This document shows, one piece after another, positions 1 to 64,000 of a DNA stretch of 64,000 nucleotides. Each line of letters starts with the position of its first letter. Position 1 is the first letter of the stretch. The translations under genes and the position numbers were made by a program. The notes beneath the pieces are model-generated. The model made no database searches, was not told the origin of the DNA, and was given only the letters and a program-made list of their open reading frames with translations. The DNA comes from a bacterium (GTDB lineage Bacteria > Ratteibacteria > UBA8468 > B48-G9 > JAFGKM01): positions 136,249 through 200,248 of the forward strand of contig JAOAIL010000001.1 of assembly GCA_026414725.1 (NCBI GenBank), read 5' to 3'.

Positions 1-2
1 TG

Positions 3-788
3 GAGATGGCAGAAAGATTACTTAAACAATATGGAGATGTTTACAGTATTGGAGATATTGTCCACAACCCACTGGTAATGGAAGAACTAAAATCAAATGG
101 GCTTAAGGTTGTAAAATCGTATAAAGAAATAAAAGGAAAGAGGTTTATTGTCCGTTCCCATGGAATAGGGCCAGATACGTTTAAGTATCTCCAGACAAAA
201 GGAGTAAATATCTTTGATGCCACCTGTCCTTCCGTAAAGAAAATCCAGTCTCTGATAAAAACACTGGACAATCAGAAATATTTCATTATAATAATAGGGG
301 ATGCAAAACATCCAGAAGTAATAGGACTGAGAAATTACGGACGGCACACTCTGATTTTTAGTAACAGTGGATTTCCGAAAAAAATAAAGAAATTAGAAAA
401 AGTGGCTGTAATAGGACAGACCACCCTTTCTTTTGATGATTATCTAAGAAAGGTAAGATATCTTAAAGAACAAGAAATTGCTAAAGAGTATGTTATATAT
501 AATACTATATGCAAGGTAACAGGAGAGAGACAGAAAGAGGCAATAGACATAAGTAGAAATGTGGATTTAGTGTTGGTTCTCGGTGGAAAGCATAGTTCTA
601 ATACAGCAAAACTTTATGAAACAGTTAAAATGCACAATAGAAATGTTTTTTATATTGAAAAAATGGATGATATCTATAGTGTTAACCTTTCATGTGTTAA
701 CTCTGTAGGTCTTGTATCAGGGACATCAACCTCTGATGGTTTTATAGAAGAGGTTAAAAAATATATAAAAGAAATAATGGAGGTGTAG
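3..788 (+). CDS. ispH: 4-hydroxy-3-methylbut-2-enyl diphosphate reductase (IspH/LytB), 5' end cut by window edge
   Basis: ORF 6..788 translation resembles IspH C-terminal two-thirds (HNP..V, ATCP.V.K, GGKHSSNT-type segments). The frame is open back to nt 3. It sits directly upstream of rpsA, a common arrangement. Confidence 0.75.
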   Translation, partial: EMAERLLKQYGDVYSIGDIVHNPLVMEELKSNGLKVVKSYKEIKGKRFIVRSHGIGPDTFKYLQTKGVNIFDATCPSVKKIQSLIKTLDNQKYFIIIIGDAKHPEVIGLRNYGRHTLIFSNSGFPKKIKKLEKVAVIGQTTLSFDDYLRKVRYLKEQEIAKEYVIYNTICKVTGERQKEAIDISRNVDLVLVLGGKHSSNTAKLYETVKMHNRNVFYIEKMDDIYSVNLSCVNSVGLVSGTSTSDGFIEEVKKYIKEIMEV

Positions 789-792
789 GGTA

Positions 793-2160
793 ATGGTAGA
801 AAAAATTGATGTAGGAAAATTATTAGAAGAAAAGATAGCCGGTTTTAAACCGGGCTCACTCATTAAAGGCAGAGTTGTGAGGATATTAGATGAGGAGGTG
901 ATAATAGATATAGGGTATAAATCAGAAGGCAGTGTATTGAAAGAAGAATTTAAGGGAGATGAGGTTCATGAGGGAGATGAGGTTGATGTTGTTGTAGAAT
1001 CACTTGACCCTGATGAACACGGTTTTGTCCCCTTATCAAAAGAAAAAGCAGATGTGATTCTTAACTGGGAAAAAATTGAAAGATGTTCTGAGACAGGAGA
1101 GTGGATAGAAGGGACGGTTTTCAGAAGTGTTAAAGGTGGATACAGGGTGGATATTGGAGTTATTGCATTCTTACCTTCTTCTCAGGCAGATATAAATCCT
1201 TTAATAAATCCATCCTCTCTGGTTGGTATGAGGTCTAAGTTTAAAATCATTAATCTTGACTCTATGAGGAAAAATGTTGTTGTTTCAAGACGAAAATATC
1301 TTGAGGAAGAGAGAGAAGAAAAAAAGAAAGAGTATTTTGACAATGTCCATGAGGGACAACTGGTTACAGGTACCGTCAGGAATATAGTGGACTATGGTGC
1401 TTTTATAGAACTGGATTATGGTATTGTTGGACTTCTCCACATCAATGATATGAGCTGGGGAAGAATTAGTCATCCTTCCCAGATGTTGAGCACAGGTCAA
1501 CAGGTAGAGGTTGTGGTTTTAGATGTGGATAAGGAAAGACAGGTTCTATCCTTTGGTCTTAAACAGAAAACACCAAATCCATGGGATAACATTGAAGAGA
1601 AATATCCTGTGGGCTCTATAGTTGAAGGTAAGATAGTCAATATAACTGACTATGGTGCATTTATCAAAATAGAAGAAGGTATAGAAGGACTCTTACATAT
1701 ATCAGAACTTTCATGGACAGGAAGGATTAAAAAACCGTCAGATGTCGTTGCAATGGGAGACACTGTCACAGTTCAGGTAATAGATATAAAGAAAGATGAG
1801 CAGAAGATTTCCTTCAGTTTGAAGAGTTTAGAACCAAACCCCTGGCCTGATATAGCGAAGAAGTATCCGGTTGGCAGTATAGTAAAAGGTAGGGTGTATA
1901 ACATTACTGATTTTGGTGCATTTGTTGAACTGGAGCCAGGGATAGATGGACTTCTGCATATTTCTAATCTTGGAGATGCATCTGTTAAACATCCATCGGA
2001 GGTTTTAAGAAAAGGACAGAAGATAGATGTAATGGTTCTTGAGATAGACCCTGATAACAAAAAAATCTCATTAGGAATTAAGCAGATAGAAGATGTACGT
2101 GATAGTAGAAAGGACGAGGAAATCAAAGGAGGAGATGATGAGAGTACTGATAGTAAATAA
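793..2160 (+). CDS. rpsA: 30S ribosomal protein S1 (multiple S1 RNA-binding repeats, acidic C-terminal tail)
   Basis: 455-aa translation with repeated G.V....DYGAF(V/I)EL..GI.GLLHIS motifs typical of S1 domains. Start 5 nt after the ispH stop. Confidence 0.85.
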   Translation: MVEKIDVGKLLEEKIAGFKPGSLIKGRVVRILDEEVIIDIGYKSEGSVLKEEFKGDEVHEGDEVDVVVESLDPDEHGFVPLSKEKADVILNWEKIERCSETGEWIEGTVFRSVKGGYRVDIGVIAFLPSSQADINPLINPSSLVGMRSKFKIINLDSMRKNVVVSRRKYLEEEREEKKKEYFDNVHEGQLVTGTVRNIVDYGAFIELDYGIVGLLHINDMSWGRISHPSQMLSTGQQVEVVVLDVDKERQVLSFGLKQKTPNPWDNIEEKYPVGSIVEGKIVNITDYGAFIKIEEGIEGLLHISELSWTGRIKKPSDVVAMGDTVTVQVIDIKKDEQKISFSLKSLEPNPWPDIAKKYPVGSIVKGRVYNITDFGAFVELEPGIDGLLHISNLGDASVKHPSEVLRKGQKIDVMVLEIDPDNKKISLGIKQIEDVRDSRKDEEIKGGDDESTDSK

Positions 2161-2932
2161 CTATGAAGAGATGTCAAAAAAGGCAGCAGACATAGTTGCA
2201 GAGATTGTAAGAAAGAAACCGAAATGTGTCCTCGGGCTTGCAACAGGCAGTACCCCTGAAGGGTTATATGCAGAACTTGTAAGGCAACACAAAAAAGACG
2301 GACTGGACTTTTCAAAGGTTACTACATTTAACCTTGATGAGTATTATGGATTATCGGGAGATCATCCTCAGAGTTACCGCTATTTTATGAATGAGAAACT
2401 TTTCAATGGAATAAATATAAAGAAAAAAAACACATTTGTACCTGATGGGACAGTTCCAGTTAAAAAGATAGAAAAATTTTGTAAAGAATATGAAGAAAAG
2501 ATAAAGAAAGCAGGCGGTATAGACCTTCAGGTGCTTGGCATTGGAGGAGATGGACATATCGCCTTCAATGAACCGGGTTCATCTCTTTCTTCAAGAACAC
2601 GGTTGGTTGCTCTGAATGAACAAACAATAAAAGACAATTCAAGGTTTTTCAAAAGTATTGACGAAGTTCCAAAGTATGCTCTTACAATGGGAATTGGTAC
2701 TATCCTTGAAGCAAAAGAACTTTTGTTTCTCGCAAATGGTGAAAAAAAAGCAGAGGTTGTGGCGAAAGCACTTGAAGGGCCTGTAACATCCTCTATTACC
2801 GCTTCTGCTTTACAACTACATCAAAAGGTAACAGTTATTATAGATGAGGCAGCAGCATCCCGATTAAGCAGAATTTCTTTCTATAAATTTGTAGCAGAGG
2901 CAGAAAAAACAATCGGGATGGCTCTATTTTAA
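2138..2932 (+). CDS. nagB: glucosamine-6-phosphate deaminase
   Basis: Translation MRVLIV...GLATGSTP...DGHIAFNEP matches the NagB/6-phosphogluconolactonase fold signatures. AAAGGAGG RBS 5 nt before ATG 2138. The longer ORF from 2093 overlaps the rpsA 3' end and lacks an RBS. Confidence 0.8.
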   Translation: MRVLIVNNYEEMSKKAADIVAEIVRKKPKCVLGLATGSTPEGLYAELVRQHKKDGLDFSKVTTFNLDEYYGLSGDHPQSYRYFMNEKLFNGINIKKKNTFVPDGTVPVKKIEKFCKEYEEKIKKAGGIDLQVLGIGGDGHIAFNEPGSSLSSRTRLVALNEQTIKDNSRFFKSIDEVPKYALTMGIGTILEAKELLFLANGEKKAEVVAKALEGPVTSSITASALQLHQKVTVIIDEAAASRLSRISFYKFVAEAEKTIGMALF

Positions 2933-2934
2933 AA

Positions 2935-3906
2935 ATGGGACTTAAAGAGATTTTTATTGAAAAAGCAAAAAGGTCTTGTAAGAAGATTGTACTGCCGGAA
3001 GGGACAGATGAAAGAATCCAGAGGGCAGCAGAGATACTAAAAAAGGAAAATATTGCAACACCTGTTCTTATAGGCAAAGAAAAGGAGATAATATCTCTCG
3101 CATCTCAACAGGGGATAGATATCTCTGATGTGGAAGTTATAGACCCGATAACATATCCTTATCTCCCTGAACTCGTATCTCATTACTCGGAGACAAGAAA
3201 GGTCAAACAGAGTATTGCAGAGCGGATACTTAAAAAAGACCTTGTTTTTGGCGGTATGCTACTTGCCACAGGTAAGGTAGATGGTATGGTAGCAGGGGCT
3301 GCCAGTACCACAGCAAGTGTAATACAGGCATCCGCACTCACTGTAGGTTATGCTAAAGGAATATCAACACCTTCCAGTTTTTTTATTATGGAACTCACTG
3401 ATGGCAGAGTCCTTTTTTATGCTGATTGTGCGGTGAATATAGACCCTTCTGCACAGCAGTTAGCAGAGATAGCGATCTCCACCTCCCGCAGTTTCATAAA
3501 AATAATGGGGCAGCAATGTAAAACAGCACTTCTTTCATTTTCCACTAAAGGTTCTGCTTCCCATCCCTTTGTAGACAAGGTGCAAAATGCGGTTGGTCTT
3601 GCGAGAGAAATCGCAGATAAAGATATACTTATAGATGGAGAATTTCAGGGTGATACAGCACTTGTTGAAGCAGTTGCGAAAAAGAAATTAAAAGAACCTT
3701 CACCTGTAGCAGGACAGGCAAATGTTCTTATATTCCCTGATATTGATGCAGGCAATATCGCTTATAAACTTACACAATACCTTGCCGGTGCATCTGCATT
3801 TGGTCCTGTACTTCAGGGGTTTGCAAAGCCGGTAAGTGACCTTTCAAGAGGGGCAAAAACAGAAGATATAGTAATAATTTCTGCTATAGTTTGCTGTCTG
3901 GGATAA
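2935..3906 (+). CDS. pta: phosphate acetyltransferase / phosphate butyryltransferase (short Pta/Ptb family)
   Basis: 323 aa. N-terminus KKIVLPEGTDERIQRAAEIL...ATPVLIG is typical of short-form phosphotransacylases. Confidence 0.7.
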   Translation: MGLKEIFIEKAKRSCKKIVLPEGTDERIQRAAEILKKENIATPVLIGKEKEIISLASQQGIDISDVEVIDPITYPYLPELVSHYSETRKVKQSIAERILKKDLVFGGMLLATGKVDGMVAGAASTTASVIQASALTVGYAKGISTPSSFFIMELTDGRVLFYADCAVNIDPSAQQLAEIAISTSRSFIKIMGQQCKTALLSFSTKGSASHPFVDKVQNAVGLAREIADKDILIDGEFQGDTALVEAVAKKKLKEPSPVAGQANVLIFPDIDAGNIAYKLTQYLAGASAFGPVLQGFAKPVSDLSRGAKTEDIVIISAIVCCLG

Positions 3907-4014
3907 ATAAAAGCAGCAAGATTAAAAAATCAGTAAATTCTGTGCATTGAAAAGATTTTTAAAAGTGTTTTATAGTTTTGTTTCTTGGATTTAGAGTTTC
4001 TCAAGGGGGTTTTT

Positions 4015-4554
4015 ATGAATAAGAACATCGTCATCGGTGTCTCTGGTTCTATTGCTGCCTATAAGAGTGCAGAAATTATAAGGGAATTAAAAAAGAAAGG
4101 ATGGGATGTTCAAGTAATTCTTACTAAAGAAGCAACACATTTTATAACTCCTCTTACACTTTCTGTTCTATCAGGTAGACCTGTATATACAGAGATGTTT
4201 GAGATAGAAAATTTTGAAGAAGACCATATATCTGTATCTGAATTTGCTGATATTATACTGGTTGCACCGGCAACAGCAAATATTATAGGTAAGGTTGCAT
4301 CCGGTATCTGTGATGACCTTTTAACCTGTGTAATATCTGCTTTCAAAGGACCTGTTGTTTTTGCTCCTGCAATGAATGAAAATATGTGGTTGAACTCTAT
4401 AACACAGGAAAATGTTGAAAAACTTAAAAAATATGGTTATCATTTTATTCCACCTGAAAAAGGACTTCTGGCATCAGGGAAAGAGGGAATAGGACGGTTA
4501 GCCGATATTAAAAAGATAATATCTTTTATAGAAGAAAAGGTAAAGGAGAGGTAA
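4015..4554 (+). CDS. flavoprotein of the HFCD family, stand-alone phosphopantothenoylcysteine decarboxylase-like (CoaC-like)
   Basis: MNKNIVIGVSGSIAAYKS...PATANIIGK..GICDDLLT...PAMN motif pattern of CoaC/EpiD flavoproteins. AGGGGG RBS before ATG 4015. No fused CoaB domain. Confidence 0.65.
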   Translation: MNKNIVIGVSGSIAAYKSAEIIRELKKKGWDVQVILTKEATHFITPLTLSVLSGRPVYTEMFEIENFEEDHISVSEFADIILVAPATANIIGKVASGICDDLLTCVISAFKGPVVFAPAMNENMWLNSITQENVEKLKKYGYHFIPPEKGLLASGKEGIGRLADIKKIISFIEEKVKER

Positions 4555-4555
4555 A

Positions 4556-5911
4556 ATGGGCAAAAGTTATCCACTTATACCTAAGAAAGTCCCTTATATA
4601 GAAACAAAGTACAGAAGGATAAAGACAGAAATACCTGTACCAGAATCAATCCCGGTACTTGAAAAACTAAGAACCTATGAACCAATTTCAATGAGTGGTC
4701 AACCACTCGTTGTCTGGGACCATGCGGAAGGGATGAATGTCTATGATAATTATGGCAATAAGTGGCTTGATTTTAGTTCTGGAGTTCTTGTTACTAACGC
4801 AGGACATTCTGCCCCTGAAGTCCTTTCTGAAATAAAAAGAATGTTAGAAAAACCCTTACTTCATAACTACTGTTTCCCTTCTGAAATAAGAGCAGAACTT
4901 GTAGAAAAAATTGCTTCTGTATCTCCTGAACCACTAAAAAAGGTTTTTTTACTCACCACAGGTGCTGAAGCAGTTGAGTGTGCCTTTAAACTCGCAAGAA
5001 CATATGGGAAAAAGAAGAATAAAAAAGTAGTAATATCCTATGAAGGTTCTTTCCATGGAAGAACACTTGGGGCTCAGATGCTCGGTGGATTAACTGGTTT
5101 AAAAGAATGGATAGTTAACCCTGACCCTGATATACATCACATGCCATTTCCAGGAGAACCGAGATGCAAAGATAGAAGTTTTGACTTTTTTGAGAAGAGA
5201 TTGAAAAAGTTAAATATAAATCCTAAGGATGTATGTGCTGTTATATCAGAGACATATCAGGGCGTAAGTGGTGCACTTATGCCTGTGGAGTATGCTCAAA
5301 AACTCAGGAAGTGGTGTGATGAACATGGTGTACTCCTAATATTTGACGAAATCCAGGCCGGATTTGGAAGGACAGGAAAGATGTTCGGGTTCATGCACTA
5401 CGGGATACTTCCAGATATATTCTGCTTGGGTAAAGGAATAAGCAGTTCACTTCCCATATCAGCGGTTGTTGGGAAAAAAGAATATATGGACCTTTATGAA
5501 CCAGGGACAATGACAAGTACCCATACAGGGAGCCCACTGTGCTGTGCTGCTGCACTCGGTAGCATAAAAACAGTAGAAAGATATAAACTTGTAGAAAATG
5601 CTGAAAAAATGGGAAGAGTATTTGAGGAAGAACTTACAAGGATATATGAAAAATTTGACTGTGTTCAGTTTTTATGTGGAAAAGGACTTGTATGGGGACT
5701 ACAGATAGGTAAAAAAGGGACTGAAACGCCTGACCCTAATACTGCTTTTGAAATTGTTGGCAGATGTGTAGAAAAAGGGCTATTGCTTTTTGCTCCTGTA
5801 GGACTTGGAGGTGGCACAATAAAGATAAATCCACCTCTCATTATCAATGAGGAAGCAATAAGAGAAGGATGTTCTGTAATTACGGAAGCAATAGAAGAGG
5901 TAACAGGATGA
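4556..5911 (+). CDS. class III (PLP-dependent) aminotransferase
   Basis: 451 aa. LIFDEIQAGFGRTGKMFG segment with the PLP-lysine context is typical of the AcOrn/GABA/omega-aminotransferase family. GGAGAGG RBS. Confidence 0.75.
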   Translation: MGKSYPLIPKKVPYIETKYRRIKTEIPVPESIPVLEKLRTYEPISMSGQPLVVWDHAEGMNVYDNYGNKWLDFSSGVLVTNAGHSAPEVLSEIKRMLEKPLLHNYCFPSEIRAELVEKIASVSPEPLKKVFLLTTGAEAVECAFKLARTYGKKKNKKVVISYEGSFHGRTLGAQMLGGLTGLKEWIVNPDPDIHHMPFPGEPRCKDRSFDFFEKRLKKLNINPKDVCAVISETYQGVSGALMPVEYAQKLRKWCDEHGVLLIFDEIQAGFGRTGKMFGFMHYGILPDIFCLGKGISSSLPISAVVGKKEYMDLYEPGTMTSTHTGSPLCCAAALGSIKTVERYKLVENAEKMGRVFEEELTRIYEKFDCVQFLCGKGLVWGLQIGKKGTETPDPNTAFEIVGRCVEKGLLLFAPVGLGGGTIKINPPLIINEEAIREGCSVITEAIEEVTG

Positions 5912-7140
5912 ATATAAAACAGGCAGTTGAAAAAAATTTAAAAGAATCAGTAGATTTCCTTAAAGAACTTATAAAAATTCCGAGTATATCTGGAGAAAGA
6001 GAAGAACAGGCACAGGAGTTTATAAAAGATAAGTTTAACCAGTTTGGAAAAGTTAACCTTATCCCTGTTCCAGAAGATATCAAGAAAGACCCGGAATATA
6101 CTTTAGCAGAAAAAGAACTGGATTACTCAAAAAGGAAAAACCTTATCCTTGAACTTCCATCATCAGGTGAAGGAAGGTCTCTTATTCTTAATTCACATAT
6201 AGATGTGGTTCCTGCAAAGACATGGGATGATGCTTTTTCTCCTGTAGAAAAAGATGGTTTTATATATGGTAGAGGTGCCTGTGATGCAAAAGGACAGATT
6301 GCTGCAATATATCTTACATTGCTTACATTGAAAGAGATTGGAGTAAATCTTAAAGGGAATCTTATTGCTCAGTCAGTAATAGAGGAAGAGGTAGGTGGTA
6401 ATGGAGCACTTGCGCTTATCAGACAGGGTTATAAGGCAGATGGTGTTATAGTTCTTGAAGCAACAGGTTTGAATATATGCCCTGCAAACCGTGGTGCTGT
6501 CTGGTATCGTCTGGAAATTAAAGGTAAAAGTGTTCATATGGGCAGAATTACAGAAGGGGTGAATGCCATTGAGAAAACATGCCATTTGATGCACCGTATG
6601 AAAGAGTACGAAAGACGATTGATAGAAGAGAGTAAAAATGTCCCTCTCTTTGAAAAATATAAACAACCGGTACAGGTAAATTTTGGTACTATAAGAGGAG
6701 ATGGTTGGCCATCTATGGTATGCGGTTATGTTGTCCTTGAAGGAGGTGTGGGATTTTTACCTAATAAGGACCTTGCAACAATAAAGAAGGAACTAAAAAG
6801 AGTTATAGAAGATTGCGGTGACCACTGGATTATAAATAACTATAATCTCTCATTTCCTAAACTACACAATGATGCTTATGCTATACCCCCAGACCACCCG
6901 CTCGTGGAGATAATGAGAAAATCAGCAATAGATTCAGGAACTATACCTGATGTGGAGGGTTTTATAGCCAGTTGTGATGCACGTCTTTTTAATAAAGTGG
7001 GGAATATGCCGGTAGTTGTTTTTGGTCCGGGGAAACTTGAGGATGCCCACTCAGACACAGAGAAGATAAAAATAGAAGAGATAAAGACAGCAGCAGAGAT
7101 TCTTACATTAACAGTAATTAACTGGTGTAATAACTCATAG
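5908..7140 (+). CDS. M20-family metallopeptidase (ArgE/DapE-like deacylase)
   Basis: NSHIDVVPA and GRGACDAKGQIAA segments are characteristic of M20 peptidases. ATGA overlap with the upstream aminotransferase. The ORF-track start at 5869 is an N-terminal extension. Confidence 0.7.
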   Translation: MNIKQAVEKNLKESVDFLKELIKIPSISGEREEQAQEFIKDKFNQFGKVNLIPVPEDIKKDPEYTLAEKELDYSKRKNLILELPSSGEGRSLILNSHIDVVPAKTWDDAFSPVEKDGFIYGRGACDAKGQIAAIYLTLLTLKEIGVNLKGNLIAQSVIEEEVGGNGALALIRQGYKADGVIVLEATGLNICPANRGAVWYRLEIKGKSVHMGRITEGVNAIEKTCHLMHRMKEYERRLIEESKNVPLFEKYKQPVQVNFGTIRGDGWPSMVCGYVVLEGGVGFLPNKDLATIKKELKRVIEDCGDHWIINNYNLSFPKLHNDAYAIPPDHPLVEIMRKSAIDSGTIPDVEGFIASCDARLFNKVGNMPVVVFGPGKLEDAHSDTEKIKIEEIKTAAEILTLTVINWCNNS

Positions 7141-7277
7141 TTAATATAGCAATTTTATGAAAATTTACCATTGAGACAACTCAGATTGTAAATTTCATAT
7201 CCCGCTTATTATTCAAATATTTCTTAATTATGAGAAAAACTCACTTCAAAGAGATTATTTCTGAGAAACTGCGGTGG

Positions 7278-7306
7278 TTGAATTATAGAAAAAGAAATGG
7301 TAAAAT
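7278..7306 (+). promoter_or_regulatory. sigma70-like promoter TTGAAT-17 nt-TAAAAT upstream of the YHS micro-ORF
   Basis: Hexamers read directly: TTGAAT at 7278-7283, 17-nt spacer, TAAAAT at 7301-7306, about 22 nt upstream of ATG 7328. Confidence 0.3.
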
Positions 7307-7327
7307 TTCCTTAAAAAGGAAGGTACT

Positions 7328-7489
7328 ATGGCTATAAAAAAATATAAAGATGTGGTATGCAGAATGTGGTTGAAGAAAGAAACAAAAAATAAGGTGGATA
7401 AAGACGGAAAAACATATTATTTCTGCAGTCCTGCCTGTAAAGAGAAGTTTGAGAAGGACACAGAAAAATATCTTAAACTCGTTGGATAA
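7328..7489 (+). CDS. YHS/TRASH-domain metal-binding micro-protein (53 aa), absent from the supplied ORF track
   Basis: Translation MAIKKYKDVVCRMWLKKETKNKVDKDGKTYYFCSPACKEKFEKDTEKYLKLVG contains the YHS signature (D.VC.M.V....TYYFCS..C...F). Its TAA stop overlaps the ATG of the next gene (TAATG). Confidence 0.55.
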   Translation: MAIKKYKDVVCRMWLKKETKNKVDKDGKTYYFCSPACKEKFEKDTEKYLKLVG

Positions 7490-8034
7490 TGAAAGAAATA
7501 CCTGAACTTGTCGTTCTTGATGTTGAAACCACAGGTCTTGACCCTGTTGAAGGTAGAATAGTAGAGATTGCATTGATAAGAATAAAAGAAGGCAATGTTG
7601 TAGAAAAATTTGTCACTTTATTAAATCCTGAAGTAAAAATCCCTCCTGAGGTCTCTTTCATACATGGTATAAAAGATGAGCAAATTAAAGATGCTCCACT
7701 CTTCAGAGATATTGCAGAAAAGGTCCTTGAGATTATAAATGGGAGAACAATCCTTGTCCATAATGCGGACTTTGATATACCATTTTTAAAAAAAGAACTG
7801 AATCTATGTGGATTGGACCTTTCAGAAATAAAAGTTATTGATACTCTAGCAATAGCGAGGAACTATTTCTGTTTTCCTAAAAATTCTTTATCTACAATAG
7901 CACTATATTATGAAATTGATATATCTGGTTATCATAGAGCTGAAGCAGATGCGATGATTACATATAAGGTTTACTGCAAACTTATAGAGGAACTTAATAG
8001 AAAAAATAAATTTGACAAAAATATACAGGTGTGA
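7489..8034 (+). CDS. DEDDh 3'-5' exonuclease (DNA polymerase III epsilon-like)
   Basis: LVVLDVETTGLDP (Exo I) ... HNADFDIPFL (Exo II) ... YHRAEADA (Exo III) motifs. Confidence 0.75.
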   Translation: MKEIPELVVLDVETTGLDPVEGRIVEIALIRIKEGNVVEKFVTLLNPEVKIPPEVSFIHGIKDEQIKDAPLFRDIAEKVLEIINGRTILVHNADFDIPFLKKELNLCGLDLSEIKVIDTLAIARNYFCFPKNSLSTIALYYEIDISGYHRAEADAMITYKVYCKLIEELNRKNKFDKNIQV

Positions 8035-8257
8035 AAAAATAGGTTGTTGGCAGGACATAGATGAAACAGATTTATTTTATAGTAAGAGGAGTAATAAAGA
8101 GATTTTACGAACCCCCCATAATGGATTTCTATTCAGATGGGCAATACCTTAAATCTGTTTAAAATATATGGTCTCATTTATTACCCCCTGTCTACAGGAA
8201 GTCCTGGAAAGTAAGACTTTCTGTATATTCAGGGGTTGAAGAAAGGAGGGACGAAGG

Positions 8258-8467
8258 ATGGCGAAGGAAAGAGGTAAAGTGAAGTGGTTCAATAATGCCA
8301 AGGGATATGGTTTTATTGAACGAGAAGGCGGAAAAGAAGATGTCTTTGTTCACTATTCCGCTATAGTCGGAGAAGGATACCGCACTCTTCAGGAAGGTGA
8401 TACTGTAGAGTTTGAAGTTGTATCCAGTGACAAAGGACTTCAGGCATCAAAAGTAACAAAGGTATAA
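8258..8467 (+). CDS. cspA: cold-shock protein (CspA family)
   Basis: [15 protein letters not shown]....DVFVHYSAI are the RNP1/RNP2 motifs. 69 aa. AAGGAGG RBS. A roughly 220-nt upstream region is typical of csp leaders. Confidence 0.85.
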
Positions 8468-8536
8468 ATCCATACCAATCCGGATATAACCTGGCATAGA
8501 TGCCATTCCTGTATAGATTGAGAATCGTACAGTAAA

Positions 8537-8565
8537 AGAGGGGGAGGGTTTTACCCTTCCCCTCT
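8537..8565 (+). terminator. GC-rich hairpin after cspA (AGAGGGGGAGGG-TTTTA-CCCTTCCCCTCT), no clean U-tract
   Basis: Imperfect inverted repeat read directly from the sequence. A second 6-bp stem (CCCTGC...GCAGGG) follows. Confidence 0.3.
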
Positions 8566-8611
8566 ATCTCCCTGCTGTGTAAAACCTTGCAGGGAATGAA
8601 TAAGGAATCAG

Positions 8612-10288
8612 ATGAATAGAAAATGGACAAGTGGGTGGATACTTGTTGCTTGTTTTGTTATTTCTAAGGTTTCTCTTTTATGTGCAGTGGATAATATCTC
8701 CGGACGACTAAAGATGGCATATGAAGCACATAAAAGAGGTATGTATTCACTATCAAACTCTCAGATAGATAAATATCTTAAAGAAAACCCGTCACCTCCT
8801 GATGTTGACTATGCCCACCTTCTGTATGGTGTTAATCTTTTATATCTTGAAGAGGTAGATAAGGCAATAGATAAATTGAATATCATTGTAAAGAAAAGAC
8901 CAGAATCTGAATTTCTAAAAGATGCTATGACATATCTTGTTCTGGCATATCTTAAAAAAACAGATATAGCATCTGCTATTTCATTATATTCCGAATATAA
9001 AAATAGATTCTCTTCTGATGATTCTCTCGAAAATCAGATAGCACAGGTAGTACTCTCAACAGCAGTAACATTGTTTAAAAAGGGTGATATTAAAAAAAGT
9101 AGAGAATTTTTCAGTATTATATCTAAACTAAACATATCTAAATACATGCCTGAAGCACTATATTATGAAGGATTGACCTACTATCAAGAAAATGATTTTG
9201 ACAAGGCAATAGAGCTTTTCAAAAAAGCATCAGAGATGTCACAAACAGAACAAGAACAGAAAGAAATTCTGGCAGATATTTATCTGAAATTGGGGGACTG
9301 TTTTTTAAATAAAAAGGATTATTCTGCAGCAGAACATTATTTCAACAGGGTATGTGATGAATTTCCTGATACTATATACAGTAGTTGGGCATCTTTCCAG
9401 ATGTCTATTATTGAAAAGAGAAAGGGGAACCTTGAAAAAGCTGTATCTCTGCTGGAAGGAATAAGAAGTAGTGAAGAAGATATTCAATTCAAAGTACTTT
9501 CTGAACTGGCGAATGTAAAAATGTTACAGGAAAAATGGGAAGAGTCAGAGACATACCTTAAAGAGATAACGGAGCTAAAACCAGAAGATAAAAACCTATC
9601 TGATATTTATATTAAACTGGGCTTTGTAAACTTCAATATGGGTGAATATGAAGAATCTATAATCTACTTTAAAAAAGTCCTTGAAATATCTTCAGATAGT
9701 AAAGCAAAAGAAGATGCATACTTCTGGCTTGGCTATACATATTATATAAAGAATCTATTTGATGACTCTCAGAAAGTATGGGAAAAACTACGAATAGAAT
9801 TTCCTGATAGCAGGTATATTCACGAGATATTATTTTTCACTGGAAAAAGATACTATGAGTCAGGGAGATATACTGAAGCAGACAGATATTTTTCAGAACT
9901 TATTACAAAATTTCCTGAAAGTTCCTTCTATGAAACCACAATTGAAATGCTTATAGACAGTAAGATACAACAGGGGAAACTAAATGAGGCACTTCAACTG
10001 TGTGATGAATTTCTTAAAAAAGGGAAAAACGAGACAATATCTTTTCTCTATGGTAAAACACTTTTCCTTCTGAAGGACTTCAAAAAAGCAAAATCTATTT
10101 TAGAAAAACTGCAGAGTGTTAAACCCTCAGAAAAGGTAGAAGCAACATATTATCTTGCCAATATATATGAAAAACAAGGGGAGATAGACAAAGCACAGGA
10201 AAAATATCTGGAGATCATCACATTCTTTACTGACTTTCCTGAATGGGTAAGGTATGCAGAAGAAAACCTTAAACGTCTTAAAAAATGA
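8612..10288 (+). CDS. secreted tetratricopeptide-repeat (TPR) protein
   Basis: Hydrophobic N-terminal signal-like segment. Many TPR-like A..Y..G..YY/W.GY repeats. Confidence 0.6.
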   Translation: MNRKWTSGWILVACFVISKVSLLCAVDNISGRLKMAYEAHKRGMYSLSNSQIDKYLKENPSPPDVDYAHLLYGVNLLYLEEVDKAIDKLNIIVKKRPESEFLKDAMTYLVLAYLKKTDIASAISLYSEYKNRFSSDDSLENQIAQVVLSTAVTLFKKGDIKKSREFFSIISKLNISKYMPEALYYEGLTYYQENDFDKAIELFKKASEMSQTEQEQKEILADIYLKLGDCFLNKKDYSAAEHYFNRVCDEFPDTIYSSWASFQMSIIEKRKGNLEKAVSLLEGIRSSEEDIQFKVLSELANVKMLQEKWEESETYLKEITELKPEDKNLSDIYIKLGFVNFNMGEYEESIIYFKKVLEISSDSKAKEDAYFWLGYTYYIKNLFDDSQKVWEKLRIEFPDSRYIHEILFFTGKRYYESGRYTEADRYFSELITKFPESSFYETTIEMLIDSKIQQGKLNEALQLCDEFLKKGKNETISFLYGKTLFLLKDFKKAKSILEKLQSVKPSEKVEATYYLANIYEKQGEIDKAQEKYLEIITFFTDFPEWVRYAEENLKRLKK

Positions 10289-11694
10289 AAATAAGTGCCA
10301 TTTTATTATTCATTTGTGTAATGGTATTCAATGGATTCTCTCAGGAGATAAAACTACCAGAAGAACAGATTACAGGAGAAGATATCCGATTTGAGAAGAC
10401 CAGGTTATTTCCTTTTCCTGTCCCGCAATTTAACATAATAATTCCTGAATTACGCAAACCGGTGAAGAATGATGAGATATATAGGTCTGGTGAAGGTTAT
10501 CTCTCTTTATTCCTCGGAAGTAATACAACTTTTGGCAATACCTTATATTATCATTCATCAGATAATAAAGAAGCAGGATACCACCTCAATATAGGAAATA
10601 TTATTTCAGAAGGAACCAGAGATAACAATCAAAGGAAAAAAGTAGAGATTGATTTTCAGAGAATAGTTGCTTGTAATGAACTTTCATTGAAACTTATATC
10701 AGGAGATATGGAACTCCCTGGACCTGAGGGACATCCTTTTTCTAATATACAAAGGTCTTTTTTTTCATTCCATACCGATTATACATCTATGAAAAGTCAT
10801 TATATTACTCCTTCTATCAAACAGCACCTTTACATAATAGACAACAGAGATATAAATTTTACGACACTAAACTTTTCATTAGACAGGAATTATTCTACAT
10901 GGGAGACAGGAATAGAAAGGTATGATGTATTTAATAATGATTTTTCATCCACATCCTTTTATCAATCCATATATAAAATACAGGATAATCTTTCTCTGGG
11001 AGGTACTCTGAAAATAATAGAAAGATACGGAGTTAGATTTCTCCCTTCATTCAGATACAATCTAAGCGAATATATTACTTTAAAAATTAGTGGTACATAC
11101 CAGATACCCGACCTTTATAAAGATATATTATCCGAAGAATATAAAGAAATAACAAACTATAACTTTGCTCCTGAAGAGGAGTATAGAGTATCCATTGCAT
11201 TTCATAAAAGATTCAAAGATGGTTATATATACCTTGACATCTCCCCTTCTTACAGGGATAATTTCTACGGATGGGCGGATATTGATAAAAATGGCCTTTT
11301 TGAACCATACCCGCAGAATTACTGGCAGACAGCTATTAATCTTGAACTACAATATTCTTTAGCAGATTGTATAAAATGGTTCTTAAAAGGCGAGAAAAGA
11401 TTTATATCAGAAGATTTAGATTATTATCCTGAAGAAACGCTTAATACAGGACTGATATTAAAGTATGGACCTTTTTCATTCAGTCCCTATATCTCTTATA
11501 CAGGGGAAAGGAGATTTTCAGGCAAGAAATCCGGGAGTGTTCCTGTGGTGAATGCAGAAATACTCTTCCAAAAAGGAACTTCTATGGAATGGGGAGTATC
11601 AGTATATAATATTACAGACAGAGAATATTCCATAGTTCCAGGATATCCTGCTGAAGGAATAAATCTAATGTCATTTATAAAAATTTTCTTTTAG
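10285..11694 (+). CDS. putative outer-membrane beta-barrel protein
   Basis: N-terminal signal peptide, alternating hydrophobic/aromatic pattern, C-terminal ...IKIFF ending in Phe (OMP signature). ATGA overlap with the TPR gene. Confidence 0.4.
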   Translation: MKISAILLFICVMVFNGFSQEIKLPEEQITGEDIRFEKTRLFPFPVPQFNIIIPELRKPVKNDEIYRSGEGYLSLFLGSNTTFGNTLYYHSSDNKEAGYHLNIGNIISEGTRDNNQRKKVEIDFQRIVACNELSLKLISGDMELPGPEGHPFSNIQRSFFSFHTDYTSMKSHYITPSIKQHLYIIDNRDINFTTLNFSLDRNYSTWETGIERYDVFNNDFSSTSFYQSIYKIQDNLSLGGTLKIIERYGVRFLPSFRYNLSEYITLKISGTYQIPDLYKDILSEEYKEITNYNFAPEEEYRVSIAFHKRFKDGYIYLDISPSYRDNFYGWADIDKNGLFEPYPQNYWQTAINLELQYSLADCIKWFLKGEKRFISEDLDYYPEETLNTGLILKYGPFSFSPYISYTGERRFSGKKSGSVPVVNAEILFQKGTSMEWGVSVYNITDREYSIVPGYPAEGINLMSFIKIFF

Positions 11695-11710
11695 ACCAGT
11701 GGAGGGATAA

Positions 11711-12343
11711 ATGAGCTTATGGAATCTTATTGTAAAGGGTGGAGTAATAATGCTACCCATATTGCTTGCTGGTGTAATAACATTGGCAATCGTTATTGAA
11801 CGACTTTTATCGCTTAAAAACGCTGAAATAGACAACGAAAAATTTATAAAAGAGATAGAGGAACTTCTGAAAAGGAGAAAGATAAGAGATGCCTTACAAT
11901 TATGCGAAGAGCAAAATAAACCGGTTCCGAGAGTATTAAAAGCAGGGCTTTTGAAATCGGATAGAAGTAGAGAAGAAATCAAAGAAGCAATAGATGATGC
12001 AGCAAACCATGAAATACCTGTACTTGAAAAATATCTGGGAATTATTGCTACCATTGCAACTATTGCTCCTCTGCTCGGGCTTCTCGGTACTGTAACAGGA
12101 ATGATAAAGGCATTCATGGTTATAGAAGCAAAAGGTGGGCTTGTAAATCCTGGAGAACTTGCAGGGGGTATATGGGAGGCACTTGTAACGACTGTTGCAG
12201 GGCTTACTGTTGCTATACCTGCTTATCTGGCGTATAACTATTTTGTAAGCAGGGTAAACAATATAATCCTTCAGATGGAAAAAAGTGCTACACGGCTGAT
12301 AGATATTCTCTTCTTTTTGAAGTCAGAAGAGGAGGAAGCATAA
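11711..12343 (+). CDS. MotA/TolQ/ExbB family proton-channel protein
   Basis: 210 aa, three predicted TM helices, GLLGTV.GMI..F motif typical of ExbB/TolQ. Confidence 0.75.
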   Translation: MSLWNLIVKGGVIMLPILLAGVITLAIVIERLLSLKNAEIDNEKFIKEIEELLKRRKIRDALQLCEEQNKPVPRVLKAGLLKSDRSREEIKEAIDDAANHEIPVLEKYLGIIATIATIAPLLGLLGTVTGMIKAFMVIEAKGGLVNPGELAGGIWEALVTTVAGLTVAIPAYLAYNYFVSRVNNIILQMEKSATRLIDILFFLKSEEEEA

Positions 12344-12344
12344 T

Positions 12345-12749
12345 ATGAAATTTCCGAGGCACTATTCAATCATAAAAGGAGAACTTAACATAGCACCACT
12401 GATAGATGTTGTATTTCTTCAACTCATATATTTTATGTTGACATCAAGTTTTATTATGCAACCCGGGATAAAAATCAATCTACCTCAAGCAACAACTTCT
12501 GAAACAGTAACTGAAAAAGAAATTATCATAAGTATAACAAAAGAAGGTGGTATCTTTTACAGAGAAACTCCTTTAAGTATAGAACAGTTAGAAAATGTCC
12601 TGAAAAATACCTTAGCGGTCAATAAAGATAGGATTCTTATCATAAAAGGAGATAGAAAAGCAGAACACGGAATTGTTGTAAAGGTTATGGATATAGCAAG
12701 AAGAACAGGAATTAATAAAATCGTTATAGGAACTCTACCTGAAATATAA
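12345..12749 (+). CDS. ExbD/TolR biopolymer transport protein
   Basis: 134 aa. N-terminal NI.PLIDVVF.LLI.F TM segment is the characteristic ExbD/TolR signature. Confidence 0.75.
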   Translation: MKFPRHYSIIKGELNIAPLIDVVFLQLIYFMLTSSFIMQPGIKINLPQATTSETVTEKEIIISITKEGGIFYRETPLSIEQLENVLKNTLAVNKDRILIIKGDRKAEHGIVVKVMDIARRTGINKIVIGTLPEI

Positions 12750-12751
12750 AA

Positions 12752-13444
12752 ATGGTATGGAAACAGAACCTTTTATTGAAAGCATTTGTTATAAGTTTAT
12801 TGATACATATCGGTGGAATCTCTATTTTTTCACTTATACTACCCGTATCAATAAGAGAAATAGAACCTGTGGAAGTTTCCCTTCTCCCTACAAGTAACAT
12901 CCCATCTCCAGAAAAGACATACGTGGTGAAAAATATCTCTCCTGAAATTCCAAAGGTCTCACCGAAAACAGAAAAAATAGCAATAGAAAAGATTAGAAAG
13001 GACATTTTAAAATTCTCATCGGAGGAAACCATAGGGGCATCAAGGATTATTACACCTCCAGAGATACTCTCTACAAGATTTGAACTCCCTGATGTCAAGA
13101 TGCCTGACATAATACCATTCGGTAAGACAGACACCTATTCAGAAAATAGGGCTTCCATATCAGATGTTGAAATAGAAGGTCCTGCCGGAAACAGGTCGCT
13201 CATCTACAAAGAACCAGTTGAATATCCAGAATGGGCAATTGAGAAAGCACTGGAGGGTAATATAAGAATTAAATTCTGGGTTGCCCCTGATGGTAAAATT
13301 ATTCTTACAAATCTCATTACATCTTCCGGCTATCCTGAACTTGACCTCTATGCAGAACAGAAATTTAGAAAATGGTTATTTGAACCAATACAGACAGATA
13401 AACAAGCATGGGGTTTAATAACATTTAGATTTTACTTAAAATGA
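12752..13444 (+). CDS. TonB/TolA-like energy transducer
   Basis: N-terminal TM anchor, Pro/Glu/Lys-rich spacer, C-terminal domain ending ...G.I.IKFWVAPDGKI... like the TonB C-terminus. Confidence 0.55.
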   Translation: MVWKQNLLLKAFVISLLIHIGGISIFSLILPVSIREIEPVEVSLLPTSNIPSPEKTYVVKNISPEIPKVSPKTEKIAIEKIRKDILKFSSEETIGASRIITPPEILSTRFELPDVKMPDIIPFGKTDTYSENRASISDVEIEGPAGNRSLIYKEPVEYPEWAIEKALEGNIRIKFWVAPDGKIILTNLITSSGYPELDLYAEQKFRKWLFEPIQTDKQAWGLITFRFYLK

Positions 13445-13692
13445 TTAAGATAGAGATTAATCTGGCGGTATCTATTTATCTGACTGTCAGTATTTTCATC
13501 TTGTTATTGTGGATTTTATTTGAATATAGGAAAGATAACAAAGAAAAAGCAAGAAGGTATGATACCCTTTGGCAGTGTCCCATATGTTTTTATACATATA
13601 TTGACAGCAGGTCTGAGAATATCTCCAGATGTCCAAAGTGTAGCACTCTTCACAGCAGGGAAGAAAAAGTGTACAATATAAAAGGAGATTAA
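13441..13692 (+). CDS. small membrane-anchored zinc-ribbon protein (hypothetical)
   Basis: One TM helix followed by CPIC....CPKC zinc-ribbon spacing. ATGA overlap with the TonB-like gene. Confidence 0.4.
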   Translation: MIKIEINLAVSIYLTVSIFILLLWILFEYRKDNKEKARRYDTLWQCPICFYTYIDSRSENISRCPKCSTLHSREEKVYNIKGD

Positions 13693-13714
13693 CCTTTCTC
13701 TGAAAGGAGATGTT

Positions 13715-13921
13715 ATGATAACAGAAATTGGAATAGTTGCGGGTGAAGTATGGCAGTATCTTGAAAAATATAATGAGGCATCTCTTTCTCAGATAGCGAG
13801 GGCAATAAAAAGAGAAAGAGACCTTGTAATGTTAAGTTTAGGGTGGTTAGGAAGGGAAGGACATATTCTGATTACAAAAGAAGGCGATGAATATATAATA
13901 ACCTTCCGTAAAAAAGAATAG
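13715..13921 (+). CDS. small winged-helix-like protein (hypothetical)
   Basis: 68 aa, RBS AAGGAG. Helix-turn-helix-like LSQIARAI segment. Confidence 0.35.
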   Translation: MITEIGIVAGEVWQYLEKYNEASLSQIARAIKRERDLVMLSLGWLGREGHILITKEGDEYIITFRKKE

Positions 13922-13982
13922 TATTTCAAAATTCCTAAACTTTATAAATTTTTAGAGATTTGGAGTTATCTTTTTTCTTAAA

Positions 13983-14056
13983 TGGGGGATCGTCTAATGG
14001 TAGGACACGAGACTCTGGATCTCGGCGTCTAGGTTCAAATCCTAGTCCCCCAGCCA
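13983..14056 (+). tRNA. tRNA-Gln (anticodon CUG), CCA encoded
   Basis: Cloverleaf folded by hand. U1:A72 acceptor (TGGGGGA/TCCCCCA). Anticodon loop CU-CUG-GA. T-arm CTAGG-TTCAAAT-CCTAG. 3' GCCA. Confidence 0.8.
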
Positions 14057-14261
14057 ATTTTATAAACAAAGAGTTTAAGAGAGTTTTCTCTGCCTATTTT
14101 GTAAAAGGAGGATGATATCTTTTTCTATTCCTAACTCATCATATCTTTTTAACAATTGGTCTGGCGTTGAATATGTCGCTTTTCCTTTTCTTAAGAATGT
14201 TTGATATTTTCTTTCATGTACATGGATATCTATAAACATCTCTTTCCTTATCTATTTTTAA

Positions 14262-15026
14262 CTACCACTTTATTATATCAAGTGCTGAATCAATCAAAAA
14301 CTCCTTTTCTATAAAGTATGGATTTTCTAACTTTTTCCCCTCAGAATCCATTCTTCTTACAACCAACTTTACAGGAAGTTTTATCTTATATGGCTTAAGT
14401 TCCGGGATTAACTTCACTGCCTTTTTAGCCCCTTCCTTTAACATCTCTCGCGTCTCTTCTGGAGGTATTAAAACAGCTGATTCTCTACTTATACCCTTCT
14501 TTACTGCTACACAGGGTAGATTTTCTCCCAATGTTGCCTTCGCTTCCTTACATGCTGCTTCGTCTCCTGAAACGAGTATAACAGGAACATTATAGTGTCC
14601 CGCAATTACAGCGCACTGATAGATTTCACCTCTTTCTATCCCATCATAAAAGTACTTTGCCTCTGTAATATGATTCTGTGTATGGTGTAATAAACCATCT
14701 TGAGTCCCATTCATTGAGTGATATCCCAGCAGAATAAAACCATCAAATGACTCATCCAGACCATATAAAGGACATGGACGAGGAACACCTGTAATATAGC
14801 GTACACCCGGGACCATCAGTTCTGGTATAAAGTTATTCCCTCCATTATGACCATCAAGGACATATATCTCTTTAACACCTGCATCTTTAAGTCCTTCTAC
14901 TACAGCAGATATATCTCCCATTAGAAGTTTCATCGCTTCTTTAAATTCTGGTGCTCCTTTCATTGTCTGTTCCCATTTAAAAATCCCTGTAGCACCCTCT
15001 AAATCTGTACATATATATATTTTCAT
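14262..15026 (-). CDS. D-aminopeptidase DppA-like (peptidase M55)
   Basis: MKIYICTDLEGATG ... LLGYH ... VPVILVSGDEAACKEA parallels B. subtilis DppA segment by segment. Confidence 0.7.
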   Translation of the reverse strand: MKIYICTDLEGATGIFKWEQTMKGAPEFKEAMKLLMGDISAVVEGLKDAGVKEIYVLDGHNGGNNFIPELMVPGVRYITGVPRPCPLYGLDESFDGFILLGYHSMNGTQDGLLHHTQNHITEAKYFYDGIERGEIYQCAVIAGHYNVPVILVSGDEAACKEAKATLGENLPCVAVKKGISRESAVLIPPEETREMLKEGAKKAVKLIPELKPYKIKLPVKLVVRRMDSEGKKLENPYFIEKEFLIDSALDIIKW

Positions 15027-15277
15027 TTTATCCCTCCTCTTTCATTTTTCTCGCAATGTCTAACAAGAAAATAGAGTTGATAGAAGTCAATACCGCTATC
15101 AATAATAAGATATTCATCAAGTGCAAAATAATAATTATTCCTCATCACCCATCCTTCTTTATTTTTAATAATTATACATCTTGTTTTTATAAAGAAAAGT
15201 ATTATTTCTTGTTATTTTAGTGTCAAAATCTGCTCTTGAAGTTTTCTCTCTATCTTCTTTATGATAAAATTTTTACT

Positions 15278-17245
15278 ATGGAGCATAATAAGCAAATAAA
15301 AAATACATATGGACATATGGTAACGGACTATTATGTGGCTGTATTACGAGAGATATATAAAGAAAGAGCAAAGAAACTTAAATCTATAAAAACAAGGAAA
15401 GATGCAGAAAAATATCAGGAATATGTCCGGTCTGCAATCAAAAAGGCATTTCCTTTACCTGAAACCAAGACACCATTGACCCCCAGAATCACAGGAGTAC
15501 TGGAAAAACCTGGGTATAAGATAGAAAAGATTATTTTTGAAAGTAGAAAGAAATTTTTTGTAACAGGAAACCTTTATATACCTAACAATCTCAAGAGGGA
15601 AGCACCTGCGGTTCTGGTTTCCTGTGGACATGAGACAAAAGGGAAAGCATATCCTCTGTATCAGCAGGTCTGTATCCGTCTGGTAAAGTCCGGTTTTGTT
15701 GTCTTTATATATGACCCTATCAGTCAGGGTGAGAGAGACCAGTACTATGATACTTTTGATGAGCAACATCCTTTGAGGACTAATTGTTGTTATGCACACA
15801 ATATGCTTGGGAAACAATTAGAACTGGTTGGAGATTTTTTTGGTGCCTGGCGTGTATGGGATGGTATCAGGGCACTTGACTATCTCCTTTCAAGAAGTGA
15901 AGTAGACCATAAAAAAATAGGACTTACCGGTTGTTCTGGTGGGGGAACACTCACCACCTGGCTCTGGGCACTTGATGACAGATTTACTTTTGCTGCACCT
16001 TCCTGTTTTATTACAACATTTCTTGCAAACATGGAAAACGAACTCCCCTCTGATAATGAACAGTGTCCACCAGGAATTATTGCTGCAGGACTTGAACAGT
16101 CGGACTTTTTTATAGCAAAGGCACCAAAGCCAGTAATTTTACTCGGGCAGAAATATGACTTCTTTGATATCAGGGGATTTAGAGAAGCATATTCAGATAT
16201 TAGAAGATTTTACCGTATATACAGAGCAGAAGATAATATAAGAGTGTTTATTGGAGAGAACCTCCATGGTTATTCCCCAGACCACCAGAAAGAGATGGTA
16301 AAGTTTTTCTGCAGGTATACAGGGACGAAGCCATACACAGAAGATGTCTCTTACACTGTTGAACAGATAGAAAATCTTTGGGCAACAAGAAAGGGACAGG
16401 TTATATCAGAAGGGTCAAAACCCGCATATGAGATAATTGCAGAAATATCAAAGGAAATAACCCGGAAAAAAAGGGACCGTTCATTTCAGCAAATTTCATC
16501 CACAGTGAAAAAGATATTGAATATTAGTATTTCTAAAGCAGTTCCCTATTATAGAATCCTCCGACCTTTTTATTCCGAAAAAGGTGATTATGTTATCTCC
16601 AGATATGCAATAGAAACAGAAAAAAATATCTCTGTAATCCTATATAAGAAGGCAAGAGATACTTCTAAGGCTTTTGTCCTTGAACCAGAAAAAAATATTT
16701 CTCTTTATATCCCTCATATAAGTGCATTACAGGATATTGAAGAAGACCCATTAGCACTTTCTCTGTTCTCTGAAGGGGACATTTATTCTATTGATGTCCG
16801 TGGTATAGGTGTATCTATGCCAGATACTCCTGATGACTTTTTACACCCATATGGATATAACTATCTGCTAAAGTCATATGCACTTATGTTAGGAAAGCCC
16901 TATTTAGGTCAGCGGATATATGATATCCTCTCTGCATTTAACCTTCTTAAAAGTAAAGGTGTAAAGGAGATATCTCTTTATGGAAGGGGACAGGGTTCCA
17001 TCATAGCACTCTTTATTGCTATTCTTTGTAAAGATATAAAAAAAGTAGTAATAAAAAATTATCCACCCTCTTTTTATGAATGGACACAGGTTCCTTCATT
17101 TCTCTGGCCTGATGCAAATGTCCCGCCATCCATCCTTAAATATATAGATATCCCTGAATTGATAAAAACACTGGAGGGTAAGATAGAACTTATAGAGCCA
17201 TGGGGACCTGATATGGGAGCAAGTCAATGGAAGATAAAATACTGA
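15278..17245 (+). CDS. alpha/beta-hydrolase-fold protein (esterase/peptidase-like)
   Basis: GLTGCSGGG nucleophile-elbow-like motif (G.S.G) within a roughly 650-aa protein. The ORF track start at 15236 is TTG; the first ATG is at 15278. Confidence 0.45.
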   Translation: MEHNKQIKNTYGHMVTDYYVAVLREIYKERAKKLKSIKTRKDAEKYQEYVRSAIKKAFPLPETKTPLTPRITGVLEKPGYKIEKIIFESRKKFFVTGNLYIPNNLKREAPAVLVSCGHETKGKAYPLYQQVCIRLVKSGFVVFIYDPISQGERDQYYDTFDEQHPLRTNCCYAHNMLGKQLELVGDFFGAWRVWDGIRALDYLLSRSEVDHKKIGLTGCSGGGTLTTWLWALDDRFTFAAPSCFITTFLANMENELPSDNEQCPPGIIAAGLEQSDFFIAKAPKPVILLGQKYDFFDIRGFREAYSDIRRFYRIYRAEDNIRVFIGENLHGYSPDHQKEMVKFFCRYTGTKPYTEDVSYTVEQIENLWATRKGQVISEGSKPAYEIIAEISKEITRKKRDRSFQQISSTVKKILNISISKAVPYYRILRPFYSEKGDYVISRYAIETEKNISVILYKKARDTSKAFVLEPEKNISLYIPHISALQDIEEDPLALSLFSEGDIYSIDVRGIGVSMPDTPDDFLHPYGYNYLLKSYALMLGKPYLGQRIYDILSAFNLLKSKGVKEISLYGRGQGSIIALFIAILCKDIKKVVIKNYPPSFYEWTQVPSFLWPDANVPPSILKYIDIPELIKTLEGKIELIEPWGPDMGASQWKIKY

Positions 17246-17742
17246 AGGAGATCGTAGATACAGTAAAAGGGATAGAAAAAGAGAATTATACACTTATAAT
17301 TTCTATTATTAAAAAAGCAAAAAGGGTATTTGTTGTAGGGACAGGAAGAAGTGGACTGATAGGAAGATGTTTTGCAACTCGCCTTAGACATATCAATATC
17401 GAAAGTTATGTTACAGGGGAGACCATCTGTCCGCCAATAAGAAAAGGAGACCTGCTTGTTGCTATATCATCTTCAGGAACTAAAAAAACTGTTGCAGCCA
17501 TAACAGAGATAGCAAAAGAGTCCGGAGCAAAGATACTTGTTATTACATCTGAAAAAAATAGCCCTCTAACAGAATTGGCTGACCATATAGTTCTCATACC
17601 TGCAAAAAACTCTATTCAGTTTGGTGGTTCACTTTTTGAACAGGTAGTATCTATATTCCTTGACATCTCTCTGGAAAAATTCAGAAAACAGGAAGGGATT
17701 TCTTACAGCAATATGGTTAAGAGACATACCAATTTAGAGTAG
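17227..17742 (+). CDS. hxlB: 6-phospho-3-hexuloisomerase (SIS domain, HxlB/PHI)
   Basis: VFVVGTGRSGLIGRCFATRL ... SSSGTKKT ... GSLFEQ....F.D ... HTNLE closely parallels B. subtilis HxlB, including the C-terminal HANLE. Confidence 0.75.
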   Translation: MEDKILKEIVDTVKGIEKENYTLIISIIKKAKRVFVVGTGRSGLIGRCFATRLRHINIESYVTGETICPPIRKGDLLVAISSSGTKKTVAAITEIAKESGAKILVITSEKNSPLTELADHIVLIPAKNSIQFGGSLFEQVVSIFLDISLEKFRKQEGISYSNMVKRHTNLE

Positions 17743-17744
17743 AA

Positions 17745-18416
17745 TCACTTCTGTCCATAGCGAGAAGAGTGGTACCTGCTATACCACTTTTCAATCTCTT
17801 TCTTACAGAGAGGCATAATCTTTTTACCTGTCAATTTCCTGCCCAGTAATGCATAATAAGAAACCTCTGCACAATATTCAGCCATAAGGGCATAAAATGC
17901 GCTCTTTGAAGGTGTCTCTCCAAAAGTAAAAAGTCCATGTTTACCAAGAATTATGGCATTACAGCCGGTCTTTTTGTATACCTTTAGCAGCTCTACCCCT
18001 ATATTATCTCCTGTGTTATCCACATACCTGCTTACAGGTATCTCGCTTCCAAAGACATCCGCATGTGCTGTTGTTAAAACAGGAACAGGTATTCCAAGTA
18101 TAGCAAAGACAGTGATAAACTTAGAGTGGGTATGACAGACCCCGCAGATATCTTTCAGGTTTTTATAGAGAAATAGATGATGCGGGGTATCCACAGATGG
18201 TTTAAGCCCCTTTTTATCTACTGTATTTCCTGCCATATCAACCCTGACTATCATATGTTCACAAAGTTTTTCATATGAAACACCGCTGGGCTTTATATAT
18301 ATCATCCCTTCTTTTCTATCTGCCCCGCTTACATTCCCCTGACTGCCATATACAAGACCATTCTTCCACAAAAATATATTTGATTCCCATACCTCTTTTC
18401 TTAAATCCTTATTCAT
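17745..18416 (-). CDS. araD: L-ribulose-5-phosphate 4-epimerase (class II aldolase/adducin family)
   Basis: GNVS..DR..G...IKPSGV.Y ... SDTP.H..LY ... HTHS..... C-terminal ...YGQ as in E. coli AraD. Confidence 0.75.
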   Translation of the reverse strand: MNKDLRKEVWESNIFLWKNGLVYGSQGNVSGADRKEGMIYIKPSGVSYEKLCEHMIVRVDMAGNTVDKKGLKPSVDTPHHLFLYKNLKDICGVCHTHSKFITVFAILGIPVPVLTTAHADVFGSEIPVSRYVDNTGDNIGVELLKVYKKTGCNAIILGKHGLFTFGETPSKSAFYALMAEYCAEVSYYALLGRKLTGKKIMPLCKKEIEKWYSRYHSSRYGQK

Positions 18417-20086
18417 CCTATTCCCTTCCTTATCTCAAGAAGTTCCTTCATCACATAGTAGAGATTTTTTCCTGTCTCTTTTGTGCCGAAAACATCATGG
18501 AGGTCTCTGTATATACCATAAAGCCGGTCATAAACCATCTTGTTTTTCATGCATGGACTATAAATCTCATCTTTGTATCTGCATATCCTTTTCTGTGCCT
18601 CTTCCACACTCTCAAATCCTCCTTTTTCTTTTCCAGCAGCAATAGCCCCAAACATCGCAGCTCCTGAAGCACATGTCTGTGATGACTCTGCTATCTTAAG
18701 AGTTCTTCCTGTAATATCTGCATATATCTGCATTAGAAGCGGGTTTTTATCAGGGATACCACCGGTTGCAACTATCTCATTTATTTCCACTCCGTACTCC
18801 TCCATCCGCTCAATTATTACCCTCGCACCAAAGCCAGTTGCCTCTATAAGTGTTCTGTATATCTCTTCAGGTCTGGTATTTAATGTCAGCCCGAGTATAA
18901 GTCCTGTAAGTTTCTGGTCCACAAGGACATTACGGTTTCCATTGTGCCAGTCAAGTACAACAAGCCCTGTCTCACCAGGTTTAAGTTTTCCTGCAAGTGT
19001 AGCATAATATCTATGTGGGTCTTTAACTGTAGGAGGCGCAAACTTTTTAACAAACCAGTTAAATATATCACCCACAGCGGACTGTCCTGCTTCAATTCCG
19101 ATATAGCCAGGGATAATGGAGTGAGGAACTATCCCACATATTCCAGGAATATCTCTTATCTTCTTATCCATTGGTGCCACTGTCATATCACAGGAAGAGG
19201 TTCCTATCACCTTTACCAAATCCCCTGGACCTACCCCTGCACCCACAGCACCCATATGGGCGTCAAAGGCACCCACACTTACAGGGATACCCTGTTGAAG
19301 CCCTGTCTTCTTTGCCCAGTTAGGACATAGATAGCCAGCAATCTCACCCGCAGGATATGCCTTCTGATACAGTTTGTTCCTTATCCCCTTAAACCTTTCA
19401 TCTACCCTGCACAAAAACTCCTCATCAGGAAGACCACCCCATTCCTCACTATACATTGCTTTATGCCCTGCTGCACATATGCTTCTTATAACTTCAGAAG
19501 GGCTCCTCTTACCGCTTAAAATTGCCGGGATATAATCACAGAGTTCTACAAATGACGCCATCTTATTAAATACATTTGGGTCTGTTCTTATCAGATGGAG
19601 CAGTTTTGAAAAGAACCATTCTGATGAATATACTCCCCCTATCTTTGAAAGATACTCAGGCCTTTCTTTCCTCGCAATCTCTGTTATCTCCTCTGCTTCA
19701 TCTGCACCTGTATGGTCTTTCCAGAGGTATGCCATCGCATTTTTGTTGTTTTTAAATTCCTTATGAAAGGAAAGGGGGACCATCTCCTCATCCACAGGCA
19801 TAGGGGTACTACCTGTTGTATCCACACCAATCCCTATAATCTTTTCAGGTCTGAAGATTTTATCCCTTTTTGCCTTCCTTACAACATCCTTTATCACCTT
19901 TTCCATACATATGTGGTAGTCATAAGGGTTCTGTCTGGCAAGGTGCGGGTCTTTTTCATCAAGTATAATACCTTCTGTTCCTGATGGATAATTACAGACC
20001 GCCTCTGCTATCTCAATACCATTTTCAAGGTCAAGGATTATAGCCCTTACAGAATTTGTCCCGAAGTCCAGTCCTAATGAGTACAT
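18413..20086 (-). CDS. araB: ribulokinase (FGGY carbohydrate kinase)
   Basis: 557 aa. GLDFGT.SVRA, GVDTTGSTP.PVD, YLWKDHT..EAEEIT, IGG.YSSEWF..K.LH match E. coli AraB block by block. Confidence 0.85.
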   Translation of the reverse strand: MYSLGLDFGTNSVRAIILDLENGIEIAEAVCNYPSGTEGIILDEKDPHLARQNPYDYHICMEKVIKDVVRKAKRDKIFRPEKIIGIGVDTTGSTPMPVDEEMVPLSFHKEFKNNKNAMAYLWKDHTGADEAEEITEIARKERPEYLSKIGGVYSSEWFFSKLLHLIRTDPNVFNKMASFVELCDYIPAILSGKRSPSEVIRSICAAGHKAMYSEEWGGLPDEEFLCRVDERFKGIRNKLYQKAYPAGEIAGYLCPNWAKKTGLQQGIPVSVGAFDAHMGAVGAGVGPGDLVKVIGTSSCDMTVAPMDKKIRDIPGICGIVPHSIIPGYIGIEAGQSAVGDIFNWFVKKFAPPTVKDPHRYYATLAGKLKPGETGLVVLDWHNGNRNVLVDQKLTGLILGLTLNTRPEEIYRTLIEATGFGARVIIERMEEYGVEINEIVATGGIPDKNPLLMQIYADITGRTLKIAESSQTCASGAAMFGAIAAGKEKGGFESVEEAQKRICRYKDEIYSPCMKNKMVYDRLYGIYRDLHDVFGTKETGKNLYYVMKELLEIRKGIG

Positions 20087-20145
20087 ACCTCCTCCTCTTT
20101 CTACTTTTACCTACTCATTATATAATAACTGTGGAGATTCTTGCA

Positions 20146-20811
20146 ATGGAAAGCATAAAAGAAAATGTGAAGAGAATCCTTGCTGAGATACCTGAAGGAG
20201 TGGTTCTTGTTGCTGCTACAAAAGGAAGAAGTATAGAAGAAATAAATGAAGCAATTGATTCAGGTATAAAAGTTATCGGTGAGAATTATGTCCAGGAGGC
20301 AGAAGAAAAATTTAAGGAGATAGGGAAGTCAGTCCAGTGGCACTTCATAGGACACCTTCAGAGAAATAAGGTGAAAAAAGCACTGGACATCTTTGATTGC
20401 ATAGAAACACTTGATAATATCAATTTAGCAAAAGAGATAGATAAATATGCAGGGAAAAAAGGAATTATATTTCCAGTGTTAATCGAAGTGAATAGCGCAC
20501 GAGAACCACAGAAGTCAGGGATTTTACCTGAGGAGGTAGAAAGATTTATCAGTGAGATATCTGAATTGAAAAATATAAAAGTTGAAGGGTTGATGACGAT
20601 GGGACCAATGGTTGAAAAACCTGAGGATATAAGACCTTATTTCTGTTTAACAAAAACAATTTTTTATAAACTTAAAGAAAAGAAATTTCCCAATGTAGAG
20701 ATGAAATATCTCTCTATGGGTATGAGCGGTACATGGAAGATAGCCATAAAAGAGGGAGCAAATATAATACGTATCGGAAGTGCTATCTTTGGACAGAGGA
20801 GAAAATTATGA
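20146..20811 (+). CDS. yggS: YggS-family PLP homeostasis protein (alanine-racemase-N fold)
   Basis: VAATKGRSIEEI.EAIDSGI...GENYVQE pattern. The ORF-track start at 20056 is an N-terminal extension; ATG is at 20146. Confidence 0.75.
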   Translation: MESIKENVKRILAEIPEGVVLVAATKGRSIEEINEAIDSGIKVIGENYVQEAEEKFKEIGKSVQWHFIGHLQRNKVKKALDIFDCIETLDNINLAKEIDKYAGKKGIIFPVLIEVNSAREPQKSGILPEEVERFISEISELKNIKVEGLMTMGPMVEKPEDIRPYFCLTKTIFYKLKEKKFPNVEMKYLSMGMSGTWKIAIKEGANIIRIGSAIFGQRRKL

Positions 20812-21602
20812 AATTTGCGTTTATGAGTTTTACCACACCTGATAAGACATTGAAAGAGATGCTGGATATTGCAAAAAAGTATGGATATGATGGAATTGAA
20901 CCGAGAGCACAACAGGGACACAGACATGGTGTAGAACTTGAAGCAACGGTTGAAGAAAGGAACAAAATTAAAAAAACTTTTGAAGATGAAAGGATTGAAT
21001 GTGCCTGTATTGCTACTTCTATACATTACTGTTTCACTGATGATGAAAAAAGAGAAAAAGAAATAGAACTTACAAAAAGGTTTATTGACCTTGCTGTGGA
21101 TATTGGATGTAAAAGAATCAGGGTTTTTGGTGGTATGCCTGACAAAACCATCTCTTATGAGGAAGCAATAAAGATTGTTGGGGATGCACTTTCAAAAGTC
21201 AAGGAATATGCAGAAATAAACAGGGTCTATGTGTGCCTTGAGACCCATGATTTTTTCTCTCTACCTGATATTGCCGCATCTGCAGTAAAGATGGCAGGCA
21301 GCCCTTTTATAAGGATTAACTGGGATATTATGCATCCTTTTACAAAATTAAGAACTATTGAGGAGGCATTTGAAGAACTTAAAGGGCTGATTGAACACTG
21401 TCATGTACATGATGGTACTTATGATAAGGCGAGGATTCCAAAATTAGCATTGATGGGACAGGGAGAGATACCCTATAATATAGCAGTCCGACTTCTAAAA
21501 AACTCTGGATACAATGGCTATCTTTCTGGTGAGTATATCAACGCCTGGCCACCAGAGGTAGTTCTTCCCCATGATATTGAAGTCCTTAAGAGTTATATGT
21601 AG
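20808..21602 (+). CDS. sugar phosphate isomerase/epimerase (xylose-isomerase-like TIM barrel)
   Basis: About 265 aa with the ...CLETHD... and divalent-metal His/Asp/Glu pattern of the AP-endonuclease-2/XylA-like TIM barrel. ATGA overlap with yggS. Confidence 0.6.
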   Translation: MKFAFMSFTTPDKTLKEMLDIAKKYGYDGIEPRAQQGHRHGVELEATVEERNKIKKTFEDERIECACIATSIHYCFTDDEKREKEIELTKRFIDLAVDIGCKRIRVFGGMPDKTISYEEAIKIVGDALSKVKEYAEINRVYVCLETHDFFSLPDIAASAVKMAGSPFIRINWDIMHPFTKLRTIEEAFEELKGLIEHCHVHDGTYDKARIPKLALMGQGEIPYNIAVRLLKNSGYNGYLSGEYINAWPPEVVLPHDIEVLKSYM

Positions 21603-21604
21603 AT

Positions 21605-21796
21605 GGAGAGGTGGCTGAGTGGACGAAAGCGGCCGACTCGAAATCGGCTGTGCCTTTATGGCACCGCAGGCTGAAATACAACGTATTTCTGGATTTCAGG
21701 GGAGCGAAGTAAGAAATTGCGATGAGTAAGAGCAATTTCAGCGGGTGGCCGACCCCGAGCGTATCGGGAGCGAGGGGCGCCGAATCCTGCCCTCTG
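21605..21796 (+). pseudogene. tRNA-Ser(CGA)-like copy disrupted by a roughly 110-nt structured insertion in the T-loop
   Basis: 21605-21670 (66 nt: acceptor 5' strand through T-stem 5' strand, including the long variable arm) is identical to 21859-21924. An insertion 21671-21780 with three hairpins follows. Then CGAATCCTGCCCTCTGG resumes the T-loop/3' acceptor sequence but with CC->GG, which breaks acceptor pairing. Confidence 0.5.
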
Positions 21797-21825
21797 GTTG
21801 CGTTAGCAACCAGTCCTGCTTTTTA
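21794..21825 (+). terminator. hairpin CTGGTTGC-GTTA-GCAACCAG followed by TCCTGC-TTTTT (terminator-like)
   Basis: Perfect 8-bp stem read from the sequence. The U-tract is displaced 6 nt from the stem, so it is not canonical. Confidence 0.3.
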
Positions 21826-21858
21826 TTTAGTAGAATATATTATGAGCACCTTAATTCT

Positions 21859-21944
21859 GGAGAGGTGGCTGAGTGGACGAAAGCGGCCGACTCGAAATCG
21901 GCTGTGCCTTTATGGCACCGCAGGTTCGAATCCTGCCCTCTCCG
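21859..21944 (+). tRNA. tRNA-Ser (anticodon CGA), class II with long variable arm, no encoded CCA
   Basis: Acceptor GGAGAGG/CCTCTCC + G73. Anticodon stem GCCGA/TCGGC, loop CU-CGA-AA. Variable arm TGTGCCTTTATGGCACCGC. T-arm GCAGG-TTCGAAT-CCTGC. Confidence 0.8.
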
Positions 21945-21980
21945 TTTAAAATATGTTATAATTTAGTAAAGGAGGTTATT

Positions 21981-22964
21981 ATGGCCAGGCAGGAATACCT
22001 TTACGTCAAAAATTTTATTAAATACAACTTTCGCCATTTTAATGCTGCTGTTGTGGTATCTGCATCTGAAGCATATGTCCAACACCTGAAAGAAGGTGGT
22101 AAGATGATGATAACTATTGCAGGCGCAATGAGCACAGCAGAGTTAGGACTGACACTTGCAGAGATGATAAGGGAAGAAAAAGTTCATGCTATTACCTGCA
22201 CAGGAGCAAACCTTGAAGAAGATATATATAACCTCGTTGCACATAACTATTATGTTATGGTTCCTAACTGGAGAGACCTTTCTCCAGATGAAGAGGAAAA
22301 ACTGCTCCAGCGACAACTAAACAGAGTAACAGATACCTGTATTCCTGAAGAAGAAGCGATGAGACGATTGGAAAAGGCAGTAATAAAATACTGGAAGAAA
22401 GCAGAGGAAGAAGGGAAAAGGTACTTCCCGTATGAGTATATGTATCAGGTTATTAGAAGCGGCGACCTTGAAAAATATTACCAGATTGACCCGAAGGACT
22501 CCTGGGTAGTTGCTGCCTGTGAAAAAAACATACCTATATTTGTTCCGGGGTGGGAGGACTCTACATTAGGCAACATGTTTGTGGCTCAGGTAAAGAAAAA
22601 AGAGATAAAAGAGATATCTATTGTGAAATCAGGGCTTGAAACAATGGACTTTCTTATTGACTGGTATTTAGCAAACTCAAAAGATACAAGTATTGGATTT
22701 TTTCAGATAGGAGGAGGTATTGCAGGGGACTTCCCTATATGTGTTGTCCCTCTCATCAGGCAGGATATGAAGAAACAATGTAAACTCTGGGGATATTTCT
22801 GCCAGATATCTGACAGTACCACATCTTATGGTTCTTACAGTGGTGCTATCCCGAACGAAAAGATTACATGGGAAAAGTTAGGGGTAGATACACCTAAATT
22901 CATCATTGAAAGTGATGCTACAATAGTAGCCCCTCTTATGTTTGCTTACATACTCGCTGAGTGA
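21981..22964 (+). CDS. deoxyhypusine synthase-like (DHS fold) protein
   Basis: Segments ITCTGANLEEDIY, NIPIFVPGWEDSTLGNM, QIGGGIAGDFPI and TWEKLGVDTPKFIIESDATIVAPLMFAYILA parallel human DHS blocks ([72 protein letters not shown]). GGAGG RBS. The ORF-track start at 21873 lies inside the tRNA. Confidence 0.6.
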   Translation: MARQEYLYVKNFIKYNFRHFNAAVVVSASEAYVQHLKEGGKMMITIAGAMSTAELGLTLAEMIREEKVHAITCTGANLEEDIYNLVAHNYYVMVPNWRDLSPDEEEKLLQRQLNRVTDTCIPEEEAMRRLEKAVIKYWKKAEEEGKRYFPYEYMYQVIRSGDLEKYYQIDPKDSWVVAACEKNIPIFVPGWEDSTLGNMFVAQVKKKEIKEISIVKSGLETMDFLIDWYLANSKDTSIGFFQIGGGIAGDFPICVVPLIRQDMKKQCKLWGYFCQISDSTTSYGSYSGAIPNEKITWEKLGVDTPKFIIESDATIVAPLMFAYILAE

Positions 22965-23142
22965 TATTCCTTCCATAAAGGTATGATTATTATAAGAAGA
23001 TGCTTTCTTTTCTCTATTAAGAAAAATTCTATTCTGGAAACAGATGAGGAACAACGAATTCCTTGAATTTTAATGAGTGTTCAATATATAATATAGGGCA
23101 GAGAAATAATGCTGAATAATTAAAATTTTAATTTTATTATTT

Positions 23143-23216
23143 GCCCCTGTAGCTCAGAAGGACAGAGCAGCGGTTTCCTAAACCGCGTGTCGCCCGTTCG
23201 AGTCGGGCCAGGGGTA
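23143..23216 (+). tRNA. tRNA-Arg (anticodon CCU), no encoded CCA
   Basis: Acceptor GCCCCTG/CAGGGGT (G1:U72) + A73. Anticodon stem GCGGT/ACCGC, loop UU-CCU-AA. T-arm GCCCG-TTCGAGT-CGGGC. Confidence 0.75.
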
Positions 23217-23379
23217 CTAAAATATTAACAGATGAGTATATTCACAGATTGGTAGATTTTGTATAAACAGATAAAAGGGCGACGAAAAGGGTTTCAGGGG
23301 AAAGGTAACGTTCCCCTGAGTTTGTTATGGGGGGAGAACTATATCAGGAAGGGGGGTGAGAACCCCCCTCCTGAGATTA

Positions 23380-23419
23380 TCGCCCGTTCGAGTCGGGCCA
23401 GGGGTACTAAATATTGATA
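23380..23419 (+). repeat. direct repeat of the tRNA-Arg 3' end (T-arm + acceptor 3' strand + about 12 nt of trailer), 164 bp downstream of the gene
   Basis: TCGCCCGTTCGAGTCGGGCCAGGGGTACTAAA at 23380-23411 is identical to 23189-23220. The flanks continue ATATT..; the two copies differ by one indel. Confidence 0.65.
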
Positions 23420-23463
23420 TGTATAATCTTCAAATTTCCTAATTTTCTAAATTTAAGGGATCT

Positions 23464-24231
23464 ATGAAAAAATGGCGACTTATTATATCTGGTGTTATGT
23501 CTCCGGAAGAAAATATGGGGGTTGATTATGCTTTATGGCAATCAACATCTTCAGGAGAAAGTACTCCTGTAATCCGTTTTTATCAGTGGAATCCTCCTGC
23601 TGTATCCGTTGGATATAATCAAAGTACTAATGATTTAATAAACACAGAATTCTGTAGTACCCATAATATCCCTATTGTAAAGAGGCCTACTGGTGGAAGT
23701 GCCATATTCCATGATATAGAACTCACCTACTCTTTCTGTGGAAATGTAAAAAATCACTACTCTTTTGGTATGCCTTTATCTTCATATATAACTGTATGCG
23801 AGGGCATTATAAAGGGACTGGAATATCTTGGTATCAAGGCAGAGATACGTGGTTTTTCAGAAGGAAAAGAACCATCCTACACAACGAGAGACTGTTTTTC
23901 TCTCTCTTCAAGACATGATATTGTGGTGGAAGGGAGGAAAATTGTCGGCTCTGCACAGAGGAGAAATAAAAATGCTTTTTTACAGCATGGTTCAATACTG
24001 ATTGATATAAACAGAGAGTTATGGGATGCTATATTTATTGAGAAAGTTGACTTTTTAAAAATAATATCTCTGAAAGAATTATTCAAAAAGAGTATATCCA
24101 TTGAGATGCTTATTAAAAATATAATAATGGGCTTTGAAGATATATTTGGAGTACATTTTTTAGAAGGAGCCCTAACAGAAAAAGAGAGAAACAGAATAGG
24201 AGAGTGGAAGAGTTACCAGAAAGCAGGATAA
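23464..24231 (+). CDS. lipoate-protein ligase / octanoyltransferase (BPL_LplA_LipB family, LipM/LplA-like)
   Basis: RK..GSAQRR.K.AFLQHGSILID signature of the LplA/LipM catalytic domain. 255 aa. Confidence 0.6.
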   Translation: MKKWRLIISGVMSPEENMGVDYALWQSTSSGESTPVIRFYQWNPPAVSVGYNQSTNDLINTEFCSTHNIPIVKRPTGGSAIFHDIELTYSFCGNVKNHYSFGMPLSSYITVCEGIIKGLEYLGIKAEIRGFSEGKEPSYTTRDCFSLSSRHDIVVEGRKIVGSAQRRNKNAFLQHGSILIDINRELWDAIFIEKVDFLKIISLKELFKKSISIEMLIKNIIMGFEDIFGVHFLEGALTEKERNRIGEWKSYQKAG

Positions 24232-24273
24232 GAATTTTCTAAATTCCGTAATCTCATAATAGTTATATATACA

Positions 24274-24302
24274 TTGATTGATAAAACTTTTAGTTTTATA
24301 AT
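24274..24302 (+). promoter_or_regulatory. sigma70-like promoter TTGATT-17 nt-TATAAT upstream of the LbH-transferase/ACP/ackA genes
   Basis: TTGATT 24274-24279, 17-nt spacer, consensus TATAAT 24297-24302. About 60 nt upstream of ATG 24362. Confidence 0.4.
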
Positions 24303-24361
24303 AAGAAATATTTAATTAACACAATTGAAATAAAAAAAAGTATATAGAAAGGGGAGAAAAA

Positions 24362-25624
24362 ATGAAGGTATTAATCTATGAAGATGAAAAATGGAGAGAC
24401 CTTTTACCGATTACATTTATTAAAGCAGTATTTGAAATCAGATGTGGGTACGACACTCTCATTGATAAAATTATGTCTGTTTTGACTGAAAGTGAAAAAG
24501 GATTCTGGGTCAGGGATTATATTAAGGACCTTATAGGGAGAAAATATAATCTACCTGTTAATAACACATCATTCCTACAGGACGATATACTCTTTGTAAA
24601 TGGAAGATGGTTACCATCCTCAGAGGATAAGATAGTTATTTCAGAAGAAAAGATTGTAAAAAGTAAAGACAATATAATCTATGGTCTGCTCAAAAAAGAA
24701 ACAATCCATAAGTTCTGGAATGGTGATATTACGAAATTTTTCCATGACATTAAAAGCAGCGTAAAGGTAGAGGAAAAACAGACACGATGTATTAATTATC
24801 CATGGGACCTGATTATATATAACCCTGGCATGTTGAAAGAGGATTTCAAAAGATATGGAAAACAGGGGATAGAAGGTATATTCCATAAGGAAGCAGTTAT
24901 AGTAGGAGATGAAAAAGCAGTTTATATTGCAGAAGGAGCGAAAATACATCCTTTTGTTGTTCTTGATACTACACACGGTCCTATCTATATAGATAAAGGT
25001 GCAGAGATATTTCCTTCCGCAAGGATAGAAGGTCCCTGTTACATAGGAAAAGAAACACAGATTATGCCCGGTGCAAATATAAGAGAAGGTAATAGTTTTG
25101 GAGAGGTATGCAGGATAGGTGGTGAGGTGGAAGAATCCATATTCTATTCATATTCCAATAAGTACCATGATGGGTTTATAGGACACAGTTATATAGGAGA
25201 ATTTGTTAATCTCGGTGCACTGACAACCAATAGTGATTTAAAAAATGACTACAGTAATGTCTGTGTTTACCTTAATGGAAAGCCATTTGATACATGTAGT
25301 TTGAAAGTTGGTTCTTTTATTGGGGACCACACAAAGACAAGCATTGGCACACTTTTTAATACAGGGACCATCGCAGGTTTGATGTGTAATATCACAGCAG
25401 GCGGGATACTACCAAAGTATTTCCCTTCTTTTACATGGTATGTCAATAACAAGTTTATGAAGGGCTATGGTCTGGATATGATGATATGTACTGCAAGAAC
25501 AGTAATGCAAAGAAGAAAAAGAGAGTGGTTGAAAGAAGAAGAAGATACCATAAGGACTGTATATGAGATTACAGAAGAAGAGAGAAAAGAAGCCATAAAG
25601 AAAAGCAGAAAAACAAGTAGATAA
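24362..25624 (+). CDS. left-handed beta-helix (hexapeptide-repeat) transferase with degenerate nucleotidyltransferase-like N-domain
   Basis: C-terminal 230 aa are built of [LIV]GxxxxIxxxxxIG hexapeptide turns. The N-terminal roughly 190 aa contain LLPIT, reminiscent of sugar-nucleotidyltransferases, but lack the Gly-rich NTP loop. Confidence 0.5.
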   Translation: MKVLIYEDEKWRDLLPITFIKAVFEIRCGYDTLIDKIMSVLTESEKGFWVRDYIKDLIGRKYNLPVNNTSFLQDDILFVNGRWLPSSEDKIVISEEKIVKSKDNIIYGLLKKETIHKFWNGDITKFFHDIKSSVKVEEKQTRCINYPWDLIIYNPGMLKEDFKRYGKQGIEGIFHKEAVIVGDEKAVYIAEGAKIHPFVVLDTTHGPIYIDKGAEIFPSARIEGPCYIGKETQIMPGANIREGNSFGEVCRIGGEVEESIFYSYSNKYHDGFIGHSYIGEFVNLGALTTNSDLKNDYSNVCVYLNGKPFDTCSLKVGSFIGDHTKTSIGTLFNTGTIAGLMCNITAGGILPKYFPSFTWYVNNKFMKGYGLDMMICTARTVMQRRKREWLKEEEDTIRTVYEITEEERKEAIKKSRKTSR

Positions 25625-25634
25625 GGAGGTTAAG

Positions 25635-25889
25635 ATGGACTATAAAGAGATAGAAGCGAGAGTAAAAAAGGTTATCTCTGAAGTTTTAGGGGTAGATGAG
25701 GAAGGAATAACTCCTGAAAGCAGATTTGTTGAGGATTTAGGAGCTGAAAGTGTTCAAAGTTTGGAACTGGTGGCTGCCTTTGAGGATGAGTTTGACATAG
25801 AGATGGAAGAAGATGCAGCACTCCAAGTTAAGACCGTGGGAAAGGCAGTGGAATTTATACAGAGACACCTAAATGGGAAGGGAAGATGA
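25635..25889 (+). CDS. acyl carrier protein-like (phosphopantetheine attachment site)
   Basis: 84 aa, acidic. DLGAESVQSLELVAAFEDEFDIE matches the ACP helix-2 DLGADSLD..EL motif with the conserved Ser. AGGAGG RBS. Confidence 0.7.
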   Translation: MDYKEIEARVKKVISEVLGVDEEGITPESRFVEDLGAESVQSLELVAAFEDEFDIEMEEDAALQVKTVGKAVEFIQRHLNGKGR

Positions 25890-27085
25890 AAATACTTGTA
25901 ATAAACTGTGGCAGTTCCTCAGTAAAATTTAAGGTCTTTGAGATGCCGGAAGAGGAACTGGTTGCAGAAGGCAATGTTGAAAAAATAGGAGAAGAGATTG
26001 CATTGTTCTCATATACAAAGGGGCAACAACAATTATTTTACAGAAAATCAGTAGATGTAAAAACGCACACTGCTGCTCTCTCTCTTATTGCAAGTACATT
26101 GGGAGATAAAGAAATTGGAGTTATAAATGATGTAAAAGAAATTAAAGGAGTAGGACACCGAGTTGTCCATGGAGGTGAGGGCTTTGACAGAAGCGTTCTC
26201 ATTACAGATGAGGTTATAAAAAAGATAGAAGAATACCAGACCCTTGCACCACTCCATAATCCACATAACCTATCAGGTATCAGGGCCTCTATGAAATTTT
26301 TCCCAGACAGTTTACAGGTTGCTGCTTTTGATACTGCATTCCACACCACCATCCCCCCTGTTGCATATCTTTATGCTATACCCTATGAGTTTTATGAGAA
26401 ATACAGGATAAGAAGATATGGATTTCATGGGACTTCTCATAGATATGTAGCAAGACGTGCCGCTGAACTTCTGGGAAAAGGGAAGTATGATGTGAATGTT
26501 ATTACATGCCATCTGGGTAATGGTTGCAGTATTACAGCAGTGAGAAATGGACATTCTGTGGATACGAGTATGGGATTGACACCGCTTGAAGGACTTGTAA
26601 TGGGAACACGGTCAGGAGATATTGACCCCGGTGTAATATTCCATCTTATTGACTCACTGGGTTTGAGTGCAAAAGAGGTCAATGATCTTCTGAACAAGAA
26701 AAGCGGACTTTTAGGTCTTTCAGGTATCTCCAATGATTTCAGGAACCTTCTTTCTAAAATGGAAGAAGATAGGGTTTTACTTGCTATAGATATTTACAGT
26801 TATAGAATCAAAAAATATATCGGAATGTATATGGCTGTGTTAGGCAGAGTGGACGCCATTGTTTTTACTGGGGGTGCAGGAGAGAATGTTCCTCATATAA
26901 GAGAGAGGGCACTTTCAGGACTTGAAAACTTTGGGATTATCCTTGACAGTGAGAGGAATTATAAAGCATTCGCAAAGGAAGAGAAAATCAGTGCAGAAAA
27001 TTCTAAGGTAAAGGTCTTTGTTATTCCCACCAATGAAGAACTCCGTATTGCCTTTGACACATACCAGCTGGTAAGTCAGAAGTAA
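25886..27085 (+). CDS. ackA: acetate kinase
   Basis: MKILVINCGSSSVKF, VGHRVVHGG, HLGNG.S, VFTGG.GEN signatures. ATGA overlap with the ACP gene. Confidence 0.9.
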   Translation: MKILVINCGSSSVKFKVFEMPEEELVAEGNVEKIGEEIALFSYTKGQQQLFYRKSVDVKTHTAALSLIASTLGDKEIGVINDVKEIKGVGHRVVHGGEGFDRSVLITDEVIKKIEEYQTLAPLHNPHNLSGIRASMKFFPDSLQVAAFDTAFHTTIPPVAYLYAIPYEFYEKYRIRRYGFHGTSHRYVARRAAELLGKGKYDVNVITCHLGNGCSITAVRNGHSVDTSMGLTPLEGLVMGTRSGDIDPGVIFHLIDSLGLSAKEVNDLLNKKSGLLGLSGISNDFRNLLSKMEEDRVLLAIDIYSYRIKKYIGMYMAVLGRVDAIVFTGGAGENVPHIRERALSGLENFGIILDSERNYKAFAKEEKISAENSKVKVFVIPTNEELRIAFDTYQLVSQK

Positions 27086-27208
27086 AAAACTATTATTACA
27101 TCTTTTTACTATTCACTCCATCCCTTTATCTTTTTCTATCAGTTTCATCTGTGGTAATATAAAAAATGTTGTGCGCGGGTGGAATCTCTTTATTAAGAAA
27201 GGTTGCAT

Positions 27209-29779
27209 ATGAGGTTAAATTTGAACAATAATGGTAAAAAACAAGTATTAAGTTTTGATTACATTGGATGCCCCCTGGAGATTCTTTTCAAGGAACTTAG
27301 TACCTCGGCAGAGGGCTTAAATGACTCTCAGGCTAAAGAGAGGATTGAACAATATGGTTATAACGAACCTGCACGGAGAAAAAAACGGACAATTATCTTT
27401 GAAATTTTCTCTAAGTTTTTAAATCCTCTTGTTATAGTACTTCTTATCATCGCAGGTTTTTCTATTATTCTCGGTGAGAAAATAAGTGCCATTCTGGTAA
27501 TTGCTATGGCATTGATAAGTGTCTTACTTTCCTTTATACAAGAGCATCGCGCAAGCAGGGAAGTTGAAAAACTGATAGAGATGGTACGTACAACTGCAAC
27601 AGTTTATCGTAATGGCAAACCTCGTGAGATCAACATCAGGGAAATTGTACCAGGAGATATTGTAGAACTTTCTGCTGGTGATATGATACCAGCAGATTTA
27701 AGGATTATTTCAGCTAAGGACTTGTTTATAAATCAGGCATCTCTTACAGGAGAATCTTTTGCTGTTGAAAAAACAGTGGAAGTACCTCTCTCCTCTAAAC
27801 GTTCTCCTACAGATTTAACCAACATTGCTTTCATGGGCTCAAGTGTAGTGAGTGGGACAGGGCTTGGTATTGTTCTTAAAACAGGCCTTTCTACTCAGTT
27901 CGGGGAAATTTCACGTAAACTGACTACCATAACAGCAACAAGCAGTTTTGACAAGGGTATTCGTAAATTTACATGGTTGATGATTCGCTTCATGATAATA
28001 CTGGTGCTTGTAATTTTCAGCATAAATGCTTTGAATAAAGGTAATATCCTGGAATCTTTCTTATTCGCCCTTTCAGTTGCTGTAGGACTTACTCCAGAAA
28101 TGCTTCCTATGCTTGTAGCAATCAATCTTTCTAAAGGTGCTATTGTAATGTCAAAAAAAGGTGTCATTATCAAACGTCTTAATGCTATTCAAAACTTCGG
28201 TGCGATGGATGTCCTTTGTACTGATAAGACGGGCACCCTGACTATAAATAAAATTGTCCTTGAACATCACTGTGATATAGTGGGGAAAGAGGACGATGAT
28301 GTATTACGGTTCGCTTATATAAATAGTTATTATCAGACAGGTCTCAAAAATATCTTGGATCGGGCAGTAATCAAACATGAAAAATTATTAGTCAAGCAAT
28401 ATAAAAAAGTTGACGAGGTTCCATTTGACTTCTCCCGTAAAATCATGTCTGTAGTTATTGAGAACGATAGTAAACACAGAATTATTGTTAAAGGGGCTCC
28501 GGAGGAAATATACAAGCGATGTACCAAATTTGAAATTGATGGTGAGATTCTTGAATTAGGAGAAGGAAATCTAATTCTTACTGAATTAAAAACACAATAT
28601 GATAACCTCAGTGCAGAGGGTTTTCGTGTTTTAGCTATAGCCTATAAGGATTTTGAACAACCCAAAGATAAATATACTACAGATGACGAACATGATTTGA
28701 TTCTTAAAGGATACATTGCTTTTCTTGACCCACCAAAACCATCTGCTAGAAAAACCATAGAAACATTGAAGAATCTTGGTATAGATTTTAAGGTTTTAAC
28801 CGGTGATAATGAATTAGTTACTAAAAAAATATGTCTTGAGGTAGGACTCAATATTAAAGGTTGTACTACAGGCGAACAGATAGAAAAAATGAGTGAAGAG
28901 GATTTGCGAGAGTTAGTAAAAAAAACAACTGTCTTTGCCAGACTTTCTCCTCTCCAGAAAGAGCGGATTATTCATGCTTTGCACGATAATAAACACATTG
29001 TTGGTTATATTGGCGATGGCATCAATGACGCTCCAGCACTAAAAACTGCTGATGTGGGAATTTCAGTTAATAATGCGGTGGATATAGCAAAAGAATCAGC
29101 GGATATTATTCTTTTAAAGAAAAGTCTTCTGGTGCTTACTGATGGAGTTATAGAAGGGAGAAAGACATTTGGCAATATTCTAAAATATATAAAGATGGGC
29201 GCAAGCTCAAATTTTGGAAATATGATAAGTATGACAGGGGCGAGCGTATTTCTCCCTTTCCTTCCCATGCTCCCTATACAGATATTACTTAATAACCTAC
29301 TCTATGATATTTCACAGATAGCCATACCATCAGATGAGATAGATAAAGAATATTTGATAAAGACAAGGCCATGGAATGTTGAATACATCAAGAAATTTAT
29401 GCTGTTTATCGGACCTGTAAGCTCTCTTTTTGATTTTGTAACATTCGGGGTCTTATGGTTTGTTTTTAAAGCGCATCAACCATTATTTAATACGGGATGG
29501 TTTTTAGAATCTCTTTGTACACAAACACTTGTTATTCATATAATTCGTACAGGGAAAGTTCCTTTTGTGGAAAGTAAACCGAGTCCATTTTTAATTTTTA
29601 CATCCATCTATATAGTTACAATAGGACTGATATTACCATTTATCCCGCTTGGAAAATACTTTGGTTTTGTCCAGCCCCCACCGACATATTTTATTGCTTT
29701 AATAGTTATCGTCGCTTTTTACTTATTTACAGTACAACAGGTAAAAATGTGGTTTATTAAAAGACATGGATATGAATAA
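27209..29779 (+). CDS. mgtA: Mg2+-importing P-type ATPase (type IIIB, MgtA family)
   Basis: N-terminal LSTSAEGLNDSQAKERIEQYGYNE, phosphorylation site CTDKTGTLT, hinge GDGINDAPALK. 10 TM pattern. The ORF-track start at 27203 is TTG; ATG is at 27209. Confidence 0.8.
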   Translation: MRLNLNNNGKKQVLSFDYIGCPLEILFKELSTSAEGLNDSQAKERIEQYGYNEPARRKKRTIIFEIFSKFLNPLVIVLLIIAGFSIILGEKISAILVIAMALISVLLSFIQEHRASREVEKLIEMVRTTATVYRNGKPREINIREIVPGDIVELSAGDMIPADLRIISAKDLFINQASLTGESFAVEKTVEVPLSSKRSPTDLTNIAFMGSSVVSGTGLGIVLKTGLSTQFGEISRKLTTITATSSFDKGIRKFTWLMIRFMIILVLVIFSINALNKGNILESFLFALSVAVGLTPEMLPMLVAINLSKGAIVMSKKGVIIKRLNAIQNFGAMDVLCTDKTGTLTINKIVLEHHCDIVGKEDDDVLRFAYINSYYQTGLKNILDRAVIKHEKLLVKQYKKVDEVPFDFSRKIMSVVIENDSKHRIIVKGAPEEIYKRCTKFEIDGEILELGEGNLILTELKTQYDNLSAEGFRVLAIAYKDFEQPKDKYTTDDEHDLILKGYIAFLDPPKPSARKTIETLKNLGIDFKVLTGDNELVTKKICLEVGLNIKGCTTGEQIEKMSEEDLRELVKKTTVFARLSPLQKERIIHALHDNKHIVGYIGDGINDAPALKTADVGISVNNAVDIAKESADIILLKKSLLVLTDGVIEGRKTFGNILKYIKMGASSNFGNMISMTGASVFLPFLPMLPIQILLNNLLYDISQIAIPSDEIDKEYLIKTRPWNVEYIKKFMLFIGPVSSLFDFVTFGVLWFVFKAHQPLFNTGWFLESLCTQTLVIHIIRTGKVPFVESKPSPFLIFTSIYIVTIGLILPFIPLGKYFGFVQPPPTYFIALIVIVAFYLFTVQQVKMWFIKRHGYE

Positions 29780-29865
29780 AATATATTTCCGTTATCTATT
29801 TAACATTATTGAGATTAAAGAACTATCTTTTCCGGCTATAGTGCAACAACATAATAAGACAAATC

Positions 29866-30219
29866 TCAAAATTGAATAAAAATCGCAGTGGTTATAATAT
29901 TTTTACTTCTCTTTAAAAAATTAAGGGTAAGCCCTTGAATATCTTCTTTTTCTTTCAACAGAGGGATTGGTTTCCCTTTCTTCCATATAATCTCAATGTC
30001 CTTAAAGTAAAATTCTTTCTGTTTCTCATCGGGTAGCGCCTTCCAGATGGCTTCTTTAAAAGAGAATGAGACAGCCATGTAGAAATGACTATTTATTTCA
30101 GGGAGGTGCTCCAGTTCTCTTCTGGTATATATCCTTCTTATAAATCTCTCTCCATATCTTTTTACTACCATTTCAAACCTTTCTATATCTACAATATCAA
30201 TACCTGTTGTTATCTCCAC
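29866..30219 (-). CDS. acpS: holo-[acyl-carrier-protein] synthase (4'-phosphopantetheinyl transferase)
   Basis: (V)EITTGIDIVDIERF....R.GERF..R..T..E is the AcpS N-terminal signature. Likely GTG start at 30219 preceded by AAGGAG (7-nt spacer). The longer ORF to 30390 has no AcpS-like N-extension and overlaps the promoter-like repeat. Confidence 0.65.
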   Translation of the reverse strand: MEITTGIDIVDIERFEMVVKRYGERFIRRIYTRRELEHLPEINSHFYMAVSFSFKEAIWKALPDEKQKEFYFKDIEIIWKKGKPIPLLKEKEDIQGLTLNFLKRSKNIITTAIFIQF

Positions 30220-30225
30220 TTTTCT

Positions 30226-30284
30226 TCTCCTTGAAAAACTTTTCTTTTCATTGTAAATTTTATGGAATATTTTGGCAACTTTAA
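30226..30284 (+). repeat. copy A of a 59-bp promoter-like repeat (TTGAAA-17 nt-TAAATT core)
   Basis: 53/59 identical to 31491-31549. -35 TTGAAA at 30231-30236, -10 TAAATT at 30254-30259. Lies about 205 bp upstream of the GH130 ATG. Its complement provides the acpS RBS. Confidence 0.55.
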
Positions 30285-30383
30285 ACCACTTTTTAAGAAA
30301 AAGATGACACATACACATAAAAGAATAAATTGCTGGAAACAAAAGATAGGTATTATGTAGAATCCAGAAAATGCTATCTGGAT

Positions 30384-30412
30384 TTGACAAATCTTATACT
30401 TGTGAGATAATA
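30384..30412 (+). promoter_or_regulatory. sigma70-like promoter TTGACA-17 nt-ATAATA proximal to the GH130 gene
   Basis: Consensus -35 TTGACA at 30384-30389, ATAATA at 30407-30412. About 80 nt upstream of ATG 30491. Confidence 0.35.
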
Positions 30413-30490
30413 TCAGGCAATTCGTTAATCAGAAATAGTTATTTTTTTGTTATAGGGTAAAATATAAACTTAAAATTATGGGAGGGGATG

Positions 30491-31393
30491 ATGGATACTG
30501 TATATTTAACAAGATATAAAAACAATCCGATACTGAGGATTAATAAAAATAATAACTGGGAATGTACCCAGGTCTGCAATCCTGGGGTGGAAATTTATAA
30601 AGGTAAGGTCTATATCCTTTACAGGGCAGGAGGCACTGATATGATGACGAGTGCTTCAGGATGGCCTGTCTCAAGATTGGGACTTGCTGTTTCAGAGGAT
30701 GGTTTTAATGTCATTTATAGAACTCCAGAACCTGTATTAAAACCAGAAGATGAGGAGTGGACAGATATTGAGGGAATAGAAGACCCGAGGATAAGTAAAA
30801 TAGGTGACAAATACTACATCATTTATGTAATTGTAGGATTCAGATGGGATAGAATTGCTCTCGCGACTACCACTGATTTCAAAAATTTTCGCAGGCATGG
30901 TGTTATAATGAAGGACATAGCACAAAGAACAAGTGCTTTATTCCCTGAAAAGTTTGACAATCAATTTATTCTGGTTCACAGGATGGTCCCGTCAATCTGG
31001 TTTTCAAAAACAGAAGATTTCAAAAAATTCACTTCTTCCAAAATAATTTTAACACCTGACACTTTGCCATGGAGTGAGAAAAAGATAGGGGTAGCAGGAC
31101 CACCTATCAGGATAGGAGATAAATGGGTTATGTTTTTCCACGGAGTTGATAGACATAACACATATAGAGTAGGAATATGCTGGTTAGATGGTAAAAACCC
31201 TTATAAAGTTATAAGAATTCAAAAAGAACCAGTTCTTGAACCTGAAGCGGACAACGAAAGAAATGGGTTTACTCCGAATGTGGTGTATCCCTGTGGTAAT
31301 ATAGAGAAAAATGGGAATATACTTGTTTATTATGGTGCAGGTGATAAGGATATTGGTGTAGCGTATATAGAAAAAGAAAAACTTGAATTTTAG
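30491..31393 (+). CDS. glycoside hydrolase family 130-like glycosidase/phosphorylase (DUF377 beta-propeller)
   Basis: NPG....G.VYILYRA ... SRLGLA.S.DG ... EDPRI....D.YYI.Y ... RIALATT.D are the conserved GH130 blocks. GGAGG is 5 nt before ATG 30491. Confidence 0.7.
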   Translation: MDTVYLTRYKNNPILRINKNNNWECTQVCNPGVEIYKGKVYILYRAGGTDMMTSASGWPVSRLGLAVSEDGFNVIYRTPEPVLKPEDEEWTDIEGIEDPRISKIGDKYYIIYVIVGFRWDRIALATTTDFKNFRRHGVIMKDIAQRTSALFPEKFDNQFILVHRMVPSIWFSKTEDFKKFTSSKIILTPDTLPWSEKKIGVAGPPIRIGDKWVMFFHGVDRHNTYRVGICWLDGKNPYKVIRIQKEPVLEPEADNERNGFTPNVVYPCGNIEKNGNILVYYGAGDKDIGVAYIEKEKLEF

Positions 31394-31490
31394 CGAGAGA
31401 AGAAAAAACAAATCTTACATTTGGGGAAAAACAGAAATAGTTATAATACTTTTTCAAACCTTTCTCAATATTAATCATCTTTCTTTACTT

Positions 31491-31549
31491 TCTCCTTGAA
31501 AAACTTTTCTTTTCATTGTAAATTGTATAGGATATTTTGGCAATTTTAA
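31491..31549 (+). repeat. copy B of the 59-bp promoter-like repeat, 22 nt upstream of the SGNH-hydrolase ATG
   Basis: -35 TTGAAA 31496-31501, -10 TAAATT 31519-31524. Followed by AAGGAAGGAG RBS and ATG 31571. Confidence 0.55.
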
Positions 31550-31570
31550 CAGCATAAGGAAGGAGAAAAA

Positions 31571-32575
31571 ATGATTTATAAAGGAGTGTATCTGCATAAT
31601 GTGGCGGAACTGCTTAAAACAGAAGATGGGATTATGTTAACAAGGATACCTGATAGTTTAAGAATGTCTTTAAGTACATGGATACAGACAAGAGCGATAA
31701 GGCCGGCAGGTGTTGAACTACGGTTTAATTTGAAAAGTAATTCTGCGAGAATTATCCTGAAATCACAGGAAGAGGGTATCTTTGTTAGTGAGGTATACCA
31801 GGGAAACTTTCTTGTGAAGTATTGCTATATAAGTAACAATGATTCTGAAATTGTGATATCCCTTCCCCAAAATATAGAGCAACTTAAAGAGATATCAAAA
31901 AAGAAGAAATTGCCTTTTGATGCAGGACTTACAAGGATAATTCTCCCCTGGGGACCAACCTGTGTAATTAAAGATATTGAAGGGGAATTTGAGCCACCCA
32001 TGAAAGAACAACTTCCAGCAATAAGATACCTTGCCTATGGCTCTTCCATTACACAGGGGGAAAGTGCTATAAATCCTTCAGGTACATATGCAATGAAAAC
32101 AGCATATCTTCTTGGATTGGACCTGATAAACTTAGGATTTGGTAGTGGTGCCCGCTGTGAGAAAGAGATGGCTGACTATATTGCAGGTAGAAATGACTGG
32201 GCCTTTGCCACACTGGAGATGGGGATAAATATGTTCTATGATGTCATGAGTGTTTCTGAATTCAGAAAAAGGGTGGAGTATTTTGTCCCCACGATAGTAA
32301 AAGCACACCCTGATAAGTATGTGTTCTGTATTGATATGTTTACCTTTAATTTAGGACGTAAAGGAGAGAAAAAAAGACAGAAGGAATACAGAGATATAGT
32401 TAAGGAAGTTGCCACGGCAATGAATTCGGAGAAAGTAATCCACATTGATGGAAGAAAGCTTTTAAAGTCATGGTCTGGACTGTGTAGGGACCTCGTCCAT
32501 CCTTCACCGGCAGGGATGGAAGAGATAGCGAGGAATCTGTCAGGGATAATAAAGAGATATATAAAGTATAAATGA
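31571..32575 (+). CDS. SGNH/GDSL-family hydrolase (carbohydrate esterase-like) with N-terminal extra domain
   Basis: LAYGSSITQGESA (block I Gly-Ser-Ser nucleophile), G.N.F (block III), and a D..HP-type block V near the C-terminus. Confidence 0.6.
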   Translation: MIYKGVYLHNVAELLKTEDGIMLTRIPDSLRMSLSTWIQTRAIRPAGVELRFNLKSNSARIILKSQEEGIFVSEVYQGNFLVKYCYISNNDSEIVISLPQNIEQLKEISKKKKLPFDAGLTRIILPWGPTCVIKDIEGEFEPPMKEQLPAIRYLAYGSSITQGESAINPSGTYAMKTAYLLGLDLINLGFGSGARCEKEMADYIAGRNDWAFATLEMGINMFYDVMSVSEFRKRVEYFVPTIVKAHPDKYVFCIDMFTFNLGRKGEKKRQKEYRDIVKEVATAMNSEKVIHIDGRKLLKSWSGLCRDLVHPSPAGMEEIARNLSGIIKRYIKYK

Positions 32576-32874
32576 GAAAAGAAACAAAAATTGCCTTTAT
32601 AGGAGAAGAAGGAAGTATTGAATTTTTTAAATTATTCGGTGCAGATATTTTCTCTGCCAATAGTAAGAATGAAGCACTTACAATAATAGAAAATCTCAAT
32701 CGTTCTGAATATGGTGTTATATTCATTACAGAGGAGGTTTTTGACAGAGACCTTTTTAATAGATATGTAATAGAGAAAAAAGTTATTGTTATCCCTTCAT
32801 TGAAATCAAATGAAGGAAAGGGCTATCAGATAGTGGAAGAACTTATTAAAAAAGCAACAGGAATGAAAGGATGA
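32572..32874 (+). CDS. atpF: V-type ATP synthase subunit F
   Basis: KIAFIGEEGSIEFFKLFGADI ... EYGVIFITEE ... VIVIPSLKS aligns block by block with Enterococcus NtpG ([21 protein letters not shown] ... EYGVIYITEQ ... IILIPSHQG). ATGA overlap with the SGNH gene. Confidence 0.75.
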   Translation: MRKETKIAFIGEEGSIEFFKLFGADIFSANSKNEALTIIENLNRSEYGVIFITEEVFDRDLFNRYVIEKKVIVIPSLKSNEGKGYQIVEELIKKATGMKG

Positions 32875-32877
32875 AAA

Positions 32878-34644
32878 ATGGAGGATAAAGGAAAGATTGT
32901 AAAGGTGAGTGGACCACTTGTTCAGGCAGAAGGGATGAAGAGTGCAAGGATGTATGATGTTGTAAGAGTGGGGGAAGAAAAACTTATAGGAGAGATAATA
33001 CGGATAGAAGGTAATACTGTTTCTATTCAAGTATATGAAGAAACAGAAGGATTAAAGGTGGGTGACCCTGTATTTGGTACGGGAGAACCATTAATGGTAG
33101 AACTCGGACCCGGTCTTTTATCAAATATATTTGATGGAATTCAAAGGCCCCTATCAAGATTAGAAACTACAGGGGATTTCATCCTTAAGGGTGTCCAGAT
33201 ACCTGCATTAGACAGGGAGAAAAAATGGATGTTTAAACCGATAGTAAAGAAAGGAGATTTTGTTTCAGAAGGAGATATTATAGGGGAGGTTCAAGAAACA
33301 GGGATTATTGTCCATAAAATCCTTGTACCATATGGTTTTAATGGAGAAATTATTGATATAAAAGAAGGAGATTTTACTGTAGAAGAAGAGATAGGAAGAA
33401 TAAGAACAGAAGAGGGGAAAAATGTTCCCCTTTATCTTATGCAGAGATGGCCTGTTCGTGCCAAAAGGGCTGTGAGAGAAAAAAGACCTCCAGTTGAACC
33501 ACTCGTTACAGGACAGAGAGTAATAGATACTCTTTTCCCTGTAGCAAAAGGTGGGACCGCATGTATTCCTGGTCCATTTGGCTCTGGCAAAACAGTGGTA
33601 TTGCATCAAATAGCCAAGTGGGCAGATGCACAGGTGGTTGTGTATATCGGCTGTGGAGAAAGAGGAAATGAGATGGCAGATGTCCTTATAGAGTTCCCTG
33701 AATTGCAAGACCCTCAAAGTGGAAGACCTCTTATGGAGAGGACAGTTCTTATTGCGAATACATCTAATATGCCTGTTGCTGCAAGAGAAGCATCTATTTA
33801 TACAGGTATAACAATTGCAGAGTATTTCAGGGATATGGGTTATTCTGTTGCACTTATGGCTGACTCTACAAGCAGGTGGGCAGAGGCACTGAGAGAGATA
33901 TCAGGACGACTTGAGGAAATGCCTGGCGAGGAAGGATATCCTGCCTATTTAGGAACATCTGTTGCCTCTTTTTATGAAAGGGCAGGAAGATGTCTATGTC
34001 TCGGCAACAGAGAAGGTACTCTTTCCGTAATAGGTGCTGTCAGTCCACCCGGAGGAGACCTTACAGACCCTGTGGTACAGATGACACTGAAAGTAGTAAA
34101 GGTATTCTGGGGACTGGATGACCGGCTTGCTTACCAGAGGCACTTCCCTGCAATAAACTGGCTTACAAGTTATTCCCTGTATATAGAAAATCTTAAGAAA
34201 TATTCTGAAAATAATATAGCATCGGATTTTACTTCTATCAGACAGACAGCACTTTCTATACTTGAAAAGGAAGCAGAACTTTTAGAGATAGTCCGACTTG
34301 TAGGTATGGAGACACTTTCTGCACAGGACCGTCTTATCCTTGAAACCGCCAGAAGCATCAGGGAGGACTTTCTACACCAGAGTGCATTTGATGAAAGGGA
34401 TGCATATACAACACTAAAGAAACAATACAGGATGTTAAAAACTATCATACTCTTCTACCAGTATGCATCACAGGCAATTGAAAAAGGAATATCCATAGAA
34501 AAAATTCATAATCTTCATATCAGAGAAAATATCGTAAAGATGAGATATATAGCCCACTCAAAAGTAGAAGAAGAGTTTGGTAAATTAGAAACAAATATAA
34601 AAGAAGCATTCCCTACTCTCGGTATTGAGAGTAAAGTGCTATAA
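32878..34644 (+). CDS. atpA: V-type ATP synthase catalytic subunit A
   Basis: 588 aa. N-terminal beta-barrel segment, Walker [17 protein letters not shown], and typical A-subunit length. Confidence 0.9.
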
Positions 34645-36928
34645 CTGACTGACCTGCGGAGATACATCCATCATTTGTTGGAAGGTTATGGTGGCAGAAG
34701 ACAGAAAAATTGTTTTCTTGCAATTCCTTCCATACAATATCAAGTAAAAGTTTGTTCTGAAATACACCTCCTGAAAGAACCACTCTATATATCCCTCTTT
34801 CTTCTTTTATTCGTTTGCATATCCTGGTAATTATTGCTGATATAGTTCTGTGGAACTTATATGAGATTTTTTCCGTAGATATACCACTTTTTATATCATC
34901 TACAATGCTTTTTATTAAAGGCAACAGGTCTATTATTAAACTACTCTCTTCTCTTATTCCATATTTATAGGGTTTCCCCTCTGTCTTTTTTGCTATCATT
35001 TCAAGTTCTATTGCTGGCTGTGCTTCATAGGTAATGTTTTCACTTATACCAAGTATTGAAGAAACCCCATCAAAAAGACGTCCCATACTTGAGACAGGTA
35101 CACAGTTTATATCTTTCTTAAACATATCCAGTATGAATTCTGTCTTACTTCTATATCTTTCAATAAATGGGATTTTAAGATTGAAAATTTCATTACCAAA
35201 GGTTTTGTACAGCAAAGACAGCCCTATCCTCCAGACCTCCTTAATTGCCTTCTCTCCACCTGGAAGTGTTATATAGTCAAGGTAAGCATACCGCTCATAA
35301 GTTCTATAGTCAGCAATTAAAAACTCTGCCCCTCTTATATCCCCTTTTTCTCCATAACCAGTTCCGTCCAGCGCAACACCTATAACCTTTTCATTCTTAA
35401 GATTATTATCAAGCATACAAGAAGCAATATGTGCGTGGTGATGCTGAATACCTATGGTCTTCAACCCATTTCTTTTAGCCATATCCAGTGCAAACTTTGT
35501 AGGTAGATAGTCAGGATGAAGGTCATGGGCAACTATTTCCGGAGAAAAACCAAAAATTCTTACAAAGTGTTCAAATGTTTCATAATAAAAATTCAGTGTC
35601 TCTGCATCTTCCTGATTACCTGTATGCTGACTTAAAATAATACTATTATCTCTACCAAAAGCAAATGTATTCTTCTCTTCTGCTCCTGCAGCAAAGACCT
35701 CTTTTTTGAAAGAAATAGCTGTTTTTATCATATCAGGTGTATATCCCCGTGCCTTTCTTATCATATATATGTTTTTATCAGGGGCAACCCTCACCACAGA
35801 ATCATCACATCCGGTCTTTATAGGACGGTTGTTTGTAAGGATATAGTCAGAAATATAAGTAAGTTTTTCCATTTCTTTTTTGTTATCCTTGAAGATAATC
35901 GGGCTATCCGCAATATTGGCACTGGTAGCAACAACTACATCAGGGCAGTTAAAGAAAAATAGGAGGTGGTGGACAGGTGTATAAGGAAGAAAAAATCCTA
36001 AATATCTGTTAGAAGGGGCTATTTCTTCTGGAAGAGTACAATTCTCTTTTTTCTTTAAAAGAACTATGGGACTTTGCCACGAAACTAATAACTTTTTTTC
36101 TACACTACTTATAAAGCAGTATTGTTTTGCTGTTTTTATATCCTTTGCCATAAGAGCAAAAGGCTTATCTCCCCTGTTTTTTATTTCTCTTAATCTATTT
36201 ACTATCTTGCTATTTTTTGCATCACAGATAAGATGATATCCCCCTGTCCCTTTTACCGCAACAATGTATCCTTTGTTTATAAGTTCTGCGGACCTTTTTA
36301 TTGCTTCTATACCTTTTGCCAGAATCTCATCTTTAATTAAAAAAACATCAGGACCACAGACAAAACAGCAATCCGGCTGTGCATGAAACCTTCTATCAGC
36401 AGGGTTATTATATTCTTTTAGACATTCAGGACACATCTTAAATATCTTCATAGTTGTATTTTCTCTGTCATAGGGAAGTTTTTCTGTAATGGTAAACCGT
36501 GGTCCACAATTTGTGCAGTTGATAAAAGGAAACAGATATCTCCTGTCTTCAGGATTAAATAACTCTTTCAGACATTCATTACATATAGCAATATCAGGAG
36601 AAAGTTCAATTTTTATCTTTTCTGATGTATATCTACTTCCAATTATTCTGAATGTCTTTTCACTATTGATAGGATTTGTGTATATGACAGAGATTTTGTT
36701 AATATGTGCGCGAACCGGTGGGTTTCTCTTTATCTTTTCAATAAATTTTTCTATATTCTTTATAAAACCTTCTACTTCTATATATAACCCATCTGCAGTA
36801 TTACATACAAAACCAGTCAACCTGTTCTCAACAGCATACTTGAAGACAGAAGGTCTGAATCCAACCCCCTGAACCCTGCCTTCAATAAAAACCTTTACCC
36901 TTCTTTTCAGGAGTGCCATTTCTCTCAC
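34613..36928 (-). CDS. hypF: [NiFe]-hydrogenase maturation carbamoyltransferase HypF
   Basis: 771 aa. N-terminal acylphosphatase ([11 protein letters not shown]), two CxxC-x18-CxxC zinc fingers, YrdC-like and Kae1/YgjD-like C-terminal domains. Confidence 0.9.
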
Positions 36929-36953
36929 ATATCAAGGACGGAAGGTATTATCC

Positions 36954-37328
36954 TTAATCCTTCTCTATAATGACCTTTTCACCTGAGCGAACCTTATTCA
37001 GTTCATTAAGGTCAGAAGTTATTTTCCCTACAACTTCAACAGAACTTGCAGGTATGGGCTTTTCTCCCTTACTTATAGGTGTTGGACCGAAGAAAAGGCA
37101 CATACATCTTCCTTCTGGCCAGTATGCAATATCACCTTTTTCTACCTCTTCCACTGGCTCATCAATTCCACTTGCTACAGGTATCTCAAAGTATATCTCC
37201 TTTCCCCATAGCCGTGCCTTTGAGGTAAATGGAAGTGCATTATAAATCTTCTCTGCCAGACCCGTATCTTTCATTATGCCTTTTACCACAATACTGCCTG
37301 CCTTTATCAGTATCTTCTTTTCCATCAT
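36954..37328 (-). CDS. small conserved protein, possibly cyclophilin-like fold (TM1367/PF04126-like)
   Basis: 124 aa. GDIAYWPEG..LCLFFG resembles the cyclophilin-like family signature; the assignment is from memory only. Confidence 0.3.
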   Translation of the reverse strand: MMEKKILIKAGSIVVKGIMKDTGLAEKIYNALPFTSKARLWGKEIYFEIPVASGIDEPVEEVEKGDIAYWPEGRCMCLFFGPTPISKGEKPIPASSVEVVGKITSDLNELNKVRSGEKVIIEKD

Positions 37329-37329
37329 C

Positions 37330-38583
37330 TCACTCCTGTAAAAGATACTTCCACAGAGGAAGATATTTTATTTCCCCTTTTATCCCGAACCACTCAACCT
37401 CTTTCTCTCCTTCATACTCATCAGTGATTATCAAAAGGTCATTACACTTCAATTCCTTGCTCGCCCTGATAAGTGCCCTCTCCTTTAATTCCACCACTTT
37501 TACATCTTTTAGATTATAACATACCTGAATAAGTTGAATAATCTCTGTACCGGACTTAAGAACAAAATCCACCTCCTGCCGTAGAGGATGCTTCCAGTAA
37601 TATACATTGGCTCCACCGTTCATTTCGTTCTTCTTAAGTTTCACTGCAACAGCATTTTCACAAAGGAATTCTGTATCTTTATTGGTATGTCCTACAAAAT
37701 GTATAAATCCATTATCTATACAGTATATCTTTTTGTTTGAACTTAATTTCTCTTCCATTTTGGGTGAAAATCTGTGGATACGGAAGAATATAAATGACTC
37801 CTCAAGGTAGTTCAGATACTTTTCTACTGTATGCACACTCTTACATTTTGTTATTCTGCTTAATGTGTTATATGAAAATTCTCTACTTACGTTTGAAAGG
37901 AGGAAAAAAGCAAGATTTTCTACAGCAGGAATAAGCCGTATTTTAAATCTTCTAACAATGTCCTTATAGATAATGGAATTAAATAATGTTGATAGATATT
38001 CTTTATGGTCTATATTTTTTATAAGTGGTTCAGGGTATCCACCATGTCTTAAATACTCATAAAGTTTTCCCCTTATTTCCTGTGTGGTAAGTTCTTTATT
38101 CTCCAACTTGAGAAATTCATTAAAGGAGAAGGGAAATATCGTCACAGATATATGCCTACCAGTAAGATGAGGAGATAGTTCACTGCTTAAGAGTTTAGAG
38201 TTGCTGCCTGTGATAACAAGGTTATATCCCTGTCTCTGAAGACGGTTGACAAATAATTCCCATTTAGGAAGGTTCTGTATTTCATCAAAAAGAACAAATT
38301 TCGGATTGTTATAGACAGAGTTTACAGCAGTTAATATTGCATCATAGTCCTTTATATCTATCAGTTTCTCATCATCAAAGTTTACATATCCAAAACTACC
38401 TGTACTGAAAAGGAGATTAAATCCGAGAAATGATTTACCTGCCCTTCTTGGTCCTGTAATCACCTTGATAAGGTCATTGGCAAGCAACCCTTTAAGCCGT
38501 TGTACCTCATCTCTTTCAATAAACCTTTCACATTTTCTTTTCTCTATTTCCCTTTTCTGCAATATCAGTGTATCTTTTATCAT
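37330..38583 (-). CDS. AAA+ ATPase with DUF4143-type C-terminal domain
   Basis: Walker A GPRRAGKS, Walker B LVLFDEIQ, then the long C-terminal region typical of the AAA_14/DUF4143 ATP-binding protein architecture. Confidence 0.65.
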   Translation of the reverse strand: MIKDTLILQKREIEKRKCERFIERDEVQRLKGLLANDLIKVITGPRRAGKSFLGFNLLFSTGSFGYVNFDDEKLIDIKDYDAILTAVNSVYNNPKFVLFDEIQNLPKWELFVNRLQRQGYNLVITGSNSKLLSSELSPHLTGRHISVTIFPFSFNEFLKLENKELTTQEIRGKLYEYLRHGGYPEPLIKNIDHKEYLSTLFNSIIYKDIVRRFKIRLIPAVENLAFFLLSNVSREFSYNTLSRITKCKSVHTVEKYLNYLEESFIFFRIHRFSPKMEEKLSSNKKIYCIDNGFIHFVGHTNKDTEFLCENAVAVKLKKNEMNGGANVYYWKHPLRQEVDFVLKSGTEIIQLIQVCYNLKDVKVVELKERALIRASKELKCNDLLIITDEYEGEKEVEWFGIKGEIKYLPLWKYLLQE

Positions 38584-38719
38584 CGTTAATTTTATATATC
38601 ATAGTGCACAAAATTTATAATTTTTTTGTATTAAATATACTATGATTATAAGATTCTGTCAAATTTTTGTATGGGAAGGATAAGAACAGGGGAATATTTA
38701 AAACTATTTTTCCTCCTTA

Positions 38720-39856
38720 TTATCTACATAGTTCACAGGAAATATAATTTATAATTTTCCTTATAGCATCTTCAACTTCAATGGACAACTCTTCAGAAAG
38801 GGTTATTTTTTTAGGCTGTATACCTATAACTTTACAGTTTGCACCTATTTCTCTATGTATATGTTTTAAAATCAATGTAAGAGAGATACTGTGTGTGGAT
38901 GGTGTTGTCTCTTCTATCTGGTCATACTCAATCACCTTTATCTCTCCTGGTTTTCCTCCAAAATCCACAGCATCTATAACAACCACTGTATTAGGTCTGA
39001 ATTTTTCAATAACACCTATATAGTTCTCCACAGAACTCCCTGCATCAATAATTTTTACATCCTTCCTTTTTATTATCTTTGTAAGTTTTTCTGTAACAAT
39101 AGAACCAGCGCCATCATCCGCTTTCAGGCGGTCTCCCATCCCAATAATAACAATTCTCCCTTCCCATGTGAGTGATATTGTTTCCGGTTGCTCAATAATC
39201 CGATTTAAAGTAAAATCAGATAGTGTTTTTATCCAGTCAGAAATCCCTTCTCCTGTCCTTATTGAAAGAGGTATGAGTTTAGCAGATGATATATCTTTAA
39301 GATACTTTTTGAATACACTTAAATTAAAATCTGTATGTGGCATAAGGTCTATCTTGTTAAGAATACATACATCTGCTCTCTTAAACATTAGGGGATACTT
39401 CAGTGGTTTATCTTCTCCTTCCGACACACTTGATACCACCACATTTAAAGATGTACCTATATCAAATTCAGCAGGGCACACTAAGTTTCCTACATTTTCT
39501 ATAAACACAATATCTGTTTCTTTAAGAGAAATTTGTGTAAATCCTTTTTTTACCATAAAAGCATCCAGATGACAAGCACCACCTGTGTTTATCTGTACTA
39601 CAGGGATATCTAATCTCGCTATCCTTTCCGCATCAATACACCCTTTTATATCCCCTTCTATTACACTGAATGAGAATCTGCTTTTCAGTTCGGATATGGT
39701 CTTTTCAAGCAAGGAGGTTTTTCCGGAACCAGGGGAACCCATAACATTAACAGCAAATGTACCGCTTTCATTTAATAATATACGGTTTTCTTCTGCAATT
39801 CTCTCATTCTCTTCAAATATGCTTGTACCTACCTCTATTATTTTTATTTCTTTCAT
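38720..39856 (-). CDS. hypB: fusion of hydrogenase Ni-insertion GTPase HypB and hydrogenase maturation endopeptidase (HycI/HybD-like)
   Basis: N-terminal E.NR....E.G....NVMGSPGSGKTSLLEKT ... CH.D (HypB G-domain and Ni/Zn site). Then one continuous frame into RIVIIGMGDRLKADDGAGSIV ... VIDAVDFGGKPGEI (maturation protease signature). No stop between the two. Confidence 0.7.
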   Translation of the reverse strand: MKEIKIIEVGTSIFEENERIAEENRILLNESGTFAVNVMGSPGSGKTSLLEKTISELKSRFSFSVIEGDIKGCIDAERIARLDIPVVQINTGGACHLDAFMVKKGFTQISLKETDIVFIENVGNLVCPAEFDIGTSLNVVVSSVSEGEDKPLKYPLMFKRADVCILNKIDLMPHTDFNLSVFKKYLKDISSAKLIPLSIRTGEGISDWIKTLSDFTLNRIIEQPETISLTWEGRIVIIGMGDRLKADDGAGSIVTEKLTKIIKRKDVKIIDAGSSVENYIGVIEKFRPNTVVVIDAVDFGGKPGEIKVIEYDQIEETTPSTHSISLTLILKHIHREIGANCKVIGIQPKKITLSEELSIEVEDAIRKIINYISCELCR

Positions 39857-39917
39857 TTTATATATTATAAACAACAATTAATTTTTTTGTTAATTATATA
39901 TCTTTAAAAAAACACCT

Positions 39918-40181
39918 TCAAACATTTTCTTCTATCTCCACATTCTCCAGTATAAATTCTTTAGAGGATGGGTTTTCACTCCTCCTTATATATATTTTTA
40001 CATTTTTATAAAAGGGGTTATCCTTTGTAAGGGCATGGAAAGTAAAGTTTATATTTTCTTCATCTATGCAACTTAAAGGATTAACAGTAAGGTTTATTCT
40101 ATGGAATGCAGAGATATTTCGCTCTTTTCTAATTTTTTCAAGAATCTCTAAAATTTTTTGGCTTATAGATAATTCATGCAT
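39918..40181 (-). CDS. hypA: HypA-like hydrogenase Ni-metallochaperone lacking the CxxC...CxxC zinc finger
   Basis: Starts MHELSISQKILEIL (canonical HypA Ni-binding MHE motif). Only 88 aa with a single Cys. Confidence 0.55.
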   Translation of the reverse strand: MHELSISQKILEILEKIRKERNISAFHRINLTVNPLSCIDEENINFTFHALTKDNPFYKNVKIYIRRSENPSSKEFILENVEIEENV

Positions 40182-40236
40182 AAACAAAAACTTCTCCTCT
40201 TTTTCCCCTTTTCCCTCGTAGAGAGGGTATGGAGGG

Positions 40237-40590
40237 TTATTCTTTATCAATATCTATAGTAGGTCTTGGTTTTGCAGGATATATCTTCTCATCACCAGGT
40301 TTTTCCCATATCTTGATACCTGATATATCTGCTGCCCTCGCGAGTGCATGTGCTGCAGTAGGTGAGTTTAAAAATAGAAATACAAGACATATAAGTGCTT
40401 TCATCCCTATAGCAGAAAATCCGGTTTTTATTATAGTAGCTAAAAGGACACTCCCTGTACCGAGTGTTACACACTTTGTAGCTGCCTGTAGACGACAGTA
40501 TACATCAGGCATCCTTAAAAGTCCGATACATCCGAGAAGGACAAAACATAATCCAATAGCCATAACTATATAGAAAAGAATATCAATCAT
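40237..40590 (-). CDS. Mrp/Mnh antiporter subunit G-like (MbhC-like)
   Basis: 117 aa, 3 TM. GLLRMPD.Y.RL.A.TK is the MnhG signature. Confidence 0.7.
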   Translation of the reverse strand: MIDILFYIVMAIGLCFVLLGCIGLLRMPDVYCRLQAATKCVTLGTGSVLLATIIKTGFSAIGMKALICLVFLFLNSPTAAHALARAADISGIKIWEKPGDEKIYPAKPRPTIDIDKE

Positions 40591-40837
40591 CTAAATTCCT
40601 CCCTTCTAAGAACTTTGCAAGTGTGATAGTACTTACAAATCCTATAATAGACCAGGCAATGGCTATACTCATATACCACTCTGAACCGGTTGCAAGAGAA
40701 AGGAACACACAGAATATAATTATAATAATACCGAGTATATCAATAGCCACCATTCTATCTGCTGCTCTCGGACCTCTAAATACTCTATAGACACATATAG
40801 ATACACATAAAGCAAGAAAAGCGAATACAAGAATCAT
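40583..40837 (-). CDS. Mrp/Mnh antiporter subunit F-like (MbhB-like)
   Basis: 84 aa, 3 TM. Y R...GP...DR..A.D signature. Confidence 0.6.
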   Translation of the reverse strand: MILVFAFLALCVSICVYRVFRGPRAADRMVAIDILGIIIIIFCVFLSLATGSEWYMSIAIAWSIIGFVSTITLAKFLEGRNLDD

Positions 40838-41319
40838 TCAAATACCTCCTTCAATATCTTCTGGGCCTTTCCACATATTAACTCTTCTGCCTTTATAGGA
40901 TCTGTCGTTTCAACATATATCCAGTGGACATATAAAAACTCTTCATCTATATCCATAGTAAATGTTCCAGGAGCAAGCGTTATGGAATTTGCCAGTATAA
41001 TCCTTCCAAGTGGTGATTTAAGATATAATGGTATCTTTACAACACCTGGCTTGATAGGAGGTCCCGGACTTAAGATACGATATGCCATAATAAAGTTTGC
41101 CTTTATCATCTGCCAGATAAATACAAAGATGAACTTTACAAAAGCAAAATATCGTCTTATCTGGAATGTATGTTCAGGATGATATGGAAATTCTCTTCCA
41201 TAAAGAAGTGTGACGAAAAGAGAAACCAGAATACCTGCAATATAATTACCTGGTTCATTGCTCCATGTTAAAATCTTCCATATACCAAACAAAAGTATAA
41301 AAACAATAAGGTAGTTCAT
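40834..41319 (-). CDS. Mrp/Mnh antiporter subunit E-like (MbhA-like)
   Basis: 161 aa, N-terminal 2 TM plus soluble domain. Position in an Mrp-order gene string. Confidence 0.55.
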   Translation of the reverse strand: MNYLIVFILLFGIWKILTWSNEPGNYIAGILVSLFVTLLYGREFPYHPEHTFQIRRYFAFVKFIFVFIWQMIKANFIMAYRILSPGPPIKPGVVKIPLYLKSPLGRIILANSITLAPGTFTMDIDEEFLYVHWIYVETTDPIKAEELICGKAQKILKEVFE

Positions 41320-42802
41320 CTGTTCTCTCCTATTTTAATATCCATATAGGAAAAACTCTCCATAACAGATACAGACCTATCCAGTGTTTTTTCTCTTATA
41401 CCAGGAATAAGTAATATCCCTGATATAAATACCAGTATTGCAAGAACTACCATAGGGAAAAGAAGTGTTTTTGGTGCTTCTTGTTTTATTGGCTCTTCAA
41501 CTCTGTTGTAATAAACATTCCTCTGTAATTTAAGGAAATACCCCAGAGTAATAATAGATACAACAATACATAAAACCGCTATTCCTGGATAACCTGCCTG
41601 CACTGCTGCAATTATTATGATAAGTTTACTCCAGAAATTACCCATAGGAGGTACACCTGCAATACCTAACATTCCTGTACTCCCTAAAAGTGTTGTTACA
41701 GGCATCTTATCATTCAGTCCTTTTAATTGTTCCATATCTGTAGAACCTGTAACATATTCAATAGCTCCTATATTTAAGAAAAGAAGTGCCTTTGAGAATG
41801 CATGTGCAATAAAATGCATAAGTACACCCAGATTCCCCAGATATCCGCCTATACCCAATCCTATAGCACAGTATCCAATCTGACTTATGGTTGAGTATGC
41901 ATAAAGTCGTTTTATATTTCGCTGTCCATATGCCATAAGTCCTCCGAAAACCATTGACAATATTCCGAATAGTAAAAGCAACAGATTCTTATCTGAGGCA
42001 ATATTATAAATATATTGTTGGTAATCCGTATGAGCACATAAAGTCCTATAACTTTTATGAACATACCTGAAAGTATGGCAGAAATAGGTGCAGGTGCCAT
42101 AGAATGTGCATCAGGTAACCATGTATGAAAAGGTACAAGAGCGGCCTTAAGCGCAAAACCAGATAAGAGAAGTCCTGCAAGGAACCAGAGATGTGAGGTA
42201 GAAAGCCCTGCGGTCTCAGACATAAATGTTGCTATGTTAAGTGTCCCTGTAAATCCGTAGATAAGTGCAATAGCAAAAAGTATCATTGTAGAAGCAATAA
42301 AACTCATGACCGTATATTTCATTGATGCCTCAAGTTCCTCTGCTCTAAGTCCAAAAGCTACAAGAATAAAGGATGCAATTGATGCAATTTCAAAGAAGAC
42401 ATATATGTTGAATATATCCATACTGATAAGCACACCATTCATACCTGCAAGCATAATCAGAAAAATAATATAAAAATAGGATGTCTCTGTATATTTCCTT
42501 ATATAAACAAACGAGTATATCATTATAAGAAGGGCAATAAAATTTGTCATTATAATGAATAAAGAAGAAAGAGGGTCAACCATAAGAACTATGCCTAATG
42601 GTTTTTCCCAGCCACCTACAAAATATACAATTCTTCCATTGGTAAATACATCTATACCAAAAATTATTGATGTTATAGTAGCAAGTAAGACAAAAGATAT
42701 CGCTACTATCCCGGCGGACTTTTCATCTTTCCTTAAAAGTAGAGATATGAGAAATCCAGCCCCCAAATATATTGCCACAGGAAGAATAATAAGATTGTTC
42801 AT
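41316..42802 (-). pseudogene. NuoN/MrpD-like antiporter subunit split by an apparent frameshift near 41912-41981
   Basis: ORF 41912..42802 encodes the N-terminal 280 aa of a NuoL/M/N-fold protein, then runs into an atypical tail (...CCFYYSEYCQWFSEDLWHMDSEI). ORF 41316..41981 in another frame encodes the conserved C-terminal part (NIKRLYAYSTISQIGY...). Together about 495 aa. Confidence 0.55.
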
Positions 42803-43149
42803 CCTTTCAATCTCCTTATCTTATCCATATCAAAAGTTTCATATTTTTCAAAAAGCCGTATGGCAAGTGCTGCAAGAAATGCAACAAATGCAAGGTCTAT
42901 GACAATTGATGTAAGAACAAGTGCCTGTGGTAATGGGTCCACCGCTTTTTCTAAAAAAGTGTTGACCGTCATATTTTCTGTAAGGATAGGCGCAATCCCA
43001 TCCCATTTATAACCTAAAAGTACAAATATAATATTGGTAGCATACCCAACAATATTTATTCCTACAATAATTTTTATGATGTTTTTCTTTGCAATAATTC
43101 CATAAAGTCCTGTAAAAAACATCAGGGCAACAAGTATATAGACAATCAT
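42799..43149 (-). CDS. NuoK/MrpC-like small membrane subunit
   Basis: 116 aa, 3 TM. ...KNIIKIIVGINIVGYATN... like NuoK/MnhC. Confidence 0.65.
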   Translation of the reverse strand: MIVYILVALMFFTGLYGIIAKKNIIKIIVGINIVGYATNIIFVLLGYKWDGIAPILTENMTVNTFLEKAVDPLPQALVLTSIVIDLAFVAFLAALAIRLFEKYETFDMDKIRRLKG

Positions 43150-43622
43150 TTTTCTTCCTCCATACTCTGTTTATATTTAATCCCTTCATCTGTTCTTATT
43201 AACCGTGCCATAGAAAGAATTGCTATGGCAACAAATAGTGCGGAAGCAACCTTCAGACCTATCATTATATTACTGATTATAATTGTTCCTGCACTCCATA
43301 GTTTGAACATATTCCCTTTAGGAAGCAGGTTATAGAAAAATACACCTCCTGCCAGTCCAGATATAGCAACTGCAAGAAAACCCAATGCACCTGCACTGTC
43401 AAGGGATTTTGTAACATTTATAGGTAAGAATCTGAAAACATATTCCTTTCCAAAGGCAAGAAGAAGCAGAACAACTCCACCTGTGAGAACTACTCCACCT
43501 GAAAAGCCACCGCCTGGTGTAATATGCCCATAGAGGACAAGAGACAATCCATAAAGAACTATAAAAGGAAATACAATTCTCGCTATACCCTGAACAATCT
43601 CACTCATTCCATTATTTTTCAT
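43146..43622 (-). CDS. MrpB/MnhB-like membrane subunit
   Basis: GHITPGGGFSGG motif characteristic of MnhB-domain proteins. Confidence 0.55.
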   Translation of the reverse strand: MKNNGMSEIVQGIARIVFPFIVLYGLSLVLYGHITPGGGFSGGVVLTGGVVLLLLAFGKEYVFRFLPINVTKSLDSAGALGFLAVAISGLAGGVFFYNLLPKGNMFKLWSAGTIIISNIMIGLKVASALFVAIAILSMARLIRTDEGIKYKQSMEEEK

Positions 43623-44145
43623 CCTTCCTCCCCTTTACCCTTAAGAGCACTACAACCCCTGCTATCGCTGTAAATATAACGGTTGCCTCTCCTAATGTAT
43701 CATATCCTCTAAAGTCCAGCACTATCGCAGTTACAGTATTAGGTGCCTTCAGAAGAGAAGGAGATGCCTTTAGATATTCTGCCCCCATAGTGATTACCGG
43801 CTGTCCAAAAGGTCTGACAACCTCGGTTCCATGGATCATAAAAACAAACAGGAATAATGCCAGAACTATCAGAGTTACCACCCCGTACAATCCAGATGTG
43901 GACATATCTGCTCTCGTTTCACGCCTTATTGTAGAAAGGAGTATAATCAAAGCCACTATCTCTACAAAAACCTGAACAATTGCTATATCAGGTGCTCCCA
44001 AAAGTAAAAACAGAATACTTAATATAAGTCCCGCAGTTCCCATAGAAACAACAGACGATGTCAAACTCCTTGCTACAATAGATATAACACACCCCACTGT
44101 CATAAGAAGCATCAACACAATTAAAAGTGGTGTATTAAGCATCAT
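43612..44145 (-). CDS. MrpA C-terminal/MnhB-like membrane subunit (MbhD/E-like)
   Basis: AIVLDFRGYDTLGEATVIFTAI motif (MnhB domain). GGAGG RBS 10 nt before ATG 44145, which overlaps the upstream stop (ATGATGA). Confidence 0.55.
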   Translation of the reverse strand: MMLNTPLLIVLMLLMTVGCVISIVARSLTSSVVSMGTAGLILSILFLLLGAPDIAIVQVFVEIVALIILLSTIRRETRADMSTSGLYGVVTLIVLALFLFVFMIHGTEVVRPFGQPVITMGAEYLKASPSLLKAPNTVTAIVLDFRGYDTLGEATVIFTAIAGVVVLLRVKGRKDEK

Positions 44146-45968
44146 CTTCTTATAACCTCCATTATAATTATAAGCCCTGCAAAAAACCATACAAGATACT
44201 TTGCTAAAAGTCCATTCTGTAATAACTTTAGCCGTTCAACCCATAGATTTAAAAATAAACTTCCTCTGTTATATATAAAATCAACTGCCATTACAGCGAT
44301 ATTGATAAAAAACTTCCCAGCATTAGGCAGTAATTTCAGAAAATTCTGGTATATATCAAGCAATCCCATGGTATCAAGTGTATAAAATTTTTTAAGAGGT
44401 GTTATTTCTTTAACCGTCCCATAGAAGTGCGCTCCATCAAAAGCAGTTATCTTATCAGAAATAACCTCGCCCCCTACAAATACCTCTGTCCTTCTCACCT
44501 GTTTAATCCATCTCCTACCTACGACAAATAACAAAGCAAGGATGATGATTGCCAGCACTCCATAATAAGAAGCCATCTGTATGAGATTAATATTTAGCAT
44601 TACATATTCACCTATAGCAGGGAATAAAAACTTCTCTGTCACAAATCCAGGATATAAACCAAAAAGTAAACACCCAATAGCAAGTAATATCATAGGTATA
44701 TTCATAAAAGGACTACCCTCTAATTTTTCTCCTGTTATCTCTTTTTTCCTTACACCCATAAAGGAGTCATTAATAACCTTTACAAAAGATGCAAGTGTTA
44801 ACACACTTCCTAAAAGTGCTGCAATGAATGCAAATGTAGAAATAGGATTGTTCTTTATTAGAAGTGCCTGATATATAATCCACTTTGATACAAAACCATT
44901 AAAAGGTGGTATCCCTGATATTGAAAATGCTGCAACTGTCATTACCATAAATGTAACTGGTAGTTTCCTGAATAATCCGCCATAATCCTCTAAATTCCTT
45001 GAACCAGTTGCTTTTATAAGTACCCCCGCACCGAGGAAGAGTAAACTTTTGAATATAGCGTGGTTGATTGTGTGATAAAGAGCTCCGACAAGTCCTATCT
45101 GGGTTCCACAGGCAATACCGAGAAAGATATATCCAATCTGACTGATACTATGATATGCAAGAAGTCGTTTTATATCATGCTGGATAAGTGCTAAAAAAAC
45201 ACCTCCCAAAAGTGTAAAGATACCGAGAAGCAACATTACTGTCTCCCATCCGATAGACCATGATGGTTTGAATATAACAAAGTAAAAGCGTATCAGTGCA
45301 TATATCCCTGTTTTACTCATTGCACCAGAAAACAATGCAGATATAGGTGTTTGAGCAGAAGTATATGCATCAGGAAGCCATGAGTTAAGCAGGAATATCC
45401 CCACTTTGACACCTGTCCCTAAAAGGATAGAAAAGAAAAATATATGTTTCCATAAAAGATTTTCTTCTAATAGCCATATTCCTAATATCCCGAAAAGTAG
45501 AAATATACTTCCTACACCTGTCATAATAATATATTTAAGAGAAGCACTTCTTGCCTCATCTGTATCAGCGAAAAGTACAAGAAAGAAACTTGCTATTGTC
45601 ATTATTTCCCAGTATATATACAGAGCAATGAGTGAATGGGAAAGTACTACACCCAACATACCCCCGAGAAAGAGGAATAACAACCCATCATATACAAAGT
45701 TTACTTCCGAATTGTACCACTGAGAAAAAGATACACTGCACAATCCTATGAAAGAAATAAGTATTGCGAATAAGAGTCCGAGTTTCTCTCCACTGGAAAG
45801 AATGTCATAGTTTACATACATTGAATAGAAACATGAAAACAGCACTGCCAGAACCCCAAGGAGAGATACCCACTTCCTTATATTCCTTCCTGCCCCCTGA
45901 ATAAGCAGATGAACGAAAGCAATCCCGAAGCTTATAACAACCGGAAGAAACCATATGTTTACATTCAA
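44142..45968 (-). CDS. NuoL/MrpA-like antiporter subunit (MbhH-like)
   Basis: 608 aa, about 16 TM. Conserved ...WLPDA.....P.SAL..... and HAFFKSLLF-type blocks of complex-I antiporter-like subunits. Confidence 0.75.
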   Translation of the reverse strand: MNVNIWFLPVVISFGIAFVHLLIQGAGRNIRKWVSLLGVLAVLFSCFYSMYVNYDILSSGEKLGLLFAILISFIGLCSVSFSQWYNSEVNFVYDGLLFLFLGGMLGVVLSHSLIALYIYWEIMTIASFFLVLFADTDEARSASLKYIIMTGVGSIFLLFGILGIWLLEENLLWKHIFFFSILLGTGVKVGIFLLNSWLPDAYTSAQTPISALFSGAMSKTGIYALIRFYFVIFKPSWSIGWETVMLLLGIFTLLGGVFLALIQHDIKRLLAYHSISQIGYIFLGIACGTQIGLVGALYHTINHAIFKSLLFLGAGVLIKATGSRNLEDYGGLFRKLPVTFMVMTVAAFSISGIPPFNGFVSKWIIYQALLIKNNPISTFAFIAALLGSVLTLASFVKVINDSFMGVRKKEITGEKLEGSPFMNIPMILLAIGCLLFGLYPGFVTEKFLFPAIGEYVMLNINLIQMASYYGVLAIIILALLFVVGRRWIKQVRRTEVFVGGEVISDKITAFDGAHFYGTVKEITPLKKFYTLDTMGLLDIYQNFLKLLPNAGKFFINIAVMAVDFIYNRGSLFLNLWVERLKLLQNGLLAKYLVWFFAGLIIIMEVIRR

Positions 45969-45978
45969 CTTTCTCCTC

Positions 45979-47346
45979 CTATCTTATCACCAGCATAATA
46001 CCGAATAATAATGAAATAGTTGCTAAAATTACCACAGAGACAACCATAAAGGGAAATCCTTTCCCTGTTGTATCTACTTCTTTTACATCCCCCATAAATA
46101 CATACCTGAATAAACGAACCATATAAAGAAGGGTTAGTGCTGATGTAAGTATTGCAATAAGCCCATAGAATATATGTCTCTTTATAAGCATACCTGTTAT
46201 TGCCTCAAGTTTTCCATAAAAACCAGGTAATGGTGGAATACCTGCAACAGAAAACATACTGAAGATAAAAGCATATGTAACAAGCGGTGATTTTTTCATC
46301 AACCCTCCCATCTGCCTTATATCTTTTGTCCCAAATAGTTTTTCTGTAATTCCTGCACATAGAAATAGACATCCCTTACCCAGTGCATGTGCTACATAAA
46401 ATATAACAATTCCACGAGTAGCAATAGGATTAAACATCATAAGCCCTGCTATCATAAATCCTAACTGGCTTACTGTGGAAAAAGCAAGAATTTTTTTAAT
46501 ATCTGTCTCTCTTAAAGCAATAATACCCGCAGCAACACTGCTGAATAGAGCAAGATATCCTGCCCATATAACATTTCCAGATACAGTAAGCGTTGCCCCG
46601 AAAATCCGCGCTAGTCCATATACTCCTATCTTAACAAGTACTGCTGCGTGAAGGAATGATGTAACAGGTGTTGGGGCTACAGAGGCATCAGGAAGCCATG
46701 TATGGAAGGGGAAAGTGGCTGACTTTGTTAGAATCCCTAAAAATATTAGTGCAAAGACAAAAGGAGGTATCTCCTGCCCTATTATCTGAGAAATACTTAG
46801 AGAACCAGTAGTTATGTAAACATATACAAATCCCAGAAGCATAAAACCAGCTCCTGCACTGGTAATAAGGAATGCTTTATCTGCCTTAAGGAGATGTTCA
46901 TCTTTCCTGTAGAAACCAATAAGTTTCCACGAGCAAAGCCCCGCAAGTTCCCAGAAAAGATAAAGGGAGATGAGATTATCAGAAAATACCACCCCCATCA
47001 TACTCCCCACAAAAACAAGTCCCCAGAAAGAAAATTTTTGCTGTTCAGAATGATCTTCTTTAGCAAAATACCCCATTGCAAACAAATATATAAATATCCC
47101 TATAAAAACAGAAGTCGCTCCAAATATAAAACTTAAAGGGTCGGCAATAAAAAAGATGTTTTCTACTGGATAATATAAGAACCTTGTAGAAAATACAGTA
47201 TTAGCAATATTACCTAATAGAAACATCTGTATCAGGAGGAAAATAAAACCTGCTTTAATAGAAAACGATGCAGGTATAACCTCCACTAAAACCGCTGATA
47301 GAAATGGAACTATAAGTATCCACAACAAGATATTATTCGGTACCAT
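45979..47346 (-). CDS. NuoM/NuoN/MrpD-like antiporter subunit
   Basis: 455 aa. HTWLPDA..APTPV..... and ..HA..K..LF blocks. Confidence 0.7.
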   Translation of the reverse strand: MVPNNILLWILIVPFLSAVLVEVIPASFSIKAGFIFLLIQMFLLGNIANTVFSTRFLYYPVENIFFIADPLSFIFGATSVFIGIFIYLFAMGYFAKEDHSEQQKFSFWGLVFVGSMMGVVFSDNLISLYLFWELAGLCSWKLIGFYRKDEHLLKADKAFLITSAGAGFMLLGFVYVYITTGSLSISQIIGQEIPPFVFALIFLGILTKSATFPFHTWLPDASVAPTPVTSFLHAAVLVKIGVYGLARIFGATLTVSGNVIWAGYLALFSSVAAGIIALRETDIKKILAFSTVSQLGFMIAGLMMFNPIATRGIVIFYVAHALGKGCLFLCAGITEKLFGTKDIRQMGGLMKKSPLVTYAFIFSMFSVAGIPPLPGFYGKLEAITGMLIKRHIFYGLIAILTSALTLLYMVRLFRYVFMGDVKEVDTTGKGFPFMVVSVVILATISLLFGIMLVIR

Positions 47347-47351
47347 AATAT

Positions 47352-47969
47352 TTATTTTCCCTTTTTCTCATCACTTATAAACGCAAGCCGTCTACATTTG
47401 GGACAGACAACTTTTAATAAATCTGTCCTCTGTATAGGTGGAATAACTTTTTCTTCAAAATCAGTTTTTATATTAAACATCTCCATAAGTTGCATAAGAA
47501 GAACTGGCTGTGCAAATCCTAAATTCCCGAGTTTTTTTAATACCCATTGAAGATGTTTTTCAGTACCTATAACCGTTCTGCAGTGTATACATGTGATAAG
47601 TTTATGTTCCACAGAATCAAGTGTATCCTGTTCATTAAAATATGCAATATCAAATTTTGTTGTAAGTTTAATCCCCTCACCTGTGATGCAATTTCTTTCA
47701 CACTCCCTACAGAATATACATCTTGATGGATACTGTATCAATACTCTTTTAGCAATACCATTTTCCAAAGTATCTTTCATATCAATTGCTTTTGCAGGAC
47801 ATACCTGAAAGCATGCCCCACAACCCACACAGATATCCTTATTATATTCTGGTTTTCCCCTGTATCTTAAAGGAGGTGTATGCGGTTTATAAGGAAAGTC
47901 GGTTGTATATGGCTTTGATAATATTCCTTTAACCGCCTCTTTCAGTTCTCTTATCTTGGGTTTCTTCAT
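47352..47969 (-). CDS. NuoI-like 2x[4Fe-4S] ferredoxin subunit (MbhN/HycF-like)
   Basis: C.GCGAC...CP and C..C..C...CP cluster motifs in a 205-aa protein next to the large subunit. Confidence 0.7.
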   Translation of the reverse strand: MKKPKIRELKEAVKGILSKPYTTDFPYKPHTPPLRYRGKPEYNKDICVGCGACFQVCPAKAIDMKDTLENGIAKRVLIQYPSRCIFCRECERNCITGEGIKLTTKFDIAYFNEQDTLDSVEHKLITCIHCRTVIGTEKHLQWVLKKLGNLGFAQPVLLMQLMEMFNIKTDFEEKVIPPIQRTDLLKVVCPKCRRLAFISDEKKGK

Positions 47970-47971
47970 AT

Positions 47972-49165
47972 TTATATCTCTCTTTTAATCTTTTCTGTCT
48001 TCTCTATAGATTTCTTTAAAAGATAATCAAAGTCGTAAAGTTTTCTTCTATTTTCTGCCTCATAGACAGCCACCCTTTCCGTACAACAATAACAGGGGTC
48101 AACACCTGCTAAAATTATCGCTACATCTGCTATGGTCTGTCCTATACAACTTGCTTTAAACGTAGGTATATTGGTATAACTCGGTGCTCTTATTTTATGT
48201 CTCACAGGTCTATTTGTCCCATCACTTCTAACATAGTGAAAACATTCTCCCCTCGGTGCCTCATGGCGTCCTATACCTTCTCCTTCAGGTATACTCCTTA
48301 CCTCTGCCTGTATCTCTCCTTTTTTCCCTTCAATTGCATCAAGACACTGCTCTATTATTTTTATTGATTCAAAACTTTCTAACAACCTAACCACTGCTTT
48401 GTCAAATACATCACCATTCTCTGTAGTAATTATTTTCCAATCAACAAGTTGATATGCAGCATATGGGTCATCCTTTCTTATATCTATTGCAACACCACTT
48501 GCCCTTGCAATAGGACCTACTGCACCAAATGCCTTTATATGTTCTTTTGTAAGAACACCTACCCCTTTAAGCCGTGCTGCGAGAACAGGGTCATCCAGAA
48601 CTGCACCTGTAAGCATCTCTAACTGTCCTTTGAGTTCAGAAAGTACCTTTCTCAGTTTAGGAATATCTTCATTCTCTATATCTCGGCGTACTCCACCAAT
48701 TTTGAACATTGCATAATGATTTCTGTTTCCTGTTATTATTTCAAACATATCAAGTACCGGTTCCCTGTATTTCCATGCCCACATAAACACGGTATTATAT
48801 CCGAGGAAGTGCCCAGCCAGTCCTACCCAGAGCAGATGACTGTGAAGTCGTTCAAGTTCTCCTATAACACTTCTTATATACCTTGCTCTTTCAGGCACTG
48901 TTATCCCGAGAAGGTCCTCCACTGCATTACAGTATGCAAACGGATGCGATGTGGAACATATACCACATATTCTTTCAACCAAAAATGTTACCTGGTCCCA
49001 GTGTTTACTTTCTGAAAGCTTTTCTATTCCACGGTGGTTATAGCCCGCCTGCCATTCTACATCCACAACTTTTTCTCCATCACAATAAAGAGCAAAAAAC
49101 TCTGGTTCTTCAAGAAGTGGATGATACGGACCTATTGGAACTATCACTTTTCTTTTATGTTCCAT
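47972..49165 (-). CDS. group 4 [NiFe]-hydrogenase large (catalytic) subunit, NuoD-like
   Basis: N-terminal L1 motif ERICGICSTSH. C-terminal L2 motif DPCYCCTER followed by a 33-aa extension (substrate for a HycI-type protease). About 400 aa as in Ech/Mbh/Hyc large subunits. Confidence 0.9.
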   Translation of the reverse strand: MEHKRKVIVPIGPYHPLLEEPEFFALYCDGEKVVDVEWQAGYNHRGIEKLSESKHWDQVTFLVERICGICSTSHPFAYCNAVEDLLGITVPERARYIRSVIGELERLHSHLLWVGLAGHFLGYNTVFMWAWKYREPVLDMFEIITGNRNHYAMFKIGGVRRDIENEDIPKLRKVLSELKGQLEMLTGAVLDDPVLAARLKGVGVLTKEHIKAFGAVGPIARASGVAIDIRKDDPYAAYQLVDWKIITTENGDVFDKAVVRLLESFESIKIIEQCLDAIEGKKGEIQAEVRSIPEGEGIGRHEAPRGECFHYVRSDGTNRPVRHKIRAPSYTNIPTFKASCIGQTIADVAIILAGVDPCYCCTERVAVYEAENRRKLYDFDYLLKKSIEKTEKIKREI

Positions 49166-49592
49166 AGTTTTCTTTCCTTAATGGATAATTTCCTTTCTCC
49201 CAGTCATCTCTTAAGAGGAAATGTTTAATATCAGGATGTCCTGTAAAGTTTATCCCTAAAAGTTCCCACATCTCACGTTCAATGTAAGAGATACCTGGAA
49301 TAATATCAATAAGTGTTTCTATTTCTGGTTTTTCCTTATCAAGATACACCCTTAAAGAAACAATAATACCTTCTTTATCAAGACCGAAATGATAGAGAAT
49401 CTCAAAACTGTCAAAATTTTCTATTCCTGATGCGATAATATATCTTGCATCAATATCTTTAAAGATAATTCTTGCACACTCCTTGATATCTTTTCTGTCA
49501 ACTGTAATATAAATCCGCTGGTTTTTATGGATATTTATATCTTTAATCCTATTCCCGAGTTTTTCTTTCAACATTCCTGTTATATCTCTCAT
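49155..49592 (-). CDS. NuoC-like (30-kDa) hydrogenase subunit
   Basis: 145 aa with the ...ERE..... / F.GHP......L-type NuoC blocks. ATGA overlap with the small subunit. Confidence 0.65.
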   Translation of the reverse strand: MRDITGMLKEKLGNRIKDINIHKNQRIYITVDRKDIKECARIIFKDIDARYIIASGIENFDSFEILYHFGLDKEGIIVSLRVYLDKEKPEIETLIDIIPGISYIEREMWELLGINFTGHPDIKHFLLRDDWEKGNYPLRKENYGT

Positions 49593-50005
49593 TTCAGTTT
49601 CTCCAGAACCTTTACTATACCTGCAATCATTGCCTCTGGTTTTGGTGGACACCCTGGTATATAAACATCTACAGGTATAAGTTTATCAATAGGACCTCCC
49701 ATCTGATATCCATCTCTAAAGATACCGCCTGTACAGGCACATGCCCCTATAGCTACAACAATACAGGGTTTTGCTGTTTGTTTATACACTTCTCTTAACC
49801 TTTCAACACATTTTTTATTCACTATCCCTGTACACAAAAGAACATCTGCATGTCTCGGACTTCCTACGAGTACAATACCAAACCTTTCAATATCAAACCT
49901 CGGTGTGAGACAGTCAAGGATTTCTATATCACAGTTATTACATGACCCACCTGACACATGATAAACCCATAGTGATTTTTTTAATGCCTTCGTTTTTATA
50001 TTCAT
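49589..50005 (-). CDS. group 4 [NiFe]-hydrogenase small subunit, NuoB-like
   Basis: GGSCNNCDIE...C...GACACTGG...GCPP is the proximal-cluster cysteine pattern of NuoB/EchC/MbhJ. AGGAGAG RBS before ATG 50005. Confidence 0.8.
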   Translation of the reverse strand: MNIKTKALKKSLWVYHVSGGSCNNCDIEILDCLTPRFDIERFGIVLVGSPRHADVLLCTGIVNKKCVERLREVYKQTAKPCIVVAIGACACTGGIFRDGYQMGGPIDKLIPVDVYIPGCPPKPEAMIAGIVKVLEKLK

Positions 50006-50073
50006 ATCTTTATCTCTCCTGCATTCTATTTTCCTCTCTCCATACAAGAAGGAAAGGGAGAGGATGAAATTTT

Positions 50074-51003
50074 TCACCACCCTGTCATTGCCAGAAATAT
50101 CCCCGCTATTCCTAATAAGGTAAACCATCCCCAGAAAAGCCGTAGTGTCTGGTCTATCCTTAACCGGGGATTGGTATTCTTAATAAGTATAAAAAGAATA
50201 AGTATAATAACATATTTAAGTATTCCTGTTATAATACCTGCAATGGAACTAAAACTTATTCCTCCTAAATATAAAGATATAAGAAATAACGGACCGGTAA
50301 TAATCAGTATTGCCTTTGTAAGTTTATATAATCCCAGTAGTATACCTGAATACTCAATAAGTGCCCCACCTGCCAACTCTCCCTCTGCCTCCGCAAGGTC
50401 AAAAGGTACCAACCCTAACTTCCCCTGTAATGCAAAAACCCCTATGATAAAGCCAACAATTCCAGAAGGAGAATCAAGTATTATCCCGCTATGCTGTTGA
50501 AACTGGATTATATTACCGAGTGAAGTTGTTAAACCACTTTTTATAGATGAAATAACCAATCCACAAACAAAAGGAAGTTCGTATCCCATAAGTAATTTCA
50601 TCTCCCTGCTTATTCCTACTGCCGCTAAGACATTACCTGAGGCACTCCCACCGAGTATGATTGAAAGAGAAGGTATGGTAAGCAGATAAAGAATAAGTAT
50701 AGCATCCGTAGGGAAACCTGCATTTGTCTTAAATATCATTATTAAAATTGCTCCTGCTGTTGTGGTAGCTATTAATCCGAGTACCGGTGCTGTAATAAAC
50801 ATAAAGATATTTGCTTTTTCTGGTATCAGAACCTCTTTACCTGCAAGTTTTACAAAATCAGCAAAGTTTTGGTACCATGGAGGACCTATACGAAACTGTA
50901 GCCGTGCTGTAACTTTTCTATCCAGCCACATAGCCATAAATCCCAATATACCAAAGGATATTAAAACCCCTATAAAGTATAGAAGTATGGATAAATTACT
51001 CAT
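50074..51003 (-). CDS. NuoH-like membrane subunit (MbhM/HycD/EchB-like)
   Basis: DRK..AR.Q.R.GP motif near the N-terminus, 8 TM. ATG 51003 overlaps the upstream stop (ATGA); an alternative TTG start is at 51030. Confidence 0.8.
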   Translation of the reverse strand: MSNLSILLYFIGVLISFGILGFMAMWLDRKVTARLQFRIGPPWYQNFADFVKLAGKEVLIPEKANIFMFITAPVLGLIATTTAGAILIMIFKTNAGFPTDAILILYLLTIPSLSIILGGSASGNVLAAVGISREMKLLMGYELPFVCGLVISSIKSGLTTSLGNIIQFQQHSGIILDSPSGIVGFIIGVFALQGKLGLVPFDLAEAEGELAGGALIEYSGILLGLYKLTKAILIITGPLFLISLYLGGISFSSIAGIITGILKYVIILILFILIKNTNPRLRIDQTLRLFWGWFTLLGIAGIFLAMTGW

Positions 51004-51491
51004 TTTTTTATTCCGTATGTATCCAGCCAATTGAAGACCTTTACAACTATATGCTCTCCAATTTGATATATATTGGTTTTATCCTTAATATCTCTTTCAT
51101 CTAAATAACTTATGGCACCACTTTTACAGGTTTTTACACAGAGAGGTTCTTCTCCTTCTTTCAACCGCCCGATACAAACATCACACCTGCTTACAAGATA
51201 TGGTATCAGTTCTTGTAATATCGTTCCGAAAGGACAGGCAAGTGAACAGGTCTTACAGGATACACAAATGATATTTGAACGTTTTACCCTGCCTTCCTCT
51301 CTTTTTAATGCACCTGTCGGACAACTATTCACACAGGGATAGTCCTCACATCTTCTGCATGCAAAAAGGAATGCAATCTCTTCTCTTAAAGCAGATATTC
51401 CTCTATTTTCTGGATGCATCTTATAACTGCATCTTATACCTTCATCCTGAAGAGTCAGAAATTTATCATAATCAATAAAGAGCTTCTTCAT
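51000..51491 (-). CDS. HycB-like polyferredoxin (multiple 4Fe-4S binding motifs)
   Basis: C..C.DYPC...CP, C..C..C.LACP and C..C......EPLC..TC cysteine arrays. GAGGT RBS 7 nt before ATG 51491. Confidence 0.65.
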   Translation of the reverse strand: MKKLFIDYDKFLTLQDEGIRCSYKMHPENRGISALREEIAFLFACRRCEDYPCVNSCPTGALKREEGRVKRSNIICVSCKTCSLACPFGTILQELIPYLVSRCDVCIGRLKEGEEPLCVKTCKSGAISYLDERDIKDKTNIYQIGEHIVVKVFNWLDTYGIKK

Positions 51492-51501
51492 AACTTTAAC
51501 C

Positions 51502-52332
51502 TCATGCCCATATATTGGGCTCATCCTTTATCTGGTCATAGGTAAATACAGGACCATCTTTACATACAAACAAATCTCCTATAAGACAGTGTCTGCAATG
51601 TCCTACAGCACAATACATCTTCCTTTCCATAGAAAGATATATCTGTGTATCTTTATATCCAATCTCTAAAAGTTTCAATGTGGTAAACTTCATCATTATA
51701 GGAGGACCACAAACAACAGCCACAGAATTTTTTATATCAATATCAAGCCCGTCAAGTGTCTTTGTTACAACTCCTTCTCCGTATTTCCATGCTTCATCCT
51801 TCTTATCCACAGTTATCCTGAAAGATAAAGGGTGTTTCTCACAGAGTTTTTGCCATTTATCAAATATCATATCTTTATATATATAATCAGCAGGTGTTTT
51901 CGCTCCACAACAGAAAACAATTCTTCTATAATTGGTAATGGTCTCTACTAAAGCAAAAAAGAGCGACCGTATGGGAGCAAGTCCTACTCCCCCACCAACC
52001 AACAACACTTCCTTACCATTATAAACATCCAGAGGATAGGGCTTCCCATAAGGACCACGGACACCTACTATATCACCTTTTTTAAGATTATGTATTGCAT
52101 CTGTTACCCTTCCTGTCCTCATTACTGTAAACTCAAGTTTTTCTCTATCATAAGGAGATGAAGAAGGAGTAAAGGGTGCTTCACCTATACCTGGAACTGT
52201 AAGAGATGCAAACTGCCCGGCAAGGAAAGAAAATTCTTCCTCAGGTTTCAGGACAACTGTCTTTATAGTAGGAGATTCAGTAATAACATCCCTTACTTCA
52301 CACCTTATAGGTCTGTAAATATTTTTATCCAT
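51502..52332 (-). CDS. sulfhydrogenase gamma / AsrB / PyrK-like FAD- and NAD(P)-binding subunit with C-terminal [2Fe-2S]
   Basis: Ferredoxin-NADP-reductase-like fold: FAD site ...PYD..., NAD(P) site LLVGGGVGLAPI, C-terminal C....C..C...........C cluster (CAVGHCRHC...C). Confidence 0.7.
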   Translation of the reverse strand: MDKNIYRPIRCEVRDVITESPTIKTVVLKPEEEFSFLAGQFASLTVPGIGEAPFTPSSSPYDREKLEFTVMRTGRVTDAIHNLKKGDIVGVRGPYGKPYPLDVYNGKEVLLVGGGVGLAPIRSLFFALVETITNYRRIVFCCGAKTPADYIYKDMIFDKWQKLCEKHPLSFRITVDKKDEAWKYGEGVVTKTLDGLDIDIKNSVAVVCGPPIMMKFTTLKLLEIGYKDTQIYLSMERKMYCAVGHCRHCLIGDLFVCKDGPVFTYDQIKDEPNIWA

Positions 52333-52339
52333 TTTATAC

Positions 52340-53347
52340 CTACTGTCGCTCCCTCAATACTTCTGTAATAACCTTCCTTTTATCAATTTTTCCTGCACAT
52401 CCAACAATACATCTTCCACAACCGGTACATCCGGTTATTCCATAATTTTCCACCATATACCAGTACTTACATAACAGACGGTTTGCATATCTATCCTGAA
52501 GCGTTGGTCTGGGAGAATCACCTGCTGCCATTCTTGCATATCCAGGAAAGAGACAACTGTCCCATACTTTAACCTTCCTGTCCTCTTCCTGTGTTCCTGT
52601 ATCTTCAAGTAAAAAGCATACACATGAGGGACAGTTGTTTGTACAACTTCCACACTGAACACAATTTTCTATATCTTTTGGTCTTCTCCATAACTCCGTC
52701 TGGTATGCCCCTTTGAATTTTTCCTTAACCCCTTCAAAATAAAAATCCCTGTTGGACTCCTTAATTATCTCTACTGTTTTCTTTCTATTCTGTTCCCTTT
52801 TATTTATCTGTTCCTTAGTTGCCTGAAAAAATTTCTGGTCTCCACCTATAAAAGAACACCCTTTATCAGAACCAATATCTACAAGCAGACCCTCTTCAAG
52901 AAAAGATATATTCAAGTCAAATACATCTTCAGGATAAGGATGTGTCCCTATAAGTTCACAGAAACAGGTAGGATAAGGAGAAAGACAGTCAGAACCTATA
53001 ATAAGAACTTTCTCTCTTCTATTAGTATAGTTAGGGTCTCTGTAGTCCCCTTCCATGAAAATCTTATCCAGTATCTTTAACCCATTTATATCACAGGCAG
53101 TAACACCCATAATAACAATCTCCGGTATCTGATACACCTCAGGGACAACCCTCTCTTTGAAAGGGGTGAAAAACAGTTTAAGTGGTTCAACAGTCCTTAC
53201 CCTGTTATATATAATATCAATATCTGGAGCAACCTTTTTATAAAATAGTTTCTTTTCATATTCAAAAGGGGCAAAAATAGAAATTATTTCTGCTTTCCCT
53301 TTTATAAAACTATCCCAATCCTTTTTGGTTATATATAATGTCTCCAT
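52340..53347 (-). CDS. sulfhydrogenase beta / AsrA-like iron-sulfur subunit
   Basis: 335 aa with CVQCGSCTNNCPSCVC and CTGCGRCIVGC cysteine motifs and length typical of HydB/AsrA. First gene of the minus-strand hydrogenase operon. Confidence 0.65.
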   Translation of the reverse strand: METLYITKKDWDSFIKGKAEIISIFAPFEYEKKLFYKKVAPDIDIIYNRVRTVEPLKLFFTPFKERVVPEVYQIPEIVIMGVTACDINGLKILDKIFMEGDYRDPNYTNRREKVLIIGSDCLSPYPTCFCELIGTHPYPEDVFDLNISFLEEGLLVDIGSDKGCSFIGGDQKFFQATKEQINKREQNRKKTVEIIKESNRDFYFEGVKEKFKGAYQTELWRRPKDIENCVQCGSCTNNCPSCVCFLLEDTGTQEEDRKVKVWDSCLFPGYARMAAGDSPRPTLQDRYANRLLCKYWYMVENYGITGCTGCGRCIVGCAGKIDKRKVITEVLRERQ

Positions 53348-53365
53348 TTGTGATTATATTCACAA
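53348..53365 (-). promoter_or_regulatory. perfect CRP/FNR-family-type palindrome TTGTGA-N6-TCACAA abutting the first start codon of the hydrogenase operon
   Basis: Read directly: TTGTGATTATATTCACAA at 53348-53365. The ATG of the AsrA-like gene is at 53347-53345 on the minus strand. Confidence 0.35.
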
Positions 53366-53516
53366 AGTCATCCAAAAAAATTTGTAATAGATTAAGACCA
53401 ATTTTTATAGTTGTCAAATTTTTTTAATGGGGTAATCATACCAGATAAAAATACTTCTGTCAAAAAATTTTTAAATAGTTGATTTTAGTTAATAAGACAG
53501 ATATAATAATTAAACT

Positions 53517-54701
53517 ATGATTATAAAAAATATAGAATCAAAGAGAATAAAGAATCTTCCTGTATATATATTTCAAGACATCAATACGAGAAAGTTGAAG
53601 TTAAGAAGGGAAGGTAGAGATATTATTGACCTCGGAATGGGAAATCCTGATAGACCCACACCAAAACCAGTTATTGATAAACTCATAGAGGTTGCTAAAG
53701 ATAAAAAAGCTCACAGGTACAGTGCATCAAAGGGGATACCTCATCTCAGAAGAGAAATATGCAACTGGTACAATAAAAGATTTGGAGTGAAACTTGACCC
53801 TGATGAAGAAGCGGTTGTATGTATAGGTTCCAAAGAAGGAATCAGTCATCTTGCACTTGCGGTATTTGACCGTGGGGATATAGTCCTTGTTCCCAATCCT
53901 ACATATCCCAGCCATCTATACAGTGTTATTATTGCTGGTGCGAAAATTAAAGATATGCCTCTTATAAAGGGAAATAATTTCATTCCCATACTTTCTGATT
54001 CTCTGGTTAAAGGTAAAAAACCAAAGGCAATGATTGTAAGTTATCCTAATAATCCAACAGCACAAGTAACCGAGATTGAGTTTTTTAGAGAAGTGGTGAG
54101 GTTTGCGAAAAAACATAATATATTTGTTATACATGATATTGCCTATTCTGAACTGTGTTTTGATGGATATAAAGCACCAAGTTTCCTTCAGGTAGAAGGT
54201 GCAAAGGATATCGGTATTGAGTTTTATTCACTTTCTAAAACATATAATATGGCTGGCTGGCGTGTGGGATTTGCTGTAGGGAATAAACATATTATTGGAG
54301 CGCTTACCAAACTTAAAAGTTATTATGACTATGGAATCTTTACTCCTGTTCAGGTTGCTGCTATTTCTGCTCTGAAGCTTGAGCAGAGATATATTGATGA
54401 GGTTGTTGACACTTATAGAAAAAGGAGAGATGTTCTTGTAGATGGTCTGAACAGGGTGGGATGGAAGGTTGAGAAACCAAAAGCAACGATGTATGTATGG
54501 GCTGAAATACCTGAAAAGTTCAAAGATATGGGGTCTGTAAAATTCTCATTATATCTTTTAGAAAAAGCAGATGTTGCTGTCTCTCCTGGAGCAGGCTTTG
54601 GCAAGTATGGTGAGGGTTTTGTAAGAATTGCACTCGTTGAAAATGAACAGAGGATAAGGCAGGCGATCAGGTCTATAAAACGGCTCTTTAACAACGTATA
54701 A
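53517..54701 (+). CDS. class I/II PLP-dependent aminotransferase (AspC/DapL-like)
   Basis: N-terminal ...IKNLP.YIF..I....K.....G.DIIDLG.GNPD is typical of this family. 394 aa. Confidence 0.7.
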   Translation: MIIKNIESKRIKNLPVYIFQDINTRKLKLRREGRDIIDLGMGNPDRPTPKPVIDKLIEVAKDKKAHRYSASKGIPHLRREICNWYNKRFGVKLDPDEEAVVCIGSKEGISHLALAVFDRGDIVLVPNPTYPSHLYSVIIAGAKIKDMPLIKGNNFIPILSDSLVKGKKPKAMIVSYPNNPTAQVTEIEFFREVVRFAKKHNIFVIHDIAYSELCFDGYKAPSFLQVEGAKDIGIEFYSLSKTYNMAGWRVGFAVGNKHIIGALTKLKSYYDYGIFTPVQVAAISALKLEQRYIDEVVDTYRKRRDVLVDGLNRVGWKVEKPKATMYVWAEIPEKFKDMGSVKFSLYLLEKADVAVSPGAGFGKYGEGFVRIALVENEQRIRQAIRSIKRLFNNV

Positions 54702-54707
54702 AATCTA

Positions 54708-54736
54708 TTGACATAGGGAGATAAATAAGGTAATAT
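54708..54736 (+). promoter_or_regulatory. sigma70-like promoter TTGACA-17 nt-TAATAT
   Basis: Consensus -35 at 54708-54713, TAATAT at 54731-54736. About 175 nt upstream of a small ORF. Confidence 0.35.
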
Positions 54737-54910
54737 ATAAATAGAAAGAGAAAATGTTCTTTGATAATTGAAGTTCCAATAAATAGATTATAGCCATTCT
54801 TATTATCTTTTCTAAAAAGAGAATTCTGTAATAATTTATAATAGAGGTATTTTTCTTATCAAAAGGGACTCCTGTTATCTTTATTATTTCCCTGAAAGGA
54901 GGTGAGAAAG

Positions 54911-55129
54911 GTGAACCACCATATCCATCTGACTTTTTTGAACGATACTATGATTGAGAAACTCTATGAATTAAGGAAAAGAGGTAAGAGATTGAAAGAA
55001 TTAGATTATAGTCATAATAGTGAAGATGATGAGGTTCTACCGGTCAATCCAAACGATTATGAGGAACGGCTTGATAAGGGATTTAAAATGTTTGAGATGG
55101 CTCAGAGAGGTTATCCTGAAGATGAATGA
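54911..55129 (+). CDS. small acidic hypothetical protein (about 72 aa)
   Basis: Open frame only. GGAGG is 10 nt upstream of GTG 54911; the track's 54902 GTG is immediately adjacent to the RBS. Confidence 0.25.
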   Translation: MNHHIHLTFLNDTMIEKLYELRKRGKRLKELDYSHNSEDDEVLPVNPNDYEERLDKGFKMFEMAQRGYPEDE

Positions 55130-56007
55130 CCGGAGTCCCTTATTGGAGTGAAGTTTAACCACTGGTCAGGATAGTCCATAATAACCTTTTCCATTACCTC
55201 TGCACCTTTAGAAACGAGAAAGTCAATCTTCTCTTCCTCTGTAAAAGAAGAAGGGGGAGTGGGTATTTTATTAAAAAAGAACCTGTAATGTCTTCCTTCT
55301 CTTACGAGAAATCCTGTAACAAGTGGTGTTTTTGTTTTTACCGAAAGTGTTGCAGGACCACGTGGTATTACAGTATCAACACCCAAAAACTTTATACTCA
55401 TCCCTTTTTCCGTAAAAACCCTGTCTCCAAGTACTGCAAGGACCCTGTTCTCTCTCAATGTTCTTAAAAGTTTTTTAGGATTTTCTCCTGTTAAAATTAC
55501 TTCAAGGCCCCTTGAGTTTCTAATTTCCTTACATATCTTTGTAACAGAAGAATTAATGTATGGAATTGCAACTGCTGTAACCTTATATCCAAGTATAGAA
55601 GCAATAACACCTGATAATTCCCAGTTGCCTATATGGGCTGTGAGTGCAATTACTCCATTACCTCCTTTCAAATACTCATCAAGAAATTCTATATTTTCAA
55701 TCTTTACTTTCTTTTCAACATATCTTTTGTTCCATCTCGGGATATAAAAGAAATCAGCCAGATATATTCCAAAATTATAAAAAGCATTTTTGACAAGACG
55801 ATTTAATTCCTTCTCTGTATAAGATATTCCTGTTATCTGTTTTCTATATTCAAGTATAATCCTTATATTATCTTTAACTATCTTTCTTGTATCTTTCTGA
55901 ATTATATACCTGAACTCTGCGTTTCTTCTTGCAATCCAGTACAGAATGGGAAGGGGAAAATACCTTCCCATAAATACCATTACTTTATAAATCAGGGTGT
56001 AATACAT
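55111..56007 (-). CDS. lysophospholipid/lipid A acyltransferase (LpxL/HtrB family)
   Basis: H(X)4D-type block LTAHIGNWEL and an overall length of 298 aa, typical of Kdo2-lipid IVA acyltransferases. Confidence 0.6.
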   Translation of the reverse strand: MYYTLIYKVMVFMGRYFPLPILYWIARRNAEFRYIIQKDTRKIVKDNIRIILEYRKQITGISYTEKELNRLVKNAFYNFGIYLADFFYIPRWNKRYVEKKVKIENIEFLDEYLKGGNGVIALTAHIGNWELSGVIASILGYKVTAVAIPYINSSVTKICKEIRNSRGLEVILTGENPKKLLRTLRENRVLAVLGDRVFTEKGMSIKFLGVDTVIPRGPATLSVKTKTPLVTGFLVREGRHYRFFFNKIPTPPSSFTEEEKIDFLVSKGAEVMEKVIMDYPDQWLNFTPIRDSGHSSSG

Positions 56008-56021
56008 ATAAGTTAAGTAAA

Positions 56022-56615
56022 CTACAGTATTTTTCTATATTCTATTGCCTTTTTGAGTGTCTGGGTACCTACATACTCTATCTCAGAACCGACAGGAAGT
56101 CCATATGCCAGTCGTGAGTGTTTTATACCCATACCCTTAAGTATATCAGAAATGTAAGAAGCAGTATTTTCTCCTTCAGGTGTTGGATTTGTGGCAATGA
56201 TAACCTCTTCTATCGGTTCACTCTTAAGCCGTTCTATGAGTTGTGGTATGGTAAGTTTTTCAGGAGGTATTCTGTCCAGAGGAGCGATATTACCTCCAAG
56301 TACATGGTACCTTCCCCTAAAACCGGTCTTTTCTATGAGTATAAGGTCCTTCACTTCTTCTACAACACATAAAGTTCTCTCCCTTTTCTCATCTCGACAT
56401 ATCTTACATATCTCATCTTCGGAAAGATTAAAACACTTTTTACACAGATAGATATCTTTTTTAACAGAGACAAAATTTTCTGCGAGAGACAGAACATCCT
56501 TCTCTTCTTCTGTAAGGATATAGTGGACAATCCTTTCTGCGCTTCTCGGTCCTATCCCTGGAAGTTTTACAAGTTTTTCTATAAGTTTTTCTACCTTTTC
56601 TGGATAATAACCCAT
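56022..56615 (-). CDS. recR: recombination protein RecR
   Basis: LPGIGPRSAERI (HhH), C..C....C..C zinc finger, Toprim segment. 197 aa. Confidence 0.85.
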   Translation of the reverse strand: MGYYPEKVEKLIEKLVKLPGIGPRSAERIVHYILTEEEKDVLSLAENFVSVKKDIYLCKKCFNLSEDEICKICRDEKRERTLCVVEEVKDLILIEKTGFRGRYHVLGGNIAPLDRIPPEKLTIPQLIERLKSEPIEEVIIATNPTPEGENTASYISDILKGMGIKHSRLAYGLPVGSEIEYVGTQTLKKAIEYRKIL

Positions 56616-56620
56616 TTTTA

Positions 56621-56911
56621 TTAAAACCCTAATGTTGATTTCATCTCAGAACTTATTATCTTTTCTATCTCTCTCTGTGCTGATGTAAATGTATTCTTCA
56701 GAAGTTTCTCAAGATATCCCTTGTTTTCTGGTTTCATTATATCAGGAGATATATCAATAGAGATTAACTCCATCTTACCATTAATAACAAGTTTAATCTC
56801 CCCTTTGGGTGAAGAGACCTCCACTGTTTTTGAACGTAAAATCCGTTCAAACTGTGCTGCCTGTTGTTTCAACTGCCCTATCTGTTTTAAACTGTCAAAT
56901 ATATTCACCAT
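56621..56911 (-). CDS. ybaB: YbaB/EbfC nucleoid-associated protein
   Basis: 96 aa, between dnaX and recR as in the conserved dnaX-ybaB-recR arrangement. Confidence 0.8.
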   Translation of the reverse strand: MVNIFDSLKQIGQLKQQAAQFERILRSKTVEVSSPKGEIKLVINGKMELISIDISPDIMKPENKGYLEKLLKNTFTSAQREIEKIISSEMKSTLGF

Positions 56912-58485
56912 TATTCCTCCTCCCTATTTATTATCTCTCCGTTAAAAAAATCCACTATCTTTTTAATATCTCCGTTATCCAAAGGTGATTCCTCATTACT
57001 CTCACTTAGTAAACTTATCTTTATATCTTTTATTCCTGTTATCCTTGAAATAATATCCTCAATGGTTTTTATATTACGGGGTTTGTTTTCAATAAGTGAT
57101 TTGTGAAATTCATATTTTTTGGTAAATTTGATAAACAGAGTATGGTCTTTGAATTTTATCGGGGTGCCTTCTCTTAATGCTGCTTCCAGTGTAGGCCTTA
57201 CTTTTTTAATTTCTAACAAGATATTTCTCCATTGAGATAATATCTCTTCCTCACTCCTTACCATCTTTTCCTCTTTGACTGAATTATTAGAAATTGGTTT
57301 CTCTTCCTTATTGTCTGAAATAAAGATGTTTTCTTCCTTTACAATGGATTGTTCCTGAGATAATAACTCTGTATCTTTTTTCTCAAATTTATTATGAGAC
57401 AGAGGATTTTTTTTACCGAGTATATGAGTCAATTTTATAAGAAGTATTTCGGAGAGAACAACAGGGATATTCTCCATATGGAGACGGTTTTTATATTCAA
57501 TCGCAGTAGAGGTTGCATCTAAAAGTGTATCTGTATCAACCTCATTATAGGCAAGATAAAGCCCTTTATCTTCTTTTCCAGATAAAGATTCACCTATCCT
57601 TTCAAGTAAGATGTCCTTAAACTTTTTTATAATTCTTTCAAGTATAACAGCAGGGTCTTTACCTTCTGAAAGAAGGGTATGAAAAAGAGATAAAAGTTTT
57701 TTCACATCTTTTTCTCTCATCAGAATCAGTATTTCCTCTATACTTCTTTCTTCAACAAGTCCAAGAAACTCTCTTATACTATGGGAGGATATATTTTTGT
57801 CTTCAGCATTCACAATAAGCTGGTCAAGGATACTAAGAGCATCCCTCATAGAACCACCTGAAAACTCATAAATTTCTTTTAGGGCTTCCTTTTCTATTGC
57901 AAATCCTTCTTTTTCACATATATAATTTAACCGTTCTATAAGTTCTTCAAGGTTGAATGGTTTGAAATTAAACCTCTGACATCTGGATATAATTGTAGAA
58001 GGTACCTTCTCAGGAGTTGTAGTTGCAAGAAAAAATTTTATATATTCAGGAGGTTCTTCCAGTGTCTTCAAAAGTGCGTTCCATGCAGGTTCAGTGAGCA
58101 TATGAACCTCATCAATAATATATATTTTAAATCTTGCATTTGAAGGTGTGAGATTCACATTTTCCCGTAAACTCCTTATCTCATCTATCCCCCTGTTTGA
58201 AGCTGCATCTATCTCAAGAACATCCATAGAACTCCCTGCTGTGATGGTACGACATATTTCACACTTATCGCAGGGACTAATAGTAGGACCTTTTTCACAG
58301 TTCAGTGATTTAGCAAAAACCCGTGCTACAGATGTCTTCCCTGTACCTCTTGGACCTGTAAATAGATATGCATGGGCAGTCCTTTCTTCTTTTATGGCTT
58401 TTTTCAATGCGTCTGTAATGTGTTTCTGCCCCCATACCTCATCAAAATTTTTAGGTCTATACTTCCTTGCGAGAACAAGATACAT
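56911..58485 (-). CDS. dnaX: DNA polymerase III subunits gamma/tau
   Basis: KYRP..F.EV.GQ, Walker A GPRGTGKTS, zinc module C..C..C, SRC sensor motif. Confidence 0.85.
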   Translation of the reverse strand: MYLVLARKYRPKNFDEVWGQKHITDALKKAIKEERTAHAYLFTGPRGTGKTSVARVFAKSLNCEKGPTISPCDKCEICRTITAGSSMDVLEIDAASNRGIDEIRSLRENVNLTPSNARFKIYIIDEVHMLTEPAWNALLKTLEEPPEYIKFFLATTTPEKVPSTIISRCQRFNFKPFNLEELIERLNYICEKEGFAIEKEALKEIYEFSGGSMRDALSILDQLIVNAEDKNISSHSIREFLGLVEERSIEEILILMREKDVKKLLSLFHTLLSEGKDPAVILERIIKKFKDILLERIGESLSGKEDKGLYLAYNEVDTDTLLDATSTAIEYKNRLHMENIPVVLSEILLIKLTHILGKKNPLSHNKFEKKDTELLSQEQSIVKEENIFISDNKEEKPISNNSVKEEKMVRSEEEILSQWRNILLEIKKVRPTLEAALREGTPIKFKDHTLFIKFTKKYEFHKSLIENKPRNIKTIEDIISRITGIKDIKISLLSESNEESPLDNGDIKKIVDFFNGEIINREEE

Positions 58486-58524
58486 ATTAACCTCTACATA
58501 AAAAAGTAAAATGTTAATTTTTAC

Positions 58525-59559
58525 TTATATACTTCCTAAATACCTTAAAAGGTCAAGGAAAAATATTATAATCGCCAGTACTCCAGAGACAAGTCCCTGG
58601 ATAAACAACAGTAGTTTCACATCTGGTCTATATATCTTATGGGGAACCACGGCATAATCAAGAACCTGAACAACAGGAGTATCACGTGCCTCATTAATCT
58701 TCGCCTCTTCTAATTTTGCTGTAAGGAATTTATAGACCTCTTCCTGTGTTTTAAGTTCCCTTAAGAGTCGTGTCAGTTCATCTTCTGAATACAACAATTT
58801 TGAGAGGGTGCTTTCAAGATTCTGTATCTCTTTCTTTAAAAGGACCATCTCAAGACAATCATCTTTAAGTATCTCTTTCTTTCTCTGAAGTTCAAGCTTT
58901 TTACTGACAAGTTCTTCCATAATTTTACCTGCCATCTGGGTTACCTGATTCAGTTCCTTATCCGCTACAAGTTTCTCTCTGTCTTTTATACCTGCAAGTT
59001 TTTCTTCAAGTATTTTTATATTGTTTTCTGTTTCTTTTAACCGGCTTTCTATGAAAATTCTGTCCTGTTTTGCAGTAGTAATACTGATTGCTTTTATTGT
59101 TTCATCTAACCTCTGGATGAAAAAATTTGCTATATCAGCAGCTCTTTCTGGCTTTCTATCTACAACGGTTATTTCAATTACCTTTTCTTTTGTAAGAGAA
59201 ATACTTGTAAGTTTATCAAACTTCTCTCTCGCACGGTCAATACTACTAACATTATAGGCATCAGTAAGATTGAATTTTTCTATAATAGCATCCTTCATAC
59301 TCCTGCTATTAAGAATTGAAAAGAAAAGTTCAGTATTTGTCCTCAACTGTGATAACATCTTTTCAGAAATTTCAGAACTGCCTGTTTCTATCTTTAATTC
59401 TCTTTCAGGTGGCTGAAGAATACTCGCATTTGCTTTATAATACTTAGGGTAAATCCAGTATATAAAAGACACCAGCATAAATGTAATAACATAAAAAGCA
59501 AGCACAAACTTTATATGTACAAGTGGACTTTTCCTCTTTTTATTATTTGTTTTTTCCAT
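58525..59559 (-). CDS. polysaccharide co-polymerase (Wzz/chain-length-determinant-like)
   Basis: N- and C-terminal TM helices flanking a long coiled-coil periplasmic region. Adjacent to an export protein. Confidence 0.45.
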   Translation of the reverse strand: MEKTNNKKRKSPLVHIKFVLAFYVITFMLVSFIYWIYPKYYKANASILQPPERELKIETGSSEISEKMLSQLRTNTELFFSILNSRSMKDAIIEKFNLTDAYNVSSIDRAREKFDKLTSISLTKEKVIEITVVDRKPERAADIANFFIQRLDETIKAISITTAKQDRIFIESRLKETENNIKILEEKLAGIKDREKLVADKELNQVTQMAGKIMEELVSKKLELQRKKEILKDDCLEMVLLKKEIQNLESTLSKLLYSEDELTRLLRELKTQEEVYKFLTAKLEEAKINEARDTPVVQVLDYAVVPHKIYRPDVKLLLFIQGLVSGVLAIIIFFLDLLRYLGSI

Positions 59560-59587
59560 CTTTATCTACAATCTTGCCATCTGCTGG

Positions 59588-61438
59588 TTAATACACAGAA
59601 AGTCCTAAACTTAAATGATAGAACATCTGGATAATATCTCTTAAAACAGTCCTTTTTCGTTCTTTTACCTCAAACGGTATTACTATCGTATCTCCTGGCT
59701 CTATATTTGAAGTGTTATAACTCGCTGTACCATTTACCTTTGCTATGAATATACCATTCCTGTCAGCATTCTTTGTATACCCACCTGCCTGATGAATATA
59801 ATTATCCAATTTATATCTCTTATTAAAGAGCACATTTGTAGGAAGATTTACCTCTCCTATTACCGCTACGGATACAGGTGCAACAGGTACATATATAAAA
59901 TCACCATCCTCCAATGTAATATCATATTCGCTTTTCCCTTCAAGCAGTGCCTTTTCATCCTTAATGTCTAAAGGTATCCTTCCCTTAACTTCCATATTTT
60001 TCATTTCTTGAAGGTATAACTGTACCTGTTCAATAAGCTGTTTATCATATGAACTTTCAGCCCTTTCATATTCTTTTCTTAACATCTCTTCTTTCTCTTT
60101 TATAAATGAGGCAACCTGTCTTTCTTTCTCTGCTCTTATGGTTTCACGTAGAAATACAATACCTGGTAGATAAGCATACTTTGTAAACCCACCTACTCTT
60201 TTTATAAGGTCACTGAACCTATCACCCCTCATAATAACATATTCTCCAGGATATTTTACCTGACCATATATGGTAATTTTCTTCTCTATCCGCTCCTGTG
60301 AATAGATGAGAATTTTATCCATAGGAAATAGATTAATATCATATTCTTTTTCACCTTTAAAAATCTTTTCAGGATAAATAGATATAACCTTCTTTGAACC
60401 ATCCTCTTCAGTCCTTACAATTTCTGCTTTTTCTTTCAGTGCATATGGTAAAAATTCATCTTCTTTTAATATATCACTCACCTTCATCCCACTTTTCCAT
60501 CCATAATTACCTGGTCGTTTTATAGCCCCTTGAAGAGCAACAATATAAAAAAGATTATCAGGAAGAGAAGGAAGGATAACGAGGTCATGACTTTCTAATG
60601 TAAAAGTTCCTATACTTGACGGGTCAACATCTATAAGAACCCTACCTTTTTCTTTATCTATCCTTTCAACCTGTAGCCGTGAAAAATCAGCATTAGGAAG
60701 TACTCCACCTGCCAGTTTAATAATCTCTTCTATTGTTGAAACTTCCTTAAACTCATAAATAGCCGGTCTTTTTACTGCTCCCGTTATACCAGCAAGTGAT
60801 TCTGCGAGAGGAACAAAAATGATATCCCCTTGAGAAAACTGTATGTCAGGGGGGTTTTCTCCTGATATAAAAAGTGGATAAAGGTCATATTCAAGAGAAG
60901 TACCATCCTTCCTTTTTATTACCCTTATCTTTCTTAAACTTCCATTATCTTTTGGGCCTCCTGCTAATGCAAGTAATTCAAAAATACTGGTTATGGGGGT
61001 AATTATATAACTGCCTGGTTTTTCTACCTCTCCTAAAACAAAAACCTCCTGTTTTCTTATAGCCCCTGTAGTAACAGAGACAAAAACGTTTTTATATCTT
61101 TCCGAGATTTTTCTCTGGATGATGTTTTTTGCTTCTCCTAAAGTCTTTCCATCAATGTATATCTTGCCTATTCCTGGAATGAATATAGACCCTTCATTAT
61201 CAATCCGTTTTCTATATTCCTCCTCTACAGCACCCCATATAGTAATTACTAACTCATCATCCAGCCCAAGGATATAACTTTCTGGAATATAGAATCCCGT
61301 CTGTTTTATATCCCCCTGTATAGAAGAGAAAACTTTTACACTGAAAAAATCCAGGTCTCTATATTGAGGGATTGTATTATCCTGTCCCTGTATAAGAGAT
61401 ATGAAAAATATATTTAAAAATAATATGATTTTTTTCAC
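59588..61438 (-). CDS. polysaccharide export protein (Wza-like Poly_export + SLBB repeats)
   Basis: Signal peptide. Y.L..GD.I.V Poly_export-like block followed by several SLBB-like repeats (G.V..PG.Y). Confidence 0.5.
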   Translation of the reverse strand: MKKIILFLNIFFISLIQGQDNTIPQYRDLDFFSVKVFSSIQGDIKQTGFYIPESYILGLDDELVITIWGAVEEEYRKRIDNEGSIFIPGIGKIYIDGKTLGEAKNIIQRKISERYKNVFVSVTTGAIRKQEVFVLGEVEKPGSYIITPITSIFELLALAGGPKDNGSLRKIRVIKRKDGTSLEYDLYPLFISGENPPDIQFSQGDIIFVPLAESLAGITGAVKRPAIYEFKEVSTIEEIIKLAGGVLPNADFSRLQVERIDKEKGRVLIDVDPSSIGTFTLESHDLVILPSLPDNLFYIVALQGAIKRPGNYGWKSGMKVSDILKEDEFLPYALKEKAEIVRTEEDGSKKVISIYPEKIFKGEKEYDINLFPMDKILIYSQERIEKKITIYGQVKYPGEYVIMRGDRFSDLIKRVGGFTKYAYLPGIVFLRETIRAEKERQVASFIKEKEEMLRKEYERAESSYDKQLIEQVQLYLQEMKNMEVKGRIPLDIKDEKALLEGKSEYDITLEDGDFIYVPVAPVSVAVIGEVNLPTNVLFNKRYKLDNYIHQAGGYTKNADRNGIFIAKVNGTASYNTSNIEPGDTIVIPFEVKERKRTVLRDIIQMFYHLSLGLSVY

Positions 61439-61546
61439 CTTTTTAACTCCAGATACTTCATCTTTCTTACTCTATCACTTAAAAAAAATAAGTCAAGTAT
61501 GACTTAAAAAAGAAAAAATGAGGGGTCAAACCAATCAGGTTTATAT

Positions 61547-61618
61547 TGGGCGCACGTGGATTCGAACCACGAACCCCCGCGTTATCAGCACGGTGCTCTG
61601 CCCTTGAGCTATGCGCCC
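61547..61618 (-). tRNA. tRNA-Ile (anticodon GAU), no encoded CCA
   Basis: Hand-folded on the minus strand: acceptor GGGCGCA/TGCGCCC + A73. Anticodon stem CCGTG/CGCGG, loop CU-GAU-AA. T-arm CGTGG-TTCGAAT-CCACG. An extra genomic G lies at -1. Confidence 0.65.
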
Positions 61619-61681
61619 CTTCTGTTAACATAAAAACATAGATCCTGAAATTTTAAATATAAAAGATATACTTTTTATCTA

Positions 61682-62359
61682 TTATTCCTTTGGTGTTACA
61701 TCATCTTTTCTATTCAAAAAATCTTCAAGATACTTCTTTATAATATCTTTTGCACCCAAAGCAAAAGCGAGTGCAAGTCCAAAAGCAACTGCTGCAAGAA
61801 CAATAATAAATACGTTCCCTATAAACTCTGCTGCTATCCCTAACTGCTGGAGTGCTATTACAGTACCAAACACAACAATGGCAACCTGTGTAAGTTTACC
61901 CAGTACAGCTGCTTTTTGAATACCGATATTTCCTGCTGATGTACGAACAATTCCGCTGAAGAAGTTACCGAGAAATATAGAAAATAGAAATATAAGAAGC
62001 CCTAAAATGAATTTAGGAATAAAAGCCAGCAGTCCATCTACCACAGAACTCGGTATGTCTATACCGGCAAAACTTACCGCAATAAATATAACCACAAGCA
62101 TCGTAATCCAATACACAGCAATCCCTATAAGTTCTGAGACCTCTTTTGTTATATTACCTTTCTCTAACATTGTCTTTAATCCTGCATCTTCTGAAAGTTT
62201 ATCTACCTGCAGAAATTTAAATAAATTTGTAACAAGCAACTTTATAAATTTCGCTACTATCCAGCCAATAATAAACACAACGAGCGCACCTAATACAATA
62301 GAAACACCATTCCAGAATCTCTGTGCTACCTCTGTGACGGGTGCAAATCCGCCTCGCAT
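61682..62359 (-). CDS. membrane protein with conserved TM-helix repeats (mechanosensitive-channel-like)
   Basis: Four repeated hydrophobic helix units. AAGGAGG RBS 5 nt before ATG 62359. Confidence 0.45.
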   Translation of the reverse strand: MRGGFAPVTEVAQRFWNGVSIVLGALVVFIIGWIVAKFIKLLVTNLFKFLQVDKLSEDAGLKTMLEKGNITKEVSELIGIAVYWITMLVVIFIAVSFAGIDIPSSVVDGLLAFIPKFILGLLIFLFSIFLGNFFSGIVRTSAGNIGIQKAAVLGKLTQVAIVVFGTVIALQQLGIAAEFIGNVFIIVLAAVAFGLALAFALGAKDIIKKYLEDFLNRKDDVTPKE

Positions 62360-62669
62360 CTTTCCCTCCTTTGCTCCATTTAAGAGCACAACCATCTACT
62401 CTGTTTATTTTACCACTTTTCCCATACAAGAATCAACCTCAACTGTCTATTATAACAAAAAGTTTCTTTTTACCTCTTACTTGTTCTAATAAGATATAAA
62501 GAAGTTTTCTTTTTTATTGTACTTTTACATATCTTTGAGTTGCTTATTTGAAATATAAAAAGTATACTATCTATCAGAGGCAGAGGGGGAATCTAATCAG
62601 CAAAGTAGTCCATACCCTACGATAAAAGTAAATTAGAGCCTGTAATTTCTGATTTCAGGGAGGTTCTAA

Positions 62670-63155
62670 TTGAATATGCAATATAAAAAACCGTTAAAAT
62701 TTGTAGTATCTATAAGTATTTCTCTGATAGCAGGGATGATTGGGTCTATATTTACTTCTACATCTGTAGACACCTGGTACAGGACTCTCAAAAAACCAAT
62801 TTTTAATCCCCCTGATTGGGTCTTTGCGCCTGTCTGGACTTTTCTGTATATCATTATAGGATTTTCTCTTTTTCTTGTCTGTAGTGATGAAGGAACCAGT
62901 TATAAAACAAAGAATACATCATTAACCTTTTTCTCATTACAACTTTTATTTAATATTCTCTGGTCTCTTTTATTTTTTGGTATGAAAAATCCACTACTGG
63001 CTTTTGTTGATATAATACTTCTCTGGAGCTCAATTATTCTTACTATGATATTCTTCAAAAAAATCTCCTTAATTGCATTTGTTCTTTTCATTCCATATAT
63101 TTTATGGGTAACATTTGCTATTTTTTTAAATTATGCAATTCTTGTTATGAACTAA
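62670..63155 (+). CDS. tspO: TspO/MBR family tryptophan-rich sensory protein
   Basis: 161 aa, 5 TM. W-rich motifs ...PPDWVFAPVWT.LY.... Confidence 0.7.
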   Translation: MNMQYKKPLKFVVSISISLIAGMIGSIFTSTSVDTWYRTLKKPIFNPPDWVFAPVWTFLYIIIGFSLFLVCSDEGTSYKTKNTSLTFFSLQLLFNILWSLLFFGMKNPLLAFVDIILLWSSIILTMIFFKKISLIAFVLFIPYILWVTFAIFLNYAILVMN

Positions 63156-63165
63156 GGACGAAATA

Positions 63166-63783
63166 ATGAAAGTTTGCAATGTTGTACTTATAATTTTACT
63201 TCTTGTCTTTAACTGTCTATCTCAGAATACAAAACTTGTTAATGTAAAGAATGTTATCCCTGATATTGTCTTGGACATAAGATATGCTACATCAAAAAAT
63301 TTTACAGGAAAGGTTCTATATCCTTCTGCTGACTGTTTTTTAGCAGAAGAGGTTGCAGTTGCACTAAAAAAAGTTCAGGAAGACCTGAAAGAACAGGGAT
63401 ATTGCCTGAAAATCTTTGATGGATACAGACCTGTCTGTGTTCAAAAAGAGATGTGGAAGGCATTTCCAGATAGAAGGTATGTGACAAATCCTGAAAAAGG
63501 TTCCATTCATAACAAAGGATATGCTGTGGACGTTTCAATTGTATCTCTTAATGGCTCTTCAGTTTTGATGCCTACGGACTTTGATGAGTTTACTGCAGAG
63601 GCACATAGTGATTATAAAAACCTCCCACCAGATGCAATTAAACACAGAGATATTCTGAAAAAGACAATGATGAAACATGGCTTTCTTCCAATAAAGACAG
63701 AGTGGTGGCACTTTAATTATAAGGGATATAAAGACAAACCAGTTTTAGATATTTCTTTTGAGGTATTACGTAATAAAAAATAG
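63166..63783 (+). CDS. D-alanyl-D-alanine dipeptidase (peptidase M15D, VanX/DdpX-like)
   Basis: LDIRYAT..NF.G...Y ... DGYRP ... S.HN.GYAVD ... WWHF motifs. Confidence 0.7.
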   Translation: MKVCNVVLIILLLVFNCLSQNTKLVNVKNVIPDIVLDIRYATSKNFTGKVLYPSADCFLAEEVAVALKKVQEDLKEQGYCLKIFDGYRPVCVQKEMWKAFPDRRYVTNPEKGSIHNKGYAVDVSIVSLNGSSVLMPTDFDEFTAEAHSDYKNLPPDAIKHRDILKKTMMKHGFLPIKTEWWHFNYKGYKDKPVLDISFEVLRNKK

Positions 63784-63790
63784 AAGAATT

Positions 63791-64000
63791 CTATGGTAGT
63801 AATCCTTCTATAGCAAAGACAGTTCCTTCAGGCGCAACAGAAATTCCTGTTTCTTTTACTAAAACATCCTCTTTCAGAACATTCATATTTGCATCAAGGT
63901 AAATAATCTTTATATCTTTTATCACATAACCATATCCCTGGTTCTGATTTGTAAATACAGTCCCTCCTGTTATATTCGGAAATATAATAATGGTTTTTTC
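63791..64000 (-). CDS. 3' end of a minus-strand gene continuing beyond the window (hypothetical)
   Basis: Open minus-strand frame (...TGISVAPEGTVFAIEGLLP*) with stop at 63791-63793. No product assignable. Confidence 0.25.
   Translation of the reverse strand, partial: EKTIIIFPNITGGTVFTNQNQGYGYVIKDIKIIYLDANMNVLKEDVLVKETGISVAPEGTVFAIEGLLP

Follow-up and report, generated by a model that had tools for sequence, protein, structure and literature searches.

A Hun-type, Mrp-linked group 4 [NiFe] hydrogenase operon with a probable NAD(P)H-type input module in an uncultured bacterium

The locus described here raises the question of which electron carrier is served by a complex-I-like [NiFe] hydrogenase whose genes are headed by a flavoprotein module and followed by a set of Mrp genes. 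The window (the whole stretch of 64,000 nucleotides that was analysed) comes from an uncultured bacterium; among named groups, the Omnitrophota are closest to it. On its minus strand, from 53347 to 40237, there are 17 closely spaced genes in 18 ORFs. A preliminary description had given about 18 genes; its order, coordinates and strand stand, but the count is 17 because the MrpD-like gene is split. Every gene has a domain or family match in Pfam or NCBIfam and, together with the PDB matches, these are consistent with the labels assigned earlier. The features are as follows.

53435..53463, minus strand: best candidate for a sigma-70-like promoter, TTGACA-17-TG-TATGAT
52340..53347, minus strand: HunA, AsrA/HydB-like FeS subunit, 335 aa (Pfam Fer4_22, 1.1e-25)
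51502..52332, minus strand: HunB, AsrB/HydG-like flavoprotein, 276 aa (Pfam FAD_binding_6, NAD_binding_1, DHODB_Fe-S_bind)
51000..51524, minus strand: HunC, HycB/CooF-type multi-[4Fe-4S] ferredoxin, ORF of 174 aa (Pfam Fer4_11, 1.5e-14)
50074..51030, minus strand: HunD, NuoH/MbhM-like membrane anchor (Pfam NADHdh, 2.2e-59)
49589..50128, minus strand: HunE, NuoB/HycG-like small subunit (Pfam Oxidored_q6, 5.5e-31)
49155..49652, minus strand: HunF, NuoC/MbhK-like subunit (Pfam Complex1_30kDa, 1e-24)
47972..49165, minus strand: HunG, [NiFe] large subunit, 397 aa (Pfam Complex1_49kDa, NiFeSe_Hases)
47352..47969, minus strand: HycF/NuoI-like 2x[4Fe-4S] subunit, HunP equivalent (NCBIfam 'formate hydrogenlyase complex iron-sulfur subunit', 1.5e-28)
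45979..47346, minus strand: extra antiporter-like subunit, 455 aa, MrpA-N-terminal/NuoL type (Pfam Proton_antipo_M, 1.9e-65)
44142..45968, minus strand: antiporter-like subunit, 608 aa, MbhH/MbsH'/HycC type (Pfam Proton_antipo_M, 2.4e-59)
43612..44190, minus strand: MbhD+MbhE fusion, equivalent to the MrpA C-terminal domain (Pfam MbhD, 3.3e-12; MbhE, 2e-6)
43146..43622, minus strand: MrpB/MnhB-like subunit (Pfam MnhB, 5e-22)
42799..43149, minus strand: MrpC/NuoK-like subunit (Pfam Oxidored_q2, 1.9e-24)
41316..42802, minus strand: MrpD/MbsH-type antiporter-like subunit, interrupted (Pfam Proton_antipo_M, two halves)
40834..41319, minus strand: MrpE-like subunit (Pfam MNHE, 8.3e-41)
40583..40837, minus strand: MrpF-like subunit (Pfam MrpF_PhaF, 9.5e-16)
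40237..40590, minus strand: MrpG-like subunit, last structural gene (Pfam PhaG_MnhG_YufB, 3.4e-24)

Spacing at the junctions of genes A to Q lies between -11 and +68 nt, and 4-nt overlaps of the ATGA type are frequent. Start-codon analysis gives ATG 51491 as the probable start of HunC. The probable starts of HunD (ATG 51003, giving a 4-nt overlap), HunE (ATG 50005; the orthologue alignment begins at residue 42), HunF (ATG 49592, with an ATGA overlap with the stop of the preceding gene) and the MbhD+MbhE fusion (ATG 44145) likewise lie inside their ORFs, and the TTG start of the 608-aa antiporter-like gene is preceded by a perfect AGGAGG. The promoter candidate is upstream of hunA in a 170-bp divergent intergenic region and has 11 of 12 consensus matches plus an extended -10 TG; it is a consensus match only, the total number of such sites being no greater than the shuffled expectation. 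Additionally, genes A, B and C are found directly upstream on the same strand in all 58 related loci whose upstream flank is 5.2 kb or longer, in at least seven phyla. The junctions, the promoter position and this conservation argue against the possibility, raised earlier, that hunABC form a separate transcription unit.

The hydrogenase core is complex-I-like. HunG has the L1 (RICGICSTSH) and L2 (DPCYCCTER) motifs and the 33-aa extension (after R364) that had been read from the sequence, and is 44% identical to MbhL (6CFW_L) and 38% identical to HycE (7Z0S_E). Identity to the large subunits of 80 related loci is 64-91% over the best tblastn segment, the 91% being a partial match (L007), and CYCC is 98-100% conserved among them. 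The earlier assignment to the group 4, Mrp-linked [NiFe] hydrogenases is correct. HunE has the cysteine motifs CxxC, GACA and PGCPP, and the HycF-like subunit, whose best PDB match is HycF (7Z0S_F), has an additional CxxC...CxxC tail.

The three antiporter-like subunits of the preliminary description correspond to three PF00361 genes, matching MrpA-N, MbhH/MbsH' and MrpD respectively, and each of them, as read from the sequence, keeps the Glu of TM5 and the Lys motifs of TM7, TM8 and TM12. The best PDB matches of the 455-aa protein are MrpA (6Z16_A, 7QRU_A) and those of the 608-aa protein are MbhH (6CFW_H) and the 618-aa 6U8Y_X, with HycC (7Z0S_C) also matched; 6U8Y_X was deposited as 'NADH dehydrogenase subunit M' and is read here as MbsH'. 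The canonical Hun operon, in contrast, is without the extra MrpA-N-type subunit, orthologues of which (at least 35% identity) were found only in L001, L002, L029, L067 and L072. The HycF-like gene is last in 55 related loci but directly follows the large-subunit gene in the window, and is beside G elsewhere only in L001 and L002. The window and these two close relatives are thus a sub-variant, characterised by both the added MrpA-N-type subunit and the position of the HycF-like gene beside that of the large subunit.

The overall design is not an unrecognised combination but that of the genome-described, widespread 'Hun' complex. A 'Hun' operon of 16 subunits that shares the CGIC-CYCC signature has been published (Glass et al., 2021; 10.1101/536078), as has an 'enigmatic' cluster of a group 4 hydrogenase, Mrp, cooF, asrA and asrB with its closest relatives in Omnitrophica (PMC6349859). 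The name 'Mbh-Mrp-oxidoreductase type' was used in a study that noted it in Saganbacteria, Elusimicrobia and Atribacteria (10.1101/765248), and in Atribacteria the hydrogenase is reported to be co-transcribed with the oxidoreductase genes, either ferredoxin or NADH being allowed as the donor (Bird et al., PMC6469976). Cultured bacteria are among the carriers, for example Labilibacter sediminis CG51 (locus L073) and Kosmotoga olearia. The large subunit belongs to a recognised subgroup in which AsrA/AsrB-like genes are the rule (58/58 loci), although not to a biochemically characterised one: as the preliminary description had supposed, our literature search found no biochemical characterisation of any Hun-type complex.

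The input module is homologous to part of a soluble enzyme. The closest solved homologues of HunA and HunB are the beta and gamma subunits of the soluble, NADPH-dependent sulfhydrogenase I (SHI) of P. furiosus (9NEZ_B, E 1.7e-39, and 9NEZ_C, E 3.4e-49), in agreement with the earlier reading of a soluble-hydrogenase-type diaphorase module. HunA has two CxxCxxCxxxC motifs and a Cys set at the N-terminus, and five of its motifs, with 15 cysteines in all, were compared in 61 sequences (the window and 60 orthologues): 14 of these cysteines are 100% conserved, and C242 is not listed among them. HunB has FAD-binding and NAD(P)-binding domains and a C-terminal [2Fe-2S] domain. In 68 sequences (the window and 67 orthologues) its GEAPFTPSS and CGPPxMM motifs, four [2Fe-2S] cysteines and the glycines, A119, P120 and R122 of the GGGxGxAPxR loop are 95-100% invariant, and position 145 is K or R in 99%. 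HunB of the window bacterium is 50-57% identical to that of Bacteroidales, against 30-35% (HunA) and about 27-37% (HunC), which indicates that the flavoprotein is under strong constraint. Scores against the NCBIfam models (HunA against ShyB/HydB/AsrA, HunB against ShyC/HydG/AsrB) are far below the equivalog cut-offs; the pair is a subfamily of its own and could have another substrate. The third gene, previously called a polyferredoxin, encodes a HycB/CooF-type multi-cluster protein and not a long polyferredoxin; its closest solved chains are HDCR HycB4, FdnH and HycB of E. coli FHL.

The peripheral arm would resemble that of formate hydrogenlyase, with the HycB-like HunC, the HycF-like subunit, the HycG/NuoB-like subunit and the NiFe large subunit; formate hydrogenlyase has formate dehydrogenase at the distal input, whereas Hun has the flavoprotein pair HunA and HunB. 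Most likely, electrons are exchanged reversibly between NAD(P)H and H+/H2. Electrons would pass from the FAD and [2Fe-2S] of HunB to the FeS clusters of HunA, and on through HunC, the HycF-like subunit and the NuoB-like cluster to the NiFe site, and H+ or Na+ movement would be coupled via the NuoH-like anchor, the three antiporter-like subunits and the MrpA-C/B/C/E/F/G homologues. NAD(P)H (NADH or NADPH) is plausible as the best-supported donor or acceptor, but the earlier statement that such an oxidoreductase (NAD(P)H:H+) is implied by the combination goes too far. Reduction of protons to H2 by NAD(P)H is about 18 kJ/mol uphill (+18 kJ/mol) under standard conditions, so the direction presumably depends on conditions. 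Formation of H2 from NAD(P)H might require a very low partial pressure of H2 or the drive of the ion gradient; with plentiful H2, the complex could conserve energy by oxidising H2 to form NAD(P)H. Taken together, we consider that the locus probably forms one operon encoding a Hun-type, Mrp-linked group 4 [NiFe] hydrogenase with an NAD(P)H-type input module and this NAD(P)H/H2 chemistry.

Against this, unless H2 is very low, the thermodynamics disfavour outward ion pumping by H2 evolution from NAD(P)H, whereas with ferredoxin they favour it. The only paper that names the complex explicitly proposes reduced ferredoxin as the donor, with entry via HunABC (10.1101/536078), and ferredoxin is likewise assumed in papers on Omnitrophota and Cloacimonadota. 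The enzyme would then be MBH-like, receiving ferredoxin electrons via HunABC or directly at the HycF-like subunit; the FAD/NAD site of HunB would be vestigial or regulatory and H2 evolution would drive Na+/H+ export. This fits the generic description of HydDB group 4g as putatively ferredoxin-coupled; MbhL, to which the large subunit is 44% identical, is ferredoxin-dependent, and the presence of pta and ackA in the window points to a fermentative metabolism, which would produce reduced ferredoxin. However, MBH accepts ferredoxin without a HunAB-like module, HunA, HunB and HunC are kept in 58/58 loci, and the near-total invariance of the HunB flavin and nicotinamide motifs across phyla is hard to explain without a bound pyridine nucleotide. 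To our knowledge, every characterised HunB relative (SHI gamma, AsrB, PyrK, NfnA) uses NAD(P)(H). Ferredoxin coupling with ion export is thus possible, if unlikely. A dual-port enzyme, with a ferredoxin site besides the NAD(P)(H) site of HunB, might make H2 from both carriers; alternatively, it might be a ferredoxin:NAD(P)+ oxidoreductase coupled to ion movement, H2 being an overflow product. We rate such an enzyme as distinctly improbable. Several clusters at the surface are available along the long FeS wire of HunA, HunC and the HycF-like subunit, and the wording 'ferredoxin or NADH' of Bird et al. (PMC6469976) is consistent with it. Additionally, Ace Lake Omnitrophota MAGs have one identifiable hydrogenase each, which in Ca. 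Saelkia and Ca. Gorgyraea is Mrp-linked group 4g (Williams et al., 2021); a single hydrogenase in such carriers must rebalance both NADH and ferredoxin, a point that is ours and not stated there. The Pfam and NCBIfam matches, however, include no bifurcating flavoprotein (NfnB/GltD-like, HydB/NuoF-like or EtfAB-like), and sequence identifies no ferredoxin docking site. We know of no bifurcation by SHI beta/gamma.

The homology of HunAB to sulfhydrogenase beta/gamma and AsrAB also allows a reductase of sulfur, polysulfide or another small molecule, as the 'sulfhydrogenase' pair is in vitro, linking H2 or ferredoxin to sulfur-compound reduction and not to NAD(P)+. Bird et al. (PMC6469976) raise such a role, and some Hun operons have a molybdopterin oxidoreductase between HunB and HunC (PMC6349859; 10.1101/536078). 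However, AsrC/siroheme and molybdopterin subunits are absent from the window operon and the 58 examined loci, where the B-C gap is at most 681 nt. Reduction of S0 by SHI is generally held to be non-physiological, and we find this role highly improbable. Finally, the interrupted gene could be a sign of operon decay. DNA alignment of the MrpD-like gene with its closest orthologue (L001), which is intact (494 aa) and 82-84% identical, shows a 2-nt insertion near 41981-41985 that leaves two ORFs, 41912-42802 and 41316-41981. The halves cover positions 1-148 and 150-294 of the Pfam Proton_antipo_M profile, and the repaired protein aligns end-to-end with MrpD (7QRU_D, E 1.6e-67). The complex may be impaired in this genome, or the assembly may be wrong. 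It is nevertheless very unlikely that the locus is a relic encoding a non-functional complex: the remaining 16 genes are intact with conserved motifs, an in-frame TTG at the break starts the downstream half, so that two polypeptides could still be made, and a single indel is a frequent artefact of metagenome assemblies.

Maturation genes extend the cluster downstream to 34613.

39918..40250, minus strand: HypA-like nickel chaperone (Pfam HypA, 1.6e-10, profile positions 1-66 of 112 only)
38720..39877, minus strand: fusion of a HypB-type GTPase and a HycI-type C-terminal endopeptidase (Pfam cobW, 1.7e-22; HycI, 1.5e-21)
34613..36928, minus strand: HypF carbamoyltransferase (Pfam HypF_C_2, zf-HYPF, Sua5, Acylphosphatase)

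The HypA-like protein, with a probable start at ATG 40181 (87 aa), keeps the N-terminal MHE motif and is without the zinc CxxC motifs. The HypB-HycI fusion is likely to be the processing enzyme for the 33-aa tail of the large subunit; in L003, HypB and HycI are two separate genes.

The operon forms an uninterrupted run of ORFs on the minus strand of the window, from 53347 to 40237. Its genes, named from Pfam, NCBIfam and PDB sequence searches, are as follows, from first to last.

52340-53347, minus: HunA, an AsrA/HydB-like FeS protein (Fer4_22; the best solved homologue is the beta subunit of Pyrococcus furiosus sulfhydrogenase I, SHI, 9NEZ_B, E 1.7e-39)
51502-52332, minus: HunB, an AsrB/HydG-like flavoprotein (FAD_binding_6, NAD_binding_1 and DHODB_Fe-S_bind; 9NEZ_C, E 3.4e-49)
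51000-51524, minus: HunC, a HycB/CooF-type ferredoxin of 174 aa (Fer4_11)
50074-51030, minus: NuoH-like protein (Pfam NADHdh)
49589-50128, minus: NuoB-like protein (Pfam Oxidored_q6)
49155-49652, minus: NuoC-like protein (Pfam Complex1_30kDa)
47972-49165, minus: [NiFe] large subunit (Complex1_49kDa and NiFeSe_Hases)
47352-47969, minus: HycF/NuoI-like 2x[4Fe-4S] protein (top PDB match HycF, 7Z0S_F)
45979-47346, minus: MrpA-N-type antiporter-like protein of 455 aa (Proton_antipo_M)
44142-45968, minus: MbhH-type antiporter-like protein of 608 aa (Proton_antipo_M)
43612-44190, minus: fusion of MbhD and MbhE (Pfam MbhD, MbhE)
43146-43622, minus: MnhB (Pfam MnhB)
42799-43149, minus: MnhC/NuoK (Pfam Oxidored_q2)
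41316-42802, minus: MrpD-like antiporter-like protein, split (Proton_antipo_M)
40834-41319, minus: MnhE (Pfam MNHE)
40583-40837, minus: MnhF (Pfam MrpF_PhaF)
40237-40590, minus: MnhG (Pfam PhaG_MnhG_YufB)

The ORFs and the Pfam, NCBIfam and PDB matches bear out the genes that had been listed for 40237-53347 on the minus strand, and the motifs RICGICSTSH and DPCYCCTER and the 33-residue C-terminal tail of the large subunit were all found in the sequence. The sequence hallmarks of a group 4 hydrogenase are all present: a NuoD-like large subunit with both CxxC NiFe motifs, NuoB-like and NuoH-like proteins and antiporter-like subunits. By gene content and homology, the preliminary description was right to read the architecture as a complex-I-like, Mrp-linked group 4 hydrogenase with a diaphorase-like head. 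Its estimate of about 18 genes fits the 18 ORFs, one gene being split, but the genes number 17; the third gene, there called a polyferredoxin, encodes instead the 174-aa HycB-type ferredoxin. There is also a CxxC...CxxC pair (CIHC ... CPKC) in the C-terminal half of the HycF/NuoI-like protein (47352-47969), beyond its two ferredoxin motifs, which suggests that this protein may hold an additional metal site, as in HycF-type subunits.

The same combination had been taken as unrecognised, but several genome studies have already described it. Glass et al. (2021; 10.1101/536078) named it the Hun complex, with 16 subunits (HunA-P), of which HunAB are AsrAB-like, HunC is an FeS protein and HunG, the large subunit, has an unusual CGIC...CYCC signature; Mrp homologues come after. 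In that study HydDB places the Hun large subunit in group 4g, yet as a distinct cluster, and the carriers are Atribacteria, Firmicutes, Omnitrophica, Elusimicrobia, Bacteroidetes and Kosmotoga. In Saganbacteria (RX5A), Matheus Carnevali et al. (2019; PMC6349859) described an 'enigmatic' group 4 hydrogenase together with Mrp-like subunits, cooF, asrA and asrB; Zixibacteria and Omnitrophica hold its nearest relatives. Meheust et al. (2020; 10.1101/765248) used the label 'Mbh-Mrp-oxidoreductase type' and stated that the function of the oxidoreductase was unknown. The Atribacteria complex is co-transcribed with the adjoining oxidoreductase (Bird et al.; PMC6469976), and the Mrp-linked hydrogenases of Omnitrophota were placed in group 4g with ferredoxin coupling assumed (Williams et al.; PMC8542988). 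No biochemical characterization of any member was found in the literature on Hun, group 4g, AsrA/AsrB with Mrp, Kosmotoga or Atribacter, and on this point the preliminary description, which knew of no characterized example, holds.

The window operon shares most of the Hun traits. AsrA-like and AsrB-like genes head it, without AsrC; the gene of the Fer4_11 protein HunC stands between those of HunB and the NuoH-like protein; a NuoH/B/C-like core accompanies a large subunit with L1 CGIC and L2 CYCC; and homologues of Mrp/Mnh A-G (Pfam MbhD/MbhE, MnhB, Oxidored_q2, Proton_antipo_M, MNHE, MrpF and MnhG) come after the hydrogenase genes. Omnitrophica, Elusimicrobia and Bacteroidetes are carriers in both data sets. 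In contrast with the published operon of 16 subunits, in which the NuoI-like HunP comes last, there are 17 genes in the window operon, with an additional MrpA-N-type subunit, the HycF/NuoI-like gene relocated next to the large subunit and a frameshifted MrpD-like gene. The locus is a member of a described and widespread family, in which it represents a small sub-variant marked by the additional MrpA-N-type subunit and the displaced HycF-like gene; it is otherwise ordinary for its family.

Species-representative genomes were searched with an alignment of large-subunit relatives, giving at least 592 matching stretches. The best 80 of these (L001 to L080) were all examined and confirmed as the Hun operon type. 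They come from Omnitrophota, Bacteroidales, Rikenellaceae, Marinilabiliaceae, Cloacimonadota, Elusimicrobiota, Desantisbacteria, Ratteibacteria, a Clostridia MAG and one isolate, Labilibacter sediminis CG51 (L073). Every window protein was run by tblastn on the related loci, and synteny was scored where the upstream flank was at least 5.2 kb (58 loci). The AsrA-like, AsrB-like and Fer4_11 genes lie directly upstream of the NuoH-like gene and on the same strand in 58/58 of these loci, and HunA-B-C are therefore an integral and conserved part of the operon.

If each gene is given its most plausible start codon, neighbouring structural genes are separated by -11 to +68 nt from the first to the last, and many of the junctions are 4-nt overlaps of the ATGA type; the gaps at the head of the operon are, in order, 7 nt, -23/+10 nt and -4 nt. 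There is a 170 bp gap between hunA and a divergent aminotransferase gene, and it holds the top sigma-70-like site on the minus strand (TTGACA-17-TG-TATGAT, 53463-53435), a consensus match that is weak evidence when taken alone. The same type of scan, equally weak by itself, found no credible terminator between the operon genes. Taken together, the short gaps, the lack of convincing terminators, the promoter-like site upstream of hunA and the universal synteny are grounds to reject a separate transcription unit for HunA-B-C. Scans for tRNA and Rfam families found nothing relevant within or adjoining the operon.

In 55 related loci the genes follow a canonical order, A-B-C-NuoH-NuoB-NuoC-Large, followed by an MbhH-type antiporter, MbhD/E, MrpB, MrpC, MrpD, MrpE, F and G, with the HycF/NuoI-like gene last. 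The HycF-like gene directly follows the large subunit only in the window and in two close relatives, L001 and L002, among the best 80 of at least 592 stretches, and the gene for the 455-aa antiporter-like protein is inserted in the same three loci. Remoter copies of the latter (37-42% identity) are found in L029, L067 and L072. Comparison with PDB structures assigns the 455-aa protein to the MrpA-N-terminal/NuoL type (6Z16_A, 7QRU_A), the 608-aa protein to the MbhH/MbsH'/HycC type and the repaired split protein, which aligns end to end with 7QRU_D, to the MrpD/MbsH type. The variant therefore joins an MbhH-type subunit to a complete Mrp set, in which MrpA is represented by two genes, that for the 455-aa protein and the MbhD/E fusion. 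Read against what is established for complex I and Mrp, the sequences of all three antiporter-like proteins retain the conserved Glu of TM5 and the Lys motifs of TM7, TM8 and TM12 (WE/FE; K..P.H.WLP). Three antiporter-like subunits instead of one, as had been pointed out, is correct relative to the P. furiosus membrane-bound hydrogenase (MBH), but the canonical Hun relatives have two. The Hyf/FHL-2 and Thermococcus 4b complexes also carry several antiporter-like subunits.

In comparison with the orthologue in L001, which is 82-84% identical and intact at 494 aa, the MrpD-like gene of the window has two nucleotides inserted, and they divide it into two ORFs. An in-frame TTG lies exactly at the break (41912-41985, minus), and two polypeptides could be made. 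The frameshift could be local decay of the locus, but it could equally be an assembly error or, because of the TTG at the break, a tolerated split.

By its best tblastn segment, the large subunit is 64-91% identical to its counterparts in the 80 loci, the best of at least 592 stretches, the 91% being a partial match in L007. Its identity to MbhL (6CFW) is 44% and to HycE (7Z0S) 38%, in comparison with at least 64% within the clade; the top database match is at only 89%. The L2 motif is CYCC, as opposed to CLSC in MbhL and CYSC in HycE, and CYCC is 98-100% conserved in these best 80 loci. All four NiFe-ligating cysteines are present and invariant, which rules out complex I or an Ehr/Mbx-type complex without a NiFe site. 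Between two of the NiFe ligands there is an extra cysteine, C360 (L2, DPCYCCTER), which is 98% conserved in the 80 loci.

HunA and HunB are homologous over their full length to the beta and gamma subunits of SHI, a soluble hydrogenase that depends on NADPH, and they conserve the cysteines of the clusters and the motifs for FAD and NAD(P). Conservation of HunB was measured on 68 sequences, that of the window and 67 orthologues from several phyla. In this set the FAD motif GEAPFTPSS, the motif CGPPxMM and the four [2Fe-2S] cysteines are 95-100% invariant; in the nucleotide loop G113 is conserved at 95%, G114, G115 and G117 at 100% and A119, P120 and R122 within 95-100%; and position 145 is basic in 99% of the sequences. 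Between phyla HunB is 50-57% identical, in comparison with 30-35% for HunA and about 27-37% for HunC. This conservation sharpens the case that the Hun family would use NAD(P)(H). The best solved matches of HunC are connector ferredoxins (HDCR HycB4 and HycB3, FdnH and HycB of formate hydrogenlyase), and that of the NuoI-like subunit is formate hydrogenlyase HycF, with MbhN behind. The peripheral arm therefore appears more like that of formate hydrogenlyase than that of MBH. In formate hydrogenlyase the HycB/HycF pair wires a dedicated donor enzyme to the hydrogenase, and HunA and HunB would occupy the position of this donor. To our knowledge, all characterized relatives of the HunB fold (SHI gamma, AsrB, PyrK and NfnA) use NAD(P)(H). 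This wiring, the SHI-like HunAB, the invariant HunB motifs and the NAD(P)(H)-using relatives all point to a path NAD(P)H <-> FAD/[2Fe-2S] (HunB) <-> FeS (HunA) <-> HunC <-> HycF-like <-> NuoB-like <-> NiFe, with electron transfer coupled to H+ or Na+ movement in the membrane arm. The path, its substrate, the ion coupling and the direction are all what we infer.

By standard potentials, making H2 from NAD(P)H at 1 atm H2 requires about +18 kJ/mol, and the reaction turns exergonic only if H2 is at roughly 10 Pa or below and the NADPH pool is reduced. The complex would therefore evolve H2 either where H2 is very scarce or by drawing on the ion gradient. Alternatively, the complex may run in the direction of H2-driven NAD(P)+ reduction, with energy conserved. 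With regard to NAD(P)H, the ion-translocating NAD(P)H:H+ oxidoreductase of the preliminary description is a reasonable reading. That the Hun-type complexes, the 17-gene form included, are reversible enzymes of this kind seems to us a serious possibility, although at slightly less than an even chance.

The published model for Hun, in which ferredoxin is the donor (10.1101/536078), is possible. It is thermodynamically simpler and fits the 44% identity to MbhL, which is ferredoxin-dependent, but it does not account for an FAD/NAD(P) protein that is intact, under strong constraint and kept in every locus, although MBH works without such a module. An enzyme that is dual-port or confurcating would have to do without any known type of bifurcating flavoprotein, there being none in the operon, and we regard it as improbable. 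It is also unlikely that HunAB act as a sulfur-compound reductase, because there is no AsrC or molybdopterin subunit in the operon. Anaerobic sulfite reductase AsrABC itself was rejected: there is no AsrC, siroheme or NIR_SIR gene in the operon, and the NCBIfam scores are well under the cut-offs (TIGR02910, 112.6 bits against 323; TIGR02911, 209.6 bits against 289).

Some published Hun loci have a molybdopterin subunit between HunB and HunC. Such a formate hydrogenlyase variant is absent from the window and from the 58 loci, in which the largest B-C gap is 681 nt, and no molybdopterin or CODH gene was found in the operon or among the scanned window ORFs. In many Bacteroidales-type loci (L010, L011, L019, L021, L030, L033 and L046) there are about 590-680 nt between the HunB and HunC matches, which points to either an extended N-terminus of HunC or a small additional gene that the window lacks.

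Compared with characterized complexes, the operon has homologues of MbhM, J, K, L, N, H, D, E and A-C of the group 4d MBH (6CFW) and shares with it an Mrp-derived membrane arm and a C-terminal tail. MBH, however, is a 14-subunit complex that takes electrons directly from ferredoxin, without a module like HunABC, whereas the window has these three additional input genes; MBH also has a single antiporter-like subunit, against three in the window operon. With formate hydrogenlyase (group 4a/4b) the operon has in common the arrangement of a donor module, a HycB-type ferredoxin and a HycF-type subunit, a HycC-like subunit (the 608-aa protein) and, as in group 4b, a hydrogenase joined to a full Mrp set. 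In contrast, its donor module is a flavoprotein pair and not a molybdopterin formate dehydrogenase or CODH, and its large subunit, at 38% identity to HycE, lacks the N-terminal NuoC-like fusion of that protein. The homology of HunA and HunB to group 3b SHI (9NEZ) beta and gamma and to Salmonella AsrAB is full length, but their partners are membrane-bound group 4 subunits and not the soluble group 3 alpha/delta dimer, there is no AsrC and their scores are well below the equivalog cut-offs. With complex I (NuoA-N) there is a shared L-shaped core of NuoB/C/D/H/I-like subunits, three antiporter-like subunits, a NuoK-like subunit and an input module of the pyridine-nucleotide type at the tip of the peripheral arm. 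This module, however, is unrelated to NuoEFG (an FAD/FNR fold as opposed to an FMN/NuoF fold, with no NuoE, F or G homologues), the 'quinone site' subunit keeps all four NiFe-ligating cysteines and there are homologues of MrpE, F and G. If NAD(P)H is indeed the donor, Hun would be a hydrogenase counterpart of complex I in which an FNR-fold flavoprotein replaces NuoEFG.

The electron donor of the Hun or 'group 4g-like' Mrp-linked hydrogenases matters for how the metabolism of many uncultured anaerobes is modelled (Omnitrophota, Atribacterota, Cloacimonadota, Elusimicrobiota, sediment Bacteroidales and Saganbacteria), and published models of the Hun type are split between ferredoxin and NADH. 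An ion-pumping hydrogenase that is coupled to NAD(P)H would add a coupling site to those known in respiration, and a widespread one, given at least 592 matching stretches in species-representative genomes; H2 production and redox balance would have to be budgeted differently for ecosystems of the subsurface and of sediments. Fermenters in low-H2 sediments could then release the electrons of NAD(P)H as H2 together with an ion gradient or at its expense, or energy could alternatively be conserved from H2-dependent NAD(P)+ reduction. In the sub-clade, the extra MrpA-N-type subunit would alter the ion/electron stoichiometry. The donor and the direction of coupling are a testable question for the family. 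The grounds for experiments are the occurrence of HunABC in 58/58 loci, the invariant flavin and nucleotide motifs, the formate hydrogenlyase-like arm and the existence of at least one cultured carrier among the 80 loci, L. sediminis CG51.

Functionally, the cluster runs on downstream with genes for a HypA-like protein, a HypB-HycI fusion, two unrelated proteins and HypF. The HypA-like protein (39918-40250, minus; probable start 40181) has about 87 aa, with the N-terminal MHE nickel motif but without the CxxC...CxxC zinc site, and its Pfam match covers only positions 1-66 of the 112 of the profile. Genes similar to it were found only in the closest loci, L001 to L003, among the best 80 of at least 592. 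A single ORF of 385 aa (38720-39877, minus) joins a HypB-type GTPase (cobW domain) to a maturation endopeptidase of the HycI type; in L003 the two are encoded by adjacent genes, 15686-16330 and 16345-16740. The genes of an AAA_14/DUF4143 ATPase and a cyclophilin-like protein (36954-38583, minus) interrupt the maturation set between hypB-hycI and hypF. No hypC, hypD or hypE was found among the scanned window ORFs of at least 100 aa, a cut-off that lies above the size of HypC (about 77 aa) in a scan that left out 62670-63155 and 63166-63783.

The nearest named relatives of the S1 protein and of the hydrogenase of the window are from Candidatus Omnitrophica/Omnitrophota. Phosphotransacetylase, acetate kinase and two V-type ATPase subunits are encoded in the window, and these genes would suit a fermenting anaerobe that exploits an ion gradient. 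The V-type ATPase F and A genes are at 32572-34644 on the plus strand, the A gene converging on hypF with an overlap of about 32 nt; because no B or D subunit gene comes after A, the V-type ATPase genes appear to be dispersed. Finally, there is an ORF of 469 aa without a Pfam match (10285-11694, plus) between the gene of a large TPR protein and an ExbB/ExbD/TonB set.
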